Shown: piece by piece, positions 1 to 64,000 of the stretch
How positions within the stretch are numbered: position 1 is the first letter of the stretch
How the letters are laid out: each line of letters starts with the position of its first letter
Assembly (NCBI GenBank): GCA_965207705.1
Contig: OZ242292.1
Location: 1,545,309-1,609,308 of the forward strand
Direction: 5' to 3'
From: Gammaproteobacteria bacterium
GTDB lineage: Bacteria > Pseudomonadota > Gammaproteobacteria > CBDBNL01 > JAAOII01
Length of the DNA stretch: 64,000 nt
Program-made: the position numbers and the translations under genes
Notes under the pieces: generated by a model
Seen by the model: the letters and a program-made list of their open reading frames with translations, nothing else
What the model was told of the DNA's origin: nothing
Database searches by the model: none

Positions 1-17
1 AAAGCACAGAAGAAGGG

Positions 18-1604
18 ATGGATACATCTTTCAAATATTCTGAAAAAACAAAAAAATATGAAACAGAAAAATCTAAAAGAAAAGAAATATTTTTTAATCA
101 AATTATAGCTTCAGATGAAATTGATCGTCTATTCGATGAAAAAGCATTAGTCAACTGGAAAAGGTACATTAAAAATAGTGAAGAAATAGGTGAAGAAACA
201 GTTAAAGAAATAAAGCGCGATGAGAACGGAACAATAAAAGAGAACTTAATAATTAAGGGCAATAATTTATTGGCACTTCATAGTATAAATAAACAATTTG
301 CAGACAAAGTAAAGCTCATTTATATAGATCCACCGTATAACACAGGAAAAGATGGGTTTAAGTATAATGATAAATTTAATCATTCTACTTGGCTAACTTT
401 TATGAAAAACAGGTTGGAAGTAGCAAGGAGGTTATTACGAGATAATGGAGTTATATTTATTTCGGTTGACGATAGAGAGTTTGCATATTTAAAAATACTG
501 TGTGATGAAATTTTTGGACGAGAAAATTTCTTGAATGATGTTATTTGGAATTCTACGAAGTCAGTCACTAATACAGCAATTATTTCGGTTTCACATACTC
601 ATAATTTAGTATATTTCAAAAATAAAGATTACTATATAAAAAATAGAACAGAATTTAGGCTGGTTGAGGATGGTGAAGGTTTTTTTAATCCAGATGATGA
701 TCCTAGGGGTGTTTGGAAAGCTGATCCATTTCAAGTAGGTGGGTGGCGGCCTAATCAACAATATGAAATAAAAAACCCGAATACGGGAATTATTTATACA
801 CCAAACAAAGGTTGTAGCTGGAAAAATGATTATAAAAAATTTCAGGAATTGGTGGCTGACAATAGAATAGTTTTCGGTGCTAGAGGCACTGCTAGTCCGC
901 AAAGGAAAAGATTTTTATTTGAATCGGAAAAAAGAGGAAAGGTTTCAAAAACTATATGGGATGATGCTGGTACAACTACAGATGGAACAAGGCATCTCAA
1001 GCAATTATTTAATGAAATAGTTTTTGATAATCCAAAACCAGAACAATTTATTGAAAAAATTATTGAATTGGCTACTAATGAATATGACATTGTCTTAGAC
1101 TATCATCTAGGAAGTGGTACAACCGCCTCTGTAGCACACAAAATGGGCAGGCAATATATTGGGATAGAGCAAATGGACTATATAAAAAACATTGCTTGTG
1201 AAAGATTAAAAAAGGTTCTAAATGGTGAGCAAGGGGGAATTTCAAAATCAGTGAATTGGCAAGGAGGCGGAGATTTTATTTACCTTGAACTAGCTAAATG
1301 GAACGAACAAGCAAAAGAGAAAATTAAAGCTTGCAAGAGTTTAAAAGAATTAGAGAAAGTTTTTAATTCTCTCTATGAAAAATATTTTCTTAATTATAAT
1401 CTAAAACTTCAAGAGTTTAAAGAAAAAATTATAAAAGAAGATAATTTTAATAAATTATCATTAGAGAAACAGAAGGAAATATTTTCAGAAATATTAGACC
1501 TTAACCAAATGTATGTTCAGAAAACGGAGATGGCTGATCAAAAATTTGAGATTAGCAAGGAGGATCAAGAATTAACTAAAAAATTTTATAATAGCGAAAA
1601 ATAG
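18..1604 (+). CDS. mod: Type III restriction-modification methyltransferase (Mod subunit), N6-adenine class. The ORF is open to the window start, so it may be 5'-truncated.
   Basis: DPPY motif (IYIDPPYNTGKDGFKYNDKF) and an FxGxG-like SAM motif (LDYHLGSGTTA) in beta-class order. It lies immediately upstream of a helicase-like Res gene. The region is AT-rich. Confidence 0.85.
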   Translation: MDTSFKYSEKTKKYETEKSKRKEIFFNQIIASDEIDRLFDEKALVNWKRYIKNSEEIGEETVKEIKRDENGTIKENLIIKGNNLLALHSINKQFADKVKLIYIDPPYNTGKDGFKYNDKFNHSTWLTFMKNRLEVARRLLRDNGVIFISVDDREFAYLKILCDEIFGRENFLNDVIWNSTKSVTNTAIISVSHTHNLVYFKNKDYYIKNRTEFRLVEDGEGFFNPDDDPRGVWKADPFQVGGWRPNQQYEIKNPNTGIIYTPNKGCSWKNDYKKFQELVADNRIVFGARGTASPQRKRFLFESEKRGKVSKTIWDDAGTTTDGTRHLKQLFNEIVFDNPKPEQFIEKIIELATNEYDIVLDYHLGSGTTASVAHKMGRQYIGIEQMDYIKNIACERLKKVLNGEQGGISKSVNWQGGGDFIYLELAKWNEQAKEKIKACKSLKELEKVFNSLYEKYFLNYNLKLQEFKEKIIKEDNFNKLSLEKQKEIFSEILDLNQMYVQKTEMADQKFEISKEDQELTKKFYNSEK

Positions 1605-1630
1605 AATATGTCAAACATCAGTGATTCATA

Positions 1631-4483
1631 ATGCCAGATATTAAATATTTATACGAGATAATTGAGGGTAAAGCACGCAAATTAAGGATTCTACAACCTG
1701 AAATACCAAAATATATTTTAGAGAATTTAAGACATGGTTTTTTTGAGTGGCAACAAGAAGCTTTTGATAATTTTTTACTTTATCAGGAGATAAAAAAAAT
1801 AGAGGATCCCAATTCCTACACTCATCTGATGTTTAATATGGCTACTGGATCTGGTAAGACCATGTTGATGGCAGCTGCTATTCTTTATTATTATGAACAA
1901 GGATATAGACACTTTTTATTTTTTGTGAATCAAAATAATATTTTAGATAAAACTATAAGTAACTTTATCAATAGCACCCACACTAAACATCTTTATACAA
2001 ATCCAATTTTTATTGATAACGCAACTATTTCAATCAAGGAAGTAGAGGTATTTAGTGATAATCCACAAGGTATAGAAATTAAATTTGCTACTATTCAACA
2101 ACTATATTACGATATACATACTGAACAAGAAAATAAGACAACTCTGGATACCCTACATAAAAAAGATATTATCATGCTTGCTGATGAAGCACATCATCTT
2201 AATGCTAACACAAAAAACATTACTATAATAGAAGATTTTTTTGACAAAGAGTTAAAAGGTTCTAAAGCAGAAAAAGAAAAAAAGGGCTGGGAACATACAG
2301 TTATAGAATTTATTCTAAAGAAGAGAAATCCCGGGGATGAAAGGCTCCCCACTCATAATAGGAATGTACTTTTGGAGTTTACTGCTACTATTCCCTCAGA
2401 TTCAGAAGTTATTAAGAAATATAGTGATAAAGTAATTTATAAATTTGAGTTAGTGGAGTTTCTAAAGAAAGGATTTACTAAAGAGATAAATCTGATATCT
2501 TCTACTTTAGATAAAAATGAAAGGATTCTACATGCATTATTATTTAATTGGTATCGGCATAAAATTGCACTTAAGCACGGAGTTATTAATTTTAAACCAG
2601 TAATACTTTTTAGAAGTAAAGAAATTAAAGATTCAAAAATAGATTACGAAGAATTTTTATGCTGGATAGATCGTCTTGAAGAGAAGAACTTTGATTTTCT
2701 TAATAATATTTCTGAAAGAATTATTGAAGATCGTTCAGCAGATTTTTCTAATATAGAAAAATCAGGAACTGAAAAAATTTTAGAATTTATTAGAGGTGAG
2801 AATAAAGGTTATAGTGAAGCAATAAAATGGCTAAAAAGTAATTTTATAGAGAGGAATGTAATTATCACCAATTCAGAAACAAATAAAAAGAAAACAGAAG
2901 TAATAACAGCGGAACAGGAAAAGCTTCTTAACAGTTTAGAGGATAAAGAAAATAATATTAGAGGGATCTTTACGGTTAATAGATTAACGGAAGGATGGGA
3001 TGTATTGAATCTTTTTGATATTGTTCGTCTTCATCAAGAAGAAAATTCTGGAGATAATGACACAGAATTTATTGCAGCAACAACTTCAGAGAAACAACTT
3101 ATAGGTAGAGGAGTAAGATATTTTCCTTTTACATATAATGATAAACCTGAAAGACAAAGAAAATTTGATGGTGAACTTGAACATGAACTGCGAATTTTAG
3201 AAGAGTTACACTATTATACTTATGATAAAAAATCACGGTATATTTCCCAGCTTAAAGAAGCACTAAGGAAAGAGGGCCATATGAGAGAAGATAAAGTTGT
3301 TAGAACTTACGAATTAAAGGAAGGTTTTAAAGAAAGCAAATTTTATATGAATACTAAACTTTTTTATAACAAAAAAATAGCTAATCCAAATAGAAAGAAT
3401 AAAAATTTGGACGATATTCCAAAGGATTTTTTTACCCCCTATAGAGTTAAGGATATAGAAATGGCTGAAGAGATAATGGATTATGATTTTCAAGAAAATT
3501 TACAAAAACTAAAATTAAAAGAAAAAGAGCTAATATCAATTAAAAAGAAATTCAAAGATATTGAAAAGCATATTTTTTTGAAGGCGGTAAACATAAAAGC
3601 TAAAGAAGAAAACTCTTTATTTCAGTTTGAAAAATTAAGTGAAGAATTGAATGTAAAAAGTATTGATGATTTGCAAACAAAGATATTAGCAGATTTTCAA
3701 ATAACGATTGTTGCTCCCCAAGGCACTAAATATGAAAACATTGAAGGGAAGGAAAAACTAAATATTGTGCTTATTATTTTACGGCAGATATTTGGAGAAC
3801 TTAAGAAACAAATTGCTCCTGAGATAGGTAGTGATTTTAGGATGAAGAATTTAAAAGATTTTTTCTCCAAACCTAAAAGTAAACTGATAGCAGAAAACAT
3901 AGAAACTAAAAATCTGGAAAATAAATTAAAGCACGCTGATTGGTATGCTTTAAATGCCTTTACTGGAACAAGTGAAGAAGCGAGCATGATTGAGTTTATA
4001 CAAGAAACTGTAGGCGATTTGAATAAGGAATGTGATGAATTCTATCTGTTAAGAAATGAAGAGGTTTATAAAATATATGACTTCAAGACTGCTAGAGGAT
4101 TTTGCCCTGATTTTATATTGTTTTTAAAAAGTAAAGATAAAGGAGAGTTTAAACATAATAAAACAATAACCCGTTCAGAAAAATATTATCAAATTTTTAT
4201 TGAACCTAAAGGTGAACAATTTATTGGTTATGATAATAGTATAGTGGGAGATAGTATTGATAAGAGAACATTCAAAACGGGTAAAGAAGGATGGAAAGAA
4301 GAATTCTTGGAAGAGATATCCAAAAGATATGGATTTAACGAGATTGTAGAAGCAGAGAATCCTAAATATAGATTAATAGGGTTACCTTTCTATAATACAG
4401 ACACAAAATTTAAAGCTATATTTGGAGAAAAATTTGAGGAGGTAGTTGAAGACCTTTCAACTTTTAATAACAGTCCTCAATAG
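1631..4483 (+). CDS. res: Type III restriction enzyme, Res subunit (SF2 helicase-like endonuclease)
   Basis: Walker A-like motif MATGSGKTMLMA and DEAH-like motif LADEAHH in a 950 aa protein, 27 bp downstream of mod in the same orientation. Confidence 0.85.
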   Translation: MPDIKYLYEIIEGKARKLRILQPEIPKYILENLRHGFFEWQQEAFDNFLLYQEIKKIEDPNSYTHLMFNMATGSGKTMLMAAAILYYYEQGYRHFLFFVNQNNILDKTISNFINSTHTKHLYTNPIFIDNATISIKEVEVFSDNPQGIEIKFATIQQLYYDIHTEQENKTTLDTLHKKDIIMLADEAHHLNANTKNITIIEDFFDKELKGSKAEKEKKGWEHTVIEFILKKRNPGDERLPTHNRNVLLEFTATIPSDSEVIKKYSDKVIYKFELVEFLKKGFTKEINLISSTLDKNERILHALLFNWYRHKIALKHGVINFKPVILFRSKEIKDSKIDYEEFLCWIDRLEEKNFDFLNNISERIIEDRSADFSNIEKSGTEKILEFIRGENKGYSEAIKWLKSNFIERNVIITNSETNKKKTEVITAEQEKLLNSLEDKENNIRGIFTVNRLTEGWDVLNLFDIVRLHQEENSGDNDTEFIAATTSEKQLIGRGVRYFPFTYNDKPERQRKFDGELEHELRILEELHYYTYDKKSRYISQLKEALRKEGHMREDKVVRTYELKEGFKESKFYMNTKLFYNKKIANPNRKNKNLDDIPKDFFTPYRVKDIEMAEEIMDYDFQENLQKLKLKEKELISIKKKFKDIEKHIFLKAVNIKAKEENSLFQFEKLSEELNVKSIDDLQTKILADFQITIVAPQGTKYENIEGKEKLNIVLIILRQIFGELKKQIAPEIGSDFRMKNLKDFFSKPKSKLIAENIETKNLENKLKHADWYALNAFTGTSEEASMIEFIQETVGDLNKECDEFYLLRNEEVYKIYDFKTARGFCPDFILFLKSKDKGEFKHNKTITRSEKYYQIFIEPKGEQFIGYDNSIVGDSIDKRTFKTGKEGWKEEFLEEISKRYGFNEIVEAENPKYRLIGLPFYNTDTKFKAIFGEKFEEVVEDLSTFNNSPQ

Positions 4484-4494
4484 AATACATTAGA

Positions 4495-5439
4495 TTATTT
4501 ATATTCTTGCCAATATTTAGGAAGCACTTTTTTGTATAAAATTATTTTGTTGTAAAGCCAGTCAAAGTATTCTTCATATTTAGACTGATCAAATACATCG
4601 GTAACTTCTTTGTATGTTTTTATATTAGAAGAATCATCGTTTAGTTCCCAATTAACTTCTTGGCCTATTTCTTTTTCAATTTTATCACGAATAGAATATA
4701 GGTATTTAAGGAAGTTTAATTTATCCTTAGAAAAATATAACACACACCCTAATCTTTTCTCTTTAAATAAAATCGTAGCGAACATTACACACCCAGAAAA
4801 ACCTATACCTGAGCTGCAAAAATGTTTTGGTATGGGTGTTGACACTTGAATTTTATCTCCATTTTCGTGAATATAATTTGTAAATTCTTGCCAAAAAAAC
4901 AATTGTTTTTCTTGAGTATTAGTTAATTCATTAGACGTATAACTAGAACTTTTAATTGTTTTTGCCCATTCATTAGGGCTTGCTACTATTTCAAATTTAG
5001 GTGCTGGAGGGCTATTCTCTATCCGGTAAACCTTTAACTTTACTAAGAAAAACCCTATTTCCTGATCTGTGTGTTCGTTTAGCCATTTAACAGCTTGTTG
5101 ATGTTCAGAGTTAAAACCCTTAACTATCCAAATAATAATTTTGGCATCATAGCCAGAAGCATAAGTGATTATCTGTCCAAGATGTCTATGATTTGTATTT
5201 TCAAGTTGATTTTCAATTATTATTTTCCTGTCCCCTATATTATCTTTTGCAAGTATATCTACATTATACTTTCCAACACTTGCTTCAGATTCTATAAGTT
5301 CTATATTTAACCCACCTATTTCTTCTCCTAAAATATCAAGGTTTTCTTGCTTTGCAAGCCATGGTGTAAAATTTATCGCCTCATTTGCCCACACCTCTCG
5401 CAAGTCAACTTCTTTTAATATTGATAGTTTTTCATTCAT
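4495..5439 (-). CDS. DUF4268-like protein with an N-terminal PD-(D/E)xK nuclease-like domain; RM/defence-island accessory.
   Basis: The N-terminus (LREVWANEAINFTPWL...VDILAKD...IIIENQLE...HLGQIITYASGYDAKIIIWI) matches my recollection of the DUF4268/NucS-like nuclease family. It is convergent with and adjacent to the type III RM genes. Confidence 0.6.
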   Translation of the reverse strand: MNEKLSILKEVDLREVWANEAINFTPWLAKQENLDILGEEIGGLNIELIESEASVGKYNVDILAKDNIGDRKIIIENQLENTNHRHLGQIITYASGYDAKIIIWIVKGFNSEHQQAVKWLNEHTDQEIGFFLVKLKVYRIENSPPAPKFEIVASPNEWAKTIKSSSYTSNELTNTQEKQLFFWQEFTNYIHENGDKIQVSTPIPKHFCSSGIGFSGCVMFATILFKEKRLGCVLYFSKDKLNFLKYLYSIRDKIEKEIGQEVNWELNDDSSNIKTYKEVTDVFDQSKYEEYFDWLYNKIILYKKVLPKYWQEYK

Positions 5440-5488
5440 TTTAATTAATCTATTGGTTAGGTCTAATTAGCGTTCCCCCTATCTCCCC

Positions 5489-5914
5489 CTAACTTCCGTA
5501 ACGGACTATCCAGTTTATGTCATATTTGTCGGTACATACGCCAAAGTAGGAACTCCAAAAAGAACCTTCTGGTTCCATCTTCATTTCTCCAAAGGGTCTT
5601 TTTATATTGCCGCCTTTTGCTAGGGCTTTGAATATTCTACTTGCTTCTTTTTCGCTATCTGGTTGAATAGTTATGGAGAAGTTATTGGCAGCGGTAACTG
5701 GATGACCCATTGCATCGCTACCCATTAAAACACCATCGCCGATTGGCAGTGATATATGTAGAATTTGATTTAGGGCTTCCTTTGGCATTTTGTCTGAGCC
5801 AGGCATATCTTTAAATCTTTGTAGTTCACTAAAGTTTCCACCAAAGATTGATTTGTAGTACTTGAATGCTTCTTCGGTATTGCCGTTGAAGTTAATATAA
5901 GATTGAATTTTCAT
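5489..5914 (-). CDS. VOC-superfamily protein, PhnB/YjdN-like (3-demethylubiquinone-9 3-methyltransferase-like domain)
   Basis: The N-terminus MKIQSYINFNGNTEEAFKYYKSIFGG is typical of the PhnB-like family, and the size (141 aa) fits. Confidence 0.65.
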   Translation of the reverse strand: MKIQSYINFNGNTEEAFKYYKSIFGGNFSELQRFKDMPGSDKMPKEALNQILHISLPIGDGVLMGSDAMGHPVTAANNFSITIQPDSEKEASRIFKALAKGGNIKRPFGEMKMEPEGSFWSSYFGVCTDKYDINWIVRYGS

Positions 5915-6048
5915 AATAGTATATTATACTAATTATTTCCTTACTTAACGCTTAACATTTTTGTCCGTTTTGCAGACGAGTTCAGGCACTCGTATATGCC
6001 TTTCAGCTATACCCCCTTACCTATACCCCTTATGCTATAATTTTTATT

Positions 6049-6462
6049 ATGAAATTAACTTTGAAAATGGATATGGTGGGAATCATCACAAGCAATTTTG
6101 CTGAGATGAAAGCATTCTATCATGATGTTGTTGGTCTTGAGATTATCTTTGAGATGGAGGGTAATTATGTGGAGTTTAAAATGCCAGGTACACGTTTTGG
6201 TATTTCCACTAATAAAGTCATGGCTGAGTTTACCCGCCATCCCAGCTACAATGAGCTAAAGAAGGGACAGACGTTTGAATTAGCTTTTATTCTTGATACT
6301 CCAGCGCAAGTTGACGAGACATATAAAGAAATACTTGCTAAAGGAGCTAAAGAGGTAGCACAACCAGCTGATATGCCATGGGGACATAGAACAGCTTTTT
6401 TTGCCGACCCAGACGGCAATATTCACGAGCTATTTGCTAGTTTGCCAGAAGAGAATAAGTAA
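6049..6462 (+). CDS. Glyoxalase/bleomycin-resistance (VOC) family protein
   Basis: 137 aa with a VOC-like beta-alpha-beta-beta-beta pattern (GIITSNFAEMKAFYHDVVGLEI ... ADPDGNIHELF). Confidence 0.6.
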   Translation: MKLTLKMDMVGIITSNFAEMKAFYHDVVGLEIIFEMEGNYVEFKMPGTRFGISTNKVMAEFTRHPSYNELKKGQTFELAFILDTPAQVDETYKEILAKGAKEVAQPADMPWGHRTAFFADPDGNIHELFASLPEENK

Positions 6463-6478
6463 GAAATTTATTTTGTTA

Positions 6479-6490
6479 TGGGGGGGGGGG
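6479..6490. repeat. Homopolymeric G tract (about 12 G) in an intergenic region
   Basis: Sequence ...gttatgggggggggggggtatg... between the convergent VOC and Fic/Doc genes. Confidence 0.7.
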
Positions 6491-6536
6491 TATGAAAAAT
6501 ATAACCCCTATAATTTTTTAGAAAGGTCAGCTTTTT

Positions 6537-7115
6537 TTACAATAATAAAGCGCGAATATATGCACTTTTTAGCATATAAACGATTAACCCTATAATTTTA
6601 TCTTTATCTTTAGGTTTGCTTTCTGCGACGGTAAGCGTAATATCGGTCATTGATTGAGATGTTATGCTGGTAATCTCAACACCAGCTTTTTGTAAGAACC
6701 ATATAAAAGCAAAAGTCCCACATCTTTTATTGCCATCTATAAATGGGTGATCTTTCACTATAAAATATAGGAGATGTGCCGCTTTTTCGTTAATGGTCGG
6801 ATAAACATCTTCACCACCTGCTGATTGAAATATACTGCCGACAATCCCTTCTATCCCTTCATTATTTTTGCTTTTGCCAAAAAGCTCTGTCCCTTGTTTT
6901 TTGGCTATGAGATTTTGCTTGAATTCTTCTAAACTCTGGGTTAATTCTTCAGCAGTGAATACAATTTTTTCATTAGGTGTTTTATTGCCTTGAACAATAA
7001 TCTTGTAAATATCTTTTGCTGCTTTATCATAAGCCTCAAGTGCGATCCATGTGTCATAAAATGCATCTGTAATTTGGCTAATATTTAGTTTTTTGTCAGT
7101 TGATTTTTTAACCAT
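6537..7115 (-). CDS. Fic/Doc family protein (Doc-type motif) with an ~90 aa N-terminal extension
   Basis: HPFIDGNKRCG matches the Doc-type variant (HxFx(D/N)GNKR) of the Fic motif. No Phd-like antitoxin ORF is adjacent. Confidence 0.65.
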   Translation of the reverse strand: MVKKSTDKKLNISQITDAFYDTWIALEAYDKAAKDIYKIIVQGNKTPNEKIVFTAEELTQSLEEFKQNLIAKKQGTELFGKSKNNEGIEGIVGSIFQSAGGEDVYPTINEKAAHLLYFIVKDHPFIDGNKRCGTFAFIWFLQKAGVEITSITSQSMTDITLTVAESKPKDKDKIIGLIVYMLKSAYIRALLL

Positions 7116-7179
7116 AATAGTCAGTGAGTTTATGCTGGTTGTAGTACATGGTTTTATTATACTTTATGTGTTAAAAATA

Positions 7180-7290
7180 GTTGCGAGCATGGTTATGGTT
7201 TGTCTCGAGTGTTAGGCATCTTGCGGACGGAGCGCAGCTCCGCCCCTACAGACCTGCGTCGCAAGAATTCATACACCATACGGACGCCAA
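7180..7290 (-). repeat. REP-like composite palindromic element (copy 1, reverse orientation)
   Basis: Contains GCGGACGGAGCGCAGCTCCGCCCCTACAGACCTGCGTCGCAAGAATT and GCGAGCATGGTTATGG, which are reverse complements of the unit seen at 32301, 35275, 43520 and 58374. Confidence 0.8.
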
Positions 7291-7291
7291 G

Positions 7292-8506
7292 TTATATTGC
7301 GTTGGGGATGATTTTGGCGTCGTCGTAGTTTTGGGATAGGCGACTGCGGCAGAATTCTATCATTTCATCATGGGCTGCCTTTTGCATCTGTAGGGCGGAG
7401 TCGGTAGTTATCATTTTATTTACTAAAAAGGGTGCGGTTGGGTAGTGGCGCGACATTGTTGCTGCCATGCTGCGCGGAAATCTTAGAGTGCCAAGGGTTA
7501 TGGAATGCATTGCTTTGTTGGGGACTGCGGCGGCAAGTTGCTCTATTAGTTCGCTGTAGGAATCTTGCCATTTGTCATGCCATATCAATGGGTCTAAACG
7601 CGCTCCAATCTTCCAGTCGCGTTGCGCCAGTTTTTTCATTGCGAGTAATCTTTTGCTTGGAGTTGGTGTGCCTTTTTCATATTGGCGTGCCACTGCATCT
7701 GGCGCCATGCTAAAAGCCACGATGCAATTGGGAATAGCTGTTTGCTGTAATAGAGTTTTGACTTGCAAGCTTTTGGTGCGTAGTTCTAACCAAGCATTTG
7801 GGTGTTTGGCAAAGAAGGGTAGCGCCTCAGCGACAAACTTACTGGTTGGCTCGTAGGCAAGAGAATCACAATCATAGCCAGAGAAGAAAAAGCACTCTTC
7901 ACTTTTTGCCTTTTCTTGTTCGGCTCCTTTTCCATTCGTCCCGCTTTCATTTGCCTCCTTTCCATTTCCTCCATTTTCTTGCCGTGTCTTATTCTTAATA
8001 ACCCTTTTTTCTCCTCCCTTGGACTGTTGCACTTGTTGCACCTGTTTTTCTATTGCCGTGAAGAAGTCCTCGTAGTTGATAAAAATTACATAGTGCGCCG
8101 ATGAATACATTGCTTGTAAAAAGCAATAGCTGCAATCATACATGCAGTTCAGCATGTGTGAGAAGTAAAAATTATGCTTGCCACCTATACCATAAGGGCT
8201 GTGTTGCACCCAATCTTTTTCTTTGCGGGCAATTATCAGGGCGGGATGATTTTTTTGCAGGCGGAAATTATTACGTTTTGGATTGAATATTTCTCGGTAG
8301 TTATCGCACTCAATAACGCAAGGGTTGTTAAATCTTTTGATGATGGCTGCGGCGCGTGGATGATGGCGCACTGATTTTTCGAGGTATATGGTTTGGCGGG
8401 CGGGCATGGACGGGGGTATGGACGCGGGCATAGGCATATCCTCATGCTCATGTTTATTCTCACGCGACTTAATTTCCAGCTCCTCACTCACTTGCTTTGC
8501 ACCCAT
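7292..8506 (-). CDS. Spore-photoproduct-lyase (SplB)-like radical SAM protein, carrying an internal low-complexity insertion.
   Basis: CMYDCSYCFLQAMYSS fits the Cx3Cx2C radical-SAM cluster in an SplB-like context (compare SplB CMGHCHYCYLQT). The N-terminal IYLE...RF region is SplB-like. There is a G/N/K/E-rich insertion of about 45 aa. The true start may be downstream of 8506. Confidence 0.7.
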   Translation of the reverse strand: MGAKQVSEELEIKSRENKHEHEDMPMPASIPPSMPARQTIYLEKSVRHHPRAAAIIKRFNNPCVIECDNYREIFNPKRNNFRLQKNHPALIIARKEKDWVQHSPYGIGGKHNFYFSHMLNCMYDCSYCFLQAMYSSAHYVIFINYEDFFTAIEKQVQQVQQSKGGEKRVIKNKTRQENGGNGKEANESGTNGKGAEQEKAKSEECFFFSGYDCDSLAYEPTSKFVAEALPFFAKHPNAWLELRTKSLQVKTLLQQTAIPNCIVAFSMAPDAVARQYEKGTPTPSKRLLAMKKLAQRDWKIGARLDPLIWHDKWQDSYSELIEQLAAAVPNKAMHSITLGTLRFPRSMAATMSRHYPTAPFLVNKMITTDSALQMQKAAHDEMIEFCRSRLSQNYDDAKIIPNAI

Positions 8507-8516
8507 TTATTTTGAC

Positions 8517-8591
8517 CCATCTGCTTTTCATCCATCTGCTTTTCATCCATCTGCTTTTCATCCATTTACTTTTCATCCATTTACTTTTTGT
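8517..8591. repeat. 15-bp tandem repeat x5 (CCATCTGCTTTTCAT x3, CCATTTACTTTTCAT x2)
   Basis: Direct reading. The array spans the stop codon of the nucleosidase-like gene and lies immediately upstream of the radical-SAM start. Confidence 0.9.
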
Positions 8592-9637
8592 ATAAAATTT
8601 TGTAATATTTGCAACATCTGCTTGGCATCTTTTGCTTGCGTACATATTTCATAAGGTGTCTTATATTTTGGCTGATTTGGCTGCTTTGCTGGGGCAGAAG
8701 CACGCGCACTAACCGCGGTGTAATACACAACATACCATTTTCTTAGCAGCCCCTGCAATTGAATTCTTTGGGTTGTAGTCCAACGACAGGCAGCAGTAAA
8801 ATCAAGTTGCCATTTTTCAATCTGTTGCGCCATTTCGTGTCCCTCATCAAACTCTTTGTTTGCTATGGCGCGCAGCTTGTCACTGATGATGTGCAGTTCA
8901 GGTATGCGTTCCATTAGCAGAGGGATTATTCTTTTTTGCATTAACGCTGGCTTTGTGGGTAGATTATCAGCGTTATCTGATACCACCTTATACAAGTGCA
9001 CCAGTTCGTTCGGACTAAACAAACAGGCGGTTGGGAAGAAGCCGGCGCTTTCCATATCTATGATGTTTGTGTCAATTTTAATCCCTGCAGGGTCGCTAAG
9101 CTTGTCATCGCCATCTATGCTCCCGCCCCCATCTCCATTACCCCCATTCATGTTATTCCCTCCATCTATGCCATCTGCCATATCTACACCACCCCCCTGA
9201 CGCGGATATTCGCGTTGAGATGTAGCATGGCATTCAATAGTTGCAGATGCAGAGTAGGGTAGCCGTAGCGGATAATAATTATTTCCGTTACTTATGTCAA
9301 TTATTTTATGGACTAATAGCCCTTGCCCCAGCGGATAATTATGATGACCGCAGGTGCCAAAATTAATCCATATTGTGGGTGGTGTCGCTTGAGCCCGCAA
9401 GGGAATTATTTTACTTGCCAAGTAAGAGGTAGCTGCAGCGCTGCGAACCTTCCCCATGCCGCTTACCACTAAGAAGTAATTTTGTTGTTCGCAGTAGTAA
9501 AGAGGAAAGGGGGCGGACTCCAATTGAGTAAATTTCCAGCGGTCAAGTAGCGGACGGGCTTCAGCTGCTAGGGCTATAACATAGCAAATTGGGATTAGTG
9601 AGCTAGATGGGCTAGGTGAGCTAGGTAGGTTAGGCAT
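8573..9637 (-). CDS. PNP/MTAN-family nucleosidase-like protein with a G/N/D-rich insertion and an ~120 aa C-terminal extension
   Basis: The N-terminus ICYVIALAAEARPLL and the later IDMESAGFF...VVSDNADN resemble MTA/SAH nucleosidase (PNP_UDP_1) motifs. It overlaps the GT2 gene by 8 nt. Confidence 0.6.
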   Translation of the reverse strand: MPNLPSSPSPSSSLIPICYVIALAAEARPLLDRWKFTQLESAPFPLYYCEQQNYFLVVSGMGKVRSAAATSYLASKIIPLRAQATPPTIWINFGTCGHHNYPLGQGLLVHKIIDISNGNNYYPLRLPYSASATIECHATSQREYPRQGGGVDMADGIDGGNNMNGGNGDGGGSIDGDDKLSDPAGIKIDTNIIDMESAGFFPTACLFSPNELVHLYKVVSDNADNLPTKPALMQKRIIPLLMERIPELHIISDKLRAIANKEFDEGHEMAQQIEKWQLDFTAACRWTTTQRIQLQGLLRKWYVVYYTAVSARASAPAKQPNQPKYKTPYEICTQAKDAKQMLQILQNFIQKVNG

Positions 9638-10544
9638 CTTGCTTATGTAATTGTTGAATTTGCTCTTGATAATAATTTAGATGTTGTTGTTTGCCGCGTT
9701 TACGCGCTCCAATGGATAATATTTCCAGCCGTTTTTGCAACGCATTTTTTGTTGCCAGCCGATAATCAGCAGTAAGTTCGGATTGTAGCAGCATCTTTTT
9801 CAAGGCATAACAGCGAAACCTGTCCATGCCCCAATATTTGCGCGACAGCTGGTCGGCATGCCCGCCCCTTTTCAGCGTCAATTTTTTAGGGACAAACAGC
9901 ACATTTTCATAAGCGCAAATTCTCAGCCACATATCATAATCTTCACACACTGGCATCTTTTCATCAAATAATCCATATTTGTCAAACACCTCGCGTTGCA
10001 TAAGGACAGTAGAGGGCGATATGCAACACAGTTCCAGGCATTTTTCATAAATTCTGCCACCACTCTTGCGATGTTTTAGATGTGGATTAACATGCTCGCC
10101 ATGGCGTCGCCATTTTTCGTCTGTATGACATATCAAAGGATTCATTAAGGGATTCATTAAAGAATTCATTCTTTGTTGCGTCTCATGCTTGATAAGTTCG
10201 GCTTGCTTCTCCATCTTGCGTGGCAGCCATTCATCATCGTCGTCCAGAAAAGCCAACCAAGGTTCACAAGAGTGCTTAATTCCTGTATTGCGTGAGGCGC
10301 TAATACCACGTCCTTCAGATGGCATAGTGGTTATGTTGATGGGCTTGCCACTGTCGGGATGCTTGGGAATTGGTGCGCCCACTCCCTTCCCCTCACCATA
10401 AGGGTAATCATAAACTACGAGAATCTCTGTTGGTGGCAGGGTTTGTTGCATCACAGAAGTTAAAGCCATTTTCAAAAAATTTGCGCGTCCTTGATTGCTC
10501 TCTTCTTTAGATGATACGGTGGTTATTATCGCACTATATAGCAT
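9630..10544 (-). CDS. Family 2 glycosyltransferase
   Basis: GT-A fold signatures (ILVVYDY ... LAFLDDDDEW DxD motif). Contains the repeat insertion MNSLMNPLMNPL. Confidence 0.7.
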   Translation of the reverse strand: MLYSAIITTVSSKEESNQGRANFLKMALTSVMQQTLPPTEILVVYDYPYGEGKGVGAPIPKHPDSGKPINITTMPSEGRGISASRNTGIKHSCEPWLAFLDDDDEWLPRKMEKQAELIKHETQQRMNSLMNPLMNPLICHTDEKWRRHGEHVNPHLKHRKSGGRIYEKCLELCCISPSTVLMQREVFDKYGLFDEKMPVCEDYDMWLRICAYENVLFVPKKLTLKRGGHADQLSRKYWGMDRFRCYALKKMLLQSELTADYRLATKNALQKRLEILSIGARKRGKQQHLNYYQEQIQQLHKQDA

Positions 10545-10834
10545 TGCATTGAATTATATAGCATTGAATTATTTTAGTAAGTTTTTTAGGAATAATGGCA
10601 AATACGCTTTATTTTATCCTATAATTTCAATAATGAGTTTGTCAAAAAATTAGGCGAGGTTTTATTTAACCCTCTACCTGACGGGGTAAACCATGACGGG
10701 GTATATGGGGATATAGTGGGGGATATATACGCGAAGACGTATAGAAAGTGTATGGAGAGTATACGGGAAATATATCTCGTCTTCCACAATAGTTAAGTTA
10801 AAACAACAGAGTATCTCTTTAGCAGAAAAATTAT

Positions 10835-12352
10835 ATGGCAAGGCAATCAATTAAACTATCAGCGAGTTCCAAATTGCAGGGTGACCAGGCGGCTATTATC
10901 ATCCTTAAGCAAGAAGGCGAACAACATAACGAATTAAGCAAGAAGCAAAACAAAACCGCTAAGCAAAGCAAAAGTGCCGCCACCAGTGCTTGCCCGACTT
11001 GGTTGTATAACCAACTGAGCACAGCGGCGTGCAAGTCGCTTGATGAACTTGCAAGCAGCAACAATAGCAGATTTGGTGAAGTGTGGCATCTTTCAGACAA
11101 CTTAACAGTTATATCTTGCGGCGAGAAGCCGCTAACCGAGCTAGCCCTTAGCAAATTGGCTATTCCTCTCAGAACTGCCCTGCGTCAAACTCATGCGAAT
11201 AAGGCGCAAATATTCACAGATTATTCTTCGTCCGTGTTGGACGCTATTTGTTTGGCAGCCGCAGCTTCCAGCTACACTTATGATGACTTTAAATCCAAGA
11301 AGAGCACATCACCTGTCCCAAGCAATCTAACTATTTTACATCCACAACCCGAGCTAATCAAACCAAGATTACAGCAGTTACAGGGGATTGCTCAGGGTAT
11401 AGTGCTGGCAAAAGACCTAGCCAATTCTCCTCCGAACCACTGCACTCCGCCGCATCTGGCAGACCAAGGCAGGCAGTTGGCGCATCAGTATAAAAAAATC
11501 TCATGCAAGGTGCTTGGTGAAAAGCAACTGCAGCAGCTTAACATGAATGCCTATCTGGCGGTTACTCAAGGGAGCTCCTACCCTCCTCAGCTGGTAATTA
11601 TGGAATACAAGGGGACTAAAGCATCAACCCCGCCTGTGGTTTTGGTTGGCAAGGGGATGACTTTTGATACTGGTGGCATCAGCATCAAGCCCTCGGGCAA
11701 GATGGATGAAATGAAGTATGACATGTGCGGCGCCGCTTCGGTGTTTGGCACAATGAAAGCGCTGGCAGAATTGGGGTTGCCAATTAATGTTGTAGGCATG
11801 GCAGTGGGTGCTGAGAATTCGGTGGACGCCAAGTCCTATCGTCCTGGCGACATACTCTCAACCATGTCTGGCAAGTCGGTGGAAGTCCTCAATACAGATG
11901 CGGAAGGGCGTTTGGTGTTGTGCGACACCCTAACCTATGTAGCTAAAAAATATAGCCCACGTTGTGTTATAGACATAGCCACATTAACAGGGGCTTGTGT
12001 CATAGCCCTCGGACATCTCAGAAGCGGGATGTTTGCCAACGATGATGCGTTAGCGCGCCAAATAGAAAATGCCGCCAATCTAACCCGTGATTTGGTTTGG
12101 CGTTTGCCTATGGATAAGGCATATATGGAGGATATGAAAAGTAACTTTGCCGACATCGCCAATGTGGGCAATCGTTCTGCAGGCACTATCACCGCCGCAG
12201 GTTTTTTGGCAGAGTTTGCTCAAGCATACCCCTGGGTTCATCTTGATATAGCCGGCACTGCTTGGCTTGAGGGAGCAAGAAAAGGAGCTACTGGACGACC
12301 TGTTCCTTTGTTAACTCAATTTCTGATTTCGGCTTGCAATGAAAAAATCTGA
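10835..12352 (+). CDS. pepA: Leucyl aminopeptidase (cytosol aminopeptidase)
   Basis: NTDAEGRL signature, VGKGMTFDTGGISIKP and MKYDMCGAA, which are M17 peptidase motifs. Length 505 aa. Confidence 0.9.
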   Translation: MARQSIKLSASSKLQGDQAAIIILKQEGEQHNELSKKQNKTAKQSKSAATSACPTWLYNQLSTAACKSLDELASSNNSRFGEVWHLSDNLTVISCGEKPLTELALSKLAIPLRTALRQTHANKAQIFTDYSSSVLDAICLAAAASSYTYDDFKSKKSTSPVPSNLTILHPQPELIKPRLQQLQGIAQGIVLAKDLANSPPNHCTPPHLADQGRQLAHQYKKISCKVLGEKQLQQLNMNAYLAVTQGSSYPPQLVIMEYKGTKASTPPVVLVGKGMTFDTGGISIKPSGKMDEMKYDMCGAASVFGTMKALAELGLPINVVGMAVGAENSVDAKSYRPGDILSTMSGKSVEVLNTDAEGRLVLCDTLTYVAKKYSPRCVIDIATLTGACVIALGHLRSGMFANDDALARQIENAANLTRDLVWRLPMDKAYMEDMKSNFADIANVGNRSAGTITAAGFLAEFAQAYPWVHLDIAGTAWLEGARKGATGRPVPLLTQFLISACNEKI

Positions 12353-14414
12353 TTTATCACTTGCTCATCCAATAAGGATGTTGGCGGCAGATGCGGTCCA
12401 ACGTGCCTCATCGGGACATCCTGGCATGCCAATGGGCATGGCTGATATCGCCACAGTTTTATGGCGTGAGTTTCTGGCGCATAATCCCACCGACCCTAAC
12501 TGGCATAACCGCGACAGGTTCATTCTTTCCAACGGGCATGGTTCAATGCTGCAATATGCTTTACTTCATCTTAGTGGTTATGACCTCAGTATGGAAGAGA
12601 TTAAAAACTTTCGCCAGATGAATTCACAAACTCCTGGCCATCCCGAATTAGAAACAGTAGGGGTGGAAACCACCACAGGTCCTTTAGGGCATGGTTTGGC
12701 AAACGCGGTTGGCATGGCTCTTGCCGAACGTAATCTTGCTGCAGAGTTCAATCTCCCAGAACTTAATATAGTATCCCACTTCACTTATGTATTTGCCGGC
12801 GATGGTTGTCTTATGGAAGGTCTATCCCATGAGGCGTGCTCTTTGGCAGGGACTCAACGGCTCAACAAGCTAATTTGCTTTTTTGATGATAACGGAATTT
12901 CCATAGACGGCGAGGTTAGTGGCTGGTGTAGTGATGATGTGGCAAAAAGATTTGATGCTTATAACTGGAATGTCCTGGGTCCCATAGACGGACATGACCA
13001 TGAGCAAATTAGGAAGGCAATTACCTCTGCTCAACAAAGTGATAAGCCATCATTAATTATCTGTAAGACGCATATAGGTTATGGTTCGCCGAATAAAGCG
13101 GACAAGGCGGCAGCGCATGGTGCGCCCTTAGGCGACGAAGAAATAGCTCTTATGCGTAGTAACCTTGATTGGCAGCACGAGCCATTTGTGATAACGGATG
13201 AAATATATCAGGCATGGAATATGCGCGACAAGGGCAAAAAGGCGCAGCAACAATGGGAAGATTTGTATGCCAAGTATAGTTCCGCTCACCCCACTAAAGC
13301 GAAAGAATATACAAGAAGATTAAGCGGGCAAATGCCGCATGATTTTACTAACAAGGCGCAGGACTTTATTATTAGCCAGCATAAATCAGCTGCCTCAGTG
13401 GCTAGCCGTCAGTCGTCCTTACAAGCCATTAATAACTTGCTCCCTTCATTGCCTGAGTTGCTCGGCGGTTCGGCAGATCTTAGCGGCTCCAACTGCACGC
13501 TCAGTGATTCATCTGTTGCTATAAGTGATAATGGCAAACCCGGCAACTATATCTATTATGGAGTGCGTGAGTTAGCGATGAGCTCAATAATGAATGGTAT
13601 TGCCTTACATGGCGGATATATTCCTTATGGCGGCACCTTTTTAGTATTTTTAGATTACTCGCGTAGCGCGGTGCGTTTGGCGGCTTTGATGCGCCAGAAG
13701 GTCATTTTTATTTTTAGCCATGATTCAATCGGCGTGGGCGAGGATGGACCTACCCATCAACCAATAGAACATCTAACAATGCTACGTGCCACTCCAGGAA
13801 TTGATGTGTGGCGTCCAGCGGATACTGTTGAGTGCGCGGTTGCTTGGACAGAATCCCTGCAAAAATCATCTCCCAGTACTTTAATACTATCGCGTCAGAA
13901 TCTTGAATTTCAGTCGCGTGATGAATCACAACTTGAAGATATTGCTAAAGGCGGCTATGTTTTAGTTGCCGGGGGGAATAATCAGGAGGGGAATAATCAA
14001 GGAGGCAACAATAAGGGCTACAATCAAGGCAACAATAATGATGAGCCAGCAGCCATAGTTATTGCCACTGGTTCCGAATTAGGCGCAGCCCGTCAGGCAG
14101 TGGAACAACATAATAAAGAGGACCTAACAAAAGGAGGCAACAAGCAAGTAAGGTTGGTATCCATGCCTTGTTGTGAAGTATTTGATGCCCAGTCGCCTGA
14201 ATATCGCGATAAGGTTTTACCGCCAAAGATTGTCAAACGTTTGGCAATAGAAGCGGCAATGCCAGATTACTGGCATCGTTACATTGGGTTGCAAGGCGAG
14301 ATTATAGGGATTAACTCCTTTGGTAAATCAGCGCCTGCTAGTGAATTATTTGAGCATTTCGGGCTCACCGCCAAACATATCTACAACAAGATTACTGCGT
14401 TTATTCACCAATAG
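12339..14414 (+). CDS. tkt: Transketolase with in-frame N/G/Q-rich insertions
   Basis: Full-length collinearity with TktA (SGHPGMPMGMADIA, GDGCLMEG, HDSIGVGEDGPTHQP), plus an inserted GGNNQEGNNQGGNNKGYNQGNNNDE segment. Confidence 0.9.
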   Translation: MKKSDLSLAHPIRMLAADAVQRASSGHPGMPMGMADIATVLWREFLAHNPTDPNWHNRDRFILSNGHGSMLQYALLHLSGYDLSMEEIKNFRQMNSQTPGHPELETVGVETTTGPLGHGLANAVGMALAERNLAAEFNLPELNIVSHFTYVFAGDGCLMEGLSHEACSLAGTQRLNKLICFFDDNGISIDGEVSGWCSDDVAKRFDAYNWNVLGPIDGHDHEQIRKAITSAQQSDKPSLIICKTHIGYGSPNKADKAAAHGAPLGDEEIALMRSNLDWQHEPFVITDEIYQAWNMRDKGKKAQQQWEDLYAKYSSAHPTKAKEYTRRLSGQMPHDFTNKAQDFIISQHKSAASVASRQSSLQAINNLLPSLPELLGGSADLSGSNCTLSDSSVAISDNGKPGNYIYYGVRELAMSSIMNGIALHGGYIPYGGTFLVFLDYSRSAVRLAALMRQKVIFIFSHDSIGVGEDGPTHQPIEHLTMLRATPGIDVWRPADTVECAVAWTESLQKSSPSTLILSRQNLEFQSRDESQLEDIAKGGYVLVAGGNNQEGNNQGGNNKGYNQGNNNDEPAAIVIATGSELGAARQAVEQHNKEDLTKGGNKQVRLVSMPCCEVFDAQSPEYRDKVLPPKIVKRLAIEAAMPDYWHRYIGLQGEIIGINSFGKSAPASELFEHFGLTAKHIYNKITAFIHQ

Positions 14415-14415
14415 A

Positions 14416-14510
14416 GAGAAGCACATATAAGGGGGGTAATAATATAAGGGGGGTAATAATAGAAGAGGGGATAATAATAGAAGAGGGGATAATAAAGCCA
14501 TCCCCCCTCC
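14416..14510. repeat. Intergenic tandem repeats (ATAAGGGGGGTAATAAT x2; AGAAGAGGGGATAATAAT x2)
   Basis: Direct reading between the convergent tkt and trmB genes. Ends with a GGGG...CCCCCC inverted segment. Confidence 0.85.
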
Positions 14511-14522
14511 TTATGCCCACAT

Positions 14523-15272
14523 TTATATCTTCTTGAATAGCATCTCGTAGATATTCCTGCTACTATTCATTGCCTTCTGCTCAAAATTAGTGACAATCCT
14601 ATCTAACTGCCTCCCCGCTGCATAGCCAGGGAAGAGGTTTTTCAGTTTAGGACATCTTTCCAATACCTCAAGAATTTCTTCGGCATACTCATCCCAATCA
14701 GTGGCAACATGCAGGATTCCGTCTACCTTCATCTTCTTGACGAGGACATTAATAAAATCAGATCTAAGCATTCTTCGTTTATGGTGGCGCTTTTTAGGCC
14801 AGGGGTCGGGGAACAAAATCTTGACTTCATCCAGAATATTATCTGTAAACATATCAGGGATTACATCCACCGCATCGGCTTGCACAAGACAAATATTTTT
14901 AATGTCTTGTGCTTCCACTTCTCGCAAAACAGTGGAGACGCCGCTGCTATAGACATCAATACCTATAAATAAATCACGAGGTTTTTTAATAGCTTCATCA
15001 ATTAGAACCTCGCCTTTGCCAAAACCAATTTCCAGTACTAATCTCGCAGGACTTGTGTCTGGTTGTATAGCGGAATTCCAATCGGTTTTATCTTCCTCAA
15101 CGCTTATTAGCCCTGGTGCTTGCCTAATGTCAAATACCTTAAGCCAGTCAACTGGATTTTCCTGATAAGGAATAATAATGCTTACGCCTTTTTCAGCAAT
15201 TGTTTGTTGCTGTTGTTTTAACCCTCTTTCTCGCAGGGTATAACTTCGTCTTACACGAAATAATCTACTCAT
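14523..15272 (-). CDS. trmB: tRNA (guanine46-N7)-methyltransferase
   Basis: LEIGFGKGE SAM motif and FPDPWPKKRHHKRR, the characteristic TrmB motif. Confidence 0.85.
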   Translation of the reverse strand: MSRLFRVRRSYTLRERGLKQQQQTIAEKGVSIIIPYQENPVDWLKVFDIRQAPGLISVEEDKTDWNSAIQPDTSPARLVLEIGFGKGEVLIDEAIKKPRDLFIGIDVYSSGVSTVLREVEAQDIKNICLVQADAVDVIPDMFTDNILDEVKILFPDPWPKKRHHKRRMLRSDFINVLVKKMKVDGILHVATDWDEYAEEILEVLERCPKLKNLFPGYAAGRQLDRIVTNFEQKAMNSSRNIYEMLFKKI

Positions 15273-15385
15273 AATAAATAGTAATTGTTATTCTAATTTC
15301 CTAAATCCTTGACTAATATTTTCTTATGAAAATAAATCTTGGGTCTAAGTTAATTTGTTTTGTCTAAAATGAATATGAAATATAA

Positions 15386-16108
15386 TTAATCCCCATTGCT
15401 ATTGACATTTATACGTTCATCAAAAACAAAGCAATTTCCTTGCCACAGATTGTCGCTTTTCTTAACCTTCTGCATATACCCAAGTATCCCGCTGTTAAGT
15501 TGATAAACCTGTTTTATTCCTTGATGTAACATGTAATTGGCAAGTTTTTCGCAACGAATTCCTCCGGTGCAAAATATTGCAATTGGTTTGTCTTTTAATT
15601 TTTCTTTATGTTTATTCACATACTCCGCCATCTCACTAAAGTAATTCACACGTGGATTGATTGCATTTGGGAAACTTCCCATTTCACATTCAAAATTATT
15701 ACGTGTGTCAAGTACAATAGTGTTCTCATCCTCTATGAGATTATTCCACTCTTGTGGATTTAATCTCTTAGTCATCCTCCCATGTGGGGTTAGCTCTTTA
15801 TCAGGAACATTCCCCGCGGAACGGAAAGTTATTATTTCTTTTTTACATTTAATTTTCATCCTCCTAAATGGTATATTCTCAATTTTTTTCTTTTTTATAT
15901 CCATATTAGTAAACCTTTTATCCTTAGTAAAAAAGTTAACTACTGCAGATAATTGCTTCTCTTCGCCAGCTAAAGACACGTTTACGCCCTCAGGTGACAA
16001 AATTATGGTTCCCCGCAGTGAAGTACATAGCTTCTCCAAGGAGGGCTTCCAGCATTTATACTCTATAAAGTCCGCAAAGCAATAAAAAGAAATGAGATTA
16101 ATATCCAT
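15386..16108 (-). CDS. trhO: Rhodanese-domain tRNA uridine(34) hydroxylase-like protein (TrhO/YceA family)
   Basis: CTGGIRCEK rhodanese active-site loop and NCFVFDER near the C-terminus, matching the YceA/TrhO family. Lacks the Cys-rich tail of E. coli YceA. Confidence 0.7.
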   Translation of the reverse strand: MDINLISFYCFADFIEYKCWKPSLEKLCTSLRGTIILSPEGVNVSLAGEEKQLSAVVNFFTKDKRFTNMDIKKKKIENIPFRRMKIKCKKEIITFRSAGNVPDKELTPHGRMTKRLNPQEWNNLIEDENTIVLDTRNNFECEMGSFPNAINPRVNYFSEMAEYVNKHKEKLKDKPIAIFCTGGIRCEKLANYMLHQGIKQVYQLNSGILGYMQKVKKSDNLWQGNCFVFDERINVNSNGD

Positions 16109-16187
16109 TGTTATTTATAGTATAAACAAAAATCTATCTATTTACTATATTATTGCTTAATATCTTATAAAATATATTACTCTAAAT

Positions 16188-17612
16188 ATGGTTAGTATCA
16201 ACAAAATTCCGGATTTACGCTTTTTTGCTAAAGCAAAAGTTATCGTTGCAGGCGATATCCTGCTTGACCGCTATTTCAAAGGCAAGGTATCACGCATTTC
16301 TCCAGAGGCGCCTGTTCCAGTAGTCCATGTTGATAACAAAGAGAATCGCTTAGGCGGAGCAGCAAACGTGGCATTAAATCTTAACGGGTGGGGCATTAAA
16401 CCTCAGCTTTTTGGCGTTATTGGCAAGGACCGTGAAGGCACAACTATCCGCCAGCTAATTAAGCAAAGCAATATTAAAGATAACTTAACCGTAACTGCCA
16501 AATCTATCACCACCACTAAGCTTAGAGTAGTTTCTTCACAACAATTAATAAGGTTGGATTTTGAAGATGATTTAAGTGCAGAGGCGGGGCGCATGAATAA
16601 ATCATTGTTAAAGAAATTAAGATTTGCCGACTTATTAATTCTTTCGGATTATAACAAGGGTTCTTTAGCAGATATAGAGCCAATAATTGCTGCTGCTAAA
16701 AAGCAGGGTGCTTTTGTTATTATTGACCCTAAAAGAAAAGATTTTTTGCCTTATAAAGGGGCTGATGTACTCACTCCTAACTATGCAGAGTTTGTGGCAG
16801 TTGCTGGAGATTGCGGCGATGAGCAAGAGTTTCTGTCTAAGGCACGCAATATGGTTAAACAGCTCAAATTAAAGGCGTTATTGATTACTCGCGGCTCTGA
16901 TGGAATGTCCTTGGTCCTGCAGGATCGCACTTACAATATTCCAGCCCAAGTCCGAGAGGTTTATGATGTTACGGGTGCCGGAGATACAGTAGTTGCGGTT
17001 CTTGGTGCTGCTATAAGCGCAGGGGTGAAACTATATGAGGCAACAGAATTGGCAAGCATAGCCGCGGGCATAAGTATTACTAAAGCTGGGACTGGAGTTA
17101 TTGGCTATGATGATGTTGTCCGCCCTTTGATGAATGAAGTACCGTATCTGTCCGCTGATGAGTTGGTTAAGCAAATCAATATAGAACGTTCCAAAGGGCA
17201 CAAAATAGTTTTTACTAACGGAGTTTTTGATATTCTTCATCCTGGACATGTTAGGTATTTACGTGAAGCGGCACAGCTTGGCGATAGATTAGTGGTGGCG
17301 ATTAATGATGATAAATCGGTGCGCAAAATTAAAGGAAAAAATCGTCCGATAAATAATTTGCACACTCGGGCTGAAATGCTAAAGGGTTTGCGTCAAGTTG
17401 ATTGGGTAGTGCCTTTTAGCGAGAAGTCACCAGAGGTTTTATTGCACAAAATCAAGCCCGATCTATTAGTTAAGGGAGGTGATTATAAAAAAAGAACCGA
17501 TATATTGGGTTATGATATAGTAGAATCTTACGGAGGTAAGGTTAAAATTCTTTCCCATACTTCTGATATGTCTACAACTTCTATAATAGCCAAGATTAAA
17601 AAATCTAAATAA
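16188..17612 (+). CDS. hldE: Bifunctional D-beta-D-heptose 7-phosphate kinase / D-beta-D-heptose 1-phosphate adenylyltransferase
   Basis: N-terminal ribokinase-like domain (GDILLDRY, VTGAGDT) and C-terminal cytidylyltransferase domain (FTNGVFDILHPGHV). Confidence 0.9.
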   Translation: MVSINKIPDLRFFAKAKVIVAGDILLDRYFKGKVSRISPEAPVPVVHVDNKENRLGGAANVALNLNGWGIKPQLFGVIGKDREGTTIRQLIKQSNIKDNLTVTAKSITTTKLRVVSSQQLIRLDFEDDLSAEAGRMNKSLLKKLRFADLLILSDYNKGSLADIEPIIAAAKKQGAFVIIDPKRKDFLPYKGADVLTPNYAEFVAVAGDCGDEQEFLSKARNMVKQLKLKALLITRGSDGMSLVLQDRTYNIPAQVREVYDVTGAGDTVVAVLGAAISAGVKLYEATELASIAAGISITKAGTGVIGYDDVVRPLMNEVPYLSADELVKQINIERSKGHKIVFTNGVFDILHPGHVRYLREAAQLGDRLVVAINDDKSVRKIKGKNRPINNLHTRAEMLKGLRQVDWVVPFSEKSPEVLLHKIKPDLLVKGGDYKKRTDILGYDIVESYGGKVKILSHTSDMSTTSIIAKIKKSK

Positions 17613-18547
17613 TGAGTTCTCTGCTTCCTATCCTGTCCACCATAGTTCTTAGCGGCTCGATATTTTCTTTTTTACCCGATGGTCCCAACACAGTAACTTT
17701 TTCCGAAGGCGGACTATTTTTAGCCCCTTTGGCGTCACGTTATAATAATGGCTTCTCGGTTAACTCTTATCAATCTAAGCATGATATTTTTGGCGACAAA
17801 GATCTGGTGACCTTTGATATAGCTAAAGAGTTCTCTCTCAGCAGGTGGTATTTTGGCAGGTCGCAAATAGTGGAAGTAGGCGGTGTGATTGGGATGAAAA
17901 ACTATTTTTCTTATAGGGACTTAAACCCAACTGATAATAAAAATAAGGAAGAATTATTACTCATAAATAATGATTATATTTTGGGATACAGCGTTGGCTT
18001 GTTGCTTGATTCCTTTGTGTTGCGTTTAAATTGGAATTATGAACGCAAGGAAGTTCACCGCGAATTTTTAGATTATTTACCGAAGGAACCTGGCACTGAA
18101 GGGATTGATGAGAATGCTAACAATAAAAAACTGGAAGAAATAGGAATAGAAACAGCCCGCCAAGCAAGGGCAACTCCTTTATTTGAAGGGGACTATTTAG
18201 AATTTCTATTCGGTGATATTCGTCCGTCCTTGCGCTATTACATAGCTTATGGGAACTATTTACAGAATAATCTTAACCTTGACCAAAAGTTTGCCCGTTA
18301 TGGTTTTGACTATCGCGGTGCAGCGACGGGTAATGTTATTCGCCTGATTTTTGGTGGCGAGCAACGGGCTTATGAATATAATGATTGGAGCTCAACATAT
18401 CATATTAAAGTTGGTCTGGAAAAATCTAAGTCACCAGTTACTGGCTGGCGCATTACTGCGGATTGGATTGAAGGATTTAGCGATTATAGTCCCTATCACA
18501 GTGCTAAAAGTGAGACGATGGGATTAAACTTTAACCTAATATTTTAG
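17612..18547 (+). CDS. Putative outer-membrane beta-barrel protein
   Basis: N-terminal signal-like segment, alternating amphipathic stretches, and a C-terminal ...GLNFNLIF ending in Phe (OMP C-terminal signature). Function unknown. Confidence 0.5.
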   Translation: MSSLLPILSTIVLSGSIFSFLPDGPNTVTFSEGGLFLAPLASRYNNGFSVNSYQSKHDIFGDKDLVTFDIAKEFSLSRWYFGRSQIVEVGGVIGMKNYFSYRDLNPTDNKNKEELLLINNDYILGYSVGLLLDSFVLRLNWNYERKEVHREFLDYLPKEPGTEGIDENANNKKLEEIGIETARQARATPLFEGDYLEFLFGDIRPSLRYYIAYGNYLQNNLNLDQKFARYGFDYRGAATGNVIRLIFGGEQRAYEYNDWSSTYHIKVGLEKSKSPVTGWRITADWIEGFSDYSPYHSAKSETMGLNFNLIF

Positions 18548-18573
18548 AACCTGGTATTTTAGAACCCGGTATT

Positions 18574-19161
18574 CTAAAACCTAATACCTATCCCGCCCAA
18601 TATAATGCTGCCATCACTCACATCTTCCCCATCGGTTCTTACATTGAACTCATTGCCGACAGAAAAATAAATATCATAAGAGATTGTCTCGTCGCCAAAG
18701 GTCCATCCTACTATAGCCGCAGGAGTAAGAGAGTCAACGGTGGAACGTCCCTTTTGAGCGGCATCTTTATTATCTGCTTGTGCGAAATCATCCTCCCAGT
18801 CATAATATAGTCGCCACCAATCATTACGCACCCCTAAAAAGAAACTTCCTCGGGGAGAAACATCTAAAGGACGGAAATAATGGCGCCAAGAAAAAGCTAA
18901 GCCACAACCATGCGCTTTTTCTTTTTTATGTAAGTCCGTATCTGAACGCTCAAACTCTCTACAGCCCAAATACCATTCACGCATATTTTGTGGAAGATCC
19001 CGTTCTGCATAACTAATGGCTATATTATTATCATTAGCTCCCCCTTGATACTGCAAGCCCCAATCTACCGCCTGTACACTCTGTATTTGTGCCATGAGCA
19101 ATAATATAAATATTATGTATATTCCCCTAATTAATGCTATTCCTTGTTTAAAATGACTCAT
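18574..19161 (-). CDS. Putative small outer-membrane beta-barrel protein
   Basis: Signal peptide (LLLMAQIQSVQA) and a C-terminal ...GGIGIRF ending in Phe. 195 aa. No specific family assignable. Confidence 0.5.
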   Translation of the reverse strand: MSHFKQGIALIRGIYIIFILLLMAQIQSVQAVDWGLQYQGGANDNNIAISYAERDLPQNMREWYLGCREFERSDTDLHKKEKAHGCGLAFSWRHYFRPLDVSPRGSFFLGVRNDWWRLYYDWEDDFAQADNKDAAQKGRSTVDSLTPAAIVGWTFGDETISYDIYFSVGNEFNVRTDGEDVSDGSIILGGIGIRF

Positions 19162-19183
19162 ATAGCTATTATAATTTAAAGGA

Positions 19184-19750
19184 ATGCCTATTTATTCATT
19201 ATTTTATTTATTGGCGCTCACCCTGATAACAGGATTATCGCTGGGCATTGCTGCAGCATTTTTAAGGGTGAAGAAAGATCCTACTATAGATAGAATAGAC
19301 GCCATATTACCCCAAACTCAGTGCGGACAGTGCGGATATCCTGGCTGCCGTCCTTATGCTGAAGCAATAGCCAAAGGAGACGCAATCAATAAGTGTCCGC
19401 CTGGTGGAGCTGATGTAATTCAGCAACTGGCGGATTTACTTAATCGCGATCCCTTACCACAAGATGAGAGTCATGGCGCGGAACAGCCGCCAAGTGTGGC
19501 AATTATTCGTGAGGACGAGTGCATAGGATGTACCAAATGTATTCAAGCGTGCCCCGTTGATGCTATAGTGGGGGCGGCTAAAAAAATGCATACGGTTATC
19601 CTTGATGAATGTACTGGTTGTGATTTATGCATTGACCCTTGTCCTGTAGATTGTATAGACATGGTGGAATTGACAAGTATTAATAACTTTACACCCCCTA
19701 TAAGACCCGACAAAGAATATCAGATCATTACCACAGATGCCCGGGTCTAA
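19184..19750 (+). CDS. rnfB: Electron transport complex subunit RnfB/RsxB
   Basis: N-terminal TM helix, CGQCGYPGC, and two 4Fe-4S ferredoxin motifs ([24 protein letters not shown]). Confidence 0.85.
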
Positions 19751-21725
19751 ATTGCCCAGCTCTAAACTGCAAGGACTGACGCAGTCGGTGGTGCAAATAT
19801 TTAAGGCGCCTATAACCACCCGGCTAAAACGCGCCTTCCATGGCGGGGTTAAACCGCCAGAACATAAAGAAGAAAGCATACGTTTGCCTATAGGAGATAT
19901 TATTCCCGCTGATGAGTTCTATATTCCTATTACTAAAGCAGGAGCGCAGATGGGAAATAAAGTAGCGGTAGGTGATAGGGTCTTGGCAGGACAGTTTATT
20001 AATGAGCCAATTACGGCAGGCGAAAAGCACAGGATGGCGCCAGTATCAGGAGTCATAACGGGGACTACTAATATATTAATCAGCGGAAGAGTGCCGTATT
20101 ATTCCGAGTGTTTGGTGTTACGCAGCGATAACAAGCATGAGAGAGTTACTCCACCTGAGAATAAAAGCTATCAAGATTGCACTCGGCAGGAGCTGATTGA
20201 ACGATTGAAAAGGGCGGCAATATATGGCATGGGCGGTGGCGGATTTCCTGCTTTGCGCAAGATGGGAGCGCAGAAGATCAAGTATTTAATAGTAAATGCT
20301 GTAGAGTGTGAACCATATATAACAGTTGACCATGCTTTGCTTGACTCTTATAGCGATGAGGTTGTTGCAGCTATACCCATAGCTCATAAAATACTCGGCT
20401 GCAATCCGCAGACAATAATAGCGCTTGAAAATAACATGTCCTCTGCCATAAAGGCAATTAGTGAGGCAATTAGCGAGGCAATAAAAAATAAAGGAACGGG
20501 AGAAGCGGAAACGGAAGCGGAAGGAACGGAAAAAACCCGACTTGCCAGTCCAATAGCTCCCAATGCAAAAATCTCCAATACAGAACTTCCCAATATAAAA
20601 CTTAAGGTGCTACCAACAATTTATCCTATGGGAAGCGAGAAGCAACTTATTTTGGCATTGCTTGGCACGGAAATACCAAGCGGAAAAATAGCAGTTCAGC
20701 AAGGGATTTTATGTTTGAATGTTGCAACCTTGCGTGCTATATATCGGGCTGTGGTGCACAATGAACCTTTATTGCAAAGAATTATTACTGTGGCAGGTAA
20801 TGGAGTTCCTCAACCTCGTAATCATTGGGTGCGTTTAGGAACCTCGATTAATCAAATCTTATTGCAAACTGGAGTTAAAGATTTATCTTCGGTTAATGTG
20901 TTTATGGGCGGGGCAATGATGAACTATAAAATTGATGATTTGAATATGCCAGTTTCCTCCTCAACAAATTGCCTATTGGTGTTTAAGAAGTCACCTAATA
21001 TGCTTGCCAATAACAATGTTAATGGTGGGAGTAATGGTGGGAGTAATGGTGAGGATAATGTTGGGGATAATGGATATGAGAACGGGCACGGGCATGAAGA
21101 TGAGCAGAGGCATAAACAGGACGCGCCGCTGACGCAAAGCGCCTTATGGCGTAGTGCTGATACCCCTCTCTTTGATAAACAATGGACTCAGCATCGCGAG
21201 TGCATAAAATGTGGCTTGTGCGAGCAGGTCTGTCCAGCCCGTTTGTTGCCACAACAACTCTACCGATATATCAAAGCGGATAAGATACCGTTGGCAGTGG
21301 ATGAGGGATTATTTGCTTGTATTGAATGCGCTGCTTGCGATTATGTATGCCCCAGCAATATACCTTTGAGTGATTATTATATATTTGCTAAGGAGTCAAG
21401 TAAAACCGAACAACTCAATAAATATAAAGCGGATAGAGCAAGGAATAGGTTTAATGACCACAAGCTAAGATTGGATAAACAAAAAGAGGAACTTGCGGCA
21501 AGAAGGGCAGAGCGAATTGCCAAGATGAAAAAGACAAATGATAATTCCCCAGCAGAGGATATTTCTGTTAAGCAACGCAAGATTGCCAGCTTAAAAATAC
21601 AAATCAGTAAGACGTTGCAGGCAATAGATAAATGGCAGGCAACAGGTGAAGATAGCCGTGCCGCAACTTTGCAGAATACCCGTGATAAATTACAGCAAGA
21701 ATTAAATAACCTAACGTCCAAATAA
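19737..21725 (+). CDS. rnfC: Electron transport complex subunit RnfC/RsxC with a G/N-rich insertion and a long charged C-terminal extension
   Basis: [15 protein letters not shown]-terminus, [12 protein letters not shown]-binding motif, and [12 protein letters not shown] / [12 protein letters not shown] clusters. Confidence 0.85.
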
Positions 21726-21746
21726 CATCCAAGTAACATCCGAATA

Positions 21747-22493
21747 ATGTCTGAATTAAAAGAAAATAAATATGCTCTGGTTATCCTAACCGGGGCGGGG
21801 GTATCCGCTGAGTCCGGTATAAAAACTTTTCGCGCCTCGGATGGACTGTGGGAAAATCATCCTGTAGATGAGGTGGCAACCCCAGAGGGCTTTGCCCGCA
21901 ACCCCGACCTGGTGCATAAATTTTATAATACCAGGCGTCAAGACCTAGGCAAGGTACAACCCAATGCGGCTCATATTGCTTTGGGCGACTTAGAAAAAAA
22001 ACTACAAGACAAGTTATTTTTAGTAACCCAAAATATAGACGACTTACATGAACGTGGCGGGGCTAACCAAGTTGCCCACATGCATGGTGAACTATACAAA
22101 ATATTCTGCTCCAGTTGCGGGGCAAAGTTTGAACGTAAGAAAGATTTATCCAAAGAAGAAGGATGCCCTGCTTGCTCCATGATTGGTAGTTTAAGACCAG
22201 ACATAGTGTGGTTTGGCGAGATGCCTTATAGGATGGAAGAGATTAATGACGCATTAAGCAATTGCGATGTGTTTGTGGCGATAGGAACCTCTGGCAATGT
22301 TTTCCCAGCAGCAGGGTTTGTCCTACAAGCACGCATGGCGGGAGCATTGTGTTGCGAGATAAACCTTGAACCATCTATGGTGCAGCAGTATTTTGACCAT
22401 GGTTACTATGGTCGGGCTACTGAACAGGTGGAATTGTTTATTAAAGATTTGACAAAGGGAAAACTTCGCAAATCTACAGAGGTGGAGGCATAA
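21747..22493 (+). CDS. cobB: NAD-dependent protein deacylase (sirtuin)
   Basis: LTGAGVSAESGIKTFR, the Zn-binding CSSC...CPAC motif, and GTSGNVFPAA. Confidence 0.85.
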   Translation: MSELKENKYALVILTGAGVSAESGIKTFRASDGLWENHPVDEVATPEGFARNPDLVHKFYNTRRQDLGKVQPNAAHIALGDLEKKLQDKLFLVTQNIDDLHERGGANQVAHMHGELYKIFCSSCGAKFERKKDLSKEEGCPACSMIGSLRPDIVWFGEMPYRMEEINDALSNCDVFVAIGTSGNVFPAAGFVLQARMAGALCCEINLEPSMVQQYFDHGYYGRATEQVELFIKDLTKGKLRKSTEVEA

Positions 22494-22518
22494 ATTTCCT
22501 GTAAAATAAACAAATAAT

Positions 22519-22602
22519 GCCGAGGTGGTGAAATTGGTAGACACGCTAGATTCAGGATCTAGTGGGAGCAATCCCGTGGAGGTTCGAGTCCTCTCTTCGG
22601 CA
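22519..22602 (+). tRNA. tRNA-Leu (anticodon CAG), class II with a long variable arm. No CCA is encoded.
   Basis: Hand-folded: 7-bp acceptor stem GCCGAGG/CTTCGGC (one G-U pair), anticodon loop TTCAGGA, T-arm GAGGTTCGAGTCCTC, long variable arm. Confidence 0.85.
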
Positions 22603-22622
22603 TCATAAATTAAATTATTATT

Positions 22623-23846
22623 ATGAAAGAAATAAATTTACGAAAAAAATCATTAGCTTATCATTCACGTGAGCCAGCAGGTAAGGTTGCTATTAAGATA
22701 ACCAAACCAGCAAGAACACCTGGAGATTTAACTCTGGCTTATAGTCCAGGAGTTGCCGAGCCAGTGCTGAGAATAGCCGAAGAACCGCTTAGCGTATATG
22801 ACTATACCGCTAAATCCAATTTGGTGGGGATAATATCCAATGGTTCAGCAATACTAGGGCTGGGTAACTTGGGAGCTATGGCTAGTAAACCAGTTATGGA
22901 AGGGAAGGCAGTGTTGTTTAAGAGATTTGCCAACATAGATGCTTTTGATTTGGAGGTGGATGAAAAGGACCCTAAGAAATTTGTTGAAATTGTCAGGGCT
23001 TTGGCGCCTACTTTCGGCGGAATTAATTTAGAAGACATAAAGGCGCCCGATTGTTTTTACATTGAAAAAGAATTGCAAAAGACGTGTGATATTCCAGTGT
23101 TTCATGATGACCAGCATGGAACTGCCATAGTTACTCTGGCAGCGATGATTAATGCGGTGGAATTGCAGAAAAAGGAATGGAAAGACCTTAAGATTGTGTG
23201 CATAGGAGCTGGAGCTGCTGCTTTAGCCACCTTAGAACTTTTGCAGGGCATGGGCATAAGCGTTGATAATTTAAGGTTGATAGATAGCCAAGGCGTAGTA
23301 TACAAAGGCAGAGCTAATAATGGAGCGCTAAAGGCAAGGTTTGCCGCCGCTACCAAAGACCGTGTCCTTGCAGACGCCTGTCAGGATGCCGATGTTATTC
23401 TGGGATTTTCCAAAGGGAACCTGTTAACCGCGGATAATATAAAAGTAATGGCGTCTAACCCTATAATCTTTGCCTGCGCCAACCCCGACCCAGAGATAAA
23501 ACCCGAGTTAGTGAAGGCAACGCGCAAGGATGCAATTATGGCTACGGGACGCTCGGATTATCCTAATCAAGTAAACAATGTGCTGGCTTTTCCTTACATC
23601 TTTTATGGGGCACTTAAAACCCGCTCTTCTGCAATAAACATGGAAATGAAACTTGCCTGCGCCCGCGCCGTGAGCTCTTTGGCGCGCAAAGAAGTTCCGC
23701 TTTCTATTCAGAAGTTATACAAGAAGGAGAAATTAAAGTTTGGCAAGGAGTATATCCTGCCTAAGCCAATGGATCCCCGTTTATTAGAGGTTGCAGGAAA
23801 TGCAGTTGCCAAAGTGGCAATCGCTACTAAAGTTGCCAGATTATAA
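22623..23846 (+). CDS. NAD(P)-dependent malic enzyme (short form with no PTA domain)
   Basis: Malic enzyme motifs (FNDDQHGTA-like VFHDDQHGTA, GAGAAALA NAD-binding, ACANP). 407 aa. Confidence 0.8.
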   Translation: MKEINLRKKSLAYHSREPAGKVAIKITKPARTPGDLTLAYSPGVAEPVLRIAEEPLSVYDYTAKSNLVGIISNGSAILGLGNLGAMASKPVMEGKAVLFKRFANIDAFDLEVDEKDPKKFVEIVRALAPTFGGINLEDIKAPDCFYIEKELQKTCDIPVFHDDQHGTAIVTLAAMINAVELQKKEWKDLKIVCIGAGAAALATLELLQGMGISVDNLRLIDSQGVVYKGRANNGALKARFAAATKDRVLADACQDADVILGFSKGNLLTADNIKVMASNPIIFACANPDPEIKPELVKATRKDAIMATGRSDYPNQVNNVLAFPYIFYGALKTRSSAINMEMKLACARAVSSLARKEVPLSIQKLYKKEKLKFGKEYILPKPMDPRLLEVAGNAVAKVAIATKVARL

Positions 23847-23878
23847 AATCTATAATATATTCATATAATACTCATACA

Positions 23879-26458
23879 ATGAAACTTTATAAATCATTTT
23901 TTTACTTCACTCTGTGGGGAGGGTTATTAATAGCCCTATTTGTTAGTATTTTATATTTACGCTTGCCCAACATAAACGAGCTGCGCGAGGTTAAGTATCA
24001 GGAACCTCTGAGGATTTTTACGGTAGACGGCGCGCTTATATCTCAAATAGGGAATATCAAAAGAACTCCTGTTGCTTATGAAGAAACACCCACAGACCTC
24101 ATCAATGCATTAATTTCCGCTGAGGACTCTAGATTTTTTCAGCATATTGGCTTGGATCCACGCGGACTTGCTCGGGCAGTTTTTCAGCTAATTACTCGCA
24201 GCTCTACTCAAACTGGCGGCAGTACTATTACCATGCAAGTAGCGCGTAACTATTATCTAACTCGCGATCGCACCATAATGCGTAAATTGAATGAGATTCT
24301 ATTGGCAATTAAAATGGAGCGAGTTCTTAGCAAAAAGGATATTATGTCGTTATATGTCAACACAATATTTTTAGGGTACAAGTCCTTTGGTATGGCAGCT
24401 GCGGCAAAAACCTATTACAACTTAGATTTAGATGAACTGAGCTTGGCTCAATATGCGATGTTAGCTGCCTTACCCAAAGCCCCATCCAAGTTAAATCCAG
24501 TTAGCAATCCTAAACGTGCCCAAGAAAGACGCGACTGGATACTTATGCGCATGGCAAAATTAGGATATATCTCAAGAGGACAGTATCTAAGCGCCGTAGA
24601 AGAAGAAATAAGTAGCAAGCCCTACGACTATGCCACCGAAGTAGAGGGCTTATATGTATCTGAAACCGCGCGCCTTGCCATTTTGGATGACCCTGATAAA
24701 TATGGAGTAAACTCTGATGAAATGCTCACCGCCGGCTATAAGGTATATACCTCAGTTGACAAAGAACTTCAGCAATACGCTAACGAAGCAGTTAGGTCTG
24801 GGCTATTGGCTTATGATAAAAGACATGGATGGCGTGGCGCTGAGAGAGTATTTGAAGATTTGGTTGAAACGGAAGATTTTTTTGAGGAAAACCCAGTTTT
24901 TGTTGAATCCCTAAAAGAGCTGGAAACCATATCAAGCTATGATAATTCTTTGGAACCTGTCATAGTTAAGCAAGTAGGTGAACAGAGTATTATTGTTATT
25001 TTATCTTCGTCTGATGAGATAAATATTAGCTGGGCTGGATTATCCTGGGCGGCTCCTTATATATCAGATGAAGAAACAGGTGAGCCACCAGAACTGGCAA
25101 GTGATATAGTGGCTGTTGGAGACATGGTGCGTATTTCTGCCAATGAGGAAGAGGAAGGTTTTCGCATTTCTCAAATACCTCGCGCAGAAGGAGCGCTACT
25201 GGCGGTTAATCCAAATAACGGAATGATTGCCGCTATGGTGGGTGGCTATCATTTCCAGCTGACTAAGTATAATCGCGCAGTGCAAGCTCGTCGTCAAATA
25301 GGTTCGGCTATTAAGCCATTCTTATATGCTACAGCTTTATCGCTTGGGTATAACGGAGCAGATATATTTAATGACGCGCCTTTAGTATCTGGGGCAAGCG
25401 GAAACTTTGTGTGGCGTCCCACCAATGCCGGTAGCCGTTTTCTTGGTTACATTCCCTTGCGTGAGGGGCTATATCGTTCACGTAATCTGATTAGCGTTAG
25501 GTTATTAAGAGAGTTGGGGGTGAATCGTACTCGCTCTTTTATGACAAAACTTGGCTTGCCAGAAAAACACCTGCCTAATGATTTGTCTCTATCTTTAGGA
25601 AGCGCCGAGCTTACTTTGTTGGAAGTTACAAGGGCTTACGGCATTTTAGCTAATGGGGGATACTTAGTAGAACCTAATTTTATAGACCGCATAGAAAGCG
25701 CTGATGGTAAAATCCTGTATCAACATGCTACTATTCAAACTCCAAAGCAAGAAAAATTACCCGAAGAATGCGTAATATGTCAAAATAAAGAATTACAGGA
25801 GATTTTATCTGAAGAAGAACTTGCGTTGTTTGGGTGTGACAGGTGTACTTATAAAGTAGCAGATAAATTTAGCGAAGGCGGCTATGACAAAGATAAAATA
25901 ACCAGAGTTCTGAGTCCGCAAGAATATTATCAAATTAATTCCATACTGCGAGATGTAGTGCAGCTTGGAACTGCAATTAGGGCAAAGGACTTAGGGCGGC
26001 TTGATTTAGCGGGGAAAACTGGAACTACTCAAGATTTTATAGATGCTTGGTTTGTGGGCTATAACCCAGATTTAGTTGCGGTAAGTTGGGTTGGTTTTGA
26101 TACCCCCTCATCCCTTGGTCCTATAGAATATGGCAGTATTGCGGCTCTTCCTATATGGAAAAGTTTTATGAAAAATGCCCTTAAGGATGTTCCCGAGAAA
26201 CATTTTGCCGTCCCTGAAGGACTTGTTACCACTGAAATATCTATCAGCAGTGAAGGGACGACGAGAGAGTTTACCGAATATATTAATATTGAACATATTA
26301 ATGAATATGTTGAGCGAATTAAAAAGAGCGCGGTCTTTGTTGATTATTATTACAATTTTTTAGATACCGAGGATTTGGAGATAAATCCAGATATCAGCAC
26401 GGAAAGTAATATAACCCGTAATAGCGAACAAAGGCAAGAAGTCCAAAAACTATTCTAA
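23879..26458 (+). CDS. mrcA: Penicillin-binding protein 1A (bifunctional transglycosylase/transpeptidase)
   Basis: GT51 motifs (EDSRFFQHIG, GGSTITMQ, RKLNE) and transpeptidase motifs (SAIKP, SRN, KTGTT). Confidence 0.85.
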   Translation: MKLYKSFFYFTLWGGLLIALFVSILYLRLPNINELREVKYQEPLRIFTVDGALISQIGNIKRTPVAYEETPTDLINALISAEDSRFFQHIGLDPRGLARAVFQLITRSSTQTGGSTITMQVARNYYLTRDRTIMRKLNEILLAIKMERVLSKKDIMSLYVNTIFLGYKSFGMAAAAKTYYNLDLDELSLAQYAMLAALPKAPSKLNPVSNPKRAQERRDWILMRMAKLGYISRGQYLSAVEEEISSKPYDYATEVEGLYVSETARLAILDDPDKYGVNSDEMLTAGYKVYTSVDKELQQYANEAVRSGLLAYDKRHGWRGAERVFEDLVETEDFFEENPVFVESLKELETISSYDNSLEPVIVKQVGEQSIIVILSSSDEINISWAGLSWAAPYISDEETGEPPELASDIVAVGDMVRISANEEEEGFRISQIPRAEGALLAVNPNNGMIAAMVGGYHFQLTKYNRAVQARRQIGSAIKPFLYATALSLGYNGADIFNDAPLVSGASGNFVWRPTNAGSRFLGYIPLREGLYRSRNLISVRLLRELGVNRTRSFMTKLGLPEKHLPNDLSLSLGSAELTLLEVTRAYGILANGGYLVEPNFIDRIESADGKILYQHATIQTPKQEKLPEECVICQNKELQEILSEEELALFGCDRCTYKVADKFSEGGYDKDKITRVLSPQEYYQINSILRDVVQLGTAIRAKDLGRLDLAGKTGTTQDFIDAWFVGYNPDLVAVSWVGFDTPSSLGPIEYGSIAALPIWKSFMKNALKDVPEKHFAVPEGLVTTEISISSEGTTREFTEYINIEHINEYVERIKKSAVFVDYYYNFLDTEDLEINPDISTESNITRNSEQRQEVQKLF

Positions 26459-26684
26459 CCAGCGGGCAGTCCTGCGCACTTTGTGTCTGCCTGAGCCAGT
26501 TCCTATACCCCTCATATATAAGCCCTTTTATGGGCTCTTCTATGAGTTATTCCCGTTAAACCTCGTGTTTATTGGCTTTAATCCAAATTTTAATCTAAGC
26601 TTTTCTGTTTTGCACTTGGATTTTTATGCCTTTTTTCAAAAAGATAGAAAATTAATAAAAACTAGTGTTTTTTATTAATATTAC

Positions 26685-26712
26685 TTGACAAATTATTTTG
26701 TTAGCGTATAAT
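26685..26712 (+). promoter_or_regulatory. Consensus sigma70-type promoter (TTGACA, 16-bp spacer, TATAAT)
   Basis: Perfect -35 and -10 hexamers read directly from the sequence. The predicted transcription start is about 26719. Confidence 0.45.
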
Positions 26713-26734
26713 TGAAACCAACATAGCCTCCGCT

Positions 26735-26768
26735 GCGGGGGGATCTTTCAGATCCCCCCCTTTTTTTT
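26735..26768 (+). terminator. Strong rho-independent terminator
   Basis: GGGGGGATC-TTTCA-GATCCCCCCC 9-bp GC-rich stem followed by T8. Confidence 0.75.
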
Positions 26769-26833
26769 CCTCCCCCCCTATATTATTAATCCCCCCTACA
26801 TTAGTATCCCCAAGCTTATCTTAATTTGGTGTC

Positions 26834-27175
26834 CTAATTAAAAAATGGAATGTATTGTAGTGTTGTAAGTCCCGCGCCCATCAAAATTAAATATACCAAT
26901 AGGTACTTCTTATGGATTATGTATGCCGCAACACATAATAAAGATAAAGAAATTCTCCACAACAGAGGAACTTCTCCCAAATCATTATTTGGCAAGACAA
27001 TCAACTTTACCACCAGAGCTCCAACTAAGGCATAACTTATATAGTTAGCGTAAGTAAAAACAGGACTGCTCTCATCAAGTTTACGGCTACTGATTAATCC
27101 CAATATCCTGGTGCTGAAGGTAACCAACGTGGCTACTCCGATTACTGCATAAATAAAAATATCTTCTTGACTCAT
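26834..27175 (-). CDS. Small polytopic membrane protein, AzlD-like (tentative)
   Basis: 113 aa with three to four hydrophobic helices, and the size and composition of the AzlD/branched-chain amino-acid exporter small subunit. Confidence 0.4.
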   Translation of the reverse strand: MSQEDIFIYAVIGVATLVTFSTRILGLISSRKLDESSPVFTYANYISYALVGALVVKLIVLPNNDLGEVPLLWRISLSLLCVAAYIIHKKYLLVYLILMGAGLTTLQYIPFFN

Positions 27176-27254
27176 TATGCCTCATATTATATGAGGGATA
27201 GAAACACCGGACATATTCGCAACCAGCGGGAATTGGTATATAATTCCTTTATAT

Positions 27255-28322
27255 ATGCTTGATGTCGCACAACCATTAATAAAGCCCCTGAAGGTAACCG
27301 TCATAGGTGGCGGCAGTTTTGGTACAGTTCTTGCCAACATAAGCGCTACGCGCGGCAACAAGACATTCTTATGGCTAAGAGATGAAAAGCAAGCGCAACA
27401 AATAAACAAAACCCACCGCAACCAGAAATATATCCCACAGCTGGTTTTGCACCGCGACCTACACGCTACCACTAATTTACAAGAAGCAGCTACAAACTCA
27501 CAGCTTCTCATAATAGCAGTGCCAAGTAAGTCATTTGCTGAGGTGCTACAAAACATAAGCCCTCATATTAATCAACAATTCATCGTAACTGCCACCAAAG
27601 GCATAGCCAGGGATAGTTTCCAATTGATGAGTCAGTTGTTAGAGAAGGTAATTAAGGATAAAGGACTTAACCCAGAACAGCATATAGGAGTGCTCAGCGG
27701 TCCTAATATTGCCAACGAAATAGCGAATAAACATCTTACTGGCAGTGTTATAGCAACCCATAATCATCTACTAAGCGCAATGGTGCGCCAAGCTATAAGC
27801 ACCAAGTACTTACATATTTTTGAAAATGATGATGTGTATGGCGTTGAGCTTGCAGGCGCTTTAAAAAATATCTATGCCATAGCTGCTGGCATTTCGGACT
27901 CTCTTGGTTTTGGTATAAACACTAAAAGCGTCCTAATCACCAGAAGCGCCGCAGAGATGGCGCGCTTTGCGGTACGGATGAATGCCAATCACTTAACCTT
28001 TCTTGGTCTTGCAGGGATAGGAGATTTAATAACTACCTGCTTCTCGCCACAAAGCCGCAATTATCGTTTGGGTAATGCTTTGATAGGAGGCAAATCAATT
28101 GATGAAATATGCAATAATCTTGGAGGAGTGGCGGAGGGTATTCACACAACCAAGATGGCTCATCAGCAAGCAATTAAGATGGGAGTAAATATGCCTTTGC
28201 TTGAAGGTGTTTACAGAATTATTTTTAATGGCGAAAGAGTAAAACATGTTTTATGGCGTGTCCTGCGCAATACACCGCGTGAGGATGTGGAGTACTTGAC
28301 TACTTATCAACATAATAAATAA
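27255..28322 (+). CDS. gpsA: Glycerol-3-phosphate dehydrogenase [NAD(P)+]
   Basis: VIGGGSFGT Rossmann motif and collinearity with GpsA across the whole length. Confidence 0.85.
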   Translation: MLDVAQPLIKPLKVTVIGGGSFGTVLANISATRGNKTFLWLRDEKQAQQINKTHRNQKYIPQLVLHRDLHATTNLQEAATNSQLLIIAVPSKSFAEVLQNISPHINQQFIVTATKGIARDSFQLMSQLLEKVIKDKGLNPEQHIGVLSGPNIANEIANKHLTGSVIATHNHLLSAMVRQAISTKYLHIFENDDVYGVELAGALKNIYAIAAGISDSLGFGINTKSVLITRSAAEMARFAVRMNANHLTFLGLAGIGDLITTCFSPQSRNYRLGNALIGGKSIDEICNNLGGVAEGIHTTKMAHQQAIKMGVNMPLLEGVYRIIFNGERVKHVLWRVLRNTPREDVEYLTTYQHNK

Positions 28323-28355
28323 TCCCGATGCATCAGAATATTATGCATCGCCAAG

Positions 28356-29255
28356 ATGCATCAGAATAATGGCGCGTTGGTTATCCTGCTCGCTGCTGGC
28401 AGTAGCCGCCGCTATAGTAATCATGCGGGGAATAATAAACATAAAAACGTGCATGAAAATGAATTGCCCAACTCGGAAGAATTGAAACAGCTTGAACTAT
28501 TAAACGGCAAATCGGTTATTAGCTACTCGCTTGAAAAGTTTTGTAATTGCCGTTTGGTGGATGAAGTTATAGTGATGATTCCGCCTGGGGAGCAAGCAAG
28601 ATTTCAAAATGTTATAAATGATTTAGCTGACAATATAAAGGGCAACATAAAAGGCAAGATAAAGGGGAACATAAATAAGAAGATCCGCTGTATAAAGGAG
28701 GGCGGAAAAAACAGGTTTGATTCAACGCATCTGGCAATCGCAGAACTGGCAAACGAATCAGGAAGTAGAAGTGTTCTAATCCATGATGCAGCGCGCCCAT
28801 TAGTATCTACACAATTAGTGGAAAAATGTATAGCTGCTTTGCAAACGCATCCAGCAGTAGCCGCAGCCCTTCCTGTAACCGATACACTTGGGCTACTAAC
28901 ACCTTTAAGCGAAGACATAAGCAAAGATGCGAGTACAGCAACTCCTCCTGCGCAAACAGGACATAATCGGGAGTACAAGATTAGTAAGATTGCCACCCGT
29001 TCAGATTACTGTTTGTTGCAAACACCACAAGGATTTCAGCTCCAACTATTGCGCGATAGTTTTCAAAACGCCGCGGATGAAGGTGGAGATACCAGCCGCT
29101 GGACAGACGACTGTTCGGTTGTGTTAGCTCATAATCCTTCTTTGTCCATTCATAAAATTGAGGGCGATGTTTATAACATTAAGCTTACTCACAAACAAGA
29201 CAAACAGATACTGGAATCAATTTTGCATAAACAACATGACAGAAGCAGCAGTTAA
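28356..29255 (+). CDS. ispD: 2-C-methyl-D-erythritol 4-phosphate cytidylyltransferase-like (IspD family), with insertions in the N-terminal nucleotide-binding loop and the repeat NIKGNIKGKIKGNINKK
   Basis: LAAGSSRR, VLIHDAARP, QTPQGF and the C-terminal TDDCSVV...NIKLT align with IspD motifs. About 60 residues longer than canonical IspD. Confidence 0.65.
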   Translation: MHQNNGALVILLAAGSSRRYSNHAGNNKHKNVHENELPNSEELKQLELLNGKSVISYSLEKFCNCRLVDEVIVMIPPGEQARFQNVINDLADNIKGNIKGKIKGNINKKIRCIKEGGKNRFDSTHLAIAELANESGSRSVLIHDAARPLVSTQLVEKCIAALQTHPAVAAALPVTDTLGLLTPLSEDISKDASTATPPAQTGHNREYKISKIATRSDYCLLQTPQGFQLQLLRDSFQNAADEGGDTSRWTDDCSVVLAHNPSLSIHKIEGDVYNIKLTHKQDKQILESILHKQHDRSSS

Positions 29256-29949
29256 AACAACATCTGCTATATCTAGAGCTTGGCGTGACTCCTGCGGCGC
29301 GCCTGGCTGGACACTATTCATTATCTTCTTTGCTTACGGCGCTGGATTAGAATCCATTGGTTTTGATGCGCTACAAAGCGCCGTCTCAACAATGTTTATC
29401 TATGCTCTGCCCGGACAGATAGTAGCTGTTAACGGCATAGCCGCAGGTTCTAGTTTACTGGGCATTGCTTTCGTAACTTGGTTAATCAATATCCGTTTGC
29501 TACCTATGGCGCTTACCCTCGCCCCCTTATTTAAAAAGGGCAGTCATGCGCCAGTTAGTTATTATTTATCCGCTCATTTTATAGCGGTCACTGGCTGGCT
29601 CAATTTCATAGACAATCATCGCTCGGTGCCGCAAAAGGACGTATTGCGTTACTTTATTTATTCGGGTGAAATTTTGTGGGTATTTTCTTTATGTGGAACC
29701 TTAGCGGGATTTTATGTGGTTAACTATATTCCGCATGAAGTATTTTTATCCTTGCTGCTGATAAACCCTTTATATTTCTTATGTGTTATAGCCAAGCATG
29801 GCAGTCAGAATGCCTGCATTGGAATTGCGGTATTAGGGGGATGTTTGTTGTATATGCCCTTTACTTGGCTAAATCAGGATTTTGCCTTGCTATTTGCTGG
29901 GATTAGTGGCGGCAGTTTGGCTTTCGCCTTTCACCAATTCAAACGATAA
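29236..29949 (+). CDS. azlC: AzlC family branched-chain amino-acid permease subunit-like membrane protein
   Basis: Polytopic membrane protein with AzlC-like N-terminal and middle segments. The start was chosen at ATG 29236 to avoid overlap with ispD. Confidence 0.6.
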   Translation: MTEAAVKTTSAISRAWRDSCGAPGWTLFIIFFAYGAGLESIGFDALQSAVSTMFIYALPGQIVAVNGIAAGSSLLGIAFVTWLINIRLLPMALTLAPLFKKGSHAPVSYYLSAHFIAVTGWLNFIDNHRSVPQKDVLRYFIYSGEILWVFSLCGTLAGFYVVNYIPHEVFLSLLLINPLYFLCVIAKHGSQNACIGIAVLGGCLLYMPFTWLNQDFALLFAGISGGSLAFAFHQFKR

Positions 29950-29991
29950 ATCGGAACTTAATTATTATGTCGTTTCATCCGCCTCCCCCGG

Positions 29992-30750
29992 CTATTGTTC
30001 AACTATTATGTCGGTTCCTGGTGGAGGGACAAGATTAAATTGCGAGCGTGTATTGCGCCAATTCTTTTTAATATTATCAAACTTCATCACAATTTTTTGG
30101 TTAAGTTCGGTATCCCAGTTAATCTCACGCGGTATATTGTTTCTAAAATAAACTGATATTCCTTGCGAGTATTGAGCGTCACTTAAAAAGAATATAGGAG
30201 CATTTGTATCTGGCTGGCTTATATCCATAGCATCTAAAACAGCTTTATTTCCTCCAAGGAAAAAGAAAGGTGGCAGGTTATTTTTATCAAGCGGACGGAT
30301 AATTAACTGCCTAAGTTCTTCATCATAAATCAAGATATTGGTGCTATTGCTTATTATGGTCTGAGCAAAAGGTGGGTCAACTTCCCATCTTAATAGCAAA
30401 GGGCGAGTCATCCTAAACTTTCCGCTTAGGATGCGTAAAGTGTTACCATTGGAATCATATTCATGCTGGGTAAAATCACCGCGCAGGGATTTTATTGAAG
30501 ATAAAATATCTTCAAGATTATTCCTTGCCTGATTATCCGCCGCGAGCGCCAAGGGGGGAATAACAAGGAGGGGAATAACAAGGGGGGGAATAACCAGGGG
30601 GGTAATAAAGAGAGAGAAAATAACGAGCGAGGAAAGAACGGAGAAAACAAAACCGAAAACCACTAACAGGGTTTCAGTCGCTTTATGAATAGCGCATTTG
30701 GCTCGTTGCGTTCCCTCCGCCCATAAGGAGGCGAGTTGACTATCCAGCAT
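29992..30750 (-). CDS. LolA-like outer-membrane lipoprotein carrier protein with an unusually long, internally repeated hydrophobic N-terminus
   Basis: LRGDFTQ..., LRWEVDPP... and LIIRPLD resemble the LolA fold. The N-terminus contains ITPLVIPPLVIPLLVIPPLALA before an AXA site. Confidence 0.5.
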   Translation of the reverse strand: MLDSQLASLWAEGTQRAKCAIHKATETLLVVFGFVFSVLSSLVIFSLFITPLVIPPLVIPLLVIPPLALAADNQARNNLEDILSSIKSLRGDFTQHEYDSNGNTLRILSGKFRMTRPLLLRWEVDPPFAQTIISNSTNILIYDEELRQLIIRPLDKNNLPPFFFLGGNKAVLDAMDISQPDTNAPIFFLSDAQYSQGISVYFRNNIPREINWDTELNQKIVMKFDNIKKNWRNTRSQFNLVPPPGTDIIVEQ

Positions 30751-31621
30751 CCTCAGGCATTTCTATCATCAACATAAATAACTGACGCAAGAAGTTTGCA
30801 TCATTCGACAAATCGGCTATATCGTTAAGTGCTTGCTCCCTTAGGTCATTTATTCGTTGCCGTGATTTTTCTATCCCAGCTATTGCTGGATATGTGGACT
30901 TATGCACACCTGTGGAAGATTCGCCTTCTTCATCCATATCCATTAGGTCATCCTTTATCTGAAACCCCAAGCCAATCTTTTCGCCAGCAGATGTTATCTT
31001 AGTAATAAAGTCATCTGTCGCCTTGCCACTGCTCAACGCTCCAAGTTGCAATGAAGTTTTTATTAGAGCGCCACACTTTAACTGATGCATGTTTTCTGTT
31101 TCTTGCAGGGTAAGTTGCTCCTTCTCTCCCCTTAAATCAATCACTTGTCCGCAGACAATATCACAAGATGCTTTAATCAGCGCTTGAGACATTATTTCTT
31201 TTACTTCAGCAGAGTATAGAGTAGAGCTATTAATGCTGTCAAAAGCGATTACCTGCATAATATCGCCAGCCAAGATAGCATTTGCTTCACCGAATTTACT
31301 ATGACAGCTTTGCATTCCCCGTCTGGTATCATGATTGTCCATAGCAGGCAAGTCATCATGGATAAGAGAATAGCAATGCACTAATTCAATAGCAGCTGCC
31401 GCATGAGCTATCTGATTAAAATCTACTCCCTGAGAACGGGCGGCTCCATAAACTAACAGAGGGCGCAGCCGCTTGCCGCCACTTGTTATGGTGCTATAAA
31501 TAACTGCGTCTATAATTTCACTGCTATCAGGATAGCGTGACTTATAGGGCGTTAGTAACCCTTCAAGAAACTTATTAAAGTTGTTGCAAAAATCTTTCTT
31601 CTCTGTATTAAAGTCAAGCAT
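30740..31621 (-). CDS. ispA: Farnesyl-diphosphate synthase / geranyltranstransferase
   Basis: LIHDDLPAMDN (FARM) and GLGFQIKDDLMD (SARM) motifs. Confidence 0.85.
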   Translation of the reverse strand: MLDFNTEKKDFCNNFNKFLEGLLTPYKSRYPDSSEIIDAVIYSTITSGGKRLRPLLVYGAARSQGVDFNQIAHAAAAIELVHCYSLIHDDLPAMDNHDTRRGMQSCHSKFGEANAILAGDIMQVIAFDSINSSTLYSAEVKEIMSQALIKASCDIVCGQVIDLRGEKEQLTLQETENMHQLKCGALIKTSLQLGALSSGKATDDFITKITSAGEKIGLGFQIKDDLMDMDEEGESSTGVHKSTYPAIAGIEKSRQRINDLREQALNDIADLSNDANFLRQLFMLMIEMPEDAG

Positions 31622-31658
31622 TATTCCGATGCAATGTTAATTGCTATTGTTTGATGTT

Positions 31659-31961
31659 TTAAGAATTATTGTTTGTAGAATCATCAGCAGTAGTATCTGC
31701 TGCAGTGATTTCCTCAATTTTCTGGTTTGCTGTTTGCAGCAGATTCTGGCATTTTTTTATTAATGTAAGCGCATTTTCATACTTCTTAATGCTTTCGTCA
31801 AGCGGCAACTTACCTTCTTCAATTGCTTCTACAATACTCTTTATTTCCACCATAGCTTTTTCAAAATTAAAGTCATCTTGGCTTGTTCCTTTTGTGTTAT
31901 TATCGCTATTAGTATCGCCCTGTTTAAAAATGCTACTGTCGTTGTGTTCTTCCTCGTTCAT
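31659..31961 (-). CDS. xseB: Exodeoxyribonuclease VII small subunit
   Basis: FEKAMVEIKSIVEAIEEGKLPLDESIKKYE matches the XseB core. The gene order xseB-ispA is conserved. Confidence 0.8.
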   Translation of the reverse strand: MNEEEHNDSSIFKQGDTNSDNNTKGTSQDDFNFEKAMVEIKSIVEAIEEGKLPLDESIKKYENALTLIKKCQNLLQTANQKIEEITAADTTADDSTNNNS

Positions 31962-31998
31962 TACTCTATGTGCTTAGTTCGTGCTTAGTTATTCAAGT

Positions 31999-32277
31999 TT
32001 ATTTATCTTCTGCTGGGGGGACATAGCCCGCTGGCTTGTCAAAATCTTTGTTATTCAAAAATTTATCCATCTGCTCCGTCAAATAGTCGCGGTCTTCTTT
32101 GTTTACCATACTTAGATGTTTCTCATTGATTAGCATAGTTTGGTGTTTCAACCATTCCACCCATGCCTGATGAGATACATTCTCCAATAGATACTCTCCT
32201 TTTTCATTGGGAAAAGGAGCGCTTTCCATAGCGGGTAAGTTCAAATGATATTTTATACAGAATACTTCTTTTGTCAT
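31999..32277 (-). CDS. yggX: Fe(2+)-trafficking protein YggX
   Basis: MTKEVFC...ENVSHQAWVEWLKHQTMLINEKHL matches the YggX family. The ORF-track N-terminal extension (32278-32472) runs into REP elements and is rejected. Confidence 0.75.
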   Translation of the reverse strand: MTKEVFCIKYHLNLPAMESAPFPNEKGEYLLENVSHQAWVEWLKHQTMLINEKHLSMVNKEDRDYLTEQMDKFLNNKDFDKPAGYVPPAEDK

Positions 32278-32300
32278 TTGAATAATATAACACAACATAA

Positions 32301-32578
32301 GGTATCTTGTATAAATTCTTGCGACACAATTCTGTATGGTGTTTGACATTACGATACCCATCTGGTATGCTGTATAAATTCTTGCGATGATGGTCTGTAG
32401 GGGCGGAGCTGCGCTCCGCCCGCCAGATGCTTGATACTTGCGATAAACCTTCGGCATGCTCGCGTCGTACATATCTATGGTCTATGACATTACGACGCAG
32501 GTCTGTAGGGGCGGAGCTGCGCTCCGCCCGCAAGATGCTTGATACTTGCGATAAACCTTCGGAATGCTCGCGTCGCAA
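32301..32578 (+). repeat. REP-like composite palindromic elements (tandem dimer, two GGGGCGGAGCTGCGCTCCGCCC cores)
   Basis: Direct reading. Two units, each with CTTGCGA(C/T)G...GTCTGTAGGGGCGGAGCTGCGCTCCGCCCGC.AGATGCTTGATACTTGCGATAAACCTTCGG.ATGCTCGCGTCG. Confidence 0.85.
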
Positions 32579-32622
32579 TATAATTTATTTGATATTCTAC
32601 TTTTTCAAGTAAAATACTAATT

Positions 32623-32916
32623 ATGATAAAGGTTATTATTGAAAGAAAAGTTATGCCCGAGTGCATAGAACAATATGAAAAACGAGCATTGCAAGCCAAC
32701 CAGGTAGTATTTAACGCCACGGGCTTTATTTCAAGCGAAGCTCTTATAAATACCCGCGACCCCAACCATCGCTATGTTGTAGTCAACTTTGATAATATCC
32801 ATAATTGGAATCAATGGCATAAGTCAGATAAACGCAAGGAAGCAGTGGCAGAAATGATGCAGATGCTGGAAGAGCCGGAAAAAATTTCCGTATTAGAATT
32901 TCTCATAAGGGTTTGA
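32623..32916 (+). CDS. Small hypothetical protein (97 aa; an ABM/Dabb-like fold is possible)
   Basis: Clean ORF between the REP locus and priA. No confident motif. Confidence 0.4.
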   Translation: MIKVIIERKVMPECIEQYEKRALQANQVVFNATGFISSEALINTRDPNHRYVVVNFDNIHNWNQWHKSDKRKEAVAEMMQMLEEPEKISVLEFLIRV

Positions 32917-32962
32917 TTTCATCACACAACTTCTGTAATTATTTGCAATTATTTATAGAGGC

Positions 32963-35272
32963 GTGCAGTCAGTAGAAATAGTATTCCCGCTGCCATTAAA
33001 TAGAAGCTTTACTTATCTGCTATCGCCAGATGTTACTTACGGCAGTCATCTACTTGGTGCCAGAGTTATAGCTCCATTTGGTCCGCGCACTCTCTCTGGT
33101 TTTATCAGCGGTCCAGGCAAGCCACAAGAAACGCAAGAAGCACAACAAACGCTTAGTAAGAGTAAAAAACAGGATAGAAAAAGAATAACCCTAAAAGAAA
33201 TAAAACAATTAGTTGACCAGCCAACTTTATTCCCCCCTAGGCTATACAAGACCCTTTGCTGGGCTGCAGAATACTATTGCGAACCGCTCGGCCAGGTATT
33301 AGATACTGCCATTCCTTCTGCGTTACGCAGCGGCAAAGATGCGGAGCCACTTTTTATTACTAAATGGCATTTAACCGATAAAGGTAAGGATGTTGACATA
33401 GAAAGCATCACAGGCAGCAATCAACGCAAGGTATTACAACTACTGGGAGTTGGACAAAAATTGGAGCAAAACCAAGAACATGGAGAATCTCCCGCCTCAA
33501 CTAAAAAGCAAGAACAAGAGAGTAATACTGAAATCAGTAGCAGCGCCCTAAATGCGATGCGCATATCGGCAAGCGTTTTACAGGCGCTAAAAAAGAAGGA
33601 GCTAATCGCAGGAAGGAAAGTCCTCAAACTCCCACCACGCAAGTTTACTGGGATACCTTATGTTCACCCGCAACTAACGGATGAACAACAACAAGCAGTT
33701 GACAAGGTTACTGCAAGCTTTGGCAAATATAACTGTTTTTTATTGGAGGGAGTAACCAATAGCGGTAAGACAGAAGTATATATTGAAATAATCCGCCGCG
33801 CTTTAGCCCGTGGCGAGCAGGCATTATATTTAGTGCCTGAAATAGGCCTGTCACCGCAGACCTTACAGCGGCTGGAAAAATCTCTTGCTATTCCTTTAGG
33901 TGTAATCCATTCTTCGCTTAGTCCTGGCGCAAGAATGCAAAATTATTTACTGGTGGCGCGCCACCAAATTAGCGTGCTTATAGGCACTCGTTCTGCAGCG
34001 TTTGCCCCCCTCGCCAAACCTGGATGTATCATTGTGGATGAAGAGCACGACTCATCCTATAAGCAACATAGCGGCTTTCGCTATAACGGCAAACACTTTT
34101 TAATTAAGCTTGCTTCCGAATATAATATACCCATTGTCTTGGGCAGTGCCACTCCAGCGCTTGAGTCCTTCTACAATGCGCGACAAGGTAAATATCAGCA
34201 TCTTCGTCTCAAACAAAAATTTGCCAGTGCTGGAAAAATCAGTGCCCAATTAATTGAAATGAAAGGGCGTTACCAGCCAAATAATTTGCCGCATGAAGCG
34301 TTGACCGCTATCAAACAAACTCTGGCAGATAACTCACAGGTTTTGGTGTTCATTAATAGACGCGGCTTCGCCCCGCAGCTACAGTGCTCGGCTTGTAATT
34401 GGATGCAAGTATGTTCTTCTTGCGACCGACCGATGACTTTGCATAAGTATCCGCCACTTTTGGCTTGCCACCTGTGCGAAACCCAAAAACCTATACCTCA
34501 CAAATGTCCAAACTGCGATAGCTTACAAATAACTCCTATAGGGTTGGGCACCCAAAGCATTGAGAGCATACTGGCAAAAGAATTTCCTAAGGCGCAGATT
34601 CTCCGCATAGACAGAGATAGCATGAGCAAAAAGGAGTCCTTTCAAGATTTTTATCGCAAGGTGCAATCAGACGAACCAGCTATTTTAGTGGGAACTCAGA
34701 TGCTTGCCAAAGGTCATGATTTTGCTAATGTTGCTCTTGCTATCATAGTCAATTGTGATAGCGGCTTGCTCAGCAATGACTTTCATAATGTTGAGCAGGT
34801 TGCTCAGCTGATTACTCAGGTAATTGGCAGAGTGGGACGGCGTAACAGCGGACGTATTATTATCCCAACCTATTATCCAGAACATCCTGTGCTGCAAACC
34901 CTGATAAGGCGCAGCTATGCGGACTTTGCCAAACTGGAACTTGACAATCGCAACAAATTTGCATTACCTCCTTATCATTTCCTTGCTTACCTAAGAGCCG
35001 AAGCACTTAAGCCCGAAGATGCTCAAGAATTTCTTGGCAAGCTTAAAGATTTAGCATTAGATGAAGCCCGCCAAAACAAGGCGCAATTGTTGGGACCTAT
35101 TGAATCAAGCATAGCTAAAAGATTAAATTTTTATCGCTTCGTTGTTTTAATTAAGAGCGAAAGCAGACAAGCATTACATAAAGTGGCGCGCCTTATGAGC
35201 GAGCAGGCGCAACAGCACAACAAATCAAATATCGCTTGGCACTTAGACATTGACCCCATTGACCCACCTTAG
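32963..35272 (+). CDS. priA: Primosomal protein N' (replication restart helicase), with a GTG start
   Basis: N-terminal VEIVFPLPL winged-helix region, Walker A GVTNSGKTEVY, DEEHD, and a Cys-rich zinc-binding region (CSACNW...CSSCD...CHLC...CPNCD). Confidence 0.9.
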   Translation: MQSVEIVFPLPLNRSFTYLLSPDVTYGSHLLGARVIAPFGPRTLSGFISGPGKPQETQEAQQTLSKSKKQDRKRITLKEIKQLVDQPTLFPPRLYKTLCWAAEYYCEPLGQVLDTAIPSALRSGKDAEPLFITKWHLTDKGKDVDIESITGSNQRKVLQLLGVGQKLEQNQEHGESPASTKKQEQESNTEISSSALNAMRISASVLQALKKKELIAGRKVLKLPPRKFTGIPYVHPQLTDEQQQAVDKVTASFGKYNCFLLEGVTNSGKTEVYIEIIRRALARGEQALYLVPEIGLSPQTLQRLEKSLAIPLGVIHSSLSPGARMQNYLLVARHQISVLIGTRSAAFAPLAKPGCIIVDEEHDSSYKQHSGFRYNGKHFLIKLASEYNIPIVLGSATPALESFYNARQGKYQHLRLKQKFASAGKISAQLIEMKGRYQPNNLPHEALTAIKQTLADNSQVLVFINRRGFAPQLQCSACNWMQVCSSCDRPMTLHKYPPLLACHLCETQKPIPHKCPNCDSLQITPIGLGTQSIESILAKEFPKAQILRIDRDSMSKKESFQDFYRKVQSDEPAILVGTQMLAKGHDFANVALAIIVNCDSGLLSNDFHNVEQVAQLITQVIGRVGRRNSGRIIIPTYYPEHPVLQTLIRRSYADFAKLELDNRNKFALPPYHFLAYLRAEALKPEDAQEFLGKLKDLALDEARQNKAQLLGPIESSIAKRLNFYRFVVLIKSESRQALHKVARLMSEQAQQHNKSNIAWHLDIDPIDPP

Positions 35273-35274
35273 CT

Positions 35275-35581
35275 ATGATGTATAAATCCTTGCAATACAA
35301 TTCTGTATGGTGCATAAATCCTTGCAACGTAGATCTGTATGGCGTTCAAACCTACGACGCAGGTCTGTAGGGGCGGAGCTGCGCTCCGCCCGCAAAATGT
35401 CTAATTCTTGCGACGTACCATCGGCATGCTCGCGACGTACATAATCATGCTGCATAAATTATTGCGACGCAATTCTGTATGGTGCATAAATTCTCGCAAC
35501 GCAGGTCTGTAGGGGCGGAGCCATGCTCCGCCCGCAAGATGTCTAATACTTGCAACACACCATCGGCATGCTCGCGACACC
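35275..35581 (+). repeat. REP-like composite elements (cluster with two palindromic cores, one variant having a CCAT centre)
   Basis: GTCTGTAGGGGCGGAGCTGCGCTCCGCCCGC at about 35364 and GTCTGTAGGGGCGGAGCCATGCTCCGCCCGC at about 35505, each flanked by CTGTATGGTGCATAAAT.CTTGC units. Confidence 0.85.
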
Positions 35582-35670
35582 ACACAAAATAACCGTTAGG
35601 GATTTCTGCATAAAAGCGTGTAATTATTCAACTATATATAGTATAATGTTGCTTAGCACAGTAAAAAATT

Positions 35671-36615
35671 ATGGAACATTTAGATTTTGAAAAACCTATA
35701 GTGGAGGTTCAGGAAAAGCTGGACGGCTTGCGGATGGCAAGCAATGATGAAAGCATAACCTCCGAAATCATTAGATTAGAAGAAAGGTTGGAGTCAGTTA
35801 CCCAAAAGGTATTCTCCACACTCAGCGACTGGCAGATTGTCCAAATAGCCCGTCACCCATCACGCCCATATTTCACCGATTATCTTGAACACGTCTTCAG
35901 CGACCACGAAGAACTGCATGGCGACCGCCAGTATTCCGATGACGCTTCACTGGTAGCGGCTTTAGCGCGCCTTGATGGCAAGCCAGTTATGGTGATAGGG
36001 CAACAAAAAGGGCGTGAAGTACCCGAAAAGGTCAAGCGCAATTTTGGCATGCCTAAGCCCGAGGGCTATCGCAAGGCATTACGATTAATGAAAATGGCAG
36101 AAAAGTTCAAGCTTCCCATCATAACTTTTATTGATACTCCCGGCGCCTATCCTGGCATAGGGGCGGAAGAAAGAGGGCAAAGTGAAGCCATAGCCCGCAA
36201 TCTTATGGTTATGGCGCGTCTTAAGACCCCAATTATAAGCTTGGTTATAGGCGAAGGTGGTTCGGGAGGAGCCCTTGCCATAGGGGTTTGCGATAGATTA
36301 CTAATGCTGCAGTATTCAATTTACTCGGTAATATCACCTGAGGGCTGCGCTTCCATACTTTGGCGTGATGCCAAATATGCGGATGTCGCCGCTAAAGCCA
36401 TGTCTATTACCGCAGATAAACTGAAAAAAATATCTCTGGTAGATCAGGTTATACAAGAACCATCTGGCGGAGCGCATCGTCACCCCGAAGATGTTTATAC
36501 CAAAGTCCGTACTCAATTACTATCTTCGTTAAAAGAACTTAACAGCGTCAGCAATCCTGCCGAACTCGTCCGTCAAAGATATGACAAGTGGATGGGCTTC
36601 GGTAATTTTGAATAA
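35671..36615 (+). CDS. accA: Acetyl-CoA carboxylase carboxyltransferase subunit alpha
   Basis: LDFEKPI...ARHPSRPY...[10 protein letters not shown]...[10 protein letters not shown] is collinear with AccA. Confidence 0.9.
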
Positions 36616-37697
36616 TTTCTGCTAAAACCCTAATAATCATCCTAGGTCCTACCGGGAGTGGTAAAAGTGCTCTCGCTCTGGAACTAGCTAAAATGCTGCC
36701 AGCTGAGATTATCAGTGCCGATGCAGTTCAAGTGTATAAAGGGCTGAATATCGGCTCAGCCAAACCAGAACCCCACATCCAAGCAAAGGTTAAACACCAT
36801 CTGATTGATATAGCCGAACCCAACACTGTTTATTCGGCAGGGCGTTTCGTTGAAGATGCCCACAAGGCAATAGCAGATGTAGTTGCTCGCCACAAGGTTC
36901 CTTTGGTGGTAGGCGGCACAATGTTTTATGTTAAGGCACTTTTACAGGGACTGAATGACTTACCGCGAGCAGATAAATCCATTCGCGCCAAATATATGGC
37001 TTTGGCGCAACAAGGAGGAACTGCCGCCTTGCATGCCGTCCTGCTGAAAGTTGACCCAGAGGCAGCGCAAAGAATCGGCAGTGGCGACGAGCAAAGGTTG
37101 TGCCGCGCTCTTGAGCTAAACGAACAGGTAGGTATGCCGCTCTCTTCATTATTTGACAAGTCCAACAAAAAAGGGCTTAAAGAATTATGGGAGTCCGAAC
37201 AGGGGGAAGATGGCGGACGTGGCGGGGATGATGGACGTGGCGGACATGGCGGACGTGGAGAACATGGAGGACGTGGTGGACGAATTCTAACTTTTGCTTT
37301 AATGTTTGCTAAACGCGAGCAGCTGCATAAACGACTTGCCGTGAGATTCCGTCAATTTATTGCGAACGGGTTACTTGAAGAAGTTAAAGCATTGTCTGCC
37401 AGAGGCGATCTTGACTTAACCTATCCAGCTATGCGGGCAGTGGGTTATCGTCAAGTATGGGAGTACTTAGAACAACAAGAATTAAGTAAATCCCAGGATG
37501 GGACTGATGGCAAATCCCAAGATAAACACCAGGACAAACACCAGTATGATGAAATGATAGAGAAGGGGATAATCGCAACTCGCCAACTGGCAAAAAAACA
37601 AATAACCTGGTTGTCATCTTGGGATAATCTGCATATATTGGATGCTTCTTTATCATCCGATAAATTAGCCAAGCAAATAATCAAATCAATATTATAA
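36615..37697 (+). CDS. miaA: tRNA dimethylallyltransferase with G/R/D/H-rich and KSQD repeat insertions. No canonical start codon lies upstream of the P-loop, so a non-canonical (ATT/ATA) start is proposed.
   Basis: The P-loop ILGPTGSGKSALALELA sits upstream of the first ATG (36693). The frame is open back to 36612 with only ATA/ATT codons available. The downstream motifs match MiaA. Confidence 0.7.
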   Translation: MSAKTLIIILGPTGSGKSALALELAKMLPAEIISADAVQVYKGLNIGSAKPEPHIQAKVKHHLIDIAEPNTVYSAGRFVEDAHKAIADVVARHKVPLVVGGTMFYVKALLQGLNDLPRADKSIRAKYMALAQQGGTAALHAVLLKVDPEAAQRIGSGDEQRLCRALELNEQVGMPLSSLFDKSNKKGLKELWESEQGEDGGRGGDDGRGGHGGRGEHGGRGGRILTFALMFAKREQLHKRLAVRFRQFIANGLLEEVKALSARGDLDLTYPAMRAVGYRQVWEYLEQQELSKSQDGTDGKSQDKHQDKHQYDEMIEKGIIATRQLAKKQITWLSSWDNLHILDASLSSDKLAKQIIKSIL

Positions 37698-37704
37698 TAA
37701 CCTT

Positions 37705-38256
37705 ATGAGAATCAATACTAAACCACTAAATAAGTACCCCAGCTATTTAAAACCTTTTTTCAAACGTCAAAAGAAAAAATACGGGGAGGTGCTTATCCCT
37801 GGCTTGCTATGGGGTCGAGTCCCTAAACTATTCATGGCAGTTGCTGTCCTATATGGAGTATTAGACCGCCGCCGTTCTCCAATTGACCCAATTCTACGCT
37901 CAATGATTACCGTTAGAGTATCACAAATTAACTGGTGTCATTTTTGTGTAGACATAAACTCCGCCACCCTTGCCAGACGTGATGGTTCTATGGCAAAAGT
38001 TGATGGATTAGAAAACTGGCGTGACGAGGACATATATGACGAGAAAGAACGTGCTGCCCTTGATTATTGTGAGGCAATGACCTACACGGATAAGCAGGTG
38101 AGTCAGGAGCACATTGACAACCTAAAACATTTTTGGGATGAAGATGGCATAGTTGAACTTACTGGGCTAATTGCTTTTCAAAACCTTTCCAGCAAGTTTA
38201 ATGCAGCTTTGGATGTAGCTCCCCAGGGATTTTGCAAAATCCCCAAGAACAAATGA
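37705..38256 (+). CDS. Carboxymuconolactone decarboxylase (AhpD-like) family protein
   Basis: WCHFC (CxxHC-like) motif, characteristic of the AhpD/CMD family. 183 aa. Confidence 0.65.
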   Translation: MRINTKPLNKYPSYLKPFFKRQKKKYGEVLIPGLLWGRVPKLFMAVAVLYGVLDRRRSPIDPILRSMITVRVSQINWCHFCVDINSATLARRDGSMAKVDGLENWRDEDIYDEKERAALDYCEAMTYTDKQVSQEHIDNLKHFWDEDGIVELTGLIAFQNLSSKFNAALDVAPQGFCKIPKNK

Positions 38257-38310
38257 ATTTTGTAAAATCCCCAAGAATAAATGAGTTTTGTAAAATCCCC
38301 AAGAGTAAAT
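38222..38310. repeat. 29-bp tandem repeat x3 (TTTTG[C/T]AAAATCCCCAAGAA[C/T]AAATGA[A/G])
   Basis: Direct reading. The first copy forms the last codons and stop of the AhpD-like gene, and each copy carries AAATGA. Confidence 0.85.
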
Positions 38311-38357
38311 GATAATCCTTGCTATAAAAGCCGCAGCAACACCATTAAAATAAACCT

Positions 38358-39695
38358 ATGAAAATTATGAATTTGGATTCCGCCGCTCAGAGCTTTAAGG
38401 AAAAATTTGCTCTACTAAAAAGTAAGGGTGTCCATCGAGATCCAGCGGTTATTGAGGCAGTGACACACATCATTAATGAGGTGCGTCAAAAAGGAGATGA
38501 CGCGCTGCTTGCGCTAACAAAGAAATATGACGGAGGCAATGCCGCGAATATTAAAGATTTAACATACAGCAAAGATGACTTCGCTGATGCTTATGAATCC
38601 TTGTTGCCAGAGAAAGCCATGTATTTGCAACAGGCAAAGGATAACATAACCTATTATCATAACTTCCAGGTTCAACATAGCTGGTATGAGCAAATAGGTC
38701 CCCAACATACTATGGGGCAAAAGATTGTGCCTTTGCAAAGGGTAGGCATTTATGTTCCTGGCGGCAGTGCCCTTTACCCTTCATCTGTATTAATGGGAGC
38801 AATTCCAGCGCGCTTAGCTGGAGTGGACGAAGTCATTGTAGTTAGCCCAGCCCAAGATGGGAAGATCTCCAAGATAGTGTTAGCCGCAGCTCATCTGGCG
38901 CAAGTTGATACTCTTTATTGCATAGGAGGAGTTCAGGCAGTGGCAGCTCTCGCTTTGGGAACAGCAAGCATTAATAAGGTGGATAAGATAGCTGGTCCTG
39001 GTAATCAATATGTTACAGAAGCAAAGCGGCAACTTTATGGAGAGGTTGGCATAGACACCTTGGCAGGTCCTTCAGAGGTGGCGATAGTGGCGGATAAGCA
39101 TGCTAAGCCCGACTGGGTTGTCTTGGATATGTTTGCCCAAGCCGAACACTCTCCAGATACACGAGTAGCGCTTTTTAGCGATAGTTCCGCTTTATTGAGC
39201 GAAGTGGAAAAAGGTATCAAAGAGGCGCTAATCACCCAGAACCGTAAGGAGAACATTGAACACTCATTACAAAATAACGGGGCGTTAGTGAAAACTGCCA
39301 ATATTGCAGAGTCCGTTGCATTGGCTGATTCTTTGGCTCCCGAGCATTTGCAACTCATGCTGCAAAAAACAGATGAATATAAAGATAGCATAAGGTTTGC
39401 CTCTGCGGTCTTTTGCGGCTATTATACCTCTGCTGTATATGGCGATTACGCGGCTGGTCCTAATCATATTTTACCAACTGGAGCTGCTGGGCGTTTCTCA
39501 TCTCCATTAGGAGTTTACGACTTTATCAAGCGCATATCTTTTCTGCAGTTAAGCCAATCTTCCGCAATGAAGTTAACTCCTATGACAGCAGAGATGGCTA
39601 AAGACGAGGGGTTATTTGCTCATGCAGCGGCAGTAAAAATTAGAGTGGAAAACCCCCAACCTCTAAAGGAGGAAAAGGAAGAAAGGGAGGAATAG
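38358..39695 (+). CDS. hisD: Histidinol dehydrogenase
   Basis: Collinear HisD motifs (GGSALYPSSVLM, IDTLAGPSE, AEHSPD, HL...GDYAAGPNHILPTGG). Confidence 0.9.
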   Translation: MKIMNLDSAAQSFKEKFALLKSKGVHRDPAVIEAVTHIINEVRQKGDDALLALTKKYDGGNAANIKDLTYSKDDFADAYESLLPEKAMYLQQAKDNITYYHNFQVQHSWYEQIGPQHTMGQKIVPLQRVGIYVPGGSALYPSSVLMGAIPARLAGVDEVIVVSPAQDGKISKIVLAAAHLAQVDTLYCIGGVQAVAALALGTASINKVDKIAGPGNQYVTEAKRQLYGEVGIDTLAGPSEVAIVADKHAKPDWVVLDMFAQAEHSPDTRVALFSDSSALLSEVEKGIKEALITQNRKENIEHSLQNNGALVKTANIAESVALADSLAPEHLQLMLQKTDEYKDSIRFASAVFCGYYTSAVYGDYAAGPNHILPTGAAGRFSSPLGVYDFIKRISFLQLSQSSAMKLTPMTAEMAKDEGLFAHAAAVKIRVENPQPLKEEKEEREE

Positions 39696-39709
39696 AATAA
39701 ACAGGAGAA

Positions 39710-40882
39710 ATGAAAGATATATCCGCCATAATTAAAAAAGTAGTCCCGCCAGAAATTCAACAAGCAAATGCTTATGTGCCAGTTCAAGCGGACAAGTCAG
39801 CGGCGCGTCTTGATGCCATGGAGAATGCTTATGGCTTTCAAGACCTGAGTCCCACTTTATTTGACCTGTGGCTTGAACGATTAAAGAACATTGAAGTCAA
39901 TCGCTATCCGCTTAGCTGGACGGATGAACTGCAAACTCGTTTGAAAGAGGAGTTTGCAATCCCTTCATCTGCCTCCTCGTCTGTATCTCCCTCTATATCC
40001 CCTTCTATATCCCCTTCTATATCCCCTTCTATATCCCCTTCTATATCATTGATGCCAGGCAATGGTTCAGATGAACTCATCCTCTTGCTTATTCTACTCT
40101 GCGGAGGGAGTAAGGCACGGGTGCTAAGCCCTTCCCCCAGCTTTAGCATGTATTCCCATTTAACTAATGTGCTTGGTGGCAAATTCATAGAGGTGGACTT
40201 ACAAGAGGATTTTTCATTAAACTTGGACTCTTTTAGTGCGGCAATTAAAGACAATGACCCCGCACTAATTTTTATTGCACAGCCAAATAATCCAACAGGT
40301 AATTTATTTGCGCCGCAAGCGATTGAAATTGCGTTGGCTAAAAGCAATGGTTTGGTTGTGGTTGACCGCGCCTATGATTTTTTCTGTAGTGGGGGCAATC
40401 TGCCGTCGCCAGATATAACCCAGCATCCTAATATGGTTGAGCTGCGCACTCTATCAAAGATTGGCATGGCAGGGCTAAGGTTTGGTTTTGCAGCGGCTCA
40501 TCCTGAGGTTATAGACCAGCTAAATAAGTTACGACTGCCTTACAACATTAATTCCTTAACCTTACAAAGCATATTATTTGCCATGGACAATATTCAATAT
40601 TTCTTGCAATGGGCTGCTGAAACGGTTGCTCAACGTGATGATTTGTATCATAAGATGGAGGAAATTAGCGCAATAGAAACCTACCCCAGCGAAACAAACT
40701 TCTTATTGTTTCGCAGCAACACGCTTGATGCCGCCACCATTAGCGAAAAACTAAAAGACAACAAAGTGCTTATAAAGAATCTTGATAAGTACCATCCTTT
40801 ATTACGTAATTGTTTACGTGTGTCCATCGGTAGCCCGCAAGATAACGAATTATTTCTTAATCAGCTTAAACGACTGTTTTAA
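39710..40882 (+). CDS. hisC: Histidinol-phosphate aminotransferase containing an in-frame (SPSIS)x5 repeat
   Basis: Class-II aminotransferase fold, with the PLP lysine context LRTLSKIGMAGLRFG. A 15-bp x5 tandem repeat encodes SPSISPSISPSISPSISPSIS. Confidence 0.85.
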   Translation: MKDISAIIKKVVPPEIQQANAYVPVQADKSAARLDAMENAYGFQDLSPTLFDLWLERLKNIEVNRYPLSWTDELQTRLKEEFAIPSSASSSVSPSISPSISPSISPSISPSISLMPGNGSDELILLLILLCGGSKARVLSPSPSFSMYSHLTNVLGGKFIEVDLQEDFSLNLDSFSAAIKDNDPALIFIAQPNNPTGNLFAPQAIEIALAKSNGLVVVDRAYDFFCSGGNLPSPDITQHPNMVELRTLSKIGMAGLRFGFAAAHPEVIDQLNKLRLPYNINSLTLQSILFAMDNIQYFLQWAAETVAQRDDLYHKMEEISAIETYPSETNFLLFRSNTLDAATISEKLKDNKVLIKNLDKYHPLLRNCLRVSIGSPQDNELFLNQLKRLF

Positions 40883-41007
40883 AATACGCTTTGGGCGGCG
40901 GTAAAAGCCCGAATAACTCCAAATAACTCCAAATACTTACCGATGCTTAATTACTTGGATTATGATGTATAATAATTCAATATTTACTAAACTTAGGATT
41001 ATTTATT

Positions 41008-43500
41008 ATGCAAAAAGTTTTTACCGCAATTTTTATGATGACTGCCCTTGTAGTTTTCCTCAGTGCCTGCGGTGGCGGAGGTAACACGCCAGTAGCCACT
41101 CAAGTAGGCGGACCTAAGCCCCCACCCGATGGAATTAGCGTACTAAATTTACGAATTATCCCCGATACCACCAACGCTACTCTTATATGGGATAATCCTG
41201 ATGCGGATATAGCTAATATTAGTATAAGCTACAAAAACAGCACTGCTGTTAACTTTGAAGCTCCCATAATAATAGATGATGACAGAATAGCCGCCAACGC
41301 AACAGACGTGAAGGGTATAATACTTGTTGATTCATTAATATCTAACGAAACTTATACCTTTAGTGTCGCCTTGGAGTTGAAAGGAGTCGATGAGAATGCC
41401 ACTACCTCTGCGATGCAGATTACTCGCCTAATTGGTCCCAACCTTGACCAAGATGAATATGCGGATGACGATCCTCTTGAGCTTGATGAAGATGGGGATG
41501 GTGTAGATGACGAAAGGGATGTATTCCCTCGTAATGCCACTTTGTATGGCTTTGCAGTAACAGAATTATCCGCGACTCCTGGCGCTGGCGAGGTCACCCT
41601 TAGCTGGAATAATCCCGATGCGGAAATAGCTAGCATTAATATAAGCTACCACAACACAAACACCCCTAATGCTTTACAATACTTCCCTCTTATAACAGAC
41701 AGCACTAAAATAGGCAATAATACAGAAAATATCCAACAAGTCATAGACGGCTTAACCAACGGAGTATCCTATAACTTCACTGTTGCTTTGACATTAATTG
41801 GCGATGATGCTAATAAGAAAGTCATGGCGGCGTTCATCACCGCAACTCCTGGGATCTTTTCAGTAACAGATTTAACAGCGACTCCTGGCGACAGCAGCGT
41901 CACTCTTAGCTGGAATAATCCTGATGCAAATATATCCAGCATTAATATAAGCTACTACAATATAAACACCCCTGGTACTTTAGAGGGAGACATTTTAATA
42001 ACAGACGACACTTACACAGGCATGAATACGAATGTGGAACAAATGATAACGAGCAGCTTAACCCCCAATGAATCCTATAACTTCACTGTTGCTTTGATAT
42101 TAGGCGGCGATGATGCTGGTCGGGAAGGGCCTGCTCCATTTATTACTGTAGGTATTGGTCTTAATGATGATGGCGATAGCATAGCTAATTTTCTGGATGT
42201 AGATGATAATGGCAATGGACTAATAGAGATACATAATGCAGAGGAATTAAACCAGGTGCGGGCAGACCTTAATGGTGTATCTTTCGCTGGTGATGCCCGT
42301 GGTTGTGGCGGCCAGAGCGGCATCACCACATGCAACGGCTATGAGCTTACGCAGAATATGTCCCTTGACGGTTATGCCGACTGGGAGCCAATTGGCAGCT
42401 GCTCTACTGGCAGTACTAGGGTTTGCAATAATATAAATGGATTCTTCAATACAACTTTTGACGGCAATGGTTGGACAATCAATAATCTTACTATAATAAA
42501 CTCTGAAGCCAAGCCGACTGGACTATTTGGTGGAATCACCTCTACTGCCGTCCTGCGTAATGTTCATATCCGTTCTGGCAACATTAGCGGCGGCAATAAC
42601 GTGGGGCTGTTGGTTGGTTATGCACGTGGAGCAAGCATTAGCAATAGTTCCGCAGCAGGAGAGGTTACGGCTTCTGGTTTTTATGTCGGCGGTCTGGTTG
42701 GTTATGGGGAGAGTGCCACCATCACTTCGTCTTATGTGATGGATATTACTATCGTCAGTGGAGGGGAGCGTGTCGGCGGTCTAGTTGGTAATGGAGAGAG
42801 TGCCACCATCACTTCGTCTTATGTGGTGGATATTACTATCCTCAGCACTCGGAATTTTGTTGGCGGTCTGGTTGGCTTTGGGCTGGGTGTCACCATCACT
42901 TCGTCTTATGCAGCTGGTGGTTCTGTCATCGGGGGTATTTTTGTTGGCGGCCTGGCTGGTCAGGCGAGTGGCAGTGCCGTGGTCACTTTGTCTTATGTGG
43001 AGGACTCTCATGTCAACGCGACGAGTAATGTCGGCGGTTTGGTTGGCTATGGGGATGAATTAGAGATCACTTCGTCTTATGTGGGAGCTGATGTTGTCAT
43101 CAATTCCACTGGTAATAATATCGGCGGTTTGATTGGTACTGCTAATAATAATGTTGTGATCACATCATCTTATGCTGCTGCAGAGTATGTTAAAGAGGGC
43201 GATAATGTCGGCGGTCTAGTTGGTCATGCCACTGCTACAACTATTAACGACTCTTATTGGGATAACCAGACCAGCGGTAGTTATGTAACACTAACAATAG
43301 GTAATCGTGATTCAGATGACACCAACGCAGGCAGAAGGACTGAGGACTTGAAGATGCCAGATACATTTACTGGAAGTATTTATGCAGATTGGGAGGGAGA
43401 GATGTGCGATAATGGTTCTCGTGCTTGGGACTTAGGCACTGCTTCCCAATACCCCGCCCTTACCTGCACTCCCAACGGTTTACCCGCCCAGCGTCCATAA
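41008..43500 (+). CDS. Large surface lipoprotein with three FN3-like repeats and a C-terminal array of GLUG-motif repeats
   Basis: Lipobox LSAC. LSATPG..VTLSWNNPDA.I.SINISY appears three times. About ten ..VGGLVGY..TITSSY repeats fit the GLUG motif. Confidence 0.65.
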   Translation: MQKVFTAIFMMTALVVFLSACGGGGNTPVATQVGGPKPPPDGISVLNLRIIPDTTNATLIWDNPDADIANISISYKNSTAVNFEAPIIIDDDRIAANATDVKGIILVDSLISNETYTFSVALELKGVDENATTSAMQITRLIGPNLDQDEYADDDPLELDEDGDGVDDERDVFPRNATLYGFAVTELSATPGAGEVTLSWNNPDAEIASINISYHNTNTPNALQYFPLITDSTKIGNNTENIQQVIDGLTNGVSYNFTVALTLIGDDANKKVMAAFITATPGIFSVTDLTATPGDSSVTLSWNNPDANISSINISYYNINTPGTLEGDILITDDTYTGMNTNVEQMITSSLTPNESYNFTVALILGGDDAGREGPAPFITVGIGLNDDGDSIANFLDVDDNGNGLIEIHNAEELNQVRADLNGVSFAGDARGCGGQSGITTCNGYELTQNMSLDGYADWEPIGSCSTGSTRVCNNINGFFNTTFDGNGWTINNLTIINSEAKPTGLFGGITSTAVLRNVHIRSGNISGGNNVGLLVGYARGASISNSSAAGEVTASGFYVGGLVGYGESATITSSYVMDITIVSGGERVGGLVGNGESATITSSYVVDITILSTRNFVGGLVGFGLGVTITSSYAAGGSVIGGIFVGGLAGQASGSAVVTLSYVEDSHVNATSNVGGLVGYGDELEITSSYVGADVVINSTGNNIGGLIGTANNNVVITSSYAAAEYVKEGDNVGGLVGHATATTINDSYWDNQTSGSYVTLTIGNRDSDDTNAGRRTEDLKMPDTFTGSIYADWEGEMCDNGSRAWDLGTASQYPALTCTPNGLPAQRP

Positions 43501-43519
43501 ACGGCACATAAATAAAAAT

Positions 43520-43616
43520 TGCCACGAATTAACAACGCAGGTCTGTAGGGGCAGAGCCATGCTCTGCCCGCAATATGCTCAAAACTTGCGACGCACTATC
43601 GGCATGCTTGCAACGC
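43520..43616 (+). repeat. REP-like element (single unit, CCAT-centre variant)
   Basis: AACGCAGGTCTGTAGGGGCAGAGCCATGCTCTGCCCGCAATATGCTCAAAACTTGCGACGCACTATCGGCATGCTTGCAACG. Confidence 0.8.
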
Positions 43617-43692
43617 TAACATAACGGTATAATTCCTACACCAAACAACATTAAATTTAAGTTAGTTATTCTATCCTGTAAAATAACTAATA

Positions 43693-44523
43693 ATGTTTAA
43701 TAACGACAAAGTTCGCCAACGGTTGGCAGAAGGCGCTGAGATTCTTAATGTTCCCCTTACAGCTCAAATGGCGGATAAATTATGTTCTTACTTGGAGCTG
43801 TTGGGTCGTTGGAGCGATTTATTTAATCTAACCGCCATTCCACGCTATCAGTGGGTGGAGAAGCATATTCTTGACTCATTTAGCGCCTTTCCATTCCTGC
43901 CATTTCTGCCGACTGATGCCGAACCTGCTTCTTCAGCTCACGGCGAGAATATCTTAATTGCAGATATAGGTAGCGGCGCTGGTCTTCCAGGTATCCCTCT
44001 TGCCATAGTTGCGCCAAATACGCATTGGTTGTTGTTGGAAAAAACTGGTAAGAAAGCAGGTTTTTTGATGCGGGTTGCTTTAGAACTTGATTTACAAAAT
44101 GTGGATGTCGTCAATCTTTCCGCCGAACAATATATCAAAAGTAATCAAGCGGGGCTAAAAAGCCAGGCAGGGCATGGCAGCCATCCAGGACTAAACAACC
44201 AAGCAGGGCAAAACAACCAAGCGGGGCTAAAAGGCCAGGCAGGGCAAAATAGCCCAGATAAACAGCAACCTCCCCTTATGAACGCCGTCATTGCCCGCGC
44301 TCTTGGAGATGATACTAAACTCTGCGCCCTTGCTTATCCACTATTGCAAAAAGGCGGCATTGTAATTGCCATGCGAGGACGTCATAAGCAAGAAGAAGCG
44401 CATACCTTGACGTCAGATTCCAACTTACCCCACAATAAACTTTGGGATTTAATCACCGTGCAAAAGACGCGTATTCCGTTTATGCCAGATAATCGTAATA
44501 TAATAGTATGGAAGAAGAAATAA
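43693..44523 (+). CDS. rsmG: 16S rRNA (guanine527-N7)-methyltransferase with an in-frame QAG-rich repeat insertion
   Basis: GidB motifs (LNLTAI, DIGSGAGLPGIPLAI) and the gidB-parA-parB order. Insertion: QAGLKSQAGHGSHPGLNNQAGQNNQAGLKGQAGQN. Confidence 0.85.
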   Translation: MFNNDKVRQRLAEGAEILNVPLTAQMADKLCSYLELLGRWSDLFNLTAIPRYQWVEKHILDSFSAFPFLPFLPTDAEPASSAHGENILIADIGSGAGLPGIPLAIVAPNTHWLLLEKTGKKAGFLMRVALELDLQNVDVVNLSAEQYIKSNQAGLKSQAGHGSHPGLNNQAGQNNQAGLKGQAGQNSPDKQQPPLMNAVIARALGDDTKLCALAYPLLQKGGIVIAMRGRHKQEEAHTLTSDSNLPHNKLWDLITVQKTRIPFMPDNRNIIVWKKK

Positions 44524-44540
44524 CCGTATTTGTTTTGTAA

Positions 44541-45386
44541 ATGATTGAACCTAAAAAATCCGCAGTTAAAGAGCCCGCAGTTAAAGAAACTAAAGCCCCT
44601 GCAAAGAAAAAAGCATCGGCTTATGTGATAGCTATTGCTAACCAAAAAGGAGGTGTTGCCAAGACCACAACTTGCATCAACCTCAGTGCTGGACTTGTTG
44701 CCGCTAAACGCAGAGTGTTAGTAGTGGATATAGACCCGCAAGGCAATACTACGATGGGCAGCGGACTTGAACCGCCAGATATCTCTCCCACTATATATGA
44801 GGTGTTGATGGGTAAAAAGACAGCCGAAGAAACCATTATTAAACAAACCCAAGCCCTGTATGATTTATTGCCAGCTAATCGCGACCTAACCGCCGCAGAA
44901 GTGATGTTTCAGAAAATTAAAGACAAGCAATATTTTCTTAGGAACGCCCTTGCCCCGCTTATGAAGCAATACGACTACATATTCATTGATTGCCCGCCAG
45001 CTCTTAATGTGTTAACCATCAATGCCATGGCAGTAGCAGATGGATTATTAGTGCCTATTCAGTGCGAATACTTTGCCCTGCGCGGACTGGCAGATTTAAA
45101 TCGCACAGTAGAAGGCATCAATAGCACTATAAACCCCAAGTTAAAAATTGAAGGTATCGTAAGAACGATGTTTGATAAACGTAATCGCTTGGCAAACGAA
45201 GTATCCAATCAACTATTGGAAGTATTTGGAGACAAGGTTTATAACGTAATAATTCCCCGCAATGTCCGTTTGGCTGAGGCGCCAGGTTACGGACTTCCCA
45301 TAGTAAGTTATGATAAAAATTCCAGCGGTTCAGTAACCTATTTAGCTCTTGCTGGAGAGTTTATCCGCAGGCATGAAGATGAATAA
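44541..45386 (+). CDS. parA: Chromosome partitioning ATPase ParA
   Basis: Deviant Walker A motif NQKGGVAKTTT and the ParA/Soj family. Confidence 0.9.
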   Translation: MIEPKKSAVKEPAVKETKAPAKKKASAYVIAIANQKGGVAKTTTCINLSAGLVAAKRRVLVVDIDPQGNTTMGSGLEPPDISPTIYEVLMGKKTAEETIIKQTQALYDLLPANRDLTAAEVMFQKIKDKQYFLRNALAPLMKQYDYIFIDCPPALNVLTINAMAVADGLLVPIQCEYFALRGLADLNRTVEGINSTINPKLKIEGIVRTMFDKRNRLANEVSNQLLEVFGDKVYNVIIPRNVRLAEAPGYGLPIVSYDKNSSGSVTYLALAGEFIRRHEDE

Positions 45387-45401
45387 ACTTCAGTGTAGCA
45401 A

Positions 45402-46283
45402 ATGAATAAAAGGAAAGCTCTCGGTAAAGACCTTGCTGCCTTATTAGGCAGCGATATTCCTGATAATGAAATGGTTATGGAAGGGGAGAATATAACCCAA
45501 ATTCCATTGGATAAAATTGTCCCCAACAGATCACAACCACGCCGCACCTTTGATAGCGAGACAATTCAGGAACTGGCGAAATCCATTAAAGAACGGGGAT
45601 TAATCCAGCCAATATTAGTTCGCCCTAAAAGCGGTACAGTGGATGAATATGAAATAATTGCTGGCGAAAGAAGATGGCGCGCTGCGGGTAAGGCGCTAAT
45701 GGCAACCATTCCATCTTTAGTTAAAGAAATCACAGATGAGGATTCTTCAATTCTTGCTTTAATAGAAAATATTCAACGCGAAGAACTTAATGCTTATGAA
45801 CAGGCGCAGGGAATGGAGGAATTGAGAATTAAGCATAATTATACTCAGCAGCAGTTAGGAGATATTTTGGGAATGCCGCGCGCCAGTGTGGCTAACCTGC
45901 TGCGTTTGTTAAAACTTGAGGATGGTGTGAAACAGATATTATTAGAAGGCAAGCTGGATATGGGGCACGCCAAAGTCCTGTTAGTTCTTGAAGGCAGAGA
46001 GCAGGTAAGGGCAGCAGAGGAAGCAGCCGCTGCCGACTTTAGTGTTAGGCAAACCGAACAGCTGACACATAAAATGTTGAATAAACGTAGCAAAAGAAAG
46101 GTTATAGTAGCCGACCCTAACATCATAGATTTACAAGATGAACTAAGCGATAAGCTTGGCGTTAAAGTGGTATTCAGCCATAAGAAAGGAGGGACGGGAA
46201 AGATGATAGTTCATTATCATTCTGTGGATGAGTTGGAGGGGGTATTGAGAATTCTCAAGTTACGTAAAACTCCACGCGCCTAA
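45402..46283 (+). CDS. parB: Chromosome partitioning protein ParB
   Basis: ParB box GERRWRA and HTH; downstream of parA. Confidence 0.9.
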   Translation: MNKRKALGKDLAALLGSDIPDNEMVMEGENITQIPLDKIVPNRSQPRRTFDSETIQELAKSIKERGLIQPILVRPKSGTVDEYEIIAGERRWRAAGKALMATIPSLVKEITDEDSSILALIENIQREELNAYEQAQGMEELRIKHNYTQQQLGDILGMPRASVANLLRLLKLEDGVKQILLEGKLDMGHAKVLLVLEGREQVRAAEEAAAADFSVRQTEQLTHKMLNKRSKRKVIVADPNIIDLQDELSDKLGVKVVFSHKKGGTGKMIVHYHSVDELEGVLRILKLRKTPRA

Positions 46284-46298
46284 AACTTCTGCTAGATT

Positions 46299-47714
46299 AT
46301 GCGGATTCATTTTTTAGGCATCTGCGGCACCTTTATGGCGGGAATATCTTTGATAGCCCGCGAACTGGGACATCAAGTCAGCGGAATGGACCAGAATGTA
46401 TACCCGCCTATGAGCGATGTTCTGGCAAAACAAGGCATAAACATAATCAATGGTTATGAGATTACGGATTTGCCATCAGCCGATATATATGTAGTAGGCA
46501 ATGTGATGCGCCGTGGCATGCCAGTTGTTGAACACCTGCTTAATAATAAATTAAAGTATATATCAGCTCCTCAGTGGTTGGCGGAGAATGTCCTTGCCGA
46601 ACGCAAGGTTATAGCAATTGCAGGCACTCACGGCAAAACCACCACCACATCTTTATTAACTAAAATGTTTGTCCAAGAGGGCATAGATGTTGGTTATATG
46701 ATTGCTGGTGACGCTGTGGACTTTCCAACGCCAGCACGCTTGGGGACTGCTAAAGAGTTTATCTTAGAAGCAGATGAATATGATAGCGCTTTCTTTGACA
46801 AGAGGTCCAAGTTCATCCATTACCGCCCAGATATTTTGCTTATCAATAATCTGGAGTATGACCATGCCGATATATTCCCAGACCTTGCCGCAATAGAAAA
46901 ACAGTTCTGCCATCTATTACGCACTGTGCCATCTAATGGGCATGTTGTCTATCCTGCCGCTAACCCCGCAATCCAAAGATGTTTGGCGCAAGAGAAGCAT
47001 TCACATTTACACGAGATGATGGGAATTGCGCAAGAAGGTGGCGACTTGGCTGGGGACACTGGAAACACTGAGAACACTATGGACAAAGACGAGCAGTTAC
47101 AGCAAGGGGCTCAACATGTCAACTCTCGCTGGCAAGCGACTAAACAGCAAGGAACAATTAATATTGTCTCAGGCGGCAAGGATAAGCAGGAGTTCTCAAT
47201 ATCCTGGAATCAAGCAGGCGACCATAATGCCCTTAACTTATTATCCACAACTGCGTTAGCTTATATAAGTGGGTTATCCCCTGCAAGCATAGTTGATGGA
47301 GCCCAGAGTTTCAAAGGAGTGGCGAGAAGGTTGCAGTCATTAGGGCGAGTTAATGGCGCTGAAGTTATTAGCGACTTCGCCCATCATCCCACAGCCATTA
47401 AGGCAGCAATTGCGGCGCTGGCGGAAACTAACCAGCAGATTATTGCCGTAGTGGATTTGGCTGCCAATAGCATTCGCTTAGGCATCCATAAAGAAAACGT
47501 AGCAGCGGCAGTTGCGGACGCAGACAAAGTTTTTTGGTTTGCCAACAAACCTTTGCAATGGGACGATGATATGCTGCGTCAATATGGACGTATATATGAT
47601 AACTCTGATGAGTTAGCAAAAGAATTACGCGCTTTGGCGCACCCCGATAATGTGATTCTGCTAATGTCCAACTCCTCCTTTGGCGGATTAGCCAACAAAT
47701 TACTGGATATATAA
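46299..47714 (+). CDS. mpl: UDP-N-acetylmuramate:L-alanyl-gamma-D-glutamyl-meso-diaminopimelate ligase
   Basis: MRIHFLGICGTFMAGIS N-terminus, GTHGKTTTT and the Mur ligase domains. Small G/D/T-rich insertion. Confidence 0.85.
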   Translation: MRIHFLGICGTFMAGISLIARELGHQVSGMDQNVYPPMSDVLAKQGINIINGYEITDLPSADIYVVGNVMRRGMPVVEHLLNNKLKYISAPQWLAENVLAERKVIAIAGTHGKTTTTSLLTKMFVQEGIDVGYMIAGDAVDFPTPARLGTAKEFILEADEYDSAFFDKRSKFIHYRPDILLINNLEYDHADIFPDLAAIEKQFCHLLRTVPSNGHVVYPAANPAIQRCLAQEKHSHLHEMMGIAQEGGDLAGDTGNTENTMDKDEQLQQGAQHVNSRWQATKQQGTINIVSGGKDKQEFSISWNQAGDHNALNLLSTTALAYISGLSPASIVDGAQSFKGVARRLQSLGRVNGAEVISDFAHHPTAIKAAIAALAETNQQIIAVVDLAANSIRLGIHKENVAAAVADADKVFWFANKPLQWDDDMLRQYGRIYDNSDELAKELRALAHPDNVILLMSNSSFGGLANKLLDI

Positions 47715-47761
47715 TCCTATTTTTTTATGTATATTACTAAATATTTGTTATAATTAACCTC

Positions 47762-48154
47762 ATGAAAGCAAATCATAACTCATCTCGTCCAGTTTATCTG
47801 AACCTGTTTGCTTTTAAGTTCCCTATTACCGCAATTCTCTCAATTATTCATCGTATTACAGGCGTATTGTTATTCTTTGGTTTAGTGCCAATTATTCTGT
47901 TGTGGCATACTTCCTTGCAAAATGAAGCGGGATTCGCTTTAGCGCAGGAGCTATCTGCTGTTATATTCATTCGTCTATTCTTATGGGCTTATGCTTGCGT
48001 CCTGTTTTATCATGTATTGGCAGGCATCAAGCATCTTTTTATGGATTTGGGCTGGGGTGACTCCCTCGAAACCGCATCAATATTATCTTGGGGAATAATG
48101 TTAATAAGCATACTATTTGCTGCCTTGCTTGTGTACTTAATGTTTTTTGTATGA
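47762..48154 (+). CDS. sdhC: Succinate dehydrogenase cytochrome b556 subunit
   Basis: Three TM helices with the heme-ligand H in SIIHRITG. First gene of the sdhCDAB cluster. Confidence 0.8.
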   Translation: MKANHNSSRPVYLNLFAFKFPITAILSIIHRITGVLLFFGLVPIILLWHTSLQNEAGFALAQELSAVIFIRLFLWAYACVLFYHVLAGIKHLFMDLGWGDSLETASILSWGIMLISILFAALLVYLMFFV

Positions 48155-48492
48155 GTTCTACTAATCTCACTCGCAACGGTTTAGCCGACTGGTTGGTGCA
48201 GCGCTTTTCAGCTGTAATTTTACTGACTTTTATTTTGTGCATCACTGGCTTCTTAATTTATAATCCGCACCCCACTTATGCCGACTGGAGCGGGTACTTT
48301 GGACATATAGTAATAAAGATTTTCACTTTTATCGCTCTATTGGCTTTGTTGGGGCATATATGGGTTGGGATGTGGACAGTCATAACAGATTACATTCAAT
48401 CTACTCCCCTGCGTATATTCAAGTATAGCATGTTGGCTATATTCGTCTTGTCTATACTATTTTGGGTGGGACTAATTATTTTATCTTTATAA
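48151..48492 (+). CDS. sdhD: Succinate dehydrogenase hydrophobic membrane anchor subunit
   Basis: ATGA overlap with the sdhC stop, three TM helices, and position in the cluster. The ORF-track start at 48088 was rejected in favour of the coupled ATG. Confidence 0.75.
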
Positions 48493-48514
48493 CTATTCAC
48501 AATCTCTTATAACT

Positions 48515-50302
48515 ATGCCTCGTATCAATAAAGAATCTTTTGATGCTCTCATAATTGGCGGTGGCGGTTCGGGACTGCGCACTTCCTTGGAATTGGCAAA
48601 GTCAGGTTTGAAAACCGCAGTTCTTAGCAAAGTTTTCCCGACTAGGTCTCACACTGTATCCGCCCAAGGAGGCATTACTTGCGCCATTGCCAGTGACGAT
48701 CCTAATGATGATTGGCGCTGGCACATGTACGACACAGTCAAGGGTTCAGATTACATAGGAGACCAAGATGCCATTGAATATATGTGCAGCGAAGGACCGC
48801 AAACAGTTTTTGAACTGGAACACATGGGGCTGCCTTTTTCACGCAATGATGATGGCAGAATTTATCAACGTCCTTTCGGTGGACAGTCCAAGAACTTTGG
48901 CAAGGGCGGACAAGCATCTCGCACCTGCGCCGCAGCAGATCGCACTGGACATGCGTTATTACACACTTTATTCCAAAACAACATCAAACATGGCACCTAT
49001 TTTTTGAACGAATGGTTTGCCGTAGAGTTGGTTGTAAATGGAGATGGCAAGGTTAGTGGAGTTATTGCGATATGCATAGAAACGGGGGAAAGAGTATTCA
49101 TTCGCAGCCGTTCTTTGATTATGGCAACTGGCGGAGCAGGGCGGATATATCAGTCCACTACCAACGCTCATATCAACACTGGCGATGGCGTGGCTATGGC
49201 TTTGCGCGCTGGGTTTCCAGTGCAAGATATTGAGATGTGGCAGTTTCACCCCACTGGCATTTACGGCGCTGGAGTTTTGGTTACTGAAGGTTGTCGCGGA
49301 GAGGGCGGATACCTGCTCAATAGCGATGGCGAAAGATTTATGGAACGTTATGCCCCTAATGCTAAGGACTTGGCGGGGCGCGATGTGGTTGCTCGTTCTA
49401 TTATGAAGGAAGTTATTGAAGGTCGCGGAGTGGGAGATAAAAAAGACCATGTCTATCTCAAGCTTGACCACCTGGGAGCAGAAACCCTGCATAGCCGTTT
49501 GCCTGGTATAGTTGAATTATCTAAAACCTTCGCTCATGTTGACCCAGTTGAAGCACCAGTGCCAGTTATACCAACCTGTCATTATATGATGGGTGGAATC
49601 CCCACCAATATCCATGGGCAGGCGCTCATGCCTTCTAAAGACAGCAGAAAAACTGGAGACGAGAAAGTAATTGATGGTTTGTATGCAGTGGGCGAGTCCG
49701 CTTGTGTTTCGGTGCATGGCGCTAACCGTTTAGGCGGCAACTCTTTACTGGACTTAGTGGTCTTTGGTCGTGCCGCGGGAATGTTCATCGCCAAATCACT
49801 GCAAGAGAGCGCCACAGATAAAGAGCCCACAGATGACGATATAGATAAGGCATGCGCTAGATTAAACAGATGGGATAAAAGCTCGCAAGGCGAACAACCC
49901 TTTACAGTGCGCTCCGATTTGCAGGAAATAATGCAAAAACACTTTGGCGTGTTTAGGCGGGGAGATGTTATGAAAGATGGCGTTAAAAGGTTAAAGCAAT
50001 TACAAGAAAGATTGGAGAATGGTTGCTATGTTGCTGATAAGAGCAAGGTTTTTAATACTGCATTGCTTGAGGCATTGGAACTGGACAACCTATTTGAAGT
50101 GGCGCTTGCAACTGCAATTGCAGCCGAGCAACGCGCCGAGAGTCGCGGCGCTCACGCCCGTGAAGATTACCCTGATAGGGATGATAAGAATTGGTTGGCG
50201 CACTCCATCTATTATAGAGGTTCGGATAAGTTGAGTAAGCGAGCAGTAAATATGAAGCCCCAGACGGTTCCAACATTTGAACCACAAATAAGAACCTACT
50301 AA
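48515..50302 (+). CDS. sdhA: Succinate dehydrogenase flavoprotein subunit
   Basis: FAD-binding GGGGSGLR and the His for covalent FAD in [10 protein letters not shown]; full-length SdhA. Confidence 0.95.
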
Positions 50303-50344
50303 TTGAATACACTTATATAAGTTTAGATAACAAGTTTAGATAAT

Positions 50345-51055
50345 ATGTTACAAGTTGAAGTTTACAGATACGAACCGCAAGCGGATGAGAAGCCCTATAT
50401 GGAAACAGTGGAAGTTACTATTCCTGAAGGCAAAGATTTAATGGTACTTGATGTCCTGCATCTGGTAAAAGAGCAAAAGATTTCATCTTTGGCGTTTAGA
50501 CGTTCCTGTCGCGAGGGTGTCTGCGGTTCTGATGGGATGAATATAAATGGCAAGAACGCCCTTGCTTGCACAACTCCTTTATCCGCAGTGGTTAAAAGGA
50601 ACAAACTTTCGTTGCGTCCTTTACCTGGTCTGCCAGTAGTGCGTGACTTAGTGGTGGATCTGGAACCCTTTTATAAACAGTATACCAAGATTAAACCATA
50701 TTTGATAAACGATGAGCCCACCAGCGGCATGGAACGTTTGCAATCGCCTGCTGACAGAGAAAAGCTGGATGGATTATATGAGTGTATACTCTGCGCTTGC
50801 TGCTCCAGCGCATGTCCTTCTTTCTGGTGGAACCCAGATAAATTTGTAGGACCTGCGGGCTTGTTGCAGGCATATAGATTTTTGGCAGACAGCAGAGATA
50901 AAGCTACGGCGAGCCGTCTTAAAGATTTAGAAGACCCTTATAGTGTGTTTAGATGTCGCGGCATTATGAATTGCGTTCATGTTTGTCCCAAAGGATTAAA
51001 CCCTACTCGGGCAATTGGTAAAATTAAACAAATGCTGGTTAGTCATGACAATTAA
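50345..51055 (+). CDS. sdhB: Succinate dehydrogenase iron-sulfur subunit
   Basis: 2Fe-2S CRE.VCGSD, and CILCACCSSACP / CRGIMNCVHVCP clusters. Confidence 0.95.
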   Translation: MLQVEVYRYEPQADEKPYMETVEVTIPEGKDLMVLDVLHLVKEQKISSLAFRRSCREGVCGSDGMNINGKNALACTTPLSAVVKRNKLSLRPLPGLPVVRDLVVDLEPFYKQYTKIKPYLINDEPTSGMERLQSPADREKLDGLYECILCACCSSACPSFWWNPDKFVGPAGLLQAYRFLADSRDKATASRLKDLEDPYSVFRCRGIMNCVHVCPKGLNPTRAIGKIKQMLVSHDN

Positions 51056-51341
51056 ATACCTATTATTTTTTAGCGCTTTAATTTTTACGCTGGTTGGCTG
51101 TGCTGGCAGGACCAGCGGAGAACTATTCCCTATTAACAATATAAAGGAGGTCTATGTTGAGATGCCTGCGCAAGAAGTCCTTGAAGTTTTAGGCGAACCC
51201 TATATTCGCGAACCATATATAGGAGGAGAGAAATTAATTTGGTCTTATTCCACTAAGAAATTTGACCATACTTTTGTTGTTACAATTGAAGAAGGCGTGG
51301 TGCGTTCGTTGAGTGAATATAAGGACCATAGTCACCGCTAA
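51045..51341 (+). CDS. Small hypothetical lipoprotein between sdhB and sucA
   Basis: The ATG overlaps the sdhB stop. Signal peptide with lipobox LVGC. 98 aa. Confidence 0.4.
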   Translation: MTIKYLLFFSALIFTLVGCAGRTSGELFPINNIKEVYVEMPAQEVLEVLGEPYIREPYIGGEKLIWSYSTKKFDHTFVVTIEEGVVRSLSEYKDHSHR

Positions 51342-51402
51342 TTTTATAGCAAACCCGCCTCTGATACAGAGAGATTTTTATTAGTTTTTTAAGCAAGGAA
51401 AC

Positions 51403-54351
51403 ATGAAAGATATAAAAAATCAAGACGTAGAAACCGCGCAAGAAGCGGTTCCCGTCGCCCCTGCCTCGCCTCTTGGCGAGGAGACATCACATCTTTGTGG
51501 TGGCAATCTTCATTACATAGAAGAGCTTTACGATAGATACTTAGAAAATAACCAAGGAGTAGACGAACAATGGGCTGCGTATTTCACTTCTTTGCCCCAA
51601 GTGAATGGTCAGCTGAATGGTCGCGCTGAGGAGTTCTCGCATCAAGGATTTATGACTGACTTGCAGCAGTTAAGTATTGCGGGATTAAAAAGAAACGGGG
51701 GAGGAGTTCCTGTTGTTTCCTCTTCCGCTCCTGTCGCTAATGTTAGGGCTGGAGCAGCTGCGGAGGAGATCACTAAACAGAACAAATTTGATGCATTAGT
51801 GCAGGCATATCGTGTTTACGGACACAAGAAGGCAAAAATTAACCCATTAGAGTGCAAAAGCAGAGCTGATGACAGGGAACTAAAACTTGAAGGTTATGGG
51901 CTTAACTCAGCAGATCTTGACAAGGAATTTAAATCTAATCGCACCTATTTTGGCAAGGATAGAATGACTCTGCGCGAAAGTATTGAACTGCTGGAGCGCA
52001 CCTATTGCTCTTCTTTGGGCGTTGAGTTTATGTATCTCAGTGATAAGAGTAAAAAAGAATGGTTTATGGATAAGTTGGAATCGTGCAAGGGGAATTTCAA
52101 CTTTGACAATGAAACGAAAATGCGCTTAATGGAAAGGTTGGTGGCAGCTGGGGGGTTGGAGTCCTCATTAGCTACCAAGTACCCTGGCACTAAACGTTTT
52201 GGTTTGGAAGGCGGAGAGGCGTTAATTCCTATGACCGATGAACTCGCGCAGTACGCTGGTTCGCTTAATGTTAAGGAAATTGTCATAGCTATGGCGCATC
52301 GCGGGCGGCTTAATATGTTAGTCAATATTTTAGGCAAAAAGCCAACTTCGCTGTTTGATGAATTTGAAGGCAAGTTTAGCTTTACCAGTGATGAATACTT
52401 TGGCGATGTTAAATATCATCAGGGCTTTTCTTGTAATATAAAGACCAGTGGAGGAGAAATACACATGGCTCTGGCATTTAACCCCTCGCATCTTGAAATC
52501 GTTTCACCTGTGGCAGAGGGCTCAGTGCGCGCCCGCCAAGATAGGCGCGGTGATATGGTAGGAGATAAGGTTATTCCAGTAGTTATTCATGGGGATGCGG
52601 CTTTTTCAGGACAGGGAGTTGTCACGGAAACCTTGCAGATGTCTCAGCTTAAGGGCTTCAAGACCGGCGGGACTATCCATATTATTATTAATAATCAGAT
52701 TGGCTTTACTGTGAGCCATGTAGGCGATGCTCGCTCTACCGAATATTCCAGCGATGTGGCAAAAATCATAGAAGCGCCTATACTCCATGTTAATGGCGAT
52801 GACCCAGAAGCAGTTATATTTGCCACCCGCTTAGCATTGGAATATAGAATGAAATACCATAGTGATGTGGTTTTAGATCTAATGTGTTATCGGCGTCATG
52901 GACATAACGAAGCGGACGAGCCAGCTATAACCCAGCCAATGATGTATAAGGAAATTAAGAAACATCCTACCCCTGCGGATATCTATGCGGATAAACTAAT
53001 AGCGCAAGGGCTATTAACTCAAGAAGGGTATGGCGAAATGAAAGAGGAGTATCGCCGCCATCTGGATAATGGCGACCATGTTTCGCTTAGCTTGGCAAGC
53101 AAACCAGACACAAAATTATTTGTTGATTGGGACCCCTATTTAGGGCATGAGTGGGAGAACTATTTTGATACTTCTATCAGTAAAAAGAAATTGCAAGCAT
53201 TAGGTGAAAAAATGGCGCAGCTGCCCAAAGAACTATCAGTTCACCGCCAGGTTGCTAAAGCACTTAAGGATAGAGAGGAAATGCTTGCTGGCACAAAACC
53301 AGTTGATTGGGGCTATGCGGAATTGTTGGCTTACGCCACTTTGGTAAAAGAAGGATATGCAGTGCGTATGAGCGGTCAGGATTCGCGACGCGGCACATTT
53401 TCTCATCGCCAGGCAGTGCTGCATGACCAAGAGTCGGGCGAGAGTTATTGCCCGTTACAGCATATTGATAAAAAACAAGCAAGATTTCAAATATACGATT
53501 CTTTCTTATCAGAAGAGGCGGTGATGGCTTTTGAGTATGGCTATGCCGCCACCGACCCCCGTTCGTTGGTTTTGTGGGAGGCACAATTTGGCGACTTTGC
53601 CAATGGAGCCCAGGTGGTCATAGACCAGTTTCTTTCCAGTGGCGAGACCAAGTGGCAAAGGTTATGCGGTTTGGTTTTGTTATTGCCGCATGGCTATGAA
53701 GGGCAGGGACCCGAGCATTCTTCGGCGCGTTTGGAGAGGTTCTTGCAATTGAGCGCTGATAATAATATGCAGGTTTGTGTTCCCTCCACGGCGGGACAGG
53801 TGTTCCACATGTTAAGGCGGCAAATAATCAGGCCGCTAAGAAAGCCCTTAGTAGTGATGATGCCAAAGAGTTTATTGCGTAAAGAGATATCGGCTTCACC
53901 CTTAGACGAATTATGCGAAGGGCATTTTATGCCGATAATCAAGGAAAGTGATAAGTCAATCAAACGTTCCCGTGTTGAACGTGTAATTCTTTGCAGCGGC
54001 AAACTCTATTATGAATTATTAGCTCATAGAAAGGAAAATAATCTTAAGGATGTTGCAATAGTGCGTGTTGAACAGTTGTATCCATTTCCCCATCAAGAGT
54101 TGGCGGATGAACTGAAAAAATATAAGCGAGTAGAATATCTTGTTTGGAGCCAAGAAGAACCTATGAACCAAGGAGCATGGTATAGCAGCAAACACCATCT
54201 GGAGATAATCCAACGCACGATATTTCCTAAGGCGCAGTTGCTTTTTAGCGGGCGTCCCCATGCGGCATCTCCCGCTGCTGGCTACATGGCTTTGCATAAC
54301 AGATTACAATTAAAATTGGTTGATGATGCTTTTGAGCTCACATCTCATTAA
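51403..54351 (+). CDS. sucA: 2-oxoglutarate dehydrogenase E1 component
   Basis: Full-length collinearity with SucA (TPP-binding GDAAFSGQG, HGYEGQGPEHSS). Confidence 0.95.
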   Translation: MKDIKNQDVETAQEAVPVAPASPLGEETSHLCGGNLHYIEELYDRYLENNQGVDEQWAAYFTSLPQVNGQLNGRAEEFSHQGFMTDLQQLSIAGLKRNGGGVPVVSSSAPVANVRAGAAAEEITKQNKFDALVQAYRVYGHKKAKINPLECKSRADDRELKLEGYGLNSADLDKEFKSNRTYFGKDRMTLRESIELLERTYCSSLGVEFMYLSDKSKKEWFMDKLESCKGNFNFDNETKMRLMERLVAAGGLESSLATKYPGTKRFGLEGGEALIPMTDELAQYAGSLNVKEIVIAMAHRGRLNMLVNILGKKPTSLFDEFEGKFSFTSDEYFGDVKYHQGFSCNIKTSGGEIHMALAFNPSHLEIVSPVAEGSVRARQDRRGDMVGDKVIPVVIHGDAAFSGQGVVTETLQMSQLKGFKTGGTIHIIINNQIGFTVSHVGDARSTEYSSDVAKIIEAPILHVNGDDPEAVIFATRLALEYRMKYHSDVVLDLMCYRRHGHNEADEPAITQPMMYKEIKKHPTPADIYADKLIAQGLLTQEGYGEMKEEYRRHLDNGDHVSLSLASKPDTKLFVDWDPYLGHEWENYFDTSISKKKLQALGEKMAQLPKELSVHRQVAKALKDREEMLAGTKPVDWGYAELLAYATLVKEGYAVRMSGQDSRRGTFSHRQAVLHDQESGESYCPLQHIDKKQARFQIYDSFLSEEAVMAFEYGYAATDPRSLVLWEAQFGDFANGAQVVIDQFLSSGETKWQRLCGLVLLLPHGYEGQGPEHSSARLERFLQLSADNNMQVCVPSTAGQVFHMLRRQIIRPLRKPLVVMMPKSLLRKEISASPLDELCEGHFMPIIKESDKSIKRSRVERVILCSGKLYYELLAHRKENNLKDVAIVRVEQLYPFPHQELADELKKYKRVEYLVWSQEEPMNQGAWYSSKHHLEIIQRTIFPKAQLLFSGRPHAASPAAGYMALHNRLQLKLVDDAFELTSH

Positions 54352-54373
54352 CTACTAAACTTAAAATTAAATT

Positions 54374-55708
54374 ATGGATATAAAAGTTCCTCCATTTCCC
54401 GAATCAGTAGATGACGGAGAAATATCAGCATGGCGTAAAAAAGAAGGCGAAAGCTTTAGTCGCGATGAAGTGCTGGTTGAAATAGAAACCGATAAGGTAG
54501 TCCTGGAAATACCTGCACCCCAAGCAGGAACTCTCACCAAGATAACAGTTAAAGAAGGCGCAACAGTTAAAGCTAATCAAGTAATAGGTACTTTTAGCGA
54601 AGGCGAAGCTGATGCGGCAGGCGATACAGCAGATGAGGGGAAATCATCATCCGCCGCTTCTGCAAATAAAGCGGAGACATCGGCATCAAGCCCTGCAAGC
54701 AAATCTGCAACCAAATCAACAAGCAAATCAGCACCGGCCTCTGTAGAAGAAGATGCGCAAACAACATCTCCCGCCACTAAGCATAATGCCACTAAACATA
54801 ATGGAGGAGGAACCAAAGCGGGACCTGCAGCGCGCCGTTTAGCGCAAGAAAAAGGAGTTAATTTAGCAGATATTGCCAAAAGCGCAAAAGGCATAAAAGG
54901 AGGAGAATTGGTCACCAAGCAGGATGTAGCTGAGTTTACCTCCAAATCTGCAACGTCACAATCATCTCAACCCCAAGGAATAGGGCAATCTGCTGTTGCA
55001 AGCGAAAGAGTACAAAAACGGGTGCCGATGACCCGCTTGCGTGCCAGCGTTGCCAAACGTTTAGTTGAATCACAACAAACGGCAGCCATGCTGACTACTT
55101 TTAATGAAGTTAATATGGCGCCGATAATGGAACTACGTTCCAAATATAAGAAGGCATTTGAAGAAAAGCACCTCGGGACTCGCTTAGGATTTATGTCCTT
55201 TTTTGTCAAGGGTACAGTCCTCGCATTAACCAAATACCCGGAAGTTAATGCTTATATAGAGGGAACTGATATTGTTTATCATAGCTATTATGATGTGGGA
55301 ATTGCAGTTTCTTCGCCACGCGGACTTGTCGTGCCAATTTTACGCGATGCCCAGCTTATGAATTTGGTGGATATTGAACAGCAAATTAATGAATATGCGG
55401 CAAAGGCGCAAGACGGCAAACTGATGTTAGAAGAATTGCAGGGAGGTACTTTTACTATATCCAATGGTGGAGTGTTTGGTTCTTTATTATCAACACCAAT
55501 TATCAATCCCCCGCAAACAGCTATCTTGGGAATGCATAAAATTCAGGAAAGACCTGTCGCTGTCAAGGGCAAGGTGGAGATATTACCGATGATGTATTTA
55601 GCGCTATCTTACGACCACCGCATGATTGATGGCAAAACCGCCGTTCAATTCTTATCAGCAATCAAGGACTTTTTGGAAAACCCTGGACTTATTCTGCTTG
55701 ACCTGTAA
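54374..55708 (+). CDS. sucB: Dihydrolipoyllysine-residue succinyltransferase (E2)
   Basis: Lipoyl domain [11 protein letters not shown]-rich linker, E3-binding domain, and the catalytic DHRMIDG. Confidence 0.9.
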
Positions 55709-55715
55709 TCGCTAA

Positions 55716-58373
55716 GTGAAACACTCCACACACCACTTGCTCCCCCACTCTTTGCTTCCGCTATTGCGTTTATTTAAGTTTATCTTTGCGCTGGCTTTTA
55801 TCATTTTTCTCGCCGCCTGCACTGATGATAAAGACGATGCTAAAACAGATCCACAACAACCCGACTCATCTACAATTCCTGGGGTTCCTGATGCGCCGCG
55901 TGTTGAAGCCATTAATTCAACTGCCATAGATATATCCTGGAATATGGTCAGCGGCGCAACCTACTATGAAATATGGCAGAACGGGACAAGAATTGGGCGC
56001 GACATAACCTTGCTTGCCGCTACAGACGTTGAGCTAATTCCAAATACCTTATATAACTACAGCATCAAGGCATGCAATACTTCTGGCTGCTCTGCGCTAT
56101 CTGTCGTTGCTTCCGCCAGGACTCCGGCTACCGACTCAGTCATCCCGAGCAAGCCCCTCGCTCCGACAGTAACTGCCATTAATTCAACTGCCATAGATAT
56201 ATCCTGGAATATGGTCAGCGGCGCAACCTACTATGAAATATGGCAAAACGGGACAAGAATTGGGCGCGATATAACCTCGCTTGCCGCTAAAGACATTGAG
56301 CTAATTCCAAATACTTTATATAGCTACAGCATCAAGGCATGCAATACTTCTGGCTGCTCTGCGCTATCTGTCGTTGCTTCCATTAGGACTCCGGCTACCG
56401 AGTCAGTTACACCGGACCCGAAATCCGTGCCAGCTACTCCTGGCAAACCTGTTGTTACGGCTATAAGTCCAAATTCCCTAAATATATCTTGGGACACTGT
56501 AACAGGAGCCAGCATATATAAGGTTACCCAAGTTATTCCTCCACGAACAATACCATTTGATAACATTAATGCCCCGCAGACCTATAGACAAACAACGAGC
56601 TTATCATCTGGCACCACGTACGGTTACACCGTTCAGGCATGTAATGTCGCGAGTGTTTGCTCTGAGCCGTCTGTTCCTGCTTATGGCACGACTCACCCCA
56701 CTGCTCCCATCCGCCCCAGTCCCGTTAAAGTCGTTGCGCTGAGCTCAACTTCTTTGAGAATATCTTGGGAGAGTATAGCTAACGCTGCTTATTATGAAAT
56801 ATTTAACGCAACTGAACAACCGCAAACATTAATCGCTAATATTTCTGCTCCACTTACCAGTCACATCATTGATGGTTTGATAGAAATAACTAGATACACC
56901 TATCACATCAGGGCTTGTAATAGGGCGGGATGTGGGGGATATGCATCTAACTCTGCCACCACTAGCACAGATAATTTTGCCGCCCCTAAAATCCGAGCAG
57001 TAAGAGCGAATCCTCCGTTTGCCTTGAATATATCCTGGCAGAGTCAAGATGATATTCATTACTATCAAGTCGTCAGTGACCGTTTCCCTGTTATCAGAGT
57101 TGATGCCCCTACTAACTATACAGTAGTTACAGAGCTATTACCCGGTACTATATACTATTACACTATTAGATCATGTATTACGGATAGTAGCTGTAAAGAA
57201 TCTTATCAGGGTTCTGGCATAACCTCCTCATTGTCACACGTCACAGTGAAGCTTGCTTGGGTTGACCAGTTAGAACTTCCCGCTTTCAATGGCTATATGG
57301 GTATATTAGATGATGATGCTTCAGTAATTCCTCCAATGTTGGTTGCCCCGGTTGATGACCCCGCTCGGCAATCTGTGTACATAGATTCTTTGGCTTCTCG
57401 TTTAAGTTTGGTTGGAGTCAGTTTTGATACCGCTGACCCAGTGAGTGAGTCCAACCTCAACGGAACTAATTTCCTTGAGACCAAGTTCTCATTAGCAGAT
57501 GCAAATTTATTCAATAGTGGTTGGGATGAAGACCATAGATTTGCGCGCCTTCTCAGTAAAGTTGCTGGCGGAGTATTCTTTGCTAACACAAATAGCTCTG
57601 ATATTAATGCAGCTGTGGTTAGCCCAGCAAATAGAATGGACTTGCAAAGCGCTGGTGTTGAACGTTATTTAAGATTGGCTGCGGGAGGGGATAACGCTTA
57701 TAGTACTGGCGCGCAAAATGCTGTTTTGGGCTATGCCTCTACTCTTCCGCTGCGTGCCCGCTATAACAGCACAGTGCAGCGTGCCAATAAAGATGAAATT
57801 AACGCTATTGACGACTTAATTGCTGTAAACATATCTGGGGTTACCGAAGATGTTACCGTTGTAGCGAGAATGTGCGCTCTGCCTGGTTTTAGCAGAGATA
57901 GTGATAATATTACCTGTGCCCAACCCGCTTTGCCAGTCGCAATGGAGTTATCAAATATATTATTGCTTGACGGCTACTGGAAAGCCCCAGTGGATGTAGA
58001 AGCAAATTGTCTTGGTGGTGCGTTTGATCCTGCCAGCCATTTTTGTGATATTCAAGGAAGGACTCAACCAGCACTTAACCCTGCTACAAATATGCCCTTT
58101 GGTAGCGTAACTAATGTTACTGCAGCACAAGAAAATAGAGTTATCCCTCTTTATATAAGACAGTATATTAATAGACGCGCTTATTTTGCCGCCCAAAGCA
58201 TTGATACTTATATAGAGAGTGGCGCAGAGGGTAGCGCAGGAATTACCAAACTAGCTGATGATGATTCATTAAACGAAGATGCTTATTATCTAATAACTGT
58301 TCAGGCATTGAACTCTGAAGGCACTCGCGTAAGCAACCAACTCAAGATGATATTTGAGACCAAAGTAGAATAG
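55716..58373 (+). CDS. Large lipoprotein with multiple fibronectin type III-like repeats, including two nearly identical tandem copies. The start is uncertain (GTG at 55716 or TTG at 55764).
   Basis: Lipobox LAAC. The repeated module ...VEAINSTAIDISWNMVSGATYYEIWQNGTRIGRDIT...YSIKACNTSGCSALSV appears twice at more than 90% nucleotide identity. Further degenerate ISW...YY..Y...AC repeats follow. Confidence 0.65.
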   Translation: MKHSTHHLLPHSLLPLLRLFKFIFALAFIIFLAACTDDKDDAKTDPQQPDSSTIPGVPDAPRVEAINSTAIDISWNMVSGATYYEIWQNGTRIGRDITLLAATDVELIPNTLYNYSIKACNTSGCSALSVVASARTPATDSVIPSKPLAPTVTAINSTAIDISWNMVSGATYYEIWQNGTRIGRDITSLAAKDIELIPNTLYSYSIKACNTSGCSALSVVASIRTPATESVTPDPKSVPATPGKPVVTAISPNSLNISWDTVTGASIYKVTQVIPPRTIPFDNINAPQTYRQTTSLSSGTTYGYTVQACNVASVCSEPSVPAYGTTHPTAPIRPSPVKVVALSSTSLRISWESIANAAYYEIFNATEQPQTLIANISAPLTSHIIDGLIEITRYTYHIRACNRAGCGGYASNSATTSTDNFAAPKIRAVRANPPFALNISWQSQDDIHYYQVVSDRFPVIRVDAPTNYTVVTELLPGTIYYYTIRSCITDSSCKESYQGSGITSSLSHVTVKLAWVDQLELPAFNGYMGILDDDASVIPPMLVAPVDDPARQSVYIDSLASRLSLVGVSFDTADPVSESNLNGTNFLETKFSLADANLFNSGWDEDHRFARLLSKVAGGVFFANTNSSDINAAVVSPANRMDLQSAGVERYLRLAAGGDNAYSTGAQNAVLGYASTLPLRARYNSTVQRANKDEINAIDDLIAVNISGVTEDVTVVARMCALPGFSRDSDNITCAQPALPVAMELSNILLLDGYWKAPVDVEANCLGGAFDPASHFCDIQGRTQPALNPATNMPFGSVTNVTAAQENRVIPLYIRQYINRRAYFAAQSIDTYIESGAEGSAGITKLADDDSLNEDAYYLITVQALNSEGTRVSNQLKMIFETKVE

Positions 58374-58475
58374 CCACACTCCGCCCGCAAGATGCCTAAT
58401 ACTTGCGATAAATCATAACCATGCTCGCGATGAAATCCTGCATGACGTCCAAATTCTTGCCCCGCTCGCAAGCTA
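58374..58475 (+). repeat. REP-like element (truncated unit with one half of the palindrome)
   Basis: CTCCGCCCGCAAGATGCCTAATACTTGCGATAAATCATAACCATGCTCGCGATG... directly after the FN3 lipoprotein stop codon. Confidence 0.75.
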
Positions 58476-58606
58476 CTCACCCCATAAACAAAACTAAGGT
58501 AATTTACCCCTTGAATTAATAATAAAAGCCCTTATAAAGAATATTAACAATAAGAATTACTGTGTTAAGGAAAAGCGCTTATATATTTAATAAAGTAGAT
58601 AATGTA

Positions 58607-60016
58607 ATGAAAAATAATCACATAGTTCGTGATCCTATACACAAATTTGTTAGTTATACTAACGAAGAAAAAGTAGTTATTGATTCCCCTCAATTTCAAC
58701 GCTTACGAGATATTCATCAGCTTGCTATGACCTATCTCATCTATCCAGGAGCCAGCCATAAACGCTTTGAACATTCATTGGGCGTTATGGAACTCGCTAC
58801 TAATATATTTGATGTCGTTATGGATGACGATAATCTAACCAAGAGATCCCGAGAAGTATTTCAAGAGCAATTACGCGACAAGCAATATTGGCGACAGACA
58901 TTACGCATGGCAGCATTATGTCATGATGTAGGACATTTACCATTTTCACACACGGGAGAAAAAATATTAGAGGGAATAAATCATGAAGATCTAACTCGTG
59001 AATTAATTAAGGGGGACATGAAGCAATTTTTTAATCAGATACCTGTCAATAAATGTGATGGAAGTAAAACATTAGATCCTAAAATAATATCCATAATAGC
59101 TACTAATGATTTTAAAAAATTAACAGAAAAAACTACAGAAGAACTTTGGAAAGAAATATTGAGTAGTATTATAACAAGCGACCTTTTTGGAGCCGACAGA
59201 ATGGATTATTTATTGCGAGATTCATGTCATATTGGAGTGCCCTATGGATTGGTGGATAAAGATAGATTAATTCGCTCATTACGTATCCTAGATATACCTT
59301 TGAATGATAATAATGATAGTATTCCTTTAGGTATTCATGAAAAGGATTTACCATTGGTGGAATCTTTATTAATGTCTCGCCATTGGATGTATAGCCAGGT
59401 TTACCAGCATCCTACTCGTAAGATATATGATGAACATTTACAAGATTTTCTTAAGGAATTAATGTATGAAGAGAGTTTTCCAGTTAGTGAGGATAGACCA
59501 GAAGGGTATTTGCAATGTACTGATTCTGATATATTAAGGGAATTATTTATGATACAAAATGATACTGAACACCGCTTACATAATCACTCTAATAAATTGC
59601 TAGAAAGAAAGTATCTATTTAGATTAGTATATAAACAAAATATTATTGATAAAAAGATATTTGAAGGGTGTTTTCTGAAAACAAAAAATAAGGATCCTTT
59701 TTCATTAAAGTTAAAAGAATTATACGAGCTAGCAGAAACCCCTACAGATCTAATATATGATAAAGTTTCCCGGAAATTCTTTGGTGAAATTATTAAAAGT
59801 ATTGGGAATAGTACTGACAAGAGGTATTTAAACTTTCCTGTAAAATTAGAAGATGGAACTATAAATGAGGTAAGAAATTGCTCTAAAATATTTAATCATA
59901 TAATTTCAACAGATTTTGATTATGGTTATATCTTTGCAAAACCAGATAAGAGCGGTGATATTAAAGAGTGGATTAAGAATAATAAAGATGGAATACTCCG
60001 CAATAAAATATTATAA
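58607..60016 (+). CDS. SAMHD1-like HD-domain dNTP triphosphohydrolase (COG1078-type). An alternative start at 58562 is possible.
   Basis: DPIHKFV...IDSPQFQRLRDIHQLA...YPGASHKRFEHSLGV, CHDVGHLPFSH and DRMDYLLRDSCHIGVPYG together form the H..H / HD / D metal-binding motif set of the dNTPase family. The gene is very AT-rich relative to its neighbours. Confidence 0.75.
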   Translation: MKNNHIVRDPIHKFVSYTNEEKVVIDSPQFQRLRDIHQLAMTYLIYPGASHKRFEHSLGVMELATNIFDVVMDDDNLTKRSREVFQEQLRDKQYWRQTLRMAALCHDVGHLPFSHTGEKILEGINHEDLTRELIKGDMKQFFNQIPVNKCDGSKTLDPKIISIIATNDFKKLTEKTTEELWKEILSSIITSDLFGADRMDYLLRDSCHIGVPYGLVDKDRLIRSLRILDIPLNDNNDSIPLGIHEKDLPLVESLLMSRHWMYSQVYQHPTRKIYDEHLQDFLKELMYEESFPVSEDRPEGYLQCTDSDILRELFMIQNDTEHRLHNHSNKLLERKYLFRLVYKQNIIDKKIFEGCFLKTKNKDPFSLKLKELYELAETPTDLIYDKVSRKFFGEIIKSIGNSTDKRYLNFPVKLEDGTINEVRNCSKIFNHIISTDFDYGYIFAKPDKSGDIKEWIKNNKDGILRNKIL

Positions 60017-60082
60017 TTATTTTTATGTCTTATTAACATTTATTATAAAATATAGAAGATATTATTAACTACGAGGTATATT

Positions 60083-60652
60083 ATGAAAATAGAGGATAGA
60101 GTTAAATTTATTTGTTTTTTACTTGACGCACTAAAAAGTAAAAATGGTTGGGCGGGGATGATTCATTTACAAAAAGGATGCTATATTGCACAGCGCATGT
60201 TAAGTATTCCTTTAGATTATAAATTTATACAGTATATTTACGGTCCTTATGCTTTTGACTTAGAAGAGGAGATACGTATAACAAATAGGAGACTTATACT
60301 GAGCAAGGGCTTACCTCCAGTTGGCTATGGATGTGCTTATGATTTCTATGAGGATATAGAAAAATATGTTGAAGAAAATAAGAATAATTACAAGTTCAAA
60401 GATGAAATTAATTTTATTGCCGGCTGGTTTTTAGATAAGAAAATAGGCAGGTTGGAAAAGCTGGCAGCGGCTTATATGATAAATGAGATATATCCTGATG
60501 CTGAACGAGAAGAAAGAATAAAAAAACTGATTGGATGGAAACCATTTATGACTGAGCCTGAAGCGCTTAGCTGTTTTGAGGATGTTGAGGAAAGAAATAA
60601 AGAAGTAGAAGAACTGGAGTTTATTAATAAAAAAATTAGCGTCTCAGGATAG
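60083..60652 (+). CDS. Panacea (DUF4065)-like small protein, paralog 1
   Basis: MIHLQKGCYIAQ...PLDYKFIQYIYGPYAFDLEEEI fits my recollection of the Panacea/SocA consensus (LQKLLYYAQ ... AWKYGPVVPEVY). 189 aa. Shares the RBS GAGGTATATTATG with paralog 2. Confidence 0.55.
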   Translation: MKIEDRVKFICFLLDALKSKNGWAGMIHLQKGCYIAQRMLSIPLDYKFIQYIYGPYAFDLEEEIRITNRRLILSKGLPPVGYGCAYDFYEDIEKYVEENKNNYKFKDEINFIAGWFLDKKIGRLEKLAAAYMINEIYPDAEREERIKKLIGWKPFMTEPEALSCFEDVEERNKEVEELEFINKKISVSG

Positions 60653-60743
60653 GCGCGCATACACCAAAGAATGATAGAAATTATTTCTATATTTTATTAA
60701 TATTTAATATAGAATATATAAGTTATTATTAAAGAGGTATATT

Positions 60744-61313
60744 ATGGAAGAAAAGGATAGAGTTAATTTTATTTGTTTTTTGCTCGGCGCACTAAAAGAT
60801 AAAAATGGTTGGGCAGGGATGATTCATTTACAAAAAGGATGTTATATTGCACAAGAAATGTTAGGCGTTCCTTTAGATTACAAGTTTATACAGTGTGTTT
60901 ACGGCCCTTACGCTTTTGACTTAAGAGATGAGGTGCGTATGTTAAATGATAAATTTATACTGAGTAAGAGTTTCCCCCCGGTTGGCTATGAATATGCTTA
61001 TGATTTTTATGAAGATGTAGAAAAGTGGGTTGAAGCAAACAGGGATAATTACAAGTTCAAAGATGAAATTAATTTTATTGCCGGCTGGTTTTTAGATAAG
61101 AAAATAGGTAGGTTAGAAAAACTGGCAGCAGCTTATATGATAAATGAGAAATATCCTGATGCTGAACGAGAAGAAAGGATGAAAAAGCTAATTGGATGGA
61201 AACCATTTATGACTGAACTTCAAGCAAAGGAAAGCTTTGATGAAGTTGAGGTAAAAGTTAAAGAACTAGAGGAAGTGGAGTTTATTAATAAAAAAGTTAG
61301 CGTCTCAGGATAG
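60744..61313 (+). CDS. Panacea (DUF4065)-like small protein, paralog 2
   Basis: About 80% amino-acid identity to paralog 1, with the same motifs (MIHLQKGCYIAQ, YGPYAFDL). The central ~170 bp is almost identical at nucleotide level. Confidence 0.55.
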   Translation: MEEKDRVNFICFLLGALKDKNGWAGMIHLQKGCYIAQEMLGVPLDYKFIQCVYGPYAFDLRDEVRMLNDKFILSKSFPPVGYEYAYDFYEDVEKWVEANRDNYKFKDEINFIAGWFLDKKIGRLEKLAAAYMINEKYPDAEREERMKKLIGWKPFMTELQAKESFDEVEVKVKELEEVEFINKKVSVSG

Positions 61314-61394
61314 GCGCGCATAAACAAACAACATAGTTTCCGTGAGGCAGGGCAACTTTTCCGCCCACACCATGCTCGCCTTATATTAGTTTGG

Positions 61395-61530
61395 CATTAT
61401 CTCCACCCATTGCTAACCTCCCCCTAACTACCGTAGCGGATTATCCAGTTTATGTCGCACTTATCGGTTCATACACCTATGGAATTCATGAAAAAAGATT
61501 TTGAGTCCCAAGTGATATGGGGCCATACAG
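61395..61530 (-). pseudogene. Frameshifted 3' remnant of a PhnB/VOC-like gene (paralog of 5489..5914)
   Basis: The sequence ACCGATAAGTGCGACATAAACTGGATAATCCGCTACGGTAGTTAGGGGGAGG matches the last codons (TDKYDINWIVRYGS*) and downstream CCCCCTAAC of the gene at 5489-5540. The upstream frame is broken. Confidence 0.5.
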
Positions 61531-61582
61531 CTATGAAAAATTATGAGAAATTGTGTTATAATTCCCACACATAAAACCTAAA

Positions 61583-61642
61583 GTGGGGAAACACAAAATA
61601 GGGGAAAACACAAAGGTGGGGAAACAAAAGAAGGGGGAAAAT
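61583..61642. repeat. Approximately 15-bp tandem repeat x4 (GTGGGGAAACACAAA-like) in the 5' region of the TRAP receptor gene
   Basis: AAGTGGGGAAACACAAAATAGGGGAAAACACAAAGGTGGGGAAACAAAAGAAGGGGGAAAATATG. Confidence 0.8.
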
Positions 61643-62797
61643 ATGCAACATAAAAGATTAGTCATCATAATGATGATGTTTACAGTGCTTAGTGTAACAC
61701 TTAGCGGCTGCAATAATCAACTTAGCCAATTCGGTCAATCAGACAAATCAGACAAATCAAACCTAGCAAAAAAATCGGCAACCAGTCCGACTGCTCAATA
61801 CCATTGGAAGATGGTTACCACCTGGCCCCGCAACTTACCAGTGTTAGGAACGGGCGCCAATTTCTTTGCCAAACAGATAGAAGATATGTCGGGAGGGCGG
61901 ATTAAGATTACAGTTTACGGCTCGGGCGAGCTGGTCGGACCCTTTGAAGTATTTGATGTTGTGGCGCGCGGCACAGTAGAAATGGGACATGGCGCATCCT
62001 TTTACTGGGCGGGCAAAAGCCAGACGATGCAGTTGTTTACTGCTATTCCATTTGGTCTTACCGCGCAGGAGGTAAACGCCTGGCTGCATCACGGTGGAGG
62101 GCTGGAACTATGGCAACGGGTGTACGCCAAATACGGAGTTATTCCATTCGCGGTTGGCAATAGCGCAATGCAGATGGGCGGTTGGTTCAATAAAGAGATA
62201 AACTCAATTGATGATTTAAAAGGGCTAAGGATGCGTATTCCTGGCTTGGGCGGCAACGCCTTTCAAAAGGCAGGAGGCATTGCGGTTGCTCTACCAGCCA
62301 GCGAGGTATTTCCTGCCTTGCAAAGTGGCGCCATAGATGCTGCCGAGTGGTCGGGTCCCTTCAGTGACCTTGCGTTAGGGCTGCATAGAATCGCTAAGTA
62401 TTATTATTATCCTGGTTGGCAAGAGCCGGGCTCTTCCCTTGAAGCAATAGTTAATCTTGATGCCTACAACTCACTACCTCCTGATTTGCAGTCCATAGTG
62501 CGCCATGCAGCGCGCGCTGCTAGTTTAGATATGCTGGCAGAAAGCACCGCCAATAATAACCGCGCTCTAAACCTATTAATTAATGAGCATAATGTTCAAC
62601 TAAGACGTTTCCCTGATGATGTCCTGAACAAACTAGCCGAGTATAGTCAGGAGTCATTGGCAGAGTTGGCGGGTAAGGATCCATTGTTTCGTGAAGTTTA
62701 TGAATCTTTGCGTGAGTTTCGTGATTCTGTAATGAATTGGCAGAATATATCCGAGTTGGAGTATCTGCAAGTCAGAGAAGAGGCAATTAATTTTTAA
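61643..62797 (+). CDS. TRAP transporter solute receptor (COG4663-like DctP family) lipoprotein
   Basis: Lipobox LSGC. WKMVTTWPRN, GHGASFYWAGK, FGLTAQE and YYYYPGW are highly similar to the COG4663 TRAP periplasmic component family. The start was trimmed from the ORF-track 61583 to ATG 61643. Confidence 0.8.
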   Translation: MQHKRLVIIMMMFTVLSVTLSGCNNQLSQFGQSDKSDKSNLAKKSATSPTAQYHWKMVTTWPRNLPVLGTGANFFAKQIEDMSGGRIKITVYGSGELVGPFEVFDVVARGTVEMGHGASFYWAGKSQTMQLFTAIPFGLTAQEVNAWLHHGGGLELWQRVYAKYGVIPFAVGNSAMQMGGWFNKEINSIDDLKGLRMRIPGLGGNAFQKAGGIAVALPASEVFPALQSGAIDAAEWSGPFSDLALGLHRIAKYYYYPGWQEPGSSLEAIVNLDAYNSLPPDLQSIVRHAARAASLDMLAESTANNNRALNLLINEHNVQLRRFPDDVLNKLAEYSQESLAELAGKDPLFREVYESLREFRDSVMNWQNISELEYLQVREEAINF

Positions 62798-62937
62798 TCC
62801 ATTAAATATTTATATTTACTCGCAATTGATTAATTGCTTTATAGTTAAGTATAATGAAACATAAGTATCCACAGTCCTGGTAATCGGTAATCGCTTATCT
62901 TGATTGTTTTTTATTAATCTAAATTAAGTAAATTATT

Positions 62938-64000
62938 ATGTATAAGAAATTTTTATTGTTATTAACCCTCGTGGTCGCAGCCGTTCTTGCCGCTTGTGCT
63001 CCTAAACAGGAAGCGCAGGTTGAAGCAGACGCAGCAGCAGAACAGGAGGTTTATGAGTGGAAGATGGTCACTACCTGGCCCAAAAACTTTCCTGGTCTTG
63101 GCACTGGCGCCAACTACTTTGCCGAACTTATTGGTGAAATGTCTGGTGGGCGAATCCAGGTTACAGTTTATGGTGGCGGCGAACTGGTTGGTCCGCTTGA
63201 AGTGTTTGACGCTGTATCCCGCGGCACTGCAGAGTTGGGGCATGGAGCAGCTTACTATTGGAAAGGCAAAAGTCAAGCGGCGCAATTATTTGCCGCAGTT
63301 CCTTTTGGCTTAACCGCGCAGGAAATGAACGCGTGGATTCACCATGGTGGTGGCATTGAACTTTGGGAAAAGATTTATGCGAAGTTTAACCTAGTTCCTC
63401 TTGCCGCAGGTAATACAGGCGTGCAGATGGGCGGCTGGTTTAACAAAGAAATTAATTCTGTGGAAGATTTAAAGGGGCTTAAAATGCGTATTCCTGGACT
63501 TGGTGGTGAAGTCCTGAAGCAGGCAGGCGGCGTTCCTGTGGGCTTGCCTGGTGGCGAGATTTTTGCCTCACTGCAATCTGGCGCTATAGATGCAACAGAA
63601 TGGGTAGGTCCTTATAATGATTTAGCTTTTGGTCTTTACAAAGCAGCTGAATACTATTATTATCCCGGTTGGCATGAGCCAGGCACTACTTTAGAAGGAA
63701 TGGTTAACAAAGAGGCGTTTGATGCCTTGCCTGCTGACCTGCAATCCATCGTGCGCAATGCGGCGCGAGTTGCCAACGAAGATATGTTATCTGAGTTTAT
63801 TGCCAATAATAATCGGGCGCTACAAACTTTGATAGAAGAACATGACGTAGTAGTTCGTCAATATCCTCAGTCAGTGCTTAATGAATTGGCAGCAATAAGC
63901 AACCGCGTCCTGGAAGATATTGCAGAAAATGATGCCGAGTTTAATGAGGTGTTTCAATCATTCAAAGCATTTCGTAAGGGTGCCATTCAATGGCATGGTG
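62938..64000 (+). CDS. TRAP transporter solute receptor paralog (lipoprotein), 3'-partial at the window end
   Basis: MYKKFLLLLTLVVAAVLAAC lipobox. WKMVTTWPKN, GHGAAYYWKGK, FGLTAQE and YYYYPGW. The frame from 62938 is open to the window end. It is absent from the ORF track because no stop falls within the window. Confidence 0.8.
   Translation, partial: MYKKFLLLLTLVVAAVLAACAPKQEAQVEADAAAEQEVYEWKMVTTWPKNFPGLGTGANYFAELIGEMSGGRIQVTVYGGGELVGPLEVFDAVSRGTAELGHGAAYYWKGKSQAAQLFAAVPFGLTAQEMNAWIHHGGGIELWEKIYAKFNLVPLAAGNTGVQMGGWFNKEINSVEDLKGLKMRIPGLGGEVLKQAGGVPVGLPGGEIFASLQSGAIDATEWVGPYNDLAFGLYKAAEYYYYPGWHEPGTTLEGMVNKEAFDALPADLQSIVRNAARVANEDMLSEFIANNNRALQTLIEEHDVVVRQYPQSVLNELAAISNRVLEDIAENDAEFNEVFQSFKAFRKGAIQWHG

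Follow-up and report, generated by a model that had tools for sequence, protein, structure and literature searches.

The 3′ end of a PhnB-like gene occurs twice in the 64,000-nucleotide stretch of gammaproteobacterial DNA analysed here (hereafter the window; contig OZ242292.1), and the second of the two copies is probably a scrap of that gene which, as judged by sequence comparisons with the corresponding loci of at least five relatives, would have become a passenger in a module assembled between PhnB and ftsB and afterwards copied elsewhere. The evidence comes from empty and occupied alleles of the sites concerned, from a junction that joins PhnB codons to the terminus of an insertion sequence (IS), and from the recurrence of that junction at unrelated loci.

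Two copies of a PhnB 3′ end at the edges of AT-rich islands

A repeat search returned 5483-5563 and 61418-61498 as a two-copy direct repeat (family D19; 77% identical without gaps). True homology is confined to 5483-5541 and 61418-61477, that is, to about 60 nt with nine differences (~85% identity), and it bears out the relationship between the two segments that had been claimed in a preliminary description of this DNA. The homologous block comprises the last 17 PhnB codons, the stop codon (5489-5491 in copy 1 and 61424-61426 in copy 2) and 6 nt (CTCCCC) past the stop. Likeness past 61477 was dismissed as chance, the stretch there deriving from a putative IS481-family element, and an apparent extension of copy 2 at the protein level (SFFMNSIGV versus SFWSSYFGV) was likewise rejected, its bases being the antisense of the transposase 3′ end.

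A degenerate pattern for the 39-nt core matched only two places in the window and none of 100 shuffles. The preliminary description had considered that such a motif might be ubiquitous in the genome; within the window there are just the two copies. Pattern scans with the PhnB 3′ sequence drew a blank among both the GTDB representative genomes and the JGI metagenomes, and Rfam had no match near either repeat site. Each copy forms the right edge of an AT-rich block, and the GC profile (28-31% at 1-5000 and 30-31% at 59000-61000, versus ~43% elsewhere in the window) agrees with the preliminary description in placing both copies next to AT-rich islands.

The PhnB-ftsB spacer is a defence hotspot

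Between PhnB and ftsB lies a defence hotspot, flanked by core genes and without an integrase. In the window it holds AT-rich island 1 (1-5478, as outlined by Pfam, PADLOC and GC content), which consists of a type III methylase gene that the start of the window truncates on its 5′ side (18-1604), a type III restriction subunit gene (1631-4483) and a DUF4268 gene (PADLOC PDC-S11; 4495-5439, minus strand). Five alleles of the locus were recovered, two of which (L003 and L007) are empty, with a 150-300-nt spacer full of REP-like repeats; the homology of the window to these empty alleles ends at 5479. Besides the type III restriction-modification and DUF4268 genes of the window, the occupied alleles hold either a type III restriction-modification system with a 231-aa gene (L001) or a 189-aa gene with genes for a TrlF-family ATPase, a T5orf172 protein and a methylase (L002), and PADLOC models match cargo genes of this locus. 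The junctions of L001 and the window lie 4 to 11 nt past the PhnB stop and that of L002 ~100 nt further, and beside ftsB the L002 allele breaks between GTTTATG and CATTAAG. No integrase or recombinase was present in the Pfam lists for the islands of the window (from position 1 on), L001, L002, L004-L006, L018 and L019, and the L001 island, which is equivalent to that of the window, reaches ftsB without an integrase. Comparison with strains that lack island 1, a course the preliminary description had advised, yielded the two empty alleles, and its idea of a hotspot stands: defence islands do sit beside PhnB, with cargos that vary by strain. For the core defence hotspots (cDHS) of Pseudomonas aeruginosa, turnover has been proposed to proceed by homologous recombination in the flanks (PMC10250203). 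On the other side of the PhnB-like gene, a Fic/DOC gene (PADLOC PDC-S23) and the REP next to it (6484-7291) are polymorphic for presence and absence; in L002 and L007, which lack this stretch, the glyoxalase and SPL genes are direct neighbours.

In L002 a 189-aa gene lies next to an intact PhnB. Window positions 60699-61477 are collinear with L002 3590-2814 (779 bp, 85% identity), and the L002 stretch has the same order, with the 189-aa gene first, then the spacer and then PhnB. The window and L002 189-aa proteins are 74% identical.

The same region could be read as a recombination core at the motif TGTTGTTTGTTTATG, ~110 nt downstream of PhnB, at which cassettes headed by a 189-aa gene were exchanged by some recombinase, the second PhnB fragment being simply neighbouring DNA. 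The 6.8-kb L002 cargo does lie between TGTTGTTAGTTTATG and TGTTGTTCGTTTATG, and the cargo of HD and 189-aa genes at the second site lies between GTTGTTTGTTTATG and GTTTTGTTTATG; the CGCGCC-189-aa-gene end opens both cargos alike, a single copy of the motif is present in the empty L003 and L007 alleles, and the motif shows no dispersal across the window. However, this reading draws on two cargo types only, the repeats are short, with 10-15 nt in common, and match imperfectly, a recombinase is missing, and the type III restriction-modification islands of L001 and the window use another junction. We consider it rather unlikely as an account of the repeat pair, and it is compatible with a passenger origin of copy 2, not exclusive of it. 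Direct repeats of the form TGTTGTT[A/C/T]GTTTATG were observed at L002 2951-2969 and 9729-9749, at window 61319-61333 and 58484-58498, and at L007 10500-10514, the pair around the HD and 189-aa cargo being looser than the pair around the L002 cargo; the TGTTGTT.GTTTATG repeat may be a cassette exchange point at that distance from PhnB.

The PhnB-like gene and its relic

Copy 1 of the repeat (5483-5541, minus strand), in which the 6 nt past the stop are native 3′ flank, belongs to a PhnB-like/VOC gene (5489-5914, minus strand; 141 aa) that is intact, as the preliminary description had it, with a full-length PF06983 domain (E = 8e-11; 42.9 bits versus a Pfam cutoff of 24). Its 12 orthologues, at 91-99% identity, come from related ENA/NCBI assemblies, and homologues outside this set are at most ~53% identical, the few named ones being from Bacteroidota or Kapabacteria; by protein scan, the sole GTDB member of the clade is OZ242303.1, a 1.86-Mb MAG. 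Exact look-ups of the window proteins PhnB, DctP and P0001 gave no match, and the relatives were traced by way of cluster members. The PhnB-like gene and the adjacent glyoxalase gene (5489-6462) have a low GC content (~36%), which, together with closest outside homologues that are only ~50% identical, suggests an older horizontal gain of the PhnB/glyoxalase genes that became fixed in the clade.

Copy 2 is a relic of this gene (61424-61477, minus strand), comprising the stop codon and 17 codons with one nonsense change (TGC to TGA). It had been described as a frameshifted stub, but it is in frame, reading GV*TDKCDINWIIRYGS* versus GVCTDKYDINWIVRYGS* in copy 1. The relic ends at about codon 125, ~17 codons ahead of the stop, and with this length and its internal stop it is no member of PF06983. 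Further DNA derived from PhnB-ftsB adjoins it (61319-61423, minus strand), namely the TGTTGTTTGTTTATG motif at 61319-61333, a short REP at 61340-61379 and 44 nt of the native spacer downstream of PhnB at 61380-61423; positions 61358-61477 are 87.5% identical over 120 nt to the empty L007 site (10490-10373). The relic of a second occupied allele, L006, is so close to the PhnB alleles found in L001 and L003, with 4 differences in 54 nt, that it can be traced to the PhnB of the clade itself; the window relic differs from the same two alleles at 5 of 54 nt and from the L007 allele at ~7. On these allelic comparisons, the relic is a dead piece of the PhnB-like gene that the clade itself possesses.

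Between the relic and copy 1 of the window, the differences fall mostly at third codon positions, which would also fit an old paralogue, that is, a second full-length PhnB that decayed in place between the 189-aa gene and dctP, with the likeness of the two island edges a coincidence; this is very improbable, since the differences are allelic and leave the relic close to the L001 and L003 PhnB alleles, the relic keeps the native PhnB-ftsB spacer, an identical truncation junction recurs at three or more loci, and empty FN3-dctP sites exist.

Anatomy of the module and its IS end

The module that carries the relic is ~3.15 kb long (58372-61529) and is composed, from left to right, of REP units, the HD gene, one or two 189-aa genes, the PhnB spacer, the relic and the right end of an IS. 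Its left end (58372-58503, plus strand; dispersed family D3), which is common to all module copies, has REP-like units followed by CCCCATAAACAAAACTAAGG. The REP units at module left ends all start with TGTAGGGGCGGAGG, and 58458-58503 is 87% identical to the empty L007 PhnB-ftsB spacer. The left boundary is blurred by REP repeats found genome-wide. These REP-like units form a dispersed, intergenic family with the core GGTCTGTAGGGGCGGAGC..GCTCCGCCCGCAAGATGC..CATGCTCGCG; in the window they lie at 7180-7284 (minus strand), 32295-32579, 35266-35583, 43496-43619, 58372-58457 and 61340-61385, and they fill the empty PhnB-ftsB spacers (L003 10498-10640 and L007 10524-10580). Analysis of DNA folding in the REP units revealed nothing notable, with z-scores of -1.5 to +0.9.

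The right end of the module consists of the terminal 59 nt of a putative IS481-family element (61471-61529, plus strand), up to its exact right terminus ...GGGGCCATACA, as matched by eye to the full-length IS of L006. Over the last 27 nt the agreement with the L006 IS is free of mismatches, and a BLAST alignment of 61471-61563 to L006 (86%) runs past the IS into its non-IS flank. The L006 IS is 1.2 kb long and was found as a single full-length copy (n = 1); its best family match is IS481, at 191 bits and below the curated cutoff of 224. Its limits, set by the IS-free L005 allele, are a left repeat TGCGTAGCC... and a right end ...GGCCATACA, with imperfect terminal repeats of ~28 nt and a 5-bp target duplication, CCTCT. 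This full-length element adjoins a REP unit.

In the module, the relic and the IS end overlap by 7 nt of microhomology, ATACACC, within the junction GGTTCATACACCTATGGAATTC. Read from the sequence of this junction, the overlap is the signature of a microhomology deletion, by which PhnB codons 1 to ~124 and most of the IS would have been lost. A search for a left IS inverted repeat gave nothing in any of the module copies, even with up to 9 mismatches in 28 nt allowed, and no target-site duplication is visible at FN3-dctP (site 2) when its empty and occupied alleles are compared. Given the lack of both a left repeat and a target duplication, standard two-ended transposition is excluded for the module.

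Module copies at unrelated intergenic sites

The FN3-dctP site is empty in L016 (= OZ242303.1) and L017, where the sequence reads TAG-CCACACAATAGTCCTCG.TTCTATAG-AGGTTATGAAAAAT... and contains nothing PhnB-like; these two alleles supply the comparison with strains lacking island 2 that the preliminary description had recommended. The occupied alleles share the HD gene but differ otherwise in content: the window and L006 have two 189-aa genes plus the relic, L004 has a single 189-aa gene plus the relic, and L005 has a single 189-aa gene without relic or IS end. The insert of L005 has 26 nt of native sequence at both sides. An interpretation of its relic-free junction as an ancestral, clean insertion was rejected on two counts, the relic being present in all dispersed copies and the native 26 nt at both sides, and we read L005 as derived, the product of recombination, at the microhomology CCACAC, with an empty allele.

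A single assembly, ERZ25069759, carries the HD and 189-aa genes at FN3-dctP (L006), at ctaB-aroB (L018) and at lipB-rpmF (L019), so that the module occupies three or more unrelated intergenic sites. Each of these copies has the same spacer, relic, PhnB/IS junction and terminus (...CCATACA), with unrelated flanks, and the ctaB-aroB and lipB-rpmF sites are far from any PhnB gene. To the right of the ctaB-aroB module, ~110 nt from its end, lies a tRNA-Ser (cga) gene (L018 10899-10988). At lipB-rpmF the HD gene (L019 9012-9793) has internal deletions and survives as two ORFs, of 101 and 145 aa; its occurrence beside an intact 189-aa gene suggests toxin-first decay.

It is a property of islands that target tRNA or tmRNA genes that they duplicate the 3′ end of the target gene, and the copy of a gene 3′ end at the border of island 2 is reminiscent of them. 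The preliminary description had accordingly suggested a shared attachment site. That both islands integrated site-specifically at the PhnB 3′ end and duplicated it would explain a ~60-nt sequence at the edge of two AT-rich defence blocks, and the PhnB flank is truly an insertion hotspot, but the idea is scarcely credible in view of islands that lack an integrase, a PhnB 3′ sequence that stands at one edge per island instead of both, PhnB-side junctions that vary by up to ~100 nt between islands, empty L016 and L017 sites free of PhnB-like sequence, and the same relic inside module copies at two more unrelated loci. Unlike the tRNA and tmRNA islands, moreover, the duplicate and the intact gene belong here to different islands, and site 2 never held PhnB. 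The further suggestion that the islands carry part of their target was half right: island 2 does carry a piece of PhnB, but the piece is probably of its birthplace, not of its target.

Beyond the module, the native upstream region of dctP (61530-61642, plus strand) contains a TGTGTTATAAT -10-like box and a G-rich tandem repeat of ~16 nt (TRF), and is present in the empty L016 and L017 alleles. Here AAAGTGGGGAAAACACA is repeated 3.8 times before dctP, in a copy number that varies by strain. G/A-rich tandem repeats of 12-18 nt stand right upstream of genes at 61580-61641, 8493-8588, 13973-14038, 14425-14495, 30553-30644 and 39980-40047; they may represent multiple Shine-Dalgarno-like units or an expression-tuning device.

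The HD enzyme and the 189-aa protein

The first gene of the module (58562-60016, plus strand) encodes an HD-domain phosphohydrolase (Pfam HD and HD_assoc_2) with weak similarity to dGTPases in PADLOC and NCBIfam, and a search with the protein gave generic HD proteins as the only matches. It is followed by two tandem cassettes with a period of 661 nt (60035-61328, plus strand; repeat families D2 and D16), and each cassette contains a 189-aa gene whose product resembles the C-terminal domain of DarG (60083-60652 and 60744-61313, plus strand). The cassette is doubled in the window and L006 and single in L004, L005, L018 and L019. As the two 189-aa proteins of the window are only 77% identical, either the duplication is old or copies have been exchanged between loci.

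The resemblance to DarG is found in both profile and fold. A profile of the 189-aa family matched PDB 7yk3_B with E = 8.6e-6 (hmmsearch), and an AF2 model from a deeper alignment (pLDDT 94.8, versus 52 from a shallow one) had 7yk3_B as its top Foldseek hit (TM 0.63, probability 1.00); DarG matches in PADLOC and NCBIfam fell below the cutoffs of those collections. The protein has no match in Pfam and none in plasmids. Its family comprises 17 clusters with 84 member sequences, all from clade assemblies in ENA/NCBI, and 686 representatives in a library of 1.84 billion proteins. The preliminary description had labelled island 2 with Panacea, a label that was not confirmed: the Panacea/SocA antitoxin profile PF13274 had no match, up to E 10, to the two window proteins or their close relatives P0275 and P0276, and its values for two remote relatives, 0.022 and 0.25, were sub-threshold. 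As far as sequence and model permit, it is plausible that the HD enzyme and the 189-aa protein form a toxin-antitoxin-like or defence pair.

A proposed origin at the hotspot and escape from it

We propose that the module arose and moved in the following steps. The PhnB-ftsB spacer, with its strain-variable content and freedom from integrases, would have served as the site of assembly, and the 189-aa cargo would once have lain there beside an intact PhnB, as it does in L002; alternatively, the 189-aa gene of L002 could have reached it through recombination with one of the module copies. Judging by the junction, an element of the IS481 family appears to have sat 5′ of PhnB, and a deletion at the 7-nt microhomology (GGTGTAT in the sense of PhnB) would have fused PhnB at about codon 125 to the last 59 nt of the IS. 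Assembly at site 1 is indicated by the spacer and PhnB codons, which are native there and absent from the empty site 2. Since all copies share the PhnB/IS junction, the block would have been mobilised after the deletion and would have had no transposase of its own.

The block was then copied to other intergenic sites, its right edge being always the exact IS terminus and its left edge lying in REP. Most probably an IS481 transposase supplied in trans cut at the right end, the only one still present, and the junction on the left came about in an irregular way. The direction of transfer, from PhnB-ftsB to the other loci, we infer from the spacer and PhnB codons that empty PhnB-ftsB alleles contain and empty FN3-dctP alleles lack. 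Local changes came afterwards: the 189-aa cassette was duplicated in tandem, one strain lost the relic, and in one copy the HD gene decayed. By this account the two copies in the window are alike because island 2 was born beside PhnB, not because PhnB was its target.

If so, the gene scrap would serve as a provenance tag for a cassette put together at a hotspot free of integrases, from which it escaped to multiply elsewhere, and it would link core defence hotspots with IS-driven gene mobilisation, two subjects usually treated apart. There is also a practical consequence, in that empty alleles should be checked before a repeated gene 3′ end at an island border is called an attachment site.

Relation to known systems

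Non-autonomous IS derivatives such as mobile insertion cassettes and transporter IS carry passenger genes, and ISEcp1 mobilises adjacent DNA in a one-ended manner. To our knowledge there are no reports of one-ended or passenger mobilisation for the IS481 family. The module is like these elements in carrying passengers without a transposase, in having one exact IS terminus, in its multiple copies and in the presence of a full-length IS in the clade. It differs from them in that a single IS end, the right repeat, is found in all copies, whereas a left repeat and a target duplication are absent and the left end lies in REP. The possibility that the block of HD and 189-aa genes is a new kind of non-autonomous mobile cassette, built at a hotspot and moved by IS481 in trans acting on a single end with REP at the other, and that its HD/DarG-C-like pair is an undescribed toxin-antitoxin or anti-phage system, is a tentative and rather unlikely one.

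As a candidate two-gene system, the HD enzyme and the DarG-C-terminal-like protein are best compared with DarTG. The 189-aa protein is akin to the C-terminal toxin-binding domain of DarG (7YK3) in profile and fold, and it is encoded beside a putative enzyme partner. Unlike DarTG, it has no macrodomain, DarT is absent, and the partner is an HD phosphohydrolase.

The PhnB-ftsB locus itself resembles the core defence hotspots described in P. aeruginosa (cDHS; PMC10250203) and E. coli (PMC10121019), with which it shares conserved flanking genes, interchangeable defence cargos of low GC content, empty alleles and the lack of an integrase. In contrast to those hotspots, a piece of the hotspot together with a fragment of a flanking gene has here probably escaped and multiplied elsewhere. 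The arrangement seen in this clade is related to two known kinds of system, IS-derived cargo elements and core defence hotspots.

Follow-up and report, generated by a model that had tools for sequence, protein, structure and literature searches.

In the 64-kb stretch of DNA analyzed in this work (hereafter, the window), conserved enzymes carry short in-frame inserts of tandemly repeated or low-complexity sequence, which very probably reflect a tendency to tandem duplication by replication slippage that is specific to this lineage, acts across the genome and is filtered by selection for an intact frame, for hydrophilic residues and for loops that tolerate insertion. The mutation mechanism is already known; what is unusual is its density in bacterial housekeeping enzymes. 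Inserts of this kind had been proposed from a reading of the sequence alone, and they are real: those of tkt, rnfC, ispD, miaA, hisC and rsmG were located in the sequence, and the GT2 glycosyltransferase, the radical-SAM protein, the nucleosidase and Mpl carry them as well (Table 1). Besides the window, the sample included three sister genomes, two of them covered over about 55 kb each and the other over about 43 kb. These genomes (S64, S62 and S59) show 90-96% nucleotide identity, and 34 window proteins were compared. The genomes of this species-level complex have roughly 1.8-2.2 Mb and 43% GC; the nearest outgroup found, L089, comes from a sponge metagenome, which is the sole ecological clue.

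The insert of transketolase consists of 24 residues of G/N/Q composition, encoded by 15- and 12-bp arrays at 13973-14038 (TRF). In a PDB comparison the transketolases of P. aeruginosa (4xeu) and E. coli (2r5n) show a gap at this site. The insert is missing from the aligned nearest outgroups (up to 69% identity), and it was not found in 80 genome loci and 80 metagenome loci of gammaproteobacteria, where the matches span 1932-2004 nt against 2073 nt here; the best match in these genome and metagenome scans with the Tkt of the window was 57%. Odd short members of the cluster (a Fusarium 53-aa protein and others) were discarded as clustering artefacts. The 12 Tkt alleles of sister genomes (93-99% identity, 671-697 aa) owe their length differences solely to the GNNQ repeat, of which each allele has between 0 and about 6 GNNQ[E/G] units; in nucleotide alignments the tkt indels are whole units, and S64 carries the seed GAGGAGGGAAATAGC. 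The AF2 model of Tkt has a pLDDT of 89 and a TM of 0.98 to E. coli Tkt, and its pLDDT falls below 50 only in the insert (aa 548-567), which is placed between two strands. This predicted loop is consistent with the surface loops that had been proposed for the inserts in general, a support that extends to Tkt only. The array immediately downstream of tkt (14425-14495) is missing or altered in the sister genomes.

Table 1. Inserts, arrays and host genes in the window (positions are those of the window).
Feature	Position	Strand	Evidence
SPL-like radical-SAM protein, 15 + 21 aa G/N/K/E-rich inserts	7892..8020	-	Pfam SPL
PNP-like protein ("nucleosidase"), 42-aa G/N/D-rich insert	9059..9184	-	weak PNP_UDP_1 match
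GT2 glycosyltransferase, MNSLMNPLMNPL, 12-bp unit x3	10131..10166	-	TRF 10135-10170
PepA, N-terminal KQSKTA repeat region	10943..10990	+	strain comparison
Transketolase gene (tkt), 691 aa, host of the flagged insert	12339..14414	+	E=1e-258 to solved transketolases
Tkt, in-frame repeat insert GGNNQEGNNQGGNNKGYNQGNNND, 15/12-bp units	13971..14042 (aa 545-568)	+	TRF, alignments
Intergenic 17/18-bp array, GGGGRTAATAATAGAAGA x about 4, directly 3' of tkt stop	14425..14495	.	TRF
RnfC, insert cluster 1	20445..20603	+	TRF 20452-20482, 20502-20523, 20558-20603
RnfC, insert 2, NGGS 12-bp units and G/N/E/H-rich tail	21012..21143	+	TRF 21020-21073
IspD, about 18 extra residues between AAGSSRR and KQ motif	28416..28478	+	outgroup L091 alignment
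IspD, NIKG repeat NIKGNIKGKIKGNINKK, 12-bp unit x3.8	28632..28682	+	TRF
LolA, N-terminal (signal-peptide region) hydrophobic LVIPP repeat, 15-bp unit x3.7, and decayed tail	30553..30687	-	TRF
MiaA, GGRG/GGHG repeat, 9/18-bp units	37209..37286	+	TRF 37210-37282
MiaA, KSQD/KHQD repeat	37488..37547	+	missing from 3crm
HisC, (SPSI)n, 12-bp unit TCTATATCCCCT x5.7, near-perfect	39971..40045	+	TRF 39980-40047, 94% matches
RsmG, NQAGxx repeat, 18-bp unit x5.8, decayed	44146..44268	+	TRF
Mpl, variable region, TGNTEN unit varying among strains	47025..47147	+	strain comparison
SucA, NGQL unit, 1-3 copies among strains	51604..51627	+	strain comparison
SucB, inter-domain linker low-complexity region, 12/15-bp arrays	54599..54793	+	TRF 54695-54733, 54773-54803

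The listed sites are head-to-tail TRF arrays with units of 9-36 bp in 2-8 copies and 68-100% matches; the arrays, all shorter than 110 bp, range from perfect to decayed, and the inserts represent 12-130 bp of direct repeats. The description "perfectly tandem" given in the sequence-only reading suits hisC alone, which is near-perfect, while the other arrays show 68-94% matches. The hisC repeat itself had been read as (SPSIS)x5 from a 15-bp unit; TRF corrects this to 5.7 copies of a 12-bp unit (SPSI). It does not occur in 3euc, S64 and S62 lack 24 aa and S59 is 8 aa shorter, and nucleotide alignment reveals whole-unit steps from the sister-genome seed ATTTCTCCGTCTACC. In LolA, S64 and S62 are devoid of 36 aa and retain a single seed, GGAGGGAATAACAAG. 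The ispD repeat lies exactly where it had been placed, and it is shorter by one or two units in S64 and S62. The additional insert suspected near the AAGxxxR motif of IspD was borne out: IspD from L091 lacks 18 residues between AAGxxxR and the KQ motif, this stretch varies by 4-6 aa among strains, and the Pfam IspD match picks up again at aa 41 (the L091 alignment was used for this N-terminus, where the PDB comparison was noise only).

RnfC cluster 1 is strain-variable and has no counterpart in the solved RnfC between aa 246 and 284; insert 2, also without counterpart in the solved protein, ranges from 0 to 44 aa across strains, and an insert of independent origin occupies this site in L091. 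The GGRG/GGHG repeat of MiaA varies by 3-9 aa among strains and is about 21 aa longer in comparison with P. aeruginosa MiaA, whereas units of its KSQD/KHQD repeat are gained or lost among strains. The RsmG repeat is 18 aa shorter in S64 and S62 and does not occur in E. coli GidB (1jsx). S62 has one additional GT2 unit, and this repeat is not present in the outgroups; the copy number of KQSKTA in PepA is different in each of the four genomes, and several blocks vary among strains in the SucB linker region. The SPL-like inserts are missing from S64, S62 and the three outgroups, and the PNP-like insert is missing from S64, L090 and L091 and mostly from S62. Some inserts are long and only cryptically repetitive (PNP-like, 42 aa; SPL-like, 36 aa; PepA of S64, 54 aa). 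Mpl is a weaker case, given that the region is also variable in its solved Psychrobacter homologue. The sites in SucB and HldE and at the C-terminus of RnfC occupy linker positions.

Internal indels were observed in 21 of the 34 orthologue sets, nearly all within short repeats, in agreement with the proposal that the lengths vary between strains. Whole-unit length steps were found in Tkt (15/12 bp) and in HisC, RnfC, IspD, GT2, HldE and SucA (12 bp); the long decayed inserts are less clear. The effect of the reading frame is evident, given that all 98 pairwise coding indels are of 3n length as compared with 11 of the 53 intergenic ones, and that the period is 3n in 23 of 26 coding arrays and in 6 of 15 non-coding arrays. 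The ORFs are all intact in the four genomes. With dS about 0.2, dN/dS is 0.09-0.13 (Pantoea controls, 0.04-0.08), and at a value of about 0.1 the genes are therefore functional. Among the residues in indel columns G, N and S are enriched about twofold, and 22% are hydrophobic against a background of 40%. As compared with controls of equal amino-acid identity, the ingroup shows 15-20 indels with 125-208 gap residues in 16-17 genes; the Pantoea control has a single indel (2 aa) in 22 genes, and the Dyella control 6 (39 aa) in 14 genes.

The density of arrays distinguishes this lineage from the controls. In the window TRF detected 6.4 arrays per 10 kb, which cover 4.8% of the bases; the control loci (1.42 Mb) yielded 1.6 per 10 kb and 0.69%. 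Coding arrays per 10 kb amount to 4.5 in the window and 3.5 in the sisters, 0.8 in the controls and 0 in the outgroups L089 and L090; the corresponding non-coding values are 33, 28, 2.5 and 5.9. Tandem-repeat density is thus about 5 times that of the controls in coding DNA and 11-13 times in non-coding DNA, the latter being also about 5 times that of the nearest outgroups. L089 and L090 keep the gene order of the window, yet they have almost no arrays and none in coding DNA, while L091 is intermediate. Hence a lineage-specific rise in short tandem repeats, as expected of a mutator lineage, is present in the ingroup relative to both the controls and L089 and L090, and the phenomenon that had been called lineage-wide applies to the species-level complex but not to the wider clade. 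The contrast is quantitative and not absolute, because the Dyella pair reaches a third of the indel count and because of the intermediate L091. Long low-complexity segments (>=18 aa) occur at 6.5 per 10,000 aa versus 2.0-2.7 in the controls; since the plain entropy-based low-complexity fraction is just 1.4 times that of the controls, the case is built on the long segments, the tandem arrays and the between-strain indels.

According to the model that we favor, these are short coding tandem repeats with units of 9-36 bp (coding minisatellites or VNTRs). A seed already present at the site would be duplicated in tandem, most likely when replication slips or when short direct repeats pair out of register, and the arrays would afterwards gain or lose whole units. 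The process would be genome-wide in the species-level complex, with intergenic DNA showing it even more. Inside genes, purifying selection would spare just three kinds of event, namely units of 3n bp, units coding for residues that are flexible and hydrophilic (G, N, S, K, Q) or, at a signal peptide as in LolA, hydrophobic, and events at permissive loops or domain linkers; with such a filter the enzymes would therefore remain functional despite disordered loops of strain-specific length. Slippage as the molecular event is deduced from its products: the slipped-strand origin that had been suggested fits the whole-unit indels growing from local seeds and the gradation from perfect to decayed arrays. 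The rise in rate would be specific to the lineage and could stem, for instance, from an alteration in replication or repair or from a small population size. In the readable sequence (~64 kb plus ~55 kb per sister, outside which lie dnaQ, mutS/L and the recombination or exonuclease genes whose loss could make a mutator) priA and xseB are present. A bolder proposal is that this species complex, of a sponge-associated type, acquired a heritable hyper-slippage state (e.g. an altered replisome, exonuclease or mismatch repair) that remodels the whole proteome with in-frame minisatellites, and in which the G-run/AATAA seeds GGAGGGAAT may mark the trigger context; we put it forward tentatively, as the chances are somewhat against it.

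An ordinary mutation rate could suffice if a small effective population, as in a host-restricted bacterium, allowed slightly harmful in-frame insertions to drift to fixation. The dN/dS above that of Pantoea, the small genomes and the sponge origin of the nearest outgroup favor tolerance of this sort; nonetheless dN/dS is low, the arrays are missing from the coding DNA of outgroups that share the gene order, and the excess is largest in non-coding DNA, which is scarcely under protein-level selection. This non-coding density, about 12 times that of the controls, points to a raised mutational input, and of the pair "tolerance or mechanism" offered in the sequence-only reading the evidence exceeds tolerance; we consider tolerance by itself improbable. 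It is quite unlikely that disordered G/N/S-rich loops were selected for enzyme tuning, condensates or host interaction, with copy number under diversifying selection. Sister genomes carry zero-copy alleles of Tkt, HisC, LolA and RnfC in otherwise intact genes, the non-coding arrays are equally dynamic and denser, and the genes hit encode cytoplasmic proteins with unrelated functions. The persistence of inserts in essential enzymes under purifying selection and the independent hit of the RnfC site in L091 speak for an adaptive role, as does the non-random residue composition, although this bias is also expected from a neutral tolerance filter.

If the inserts were copies of a small selfish element entering genes in frame, like the Rickettsia palindromic elements, a common sequence should be apparent, and the arrays of Tkt, LolA and the region downstream of tkt do share the motif GGGGRWAATAA, read on the plus strand as GGGGGRWAATAAY even though lolA is on the opposite strand. 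In motif scans, however, the G-run/AATAA matches fall almost entirely within these three arrays, and an all-against-all blastn of 22 insert regions disclosed nothing shared beyond this short motif. The 162-bp insert in PepA of S64 has no second copy in the available data, nucleotide alignments indicate that the arrays expand from local seeds present at the same site in sister genomes, and the inserts are direct repeats; a mobile-element origin was rejected, as these searches uncovered no dispersed family, and we regard it as very unlikely. The motif common to the three arrays hints at a sequence preference. Ancestry of the inserts was ruled out by the outgroup alignments. Tandem repeats are prone to mis-assembly, but an origin in assembly or sequencing errors, or in decaying pseudogenes, is hardly credible: the arrays are short, the same sites hold them in independent assemblies (different samples and contig-naming styles) with differing copy numbers and diverged flanks, and the frame, the ORFs and dN/dS are preserved as described above. 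The two outcomes that could have overturned the earlier proposal, inserts conserved in unrelated lineages or produced by assembly, were thus not encountered.

The repeats described here resemble several known systems. VNTR loci are used for MLVA typing and usually involve few surface or hypothetical genes. Bacterial coding VNTRs or minisatellites are alike in their head-to-tail 3n units, whole-unit changes and strain copy-number differences with conserved flanks; here, in contrast, many conserved cytoplasmic enzymes (Tkt, HisC, IspD, MiaA, RsmG, RnfC) are affected, at about 5 times the usual coding density. Contingency loci also depend on slippage in intragenic repeats, but theirs shifts the frame for on/off switching, whereas we found 0 out-of-frame coding indels and intact ORFs in four genomes. 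Ogata et al. in 2000 reportedly described Rickettsia palindromic elements that add peptide segments to conserved proteins and are tolerated at surface positions. These elements are dispersed copies of one palindromic family of 100-150 bp; the extra peptides within proteins are alike, but the inserts reported here are local tandem duplications, and neither the 22 insert regions nor the motif scans yielded one dispersed consensus.

Among small-genome, host-associated bacteria, E. ruminantium has tandem repeats that expand and contract between strains, in a process that, according to PMC10710844 (citing Collins 2005 and Frutos 2006), targets non-coding sequence and enlarges the intergenic regions; here, in contrast, genes are packed at a normal density, and much of the variation that can be seen lies within enzymes and keeps the frame. 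In the Portiera lineage of Bemisia tabaci a surge in short tandem repeats and in indels within repeat contexts, missing from a sister lineage, coincides with the loss of dnaQ, mutL, ruvC and other genes (PMC3673631); its repeats are mostly 7-bp intergenic microsatellites in a 0.36-Mb genome. This lineage-specific burst is alike and models how such a tendency can arise, repair-gene loss being documented for Portiera. In Plasmodium falciparum, conserved enzymes hold slippage-prone, polymorphic N/G/S/K-rich inserts at non-core positions (PMC3140889, PMC5389722), which works alike, but in a eukaryote of about 80% AT and mostly with homopolymer-like asparagine runs, as opposed to 9-36-bp units at 43% GC.

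The arrays can be used as they stand for high-resolution strain typing of this bacterium, which is uncultured and probably host-associated. Length- or HMM-based annotation can fail at such inserts; several sister orthologues lack their precomputed Pfam match. Finding the cause, e.g. a repair or replication defect, would connect the loss of genes with the architecture of the proteome, a link already proposed for Portiera, and if the hyper-slippage state proved true, this lineage would be a bacterial counterpart of the low-complexity proteome of Plasmodium. If the phenomenon is genome-wide, it would represent a natural experiment on how much disordered sequence conserved enzymes absorb, and where, and would show how altered repeat stability reshapes a bacterial proteome over a short time.

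The 64-kb window has a GC content of about 43% and carries tightly packed gammaproteobacterial housekeeping genes, including pepA, tkt, trmB, hldE, rnfBC, cobB, maeB, mrcA, gpsA, ispD, lolA, ispA, priA, accA, miaA, hisDC, rsmG, parAB, mpl, sdh, and sucAB. The gene at 12339-14414 encodes a transketolase (E = 1e-258 against solved transketolases). Relatives of this protein above 57% identity were not found in a scan with one genome per species, nor above 56% in a metagenome scan; the closest outgroup found, a contig of a sponge metagenome, shares the gene order and its transketolase is 69% identical. The sequence-only reading had listed in-frame repeat inserts in several of these enzymes; all of them exist, at the proposed coordinates or within about 10 nt, and each faces a gap in the aligned solved structures or, for IspD, in the outgroup orthologue. 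The repeat unit in hisC is 12 bp (SPSI) in 5.7 copies, instead of the suggested five copies of 15 bp. No other array is near-perfect as this one is. The Mpl region, also reported as affected, is variable here but also in a solved Psychrobacter homologue. The sites in SucB and HldE, like some of those in RnfC, fall in ordinary linkers.

Positions of the repeat inserts and of the restriction-modification genes in the window
Feature	Position	Observation
Tkt insert	aa 545-568, 13971-14042	Gap in P. aeruginosa and E. coli transketolases
RnfC inserts	aa 247-283 and 419-485	Gap opposite both in solved-structure alignment
MiaA inserts	Two sites	Gap opposite both in solved-structure alignment
HisC insert	aa 88-112; array 39980-40047	Gap in solved-structure alignment
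RsmG insert	aa 148-191	Gap in solved-structure alignment
IspD insert	Between AAGSSRR and KQ motif	18 residues missing from outgroup orthologue
mod	18-1604	Type III restriction-modification, low-GC island
res	1631-4483	Type III restriction-modification, low-GC island

Two reading frames deserve a comment. The listed miaA frame starts at 36693 and thus lacks the P-loop GPTGSGKS, encoded upstream at 36645-36668. No ATG, GTG or TTG follows the in-frame stop at 36609-36611, so the true start is probably an ATA or ATT at 36612-36617, in overlap with the accA stop. Sister genomes have this upstream frame open as well. The YggX (Fe2+-trafficking) frame at 31999-32472 has 157 aa, with the Pfam domain only at aa 66-153, and the sister genes have 99-109 aa; the extra N-terminal stretch probably results from faulty ORF calling.

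The inserts had been expected to differ in length between strains, and this was borne out. A protein collection contains 12 transketolases of 671-697 aa that are 93-99% identical, from related assemblies of 1.3-2.2 Mb; their length variation is confined to the insert, which ranges from zero repeats (EEG-NSSEP) to about six GNNQ[E/G] units. The corresponding regions of three sister genomes, S64 (ERZ25069764), S62 (ERZ25069762) and S59 (ERZ25069759), are 90-96% identical to the window at the DNA level, and the blastn alignments are interrupted at several repeat sites, including tkt, rnfC, lolA, hisC, and rsmG. Internal indels were present in 21 of 34 orthologue sets, almost all within short repeats; TrmB, RnfB, CobB, MaeB, PBP1a, GpsA, IspA, AccA, ParA, ParB, SdhA, and SdhB showed no length change. 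From the nucleotide alignments it was observed that the arrays grow in whole-unit steps from one seed, which is present in the shortest allele. An insertion of another kind, 162 bp, in frame and non-repetitive, adds 54 aa to PepA in S64 only (8716-8877 of its pepA locus, L081); no second copy was found in the DNA examined.

The Tkt, SPL-like and GT2 inserts are missing from L089, L090 and L091, the three outgroups that share the gene order, both RnfC insert clusters from L089 and L090, the PNP-like insert from L090 and L091, and the IspD inserts from L091, the sole outgroup open to comparison; these absences argue that the inserts are derived and recent. RnfC of L091 (locus 12461-14317, minus strand) carries a separate G/N/S/K-rich insert, GNGKRKGRSSSKSNNGGGGG, where the window RnfC has its second one, which indicates that this site, between the flavin-binding and ferredoxin domains, is a permissive hot spot.

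TRF arrays, counted without overlaps, number 6.4 per 10 kb in the window and cover 4.8% of its bases; in 1.42 Mb of gammaproteobacterial control loci the values are 1.6 and 0.69%. Coding arrays per 10 kb amount to 4.5 in the window, 3.5 in the sisters, 0.8 in the controls and 0 in L089 and L090; the non-coding values are 33, 28, 2.5, and 5.9. The excess over controls is about 5-fold in coding and 12-fold in non-coding DNA; L091 is intermediate. Long low-complexity segments, G/S/N/D-rich and not L/A-rich, occur at 6.5 per 10,000 aa versus 2.0-2.7 in controls. By a plain entropy measure the window reaches only 1.4 times the controls, so low complexity by itself is weak evidence, and the weight of the case rests on the tandem arrays and the comparison between strains.

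In pairwise comparison every one of the 98 coding indels has a length divisible by 3, against 11 of 53 intergenic ones, and periods that are multiples of 3 were found in 23 of 26 coding arrays versus 6 of 15 non-coding arrays. In indel columns G, N and S are enriched about 2-fold, and hydrophobic residues make up 22% against a background of 40%. The exception is LolA, with a hydrophobic LVIPP repeat in the signal-peptide region, which fits a site-dependent filter. The AlphaFold model of Tkt (pLDDT 89, pTM 0.91) superimposes on E. coli Tkt with a TM of 0.98 and an rmsd of 1.6 Å; pLDDT falls below 50 only at aa 548-567, between strands 540-543 and 572-576.

An assembly artefact or decay into pseudogenes was discarded in view of the independent assemblies, the intact frames and the low dN/dS (0.09-0.13 at dS 0.18-0.26, 34-36 genes), values that show the host genes to be working. 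A mobile element was also discarded, given that each insert grows from a local seed and the inserts have no common consensus, save that the Tkt, LolA and tkt-downstream arrays share a short G-run/AATAA motif. The motif reads GGGGGRWAATAAY on the plus strand of arrays 13971-13996, 14432-14495 and 30553-30608, lolA being read from the other strand, and the single-copy seeds GGAGGGAAATAGC and GGAGGGAATAACA of S64 resemble it; it could reflect a sequence context favoured by slippage, or coincidence (rough chance estimate ~0.01). Seeds of the GGAGGGAAT type may be a candidate sequence context of array origins. That the inserts are adaptive and have a function seems very improbable, since alleles with zero copies exist and the arrays are equally dynamic in spacers.

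Among genome pairs matched for amino-acid identity (0.92-0.94), the window lineage has 15-20 indels (125-208 aa) in 16-17 genes; the counts are 1 (2 aa) in 22 genes for a Pantoea pair and 6 (39 aa) in 14 genes for a Dyella pair. Because the non-coding arrays lie outside protein-level selection, they point to a lineage-specific increase in tandem duplication, on top of any relaxed selection. A replication or repair gene able to explain this rise was not found in the DNA examined.

The window has further features of note. At 8493-8588 a 15-bp unit (minus strand, AAATGGATGAAAAGC), present about five times, duplicates the point where the stop codon of the PNP-like gene meets the SPL-like start codon; the product is a small upstream frame, (MDEKQ)n, in overlap with the start of the SPL-like gene. 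In the priA-accA spacer (35274-35560) lie two REP- or MITE-like units, both roughly 160 bp long and containing a GC-rich hairpin, GGGGCGGAGC...GCTCCGCCC; relative to S62 the spacer shows a difference of over 1 kb. A 16-bp repeat, not a multiple of 3, occurs 3.8 times at 61580-61641, at the 5' end of a DctP-family frame (61583-62797) whose Pfam match starts only at aa 81; the repeat may thus lie in a leader or promoter, with a possible effect on expression. The low-GC island at 1-5440 (29-32%) carries the Type III pair and a DUF4268 gene. Repeats in multiples of 3 bp lie in the mod N-terminus, at 42-87 and 173-212, and the pair is diverged in S62 and S59 (82-87% nt) and had no match in the S64 stretch compared. 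Two large proteins, FN3/GLUG (41008-43500) and FN3/chitinase-N-like (55716-58373), with domain repeats of 306, 267 and 87 bp, are probably fast-evolving surface proteins: S64 has two tandem copies of the former, for which neither S62 nor S59 gave a match, and the latter is only 59-68% identical across strains.

The repeats are not contingency loci, because frame shifts are absent, nor are they RPE-like elements. By mechanism they are ordinary coding VNTRs, and every feature of these that was examined was found. Their closest bacterial parallels are the repeat-driven plasticity of Ehrlichia ruminantium, described chiefly for non-coding DNA (PMC10710844), and the Bemisia lineage of Portiera, in which a burst of microsatellites goes together with the loss of dnaQ, mutL and further genes (PMC3673631). 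In function, the nearest analogue is Plasmodium, whose housekeeping proteins carry polymorphic low-complexity inserts (PMC3140889, PMC5389722). The interpretation of the sequence-only reading, in-frame repeat expansion across the lineage, is supported and the inserts are real. The mechanism is already well understood; what stands out is the unusual density of these frame-preserving repeats, variable from strain to strain, in the housekeeping enzymes of a bacterium.

Follow-up and report, generated by a model that had tools for sequence, protein, structure and literature searches.

Enzymes that deplete dNTPs, among them SAMHD1, bacterial dGTPase, dCTP deaminase and Clover, form a central theme of antiviral immunity. 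To our knowledge, the way in which cells escape self-harm from such enzymes is largely unexplained. Dgt-type dGTPases and SAMHD1 are encoded by single genes and controlled allosterically by nucleotides, not by a partner protein of their own. EF1143 has a housekeeping role as a dNTPase activated by dGTP, and we know of no protein partner for it; COG1078 enzymes of its kind are ordinary, non-toxic dNTPases. In darT-darG the effector gene lies upstream and the inhibitor gene downstream. The domain in PDB entry 7yk3 is the DarT-binding inhibitor of DarG (Deep et al., 2023). In the anti-phage system Clover, a potentially toxic HD dNTPase effector (CloA) is restrained by its operon partner, the nucleotidyltransferase CloB, through the small-molecule signal p3diT made by the latter (PMC12265719). 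The Panacea hallmark is a central helix and a small beta-sheet carrying a conserved G-P-V motif (Kurata et al., 2022), and homology between DUF4065 and the DarG C-terminal domain (CTD) has been asserted (PMC13621843). Dataset S1 of Kurata et al. (2022) gives, for 5 Firmicutes genomes, the predicted PanT family T34, whose members contain an HD domain (CDD hit YdhJ) and whose genes overlap in the order T, then A. A sequence-only reading of the DNA analysed here knew of no described HD-Panacea pairing; T34 shows that one had been predicted.

The window, which is the whole stretch of DNA analysed (64,000 nucleotides), contains the following features, all on the + strand.

58374..58482, +, REP-like repeat region directly left of the cassette, with a GCTCCGCCCGCAAGATG-type core copy at 58378-58394
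58483..58606, +, conserved 5' leader at the left end of the cassette (CCATAAACAAAACTAAGGTAATTTACCCCTTGAATTAAT...)
58607-60016, +, HD gene, 469 aa, SAMHD1/EF1143-type (COG1078/YdhJ) HD phosphohydrolase, presumed dNTP triphosphohydrolase and proposed effector/toxin
60015..60675, +, tandem duplication unit 1, 661 bp, AT-rich leader plus S1
60083-60652, +, S1, 189 aa, stand-alone DarG-CTD-like protein of the Panacea superfamily, proximal copy and proposed cognate inhibitor/antitoxin
60679..61328, +, tandem duplication unit 2, leader plus S2
60744-61313, +, S2, 189 aa, second DarG-CTD-like paralogue
61314..61530, +, conserved non-coding 3' tail at the right end of the cassette, with the 21-mer CGGATTATCCAGTTTATGTCG at 61437-61457

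The cassette is ∼3 kb long and has the architecture described in the sequence-only reading: a compact same-strand arrangement of three genes in the order HD, S1, S2, in which a 66-bp gap precedes two paralogues of 189 aa each. It is AT-rich, as had been noted (GC 31.8% for 58480-61400 vs 41.4% for the window), and is flanked by suc and TRAP genes: SucB (54374-55708) and a repeat lipoprotein of 885 aa lie to its left, and a TRAP DctP protein lies to its right. The HD open reading frame was started at ATG 58607, which is the start in homologues; GTG 58562 would give 484 aa. S1 and S2 are 77% identical, and the tandem duplication that contains them was detected as repeat families D1, D2 and D4 with a spacing of 661-664 bp and an identity of 82-87%. 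A promoter scan returned no enrichment.

The REP element proposed as the left boundary was confirmed by the core copy listed above. GCTCCGCCCGCAAGATG is a dispersed REP-like repeat (7 copies in the window vs 0.13 expected) and also stands before the cassette in L004, L005 and L212, at other chromosomal sites. The 5' leader hardly differs between the window, L212, L005 and L004, whose upstream genes are not the same. The right end had been taken for a pseudogene remnant. The segment 61314-∼61530 is instead a non-coding tail common to copies at other sites, with no Rfam match, no ORF >40 aa and a fold z of -0.64. In L001, L003 and L004 the tail that follows the last small gene is conserved throughout, in L005 and L212 it is conserved over its first half, and in L002 it lies on both sides of the cassette. 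L001, L003, L004, L005 and L212 sit at different chromosomal sites; the tail is part of the cassette and not a local remnant. The cassette-specific 21-mer CGGATTATCCAGTTTATGTCG occurs once in the window.

Genomes of this lineage (∼2 Mb) each contain several cassettes, which lie at different housekeeping sites and are conserved at their ends, and in L003 the HD gene is fragmented beside an intact small gene. One cassette copy adjoins a type III R-M system, and on IMG/VR contigs the pair adjoins integrases, a terminase and HsdR. Neighbours in other genomes include Hma, BREX, DISARM and Dpd-type genes, methylases, NOV_C and S24/M78 peptidases; immediate neighbours are mostly housekeeping genes, with defence or mobile-element types making up roughly 10-15% as a raw share. 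The segment ∼58483-61530 looks horizontally acquired, as had been suggested, being AT-rich, multi-copy, located at different sites and conserved at its ends, and represents one copy of a mobile two-component cassette.

The HD protein matched Pfam HD (PF01966; 4.5e-9, 37.1 bits vs a cutoff of 22) and HD_assoc_2 (PF19276; 2.3e-8, 34.2 bits vs a cutoff of 23.1). Its PDB matches were 2hek (6e-37), EF1143 (4e-27) and SAMHD1 (∼1e-21), while the clade profile matched 2hek over nearly its full length (8e-81) and SAMHD1 (1e-37). The closest solved relatives are the COG1078 HD proteins EF1143 of E. faecalis and 2hek of Aquifex. The invariant clade columns R53, H56, H106, D107, H110, H115, H126, E127, D197, Y201 and D205 align, in order, to SAMHD1 R164, H167, H206, D207, H210, H215, H233, E234, D311, Y315 and D319, and the metal-binding H..HD..D, catalytic H/E and D..Y..D residues of SAMHD1 are all intact. 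Domain matches, PDB matches and catalytic alignment agree with the earlier description of a SAMHD1/EF1143-type protein with the full motif set, and the protein is predicted from its sequence to be a SAMHD1-type enzyme with dNTPs as substrate. The PADLOC dGTPase model covers residues 18-124 only (E=4e-10), and NCBIfam antiphage_dGTPase reached 28.5 bits vs a cutoff of 400 over the N-terminal ∼100 residues only; both scores fall far short of the cutoffs. PADLOC-DB v2 recognised no system at the cassette and gave no full-length match of its components to any system model. Identity of the HD protein is ∼40% across phyla, which is unusually high for a mobile toxin. This conservation, the ordinary nature of COG1078 dNTPases, the mostly housekeeping neighbours and the absence of a PADLOC system are points against reading the locus as a toxin-antitoxin-like or defence module.

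S1 and S2 matched the PADLOC DarG model at 4e-6 and 3.7e-8, respectively, and a small-family consensus matched it at 2.6e-15, with residues 5-171 aligned on positions 163-323 of 329. NCBIfam antitoxin_DarG matched S1 at 8e-5, confined to the C-terminal part, and was also recorded at 1.7e-6 for the small protein; S1 and S2 scored 22-27 bits vs a cutoff of 250. The small-family profile matched PDB 7yk3_B at 3.6e-5. An AF2 model of S2 (pLDDT 94.8) gave 7yk3_B as the top PDB match in Foldseek (E=5e-6, TM 0.63), and 7yk3_B/D was its sole strong PDB match, spanning the full length. As judged from these profiles and the predicted structure, the small proteins are full-length homologues of the C-terminal, DarT-binding domain of DarG. 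Alignment was limited to DarG model positions ∼163-329 and no macrodomain (ADP-ribosyl glycohydrolase) is present in S1 or S2, which therefore lack the enzymatic (type IV) arm of DarG. No DarT (DUF4433) gene is adjacent to S1 or S2, the upstream gene being the HD phosphohydrolase. Neither protein showed nucleotidyltransferase similarity, and significant matches were to DarG-CTD and PDC-M19A only. The family has a median pI of 6.84 and is not uniformly acidic, so a general nucleic-acid-mimic mechanism is not supported, while the winged-helix-like N-terminal part of the modelled protein means that it may act on DNA.

The sequence-only reading had assigned the N-terminal halves of the small proteins to Panacea and regarded the proteins as antitoxin-type. 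The antitoxin-type fold stands, but the proteins are DarG-CTD homologues and not members of Pfam Panacea: PF13274 gave no match at E≤1 for S1 or S2. The small-family consensus reached E=0.088 against PF13274 SocA_Panacea (14.2 bits vs a cutoff of 25.7). The model matched 4 of 96 family members (best E=0.0025), leaving 92/96 undetected at E≤0.1, and 0/10 further members. Alignment of the family with Panacea in hhalign gave a probability of 26.6% (∼27%) over 53 columns. A true PanA model also had 7yk3_B as its top match, but weakly (E 0.23, TM 0.46). In the small family, Q30 and G54 are invariant and K31 and P55 nearly so; these residues lie on a helix and strand equivalent to those of Panacea, and the succession of a Q-K..Y helix and a G-P strand is reminiscent of the Panacea GPV motif. 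Profile and model comparisons thus link the small proteins to Panacea only remotely.

Conserved co-occurrence of the HD and small genes, proposed earlier as a check, was found from either side. The HD gene was directly upstream on the same strand, often overlapping, in 96/109 evaluable loci found from the small-gene motif (∼88%), and the small gene was directly downstream in 81/85 loci found from the HD gene (∼95%). The pair occurs in >12 bacterial phyla and in methanogens, and the pairing is near-obligate in both directions. The small protein gave 682 clusters at 50% identity (E≤1e-3). Promiscuous toxin pairing in the style of Panacea was not seen, with 88% of small genes beside the same HD family and no recurrent alternative partner for those without an HD neighbour; the small family is partner-specific. 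Orphans comprised about 12 small genes vs 1-2 HD genes of this clade, an asymmetry typical of toxin-antitoxin pairs, in which the antitoxin outlives the toxin. Further traits of type II toxin-antitoxin systems are present: a compact co-directional pair with overlapping or adjacent genes, mobility and multiple copies.

A second small-family match was found in only 4/119 loci from other species, two of which appear frameshifted, and the presence of two small genes is a peculiarity of this lineage. Ka/Ks values (0.26-0.36 for S1 and 0.36 for S2) showed that purifying selection acts on both. Identities of S1 follow those of the HD protein from cassette to cassette, and by this comparison S1 co-varies with the HD gene. 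The nearest relatives of S2 (84-85%) are the S2 of L001 and the small genes of the L004/L005 cassette type.

Set against the described systems, the pair resembles PanAT T34, compared by description, in that a small gene of the antitoxin superfamily follows and overlaps an HD gene of COG1078/YdhJ type; it differs in that S1, S2 and most of the family escape PF13274 and in its partner specificity. With DarTG it shares a sequence and structure homologue of the inhibitor of DarT as well as the gene order, but the partner here is an HD phosphohydrolase and not the DarT ADP-ribosyltransferase. Clover is likewise a two-gene module in which the operon partner restrains a potentially toxic HD dNTPase, as is proposed for the present pair; in contrast to CloB, the small partner has no enzymatic domain, and its predicted mode of action is protein-protein binding. 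The set of catalytic residues is shared with Dgt-type dGTPases and SAMHD1, as would be the HD triphosphohydrolase chemistry and the antiviral logic of dNTP depletion; from these enzymes the cassette differs in its dedicated partner gene.

Our preferred reading, to which we assign about an even chance on the sequence evidence, is that the HD/small pair works as a defence or toxin-antitoxin-like module, with the dNTPase bound and restrained by the small protein. For this module we infer binding, inhibition, toxicity, a dNTP substrate and a role in defence. The small protein would keep the HD enzyme inactive by binding it directly, in the way that DarT is inhibited by the C-terminal domain of DarG. 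Loss, titration or displacement of the inhibitor, for example on phage infection or cassette loss, would free the enzyme to hydrolyse dNTPs and stop DNA replication, leading to phage defence or post-segregational addiction. The proximal S1, co-evolving with its HD gene, would be the cognate inhibitor, while the distal S2, belonging to another cassette type, may cross-neutralise HD paralogues that the same genome encodes.

A regulated but non-toxic enzyme of two subunits that sanitises the dNTP pool in metabolism, with the small protein serving in regulation, specificity or assembly and perhaps as an activator, would fit the near 1:1 linkage both ways and the overlapping genes, as found in obligate hetero-oligomers, together with the ∼40% HD identity across phyla, the mostly housekeeping neighbours and characterised relatives (EF1143 and 2hek-type) that are not known toxins. 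It sits poorly with the patchy, island-like distribution, the multiple copies with conserved mobile ends in ∼2-Mb genomes, the degraded HD copy, the AT-richness of the cassette relative to its host, the recurring prophage-edge, R-M and BREX-type neighbours, a partner whose sole characterised homologue is an antitoxin domain, and the excess of orphan small genes over orphan HD genes; we consider it rather unlikely. That the substrate of the HD enzyme is not a dNTP but, for example, an NTP, a signalling nucleotide or single-stranded nucleic acid, with the pair still serving as a toxin-antitoxin or defence module, is quite improbable given the invariance of all SAMHD1 triphosphohydrolase residues, the H-E dyad and D..Y..D segment among them, although the HD superfamily is catalytically diverse, specificity is not readable from sequence, and PDB 2q14 ('Phosphohydrolase') and 2hek have no assigned function.

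Two further proposals concern the small protein. Instead of blocking the HD enzyme, it could hand it to ClpXP or Lon for constant degradation in the manner of a type VI toxin-antitoxin system, an alternative raised in the sequence-only reading. In favour of this, the ClpXP adaptor SocA belongs to the Panacea superfamily (PMC8832971), to which the small protein bears a remote likeness. Against it, DarG-CTD, which acts by direct binding, is a far closer relative of the family than Panacea is, validated PanA proteins bind directly as well, and no protease gene is linked to the pair; we consider proteolytic delivery highly unlikely. We give a similarly slim chance to the small protein being mainly a PadR/MarR-type winged-helix transcription factor that autoregulates the operon, with its DarG-CTD likeness at fold level only. 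Secondary Foldseek matches to PadR/MarR winged-helix proteins (E 0.02-1, TM ∼0.3) and a weak DUF4364 match point that way, and repression of the own promoter is common among type II antitoxins. Against this, the PadR matches are poor (TM 0.3 vs 0.63 for 7yk3_B), the DarG-CTD similarity extends over the full length at sequence level (2.6e-15), the promoter scan gave no enrichment, and the overlapping genes suggest that stoichiometric co-production matters.

Restraint of the dNTPase by its partner would offer a simple answer to the problem of self-harm: a dedicated protein inhibitor, homologous by sequence to the toxin-binding domain of DarG. If true, this would be the first dNTPase effector under a proteinaceous antitoxin, and SAMHD1-like immunity would be tied to the DarG/Panacea superfamily, which gains a new partner-specific branch. 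The pair is near-obligate, spans >12 phyla and methanogens and is missed by PADLOC and the Pfam Panacea model, and may therefore represent a large family that has gone unrecognised. More tentatively, and with some doubt, it could serve immunity or addiction by nucleotide depletion across prokaryotes, bacteria and archaea alike, with a SAMHD1-type dNTPase gated by a protein inhibitor of its own and with extra non-cognate small genes providing cross-immunity (anti-addiction) among competing cassettes. The multi-copy cassettes of this lineage, with their swapped second antitoxin-like genes, would be a natural system in which to study cassette competition.

The cassette extends from approximately 58483 to 61530 and consists of a leader, a SAMHD1/EF1143-type (COG1078/YdhJ) phosphohydrolase gene (HD), two small paralogues (S1 and S2) and a 3′ tail. 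The three same-strand open reading frames described in the sequence-only reading were recovered as follows:

58607-60016 (+), HD, 469 aa from an ATG start
60083-60652 (+), S1, 189 aa
60744-61313 (+), S2, 189 aa

Begun instead from a GTG at 58562, HD would be 484 aa long; the ATG is the start in homologues. S1 and S2 are 77% identical, and S2 lies within a 661-bp tandem duplication of AT-rich leader plus small gene (60015-60675 versus 60679-61328, 82-87% nucleotide identity). The AT-rich island reported earlier was reproduced, with a GC content of 31.8% across 58480-61400 (lowest ∼27%) against 41.4% window-wide, as were its suc and TRAP flanks: SucB and an 885-aa repeat lipoprotein lie to the left and a TRAP DctP protein to the right. 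The putative lipoprotein (55716-58373, +), directly upstream of the cassette, contains near-identical, fibronectin type III-like internal repeats of ∼95 aa, with for example EAINSTAIDISWNMVSGATYYEIWQNGTRIGRDIT occurring twice. At 61573-61638, just 5′ of or overlapping the start of the TRAP DctP gene, a 16-17-nt unit (AAACACAAARGTGGGGA-like) is present three times in tandem. Scanning for promoters and terminators gave a number of sites not above that in shuffled sequence.

The HD protein was matched in Pfam by HD and HD_assoc_2, each exceeding its cutoff. The nearest solved structures were Aquifex 2hek (6e-37), E. faecalis EF1143 (4e-27) and SAMHD1 (∼1e-21); with an HD-clade profile the values were 8e-81, 5e-45 and 1e-37 respectively. 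In the profile alignment SAMHD1 residues R164, H167, H206-D207, H210, H215, H233-E234, D311, Y315 and D319 all fell on clade-invariant columns, the window equivalents being R53, H56, H106-D107, H110, H115, H126-E127, D197, Y201 and D205, and the full SAMHD1/EF1143 motif set was therefore confirmed. Judged from these residues, HD is very probably an active triphosphohydrolase, and we infer dNTP as the substrate. Membership of the Dgt-type dGTPase family was rejected: the corresponding defence models matched only the N-terminal ∼100 residues of HD, far below their cutoffs.

Conservation of the pair was assessed by scanning a single genome of each species for a degenerate DNA pattern encoding the small-protein motifs H-x-Q-K and [YH]GP[YF]xFxL. 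This returned 119 loci, every one with a bona fide family member. The bacterial groups represented were Acidobacteriota, Chloroflexota, Planctomycetota, Verrucomicrobiota, Nitrospirota, Desulfobacterota, Alpha- and Gammaproteobacteria, Bacillota, Actinomycetota, Latescibacterota, Hydrogenedentota and Spirochaetota; the archaea were Methanothrix, Methanosarcinales and Methanoculleus. Paired small genes are rare outside the window's lineage: a second small-gene match was present in 4/119 loci, two of which look frameshifted. Sufficient upstream sequence was available for 109 loci. In 96 of these the gene immediately upstream, in the same orientation and in many cases overlapping, was an HD homologue, with most matches at E = 1e-70 to 1e-96. 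Conversely, the small gene was directly downstream in 81 of the 85 evaluable loci retrieved via the HD protein; three of the 4 misses are accounted for, one by a frame-calling artefact and two by a giant-virus HD at 29% identity. Conserved co-occurrence had been the main refutation test of the sequence-only reading, and with 96/109 and 81/85 linkage it was passed decisively.

The 13 exceptions were 12 orphan small genes and one locus, L049, whose small gene is joined in frame to an HD remnant. Ten orphan loci were scanned for neighbours and no recurrent alternative partner was found: four had unrelated genes (TetR, TctC, hydrogenase, aminotransferase), four had defence-like genes of various kinds (PDDEXK nuclease, UvrD, AAA_21 ATPase, M78 peptidase) and for one no family was matched. 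Orphan small genes outnumber orphan HD genes, an asymmetry that is predicted by toxin-antitoxin decay.

Close relatives were confined to a few genomes of ∼2 Mb, each carrying 3 or 4 HD paralogues and several small paralogues. Cassette copies were located at differing sites amid housekeeping genes:

L004 cassette, with ctaB and aroB-like genes on either side and bracketed exactly by a pair of tRNA-Ser genes (anticodons GGA and CGA) at 6064-6152 and 8899-8988
L005 and L212 cassettes, after ferrochelatase and an SMC-like/RadC pair
L002 cassette, adjoining a type III R-M system
L001 cassette, after a T5orf172 gene
L003 cassette, near rpmF; at 7012-7793 HD is in fragments of 101 and 145 aa and the downstream 189-aa small gene is intact

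The broken HD with an intact small gene in L003 is the decay pattern expected for a toxin-antitoxin pair. Ka/Ks values of 0.26-0.47 show purifying selection on S1 and S2. The proximal small gene tracks HD (HD identities of 91, 84 and 71% correspond to S1 identities of 89, 86 and 61%), and the distal one is untied to it: the L001 S2 is 85% identical to the window S2, and the L001 S1 is 61-62% identical to the window small genes. The overlapping genes directly upstream of the L005 and L212 cassettes (2833-5482 and 3105-5700 respectively) encode an SMC_N/AAA_23 ATPase of 594 aa and a protein of 282-300 aa, RadC/JAB-like in L212; this pair may be a separate defence-type module.

Junction alignments placed a common left end at ∼58483 and identified a non-coding tail of ∼220 bp 3′ of the last small gene, from 61314 to ∼61530. 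Leader (58483-58606) and tail (61314-61530) are conserved in copies at at least five chromosomal sites (window, L001-L005 and L212), and both cassette ends begin with CATAAACAAA. The element on the right had been taken for a pseudogene remnant; it recurs at the other sites as the conserved tail and is therefore part of the cassette. The tail was also considered as a structured RNA or small ORF and rejected as either, with no Rfam match, a fold z of −0.64 and no ORF above 40 aa. The cassette itself contains no integrase or transposase, and no convincing terminal inverted or direct repeats bound the window copy. A cassette-specific 21-mer, CGGAYTATCCAGTTTATRTCG, is present at 61437-61457 of the window and as a direct repeat either side of the L002 cassette (6319-6339 and 8658-8678), where it could be an att-like site or a relic of tandem cassettes. 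The REP element noted at the left was confirmed as one of 7 dispersed REP-like copies of GCTCCGCCCGCAAGATG in the window (7217, 32413, 32521, 35383, 35525, 43561 and 58378), where 0.13 would be expected. Inverted pairing of this repeat with GTAGGGGCGGAGC is frequent in related genomes, and the repeat is found again and again beside cassette insertions, preceding other cassette copies.

The small proteins had been proposed to carry Panacea (DUF4065, PF13274) N-terminal halves. This was not borne out, as S1 and S2 had no Pfam match of any kind at E ≤ 1, Panacea included. The C-terminal part of the PADLOC and NCBIfam DarG models was matched instead. An exhaustive profile search defined a stand-alone family of ∼180-aa proteins, with 682 clusters at E ≤ 1e-3, falling to 306 at E ≤ 1e-10. 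Residues 5-171 of the family consensus aligned to positions 163-323 of the 329 in PADLOC DarG (2.6e-15), and the family profile retrieved PDB 7yk3_B, the DarG C-terminal domain (DarG-CTD) of the M. tuberculosis DarT-DarG complex, at 3.6e-5. An AlphaFold model of S2 (pLDDT 94.8) gave strong PDB matches to 7yk3_B and 7yk3_D only (E = 5e-6, TM 0.63, full length), with PadR/MarR winged-helix proteins as weak secondary matches. DarG-CTD is the portion of DarG that binds and inhibits DarT (Deep et al., 2023).

As described by Kurata et al. (2022), Panacea is built around a central helix, with additional helices and a small sheet that bears a conserved GPV motif. The small family has an equivalent helix and strand, with Q30 and G54 invariant and K31 and P55 near-invariant. 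The statistics behind a relation were weak, and direct Panacea membership of S1 and S2 was rejected: the family consensus matched PF13274 at E = 0.088, and matches were found in 4/96 family members (best E = 0.0025) and 0/10 additional members. With hhalign, comparison with true Panacea proteins, in an alignment built outward from the validated phi52237 PanA, gave a probability of 27% over 53 N-terminal columns. A model of genuine PanA (pLDDT 95.2) also had 7yk3_B as its top PDB match, weakly (E 0.23, TM 0.46), and an independent 2026 paper reported DUF4065 proteins to be homologous to the DarG C-terminal inhibitor domain (PMC13621843). In our reading the small family, DarG-CTD and Panacea form one remote superfamily in which S1 and S2 are much nearer DarG-CTD than Panacea.

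Nucleic-acid mimicry through overall acidity was unsupported family-wide (median pI 6.84), S1 and S2 themselves being acidic. A tblastn search of a phage collection with S2 gave no match. In BFVD the viral proteins most similar in structure to the small protein were A0A2H4RBN9, A0A3Q8Q497 and A8TKI0, which are uncharacterised and come from the Sulfolobus viruses SEV1, SPV2 and SSV4. They matched with partial coverage (E = 2e-4 to 1e-3) and might be viral members of this fold. Another candidate system, PDC-M19A (PADLOC PDLC04505, 294 positions), may contain a DarG-CTD/Panacea-like domain, because the family consensus matched its N-terminal ∼105 residues (1.8e-9); no literature on PDC-M19 was found.

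Genomic context was sampled from 148 immediate neighbours across phyla. These were mostly housekeeping genes. Defence or mobile-element families also recurred: DUF1156/HmaB methylases and HmaA, BrxH, DrmD and DpdF-type helicases; NOV_C, mad2, TmtA and PsyrT; methylases of types I and II; and a transposase, a dCTP deaminase and HTH-bearing S24 and M78 peptidases. On two IMG/VR contigs the pair lies at the edge of a prophage with integrases next to it, in the orders terminase, serine recombinase, HD, small gene, HsdR (L207) and tail-like protein, HD, small gene, tyrosine integrase, UvrD (L209). These surroundings, IMG/VR contigs included, are suggestive and fall short of a controlled test of enrichment. 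On a metagenome contig (L193) a two-domain dCTP deaminase (DCD_N + DCD_C, E = 1e-87; 4075-5286, −) directly adjoins the HD-small pair, and two nucleotide-pool enzymes are therefore side by side.

No HD toxin is mentioned in the main text of the Panacea paper (Kurata et al., 2022, PMC8832971). Its Dataset S1 lists a predicted toxin family, T34/pT33, as 'HD domain-containing protein' (CDD YdhJ), in the order T then A with a spacing of −17 to +23 bp, from Ammonifex, Desulfofundulus and three Caldicellulosiruptor genomes, all marked 'notest'. The architecture was therefore already catalogued computationally, without characterisation; T34 shares with the cassette an HD/YdhJ gene placed ahead of its partner gene, and its PanA proteins may belong to the small family. 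Clover is an example of a dNTPase effector restrained by its operon partner, in that case through a nucleotide signal (PMC12265719). No paper describing an HD and DarG-CTD-like pair was found, and a dGTPase survey contained nothing relevant on gene neighbourhoods.

The module has a PanAT/DarTG-like architecture with a putative dNTPase effector. Two points aside, what the right flank is and the assignment to Panacea at Pfam level, the sequence-only reading stood as an observation; its interpretation was partly upheld. The best explanation, to which we give roughly even chances, is a toxin-antitoxin-like or defence module, in which the small DarG-CTD-like protein would bind and restrain the SAMHD1-type dNTPase. 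The main rival, a regulated holoenzyme that is non-toxic, is considered unlikely. The pair of HD and DarG-CTD-like protein is widespread, unannotated and directly testable.
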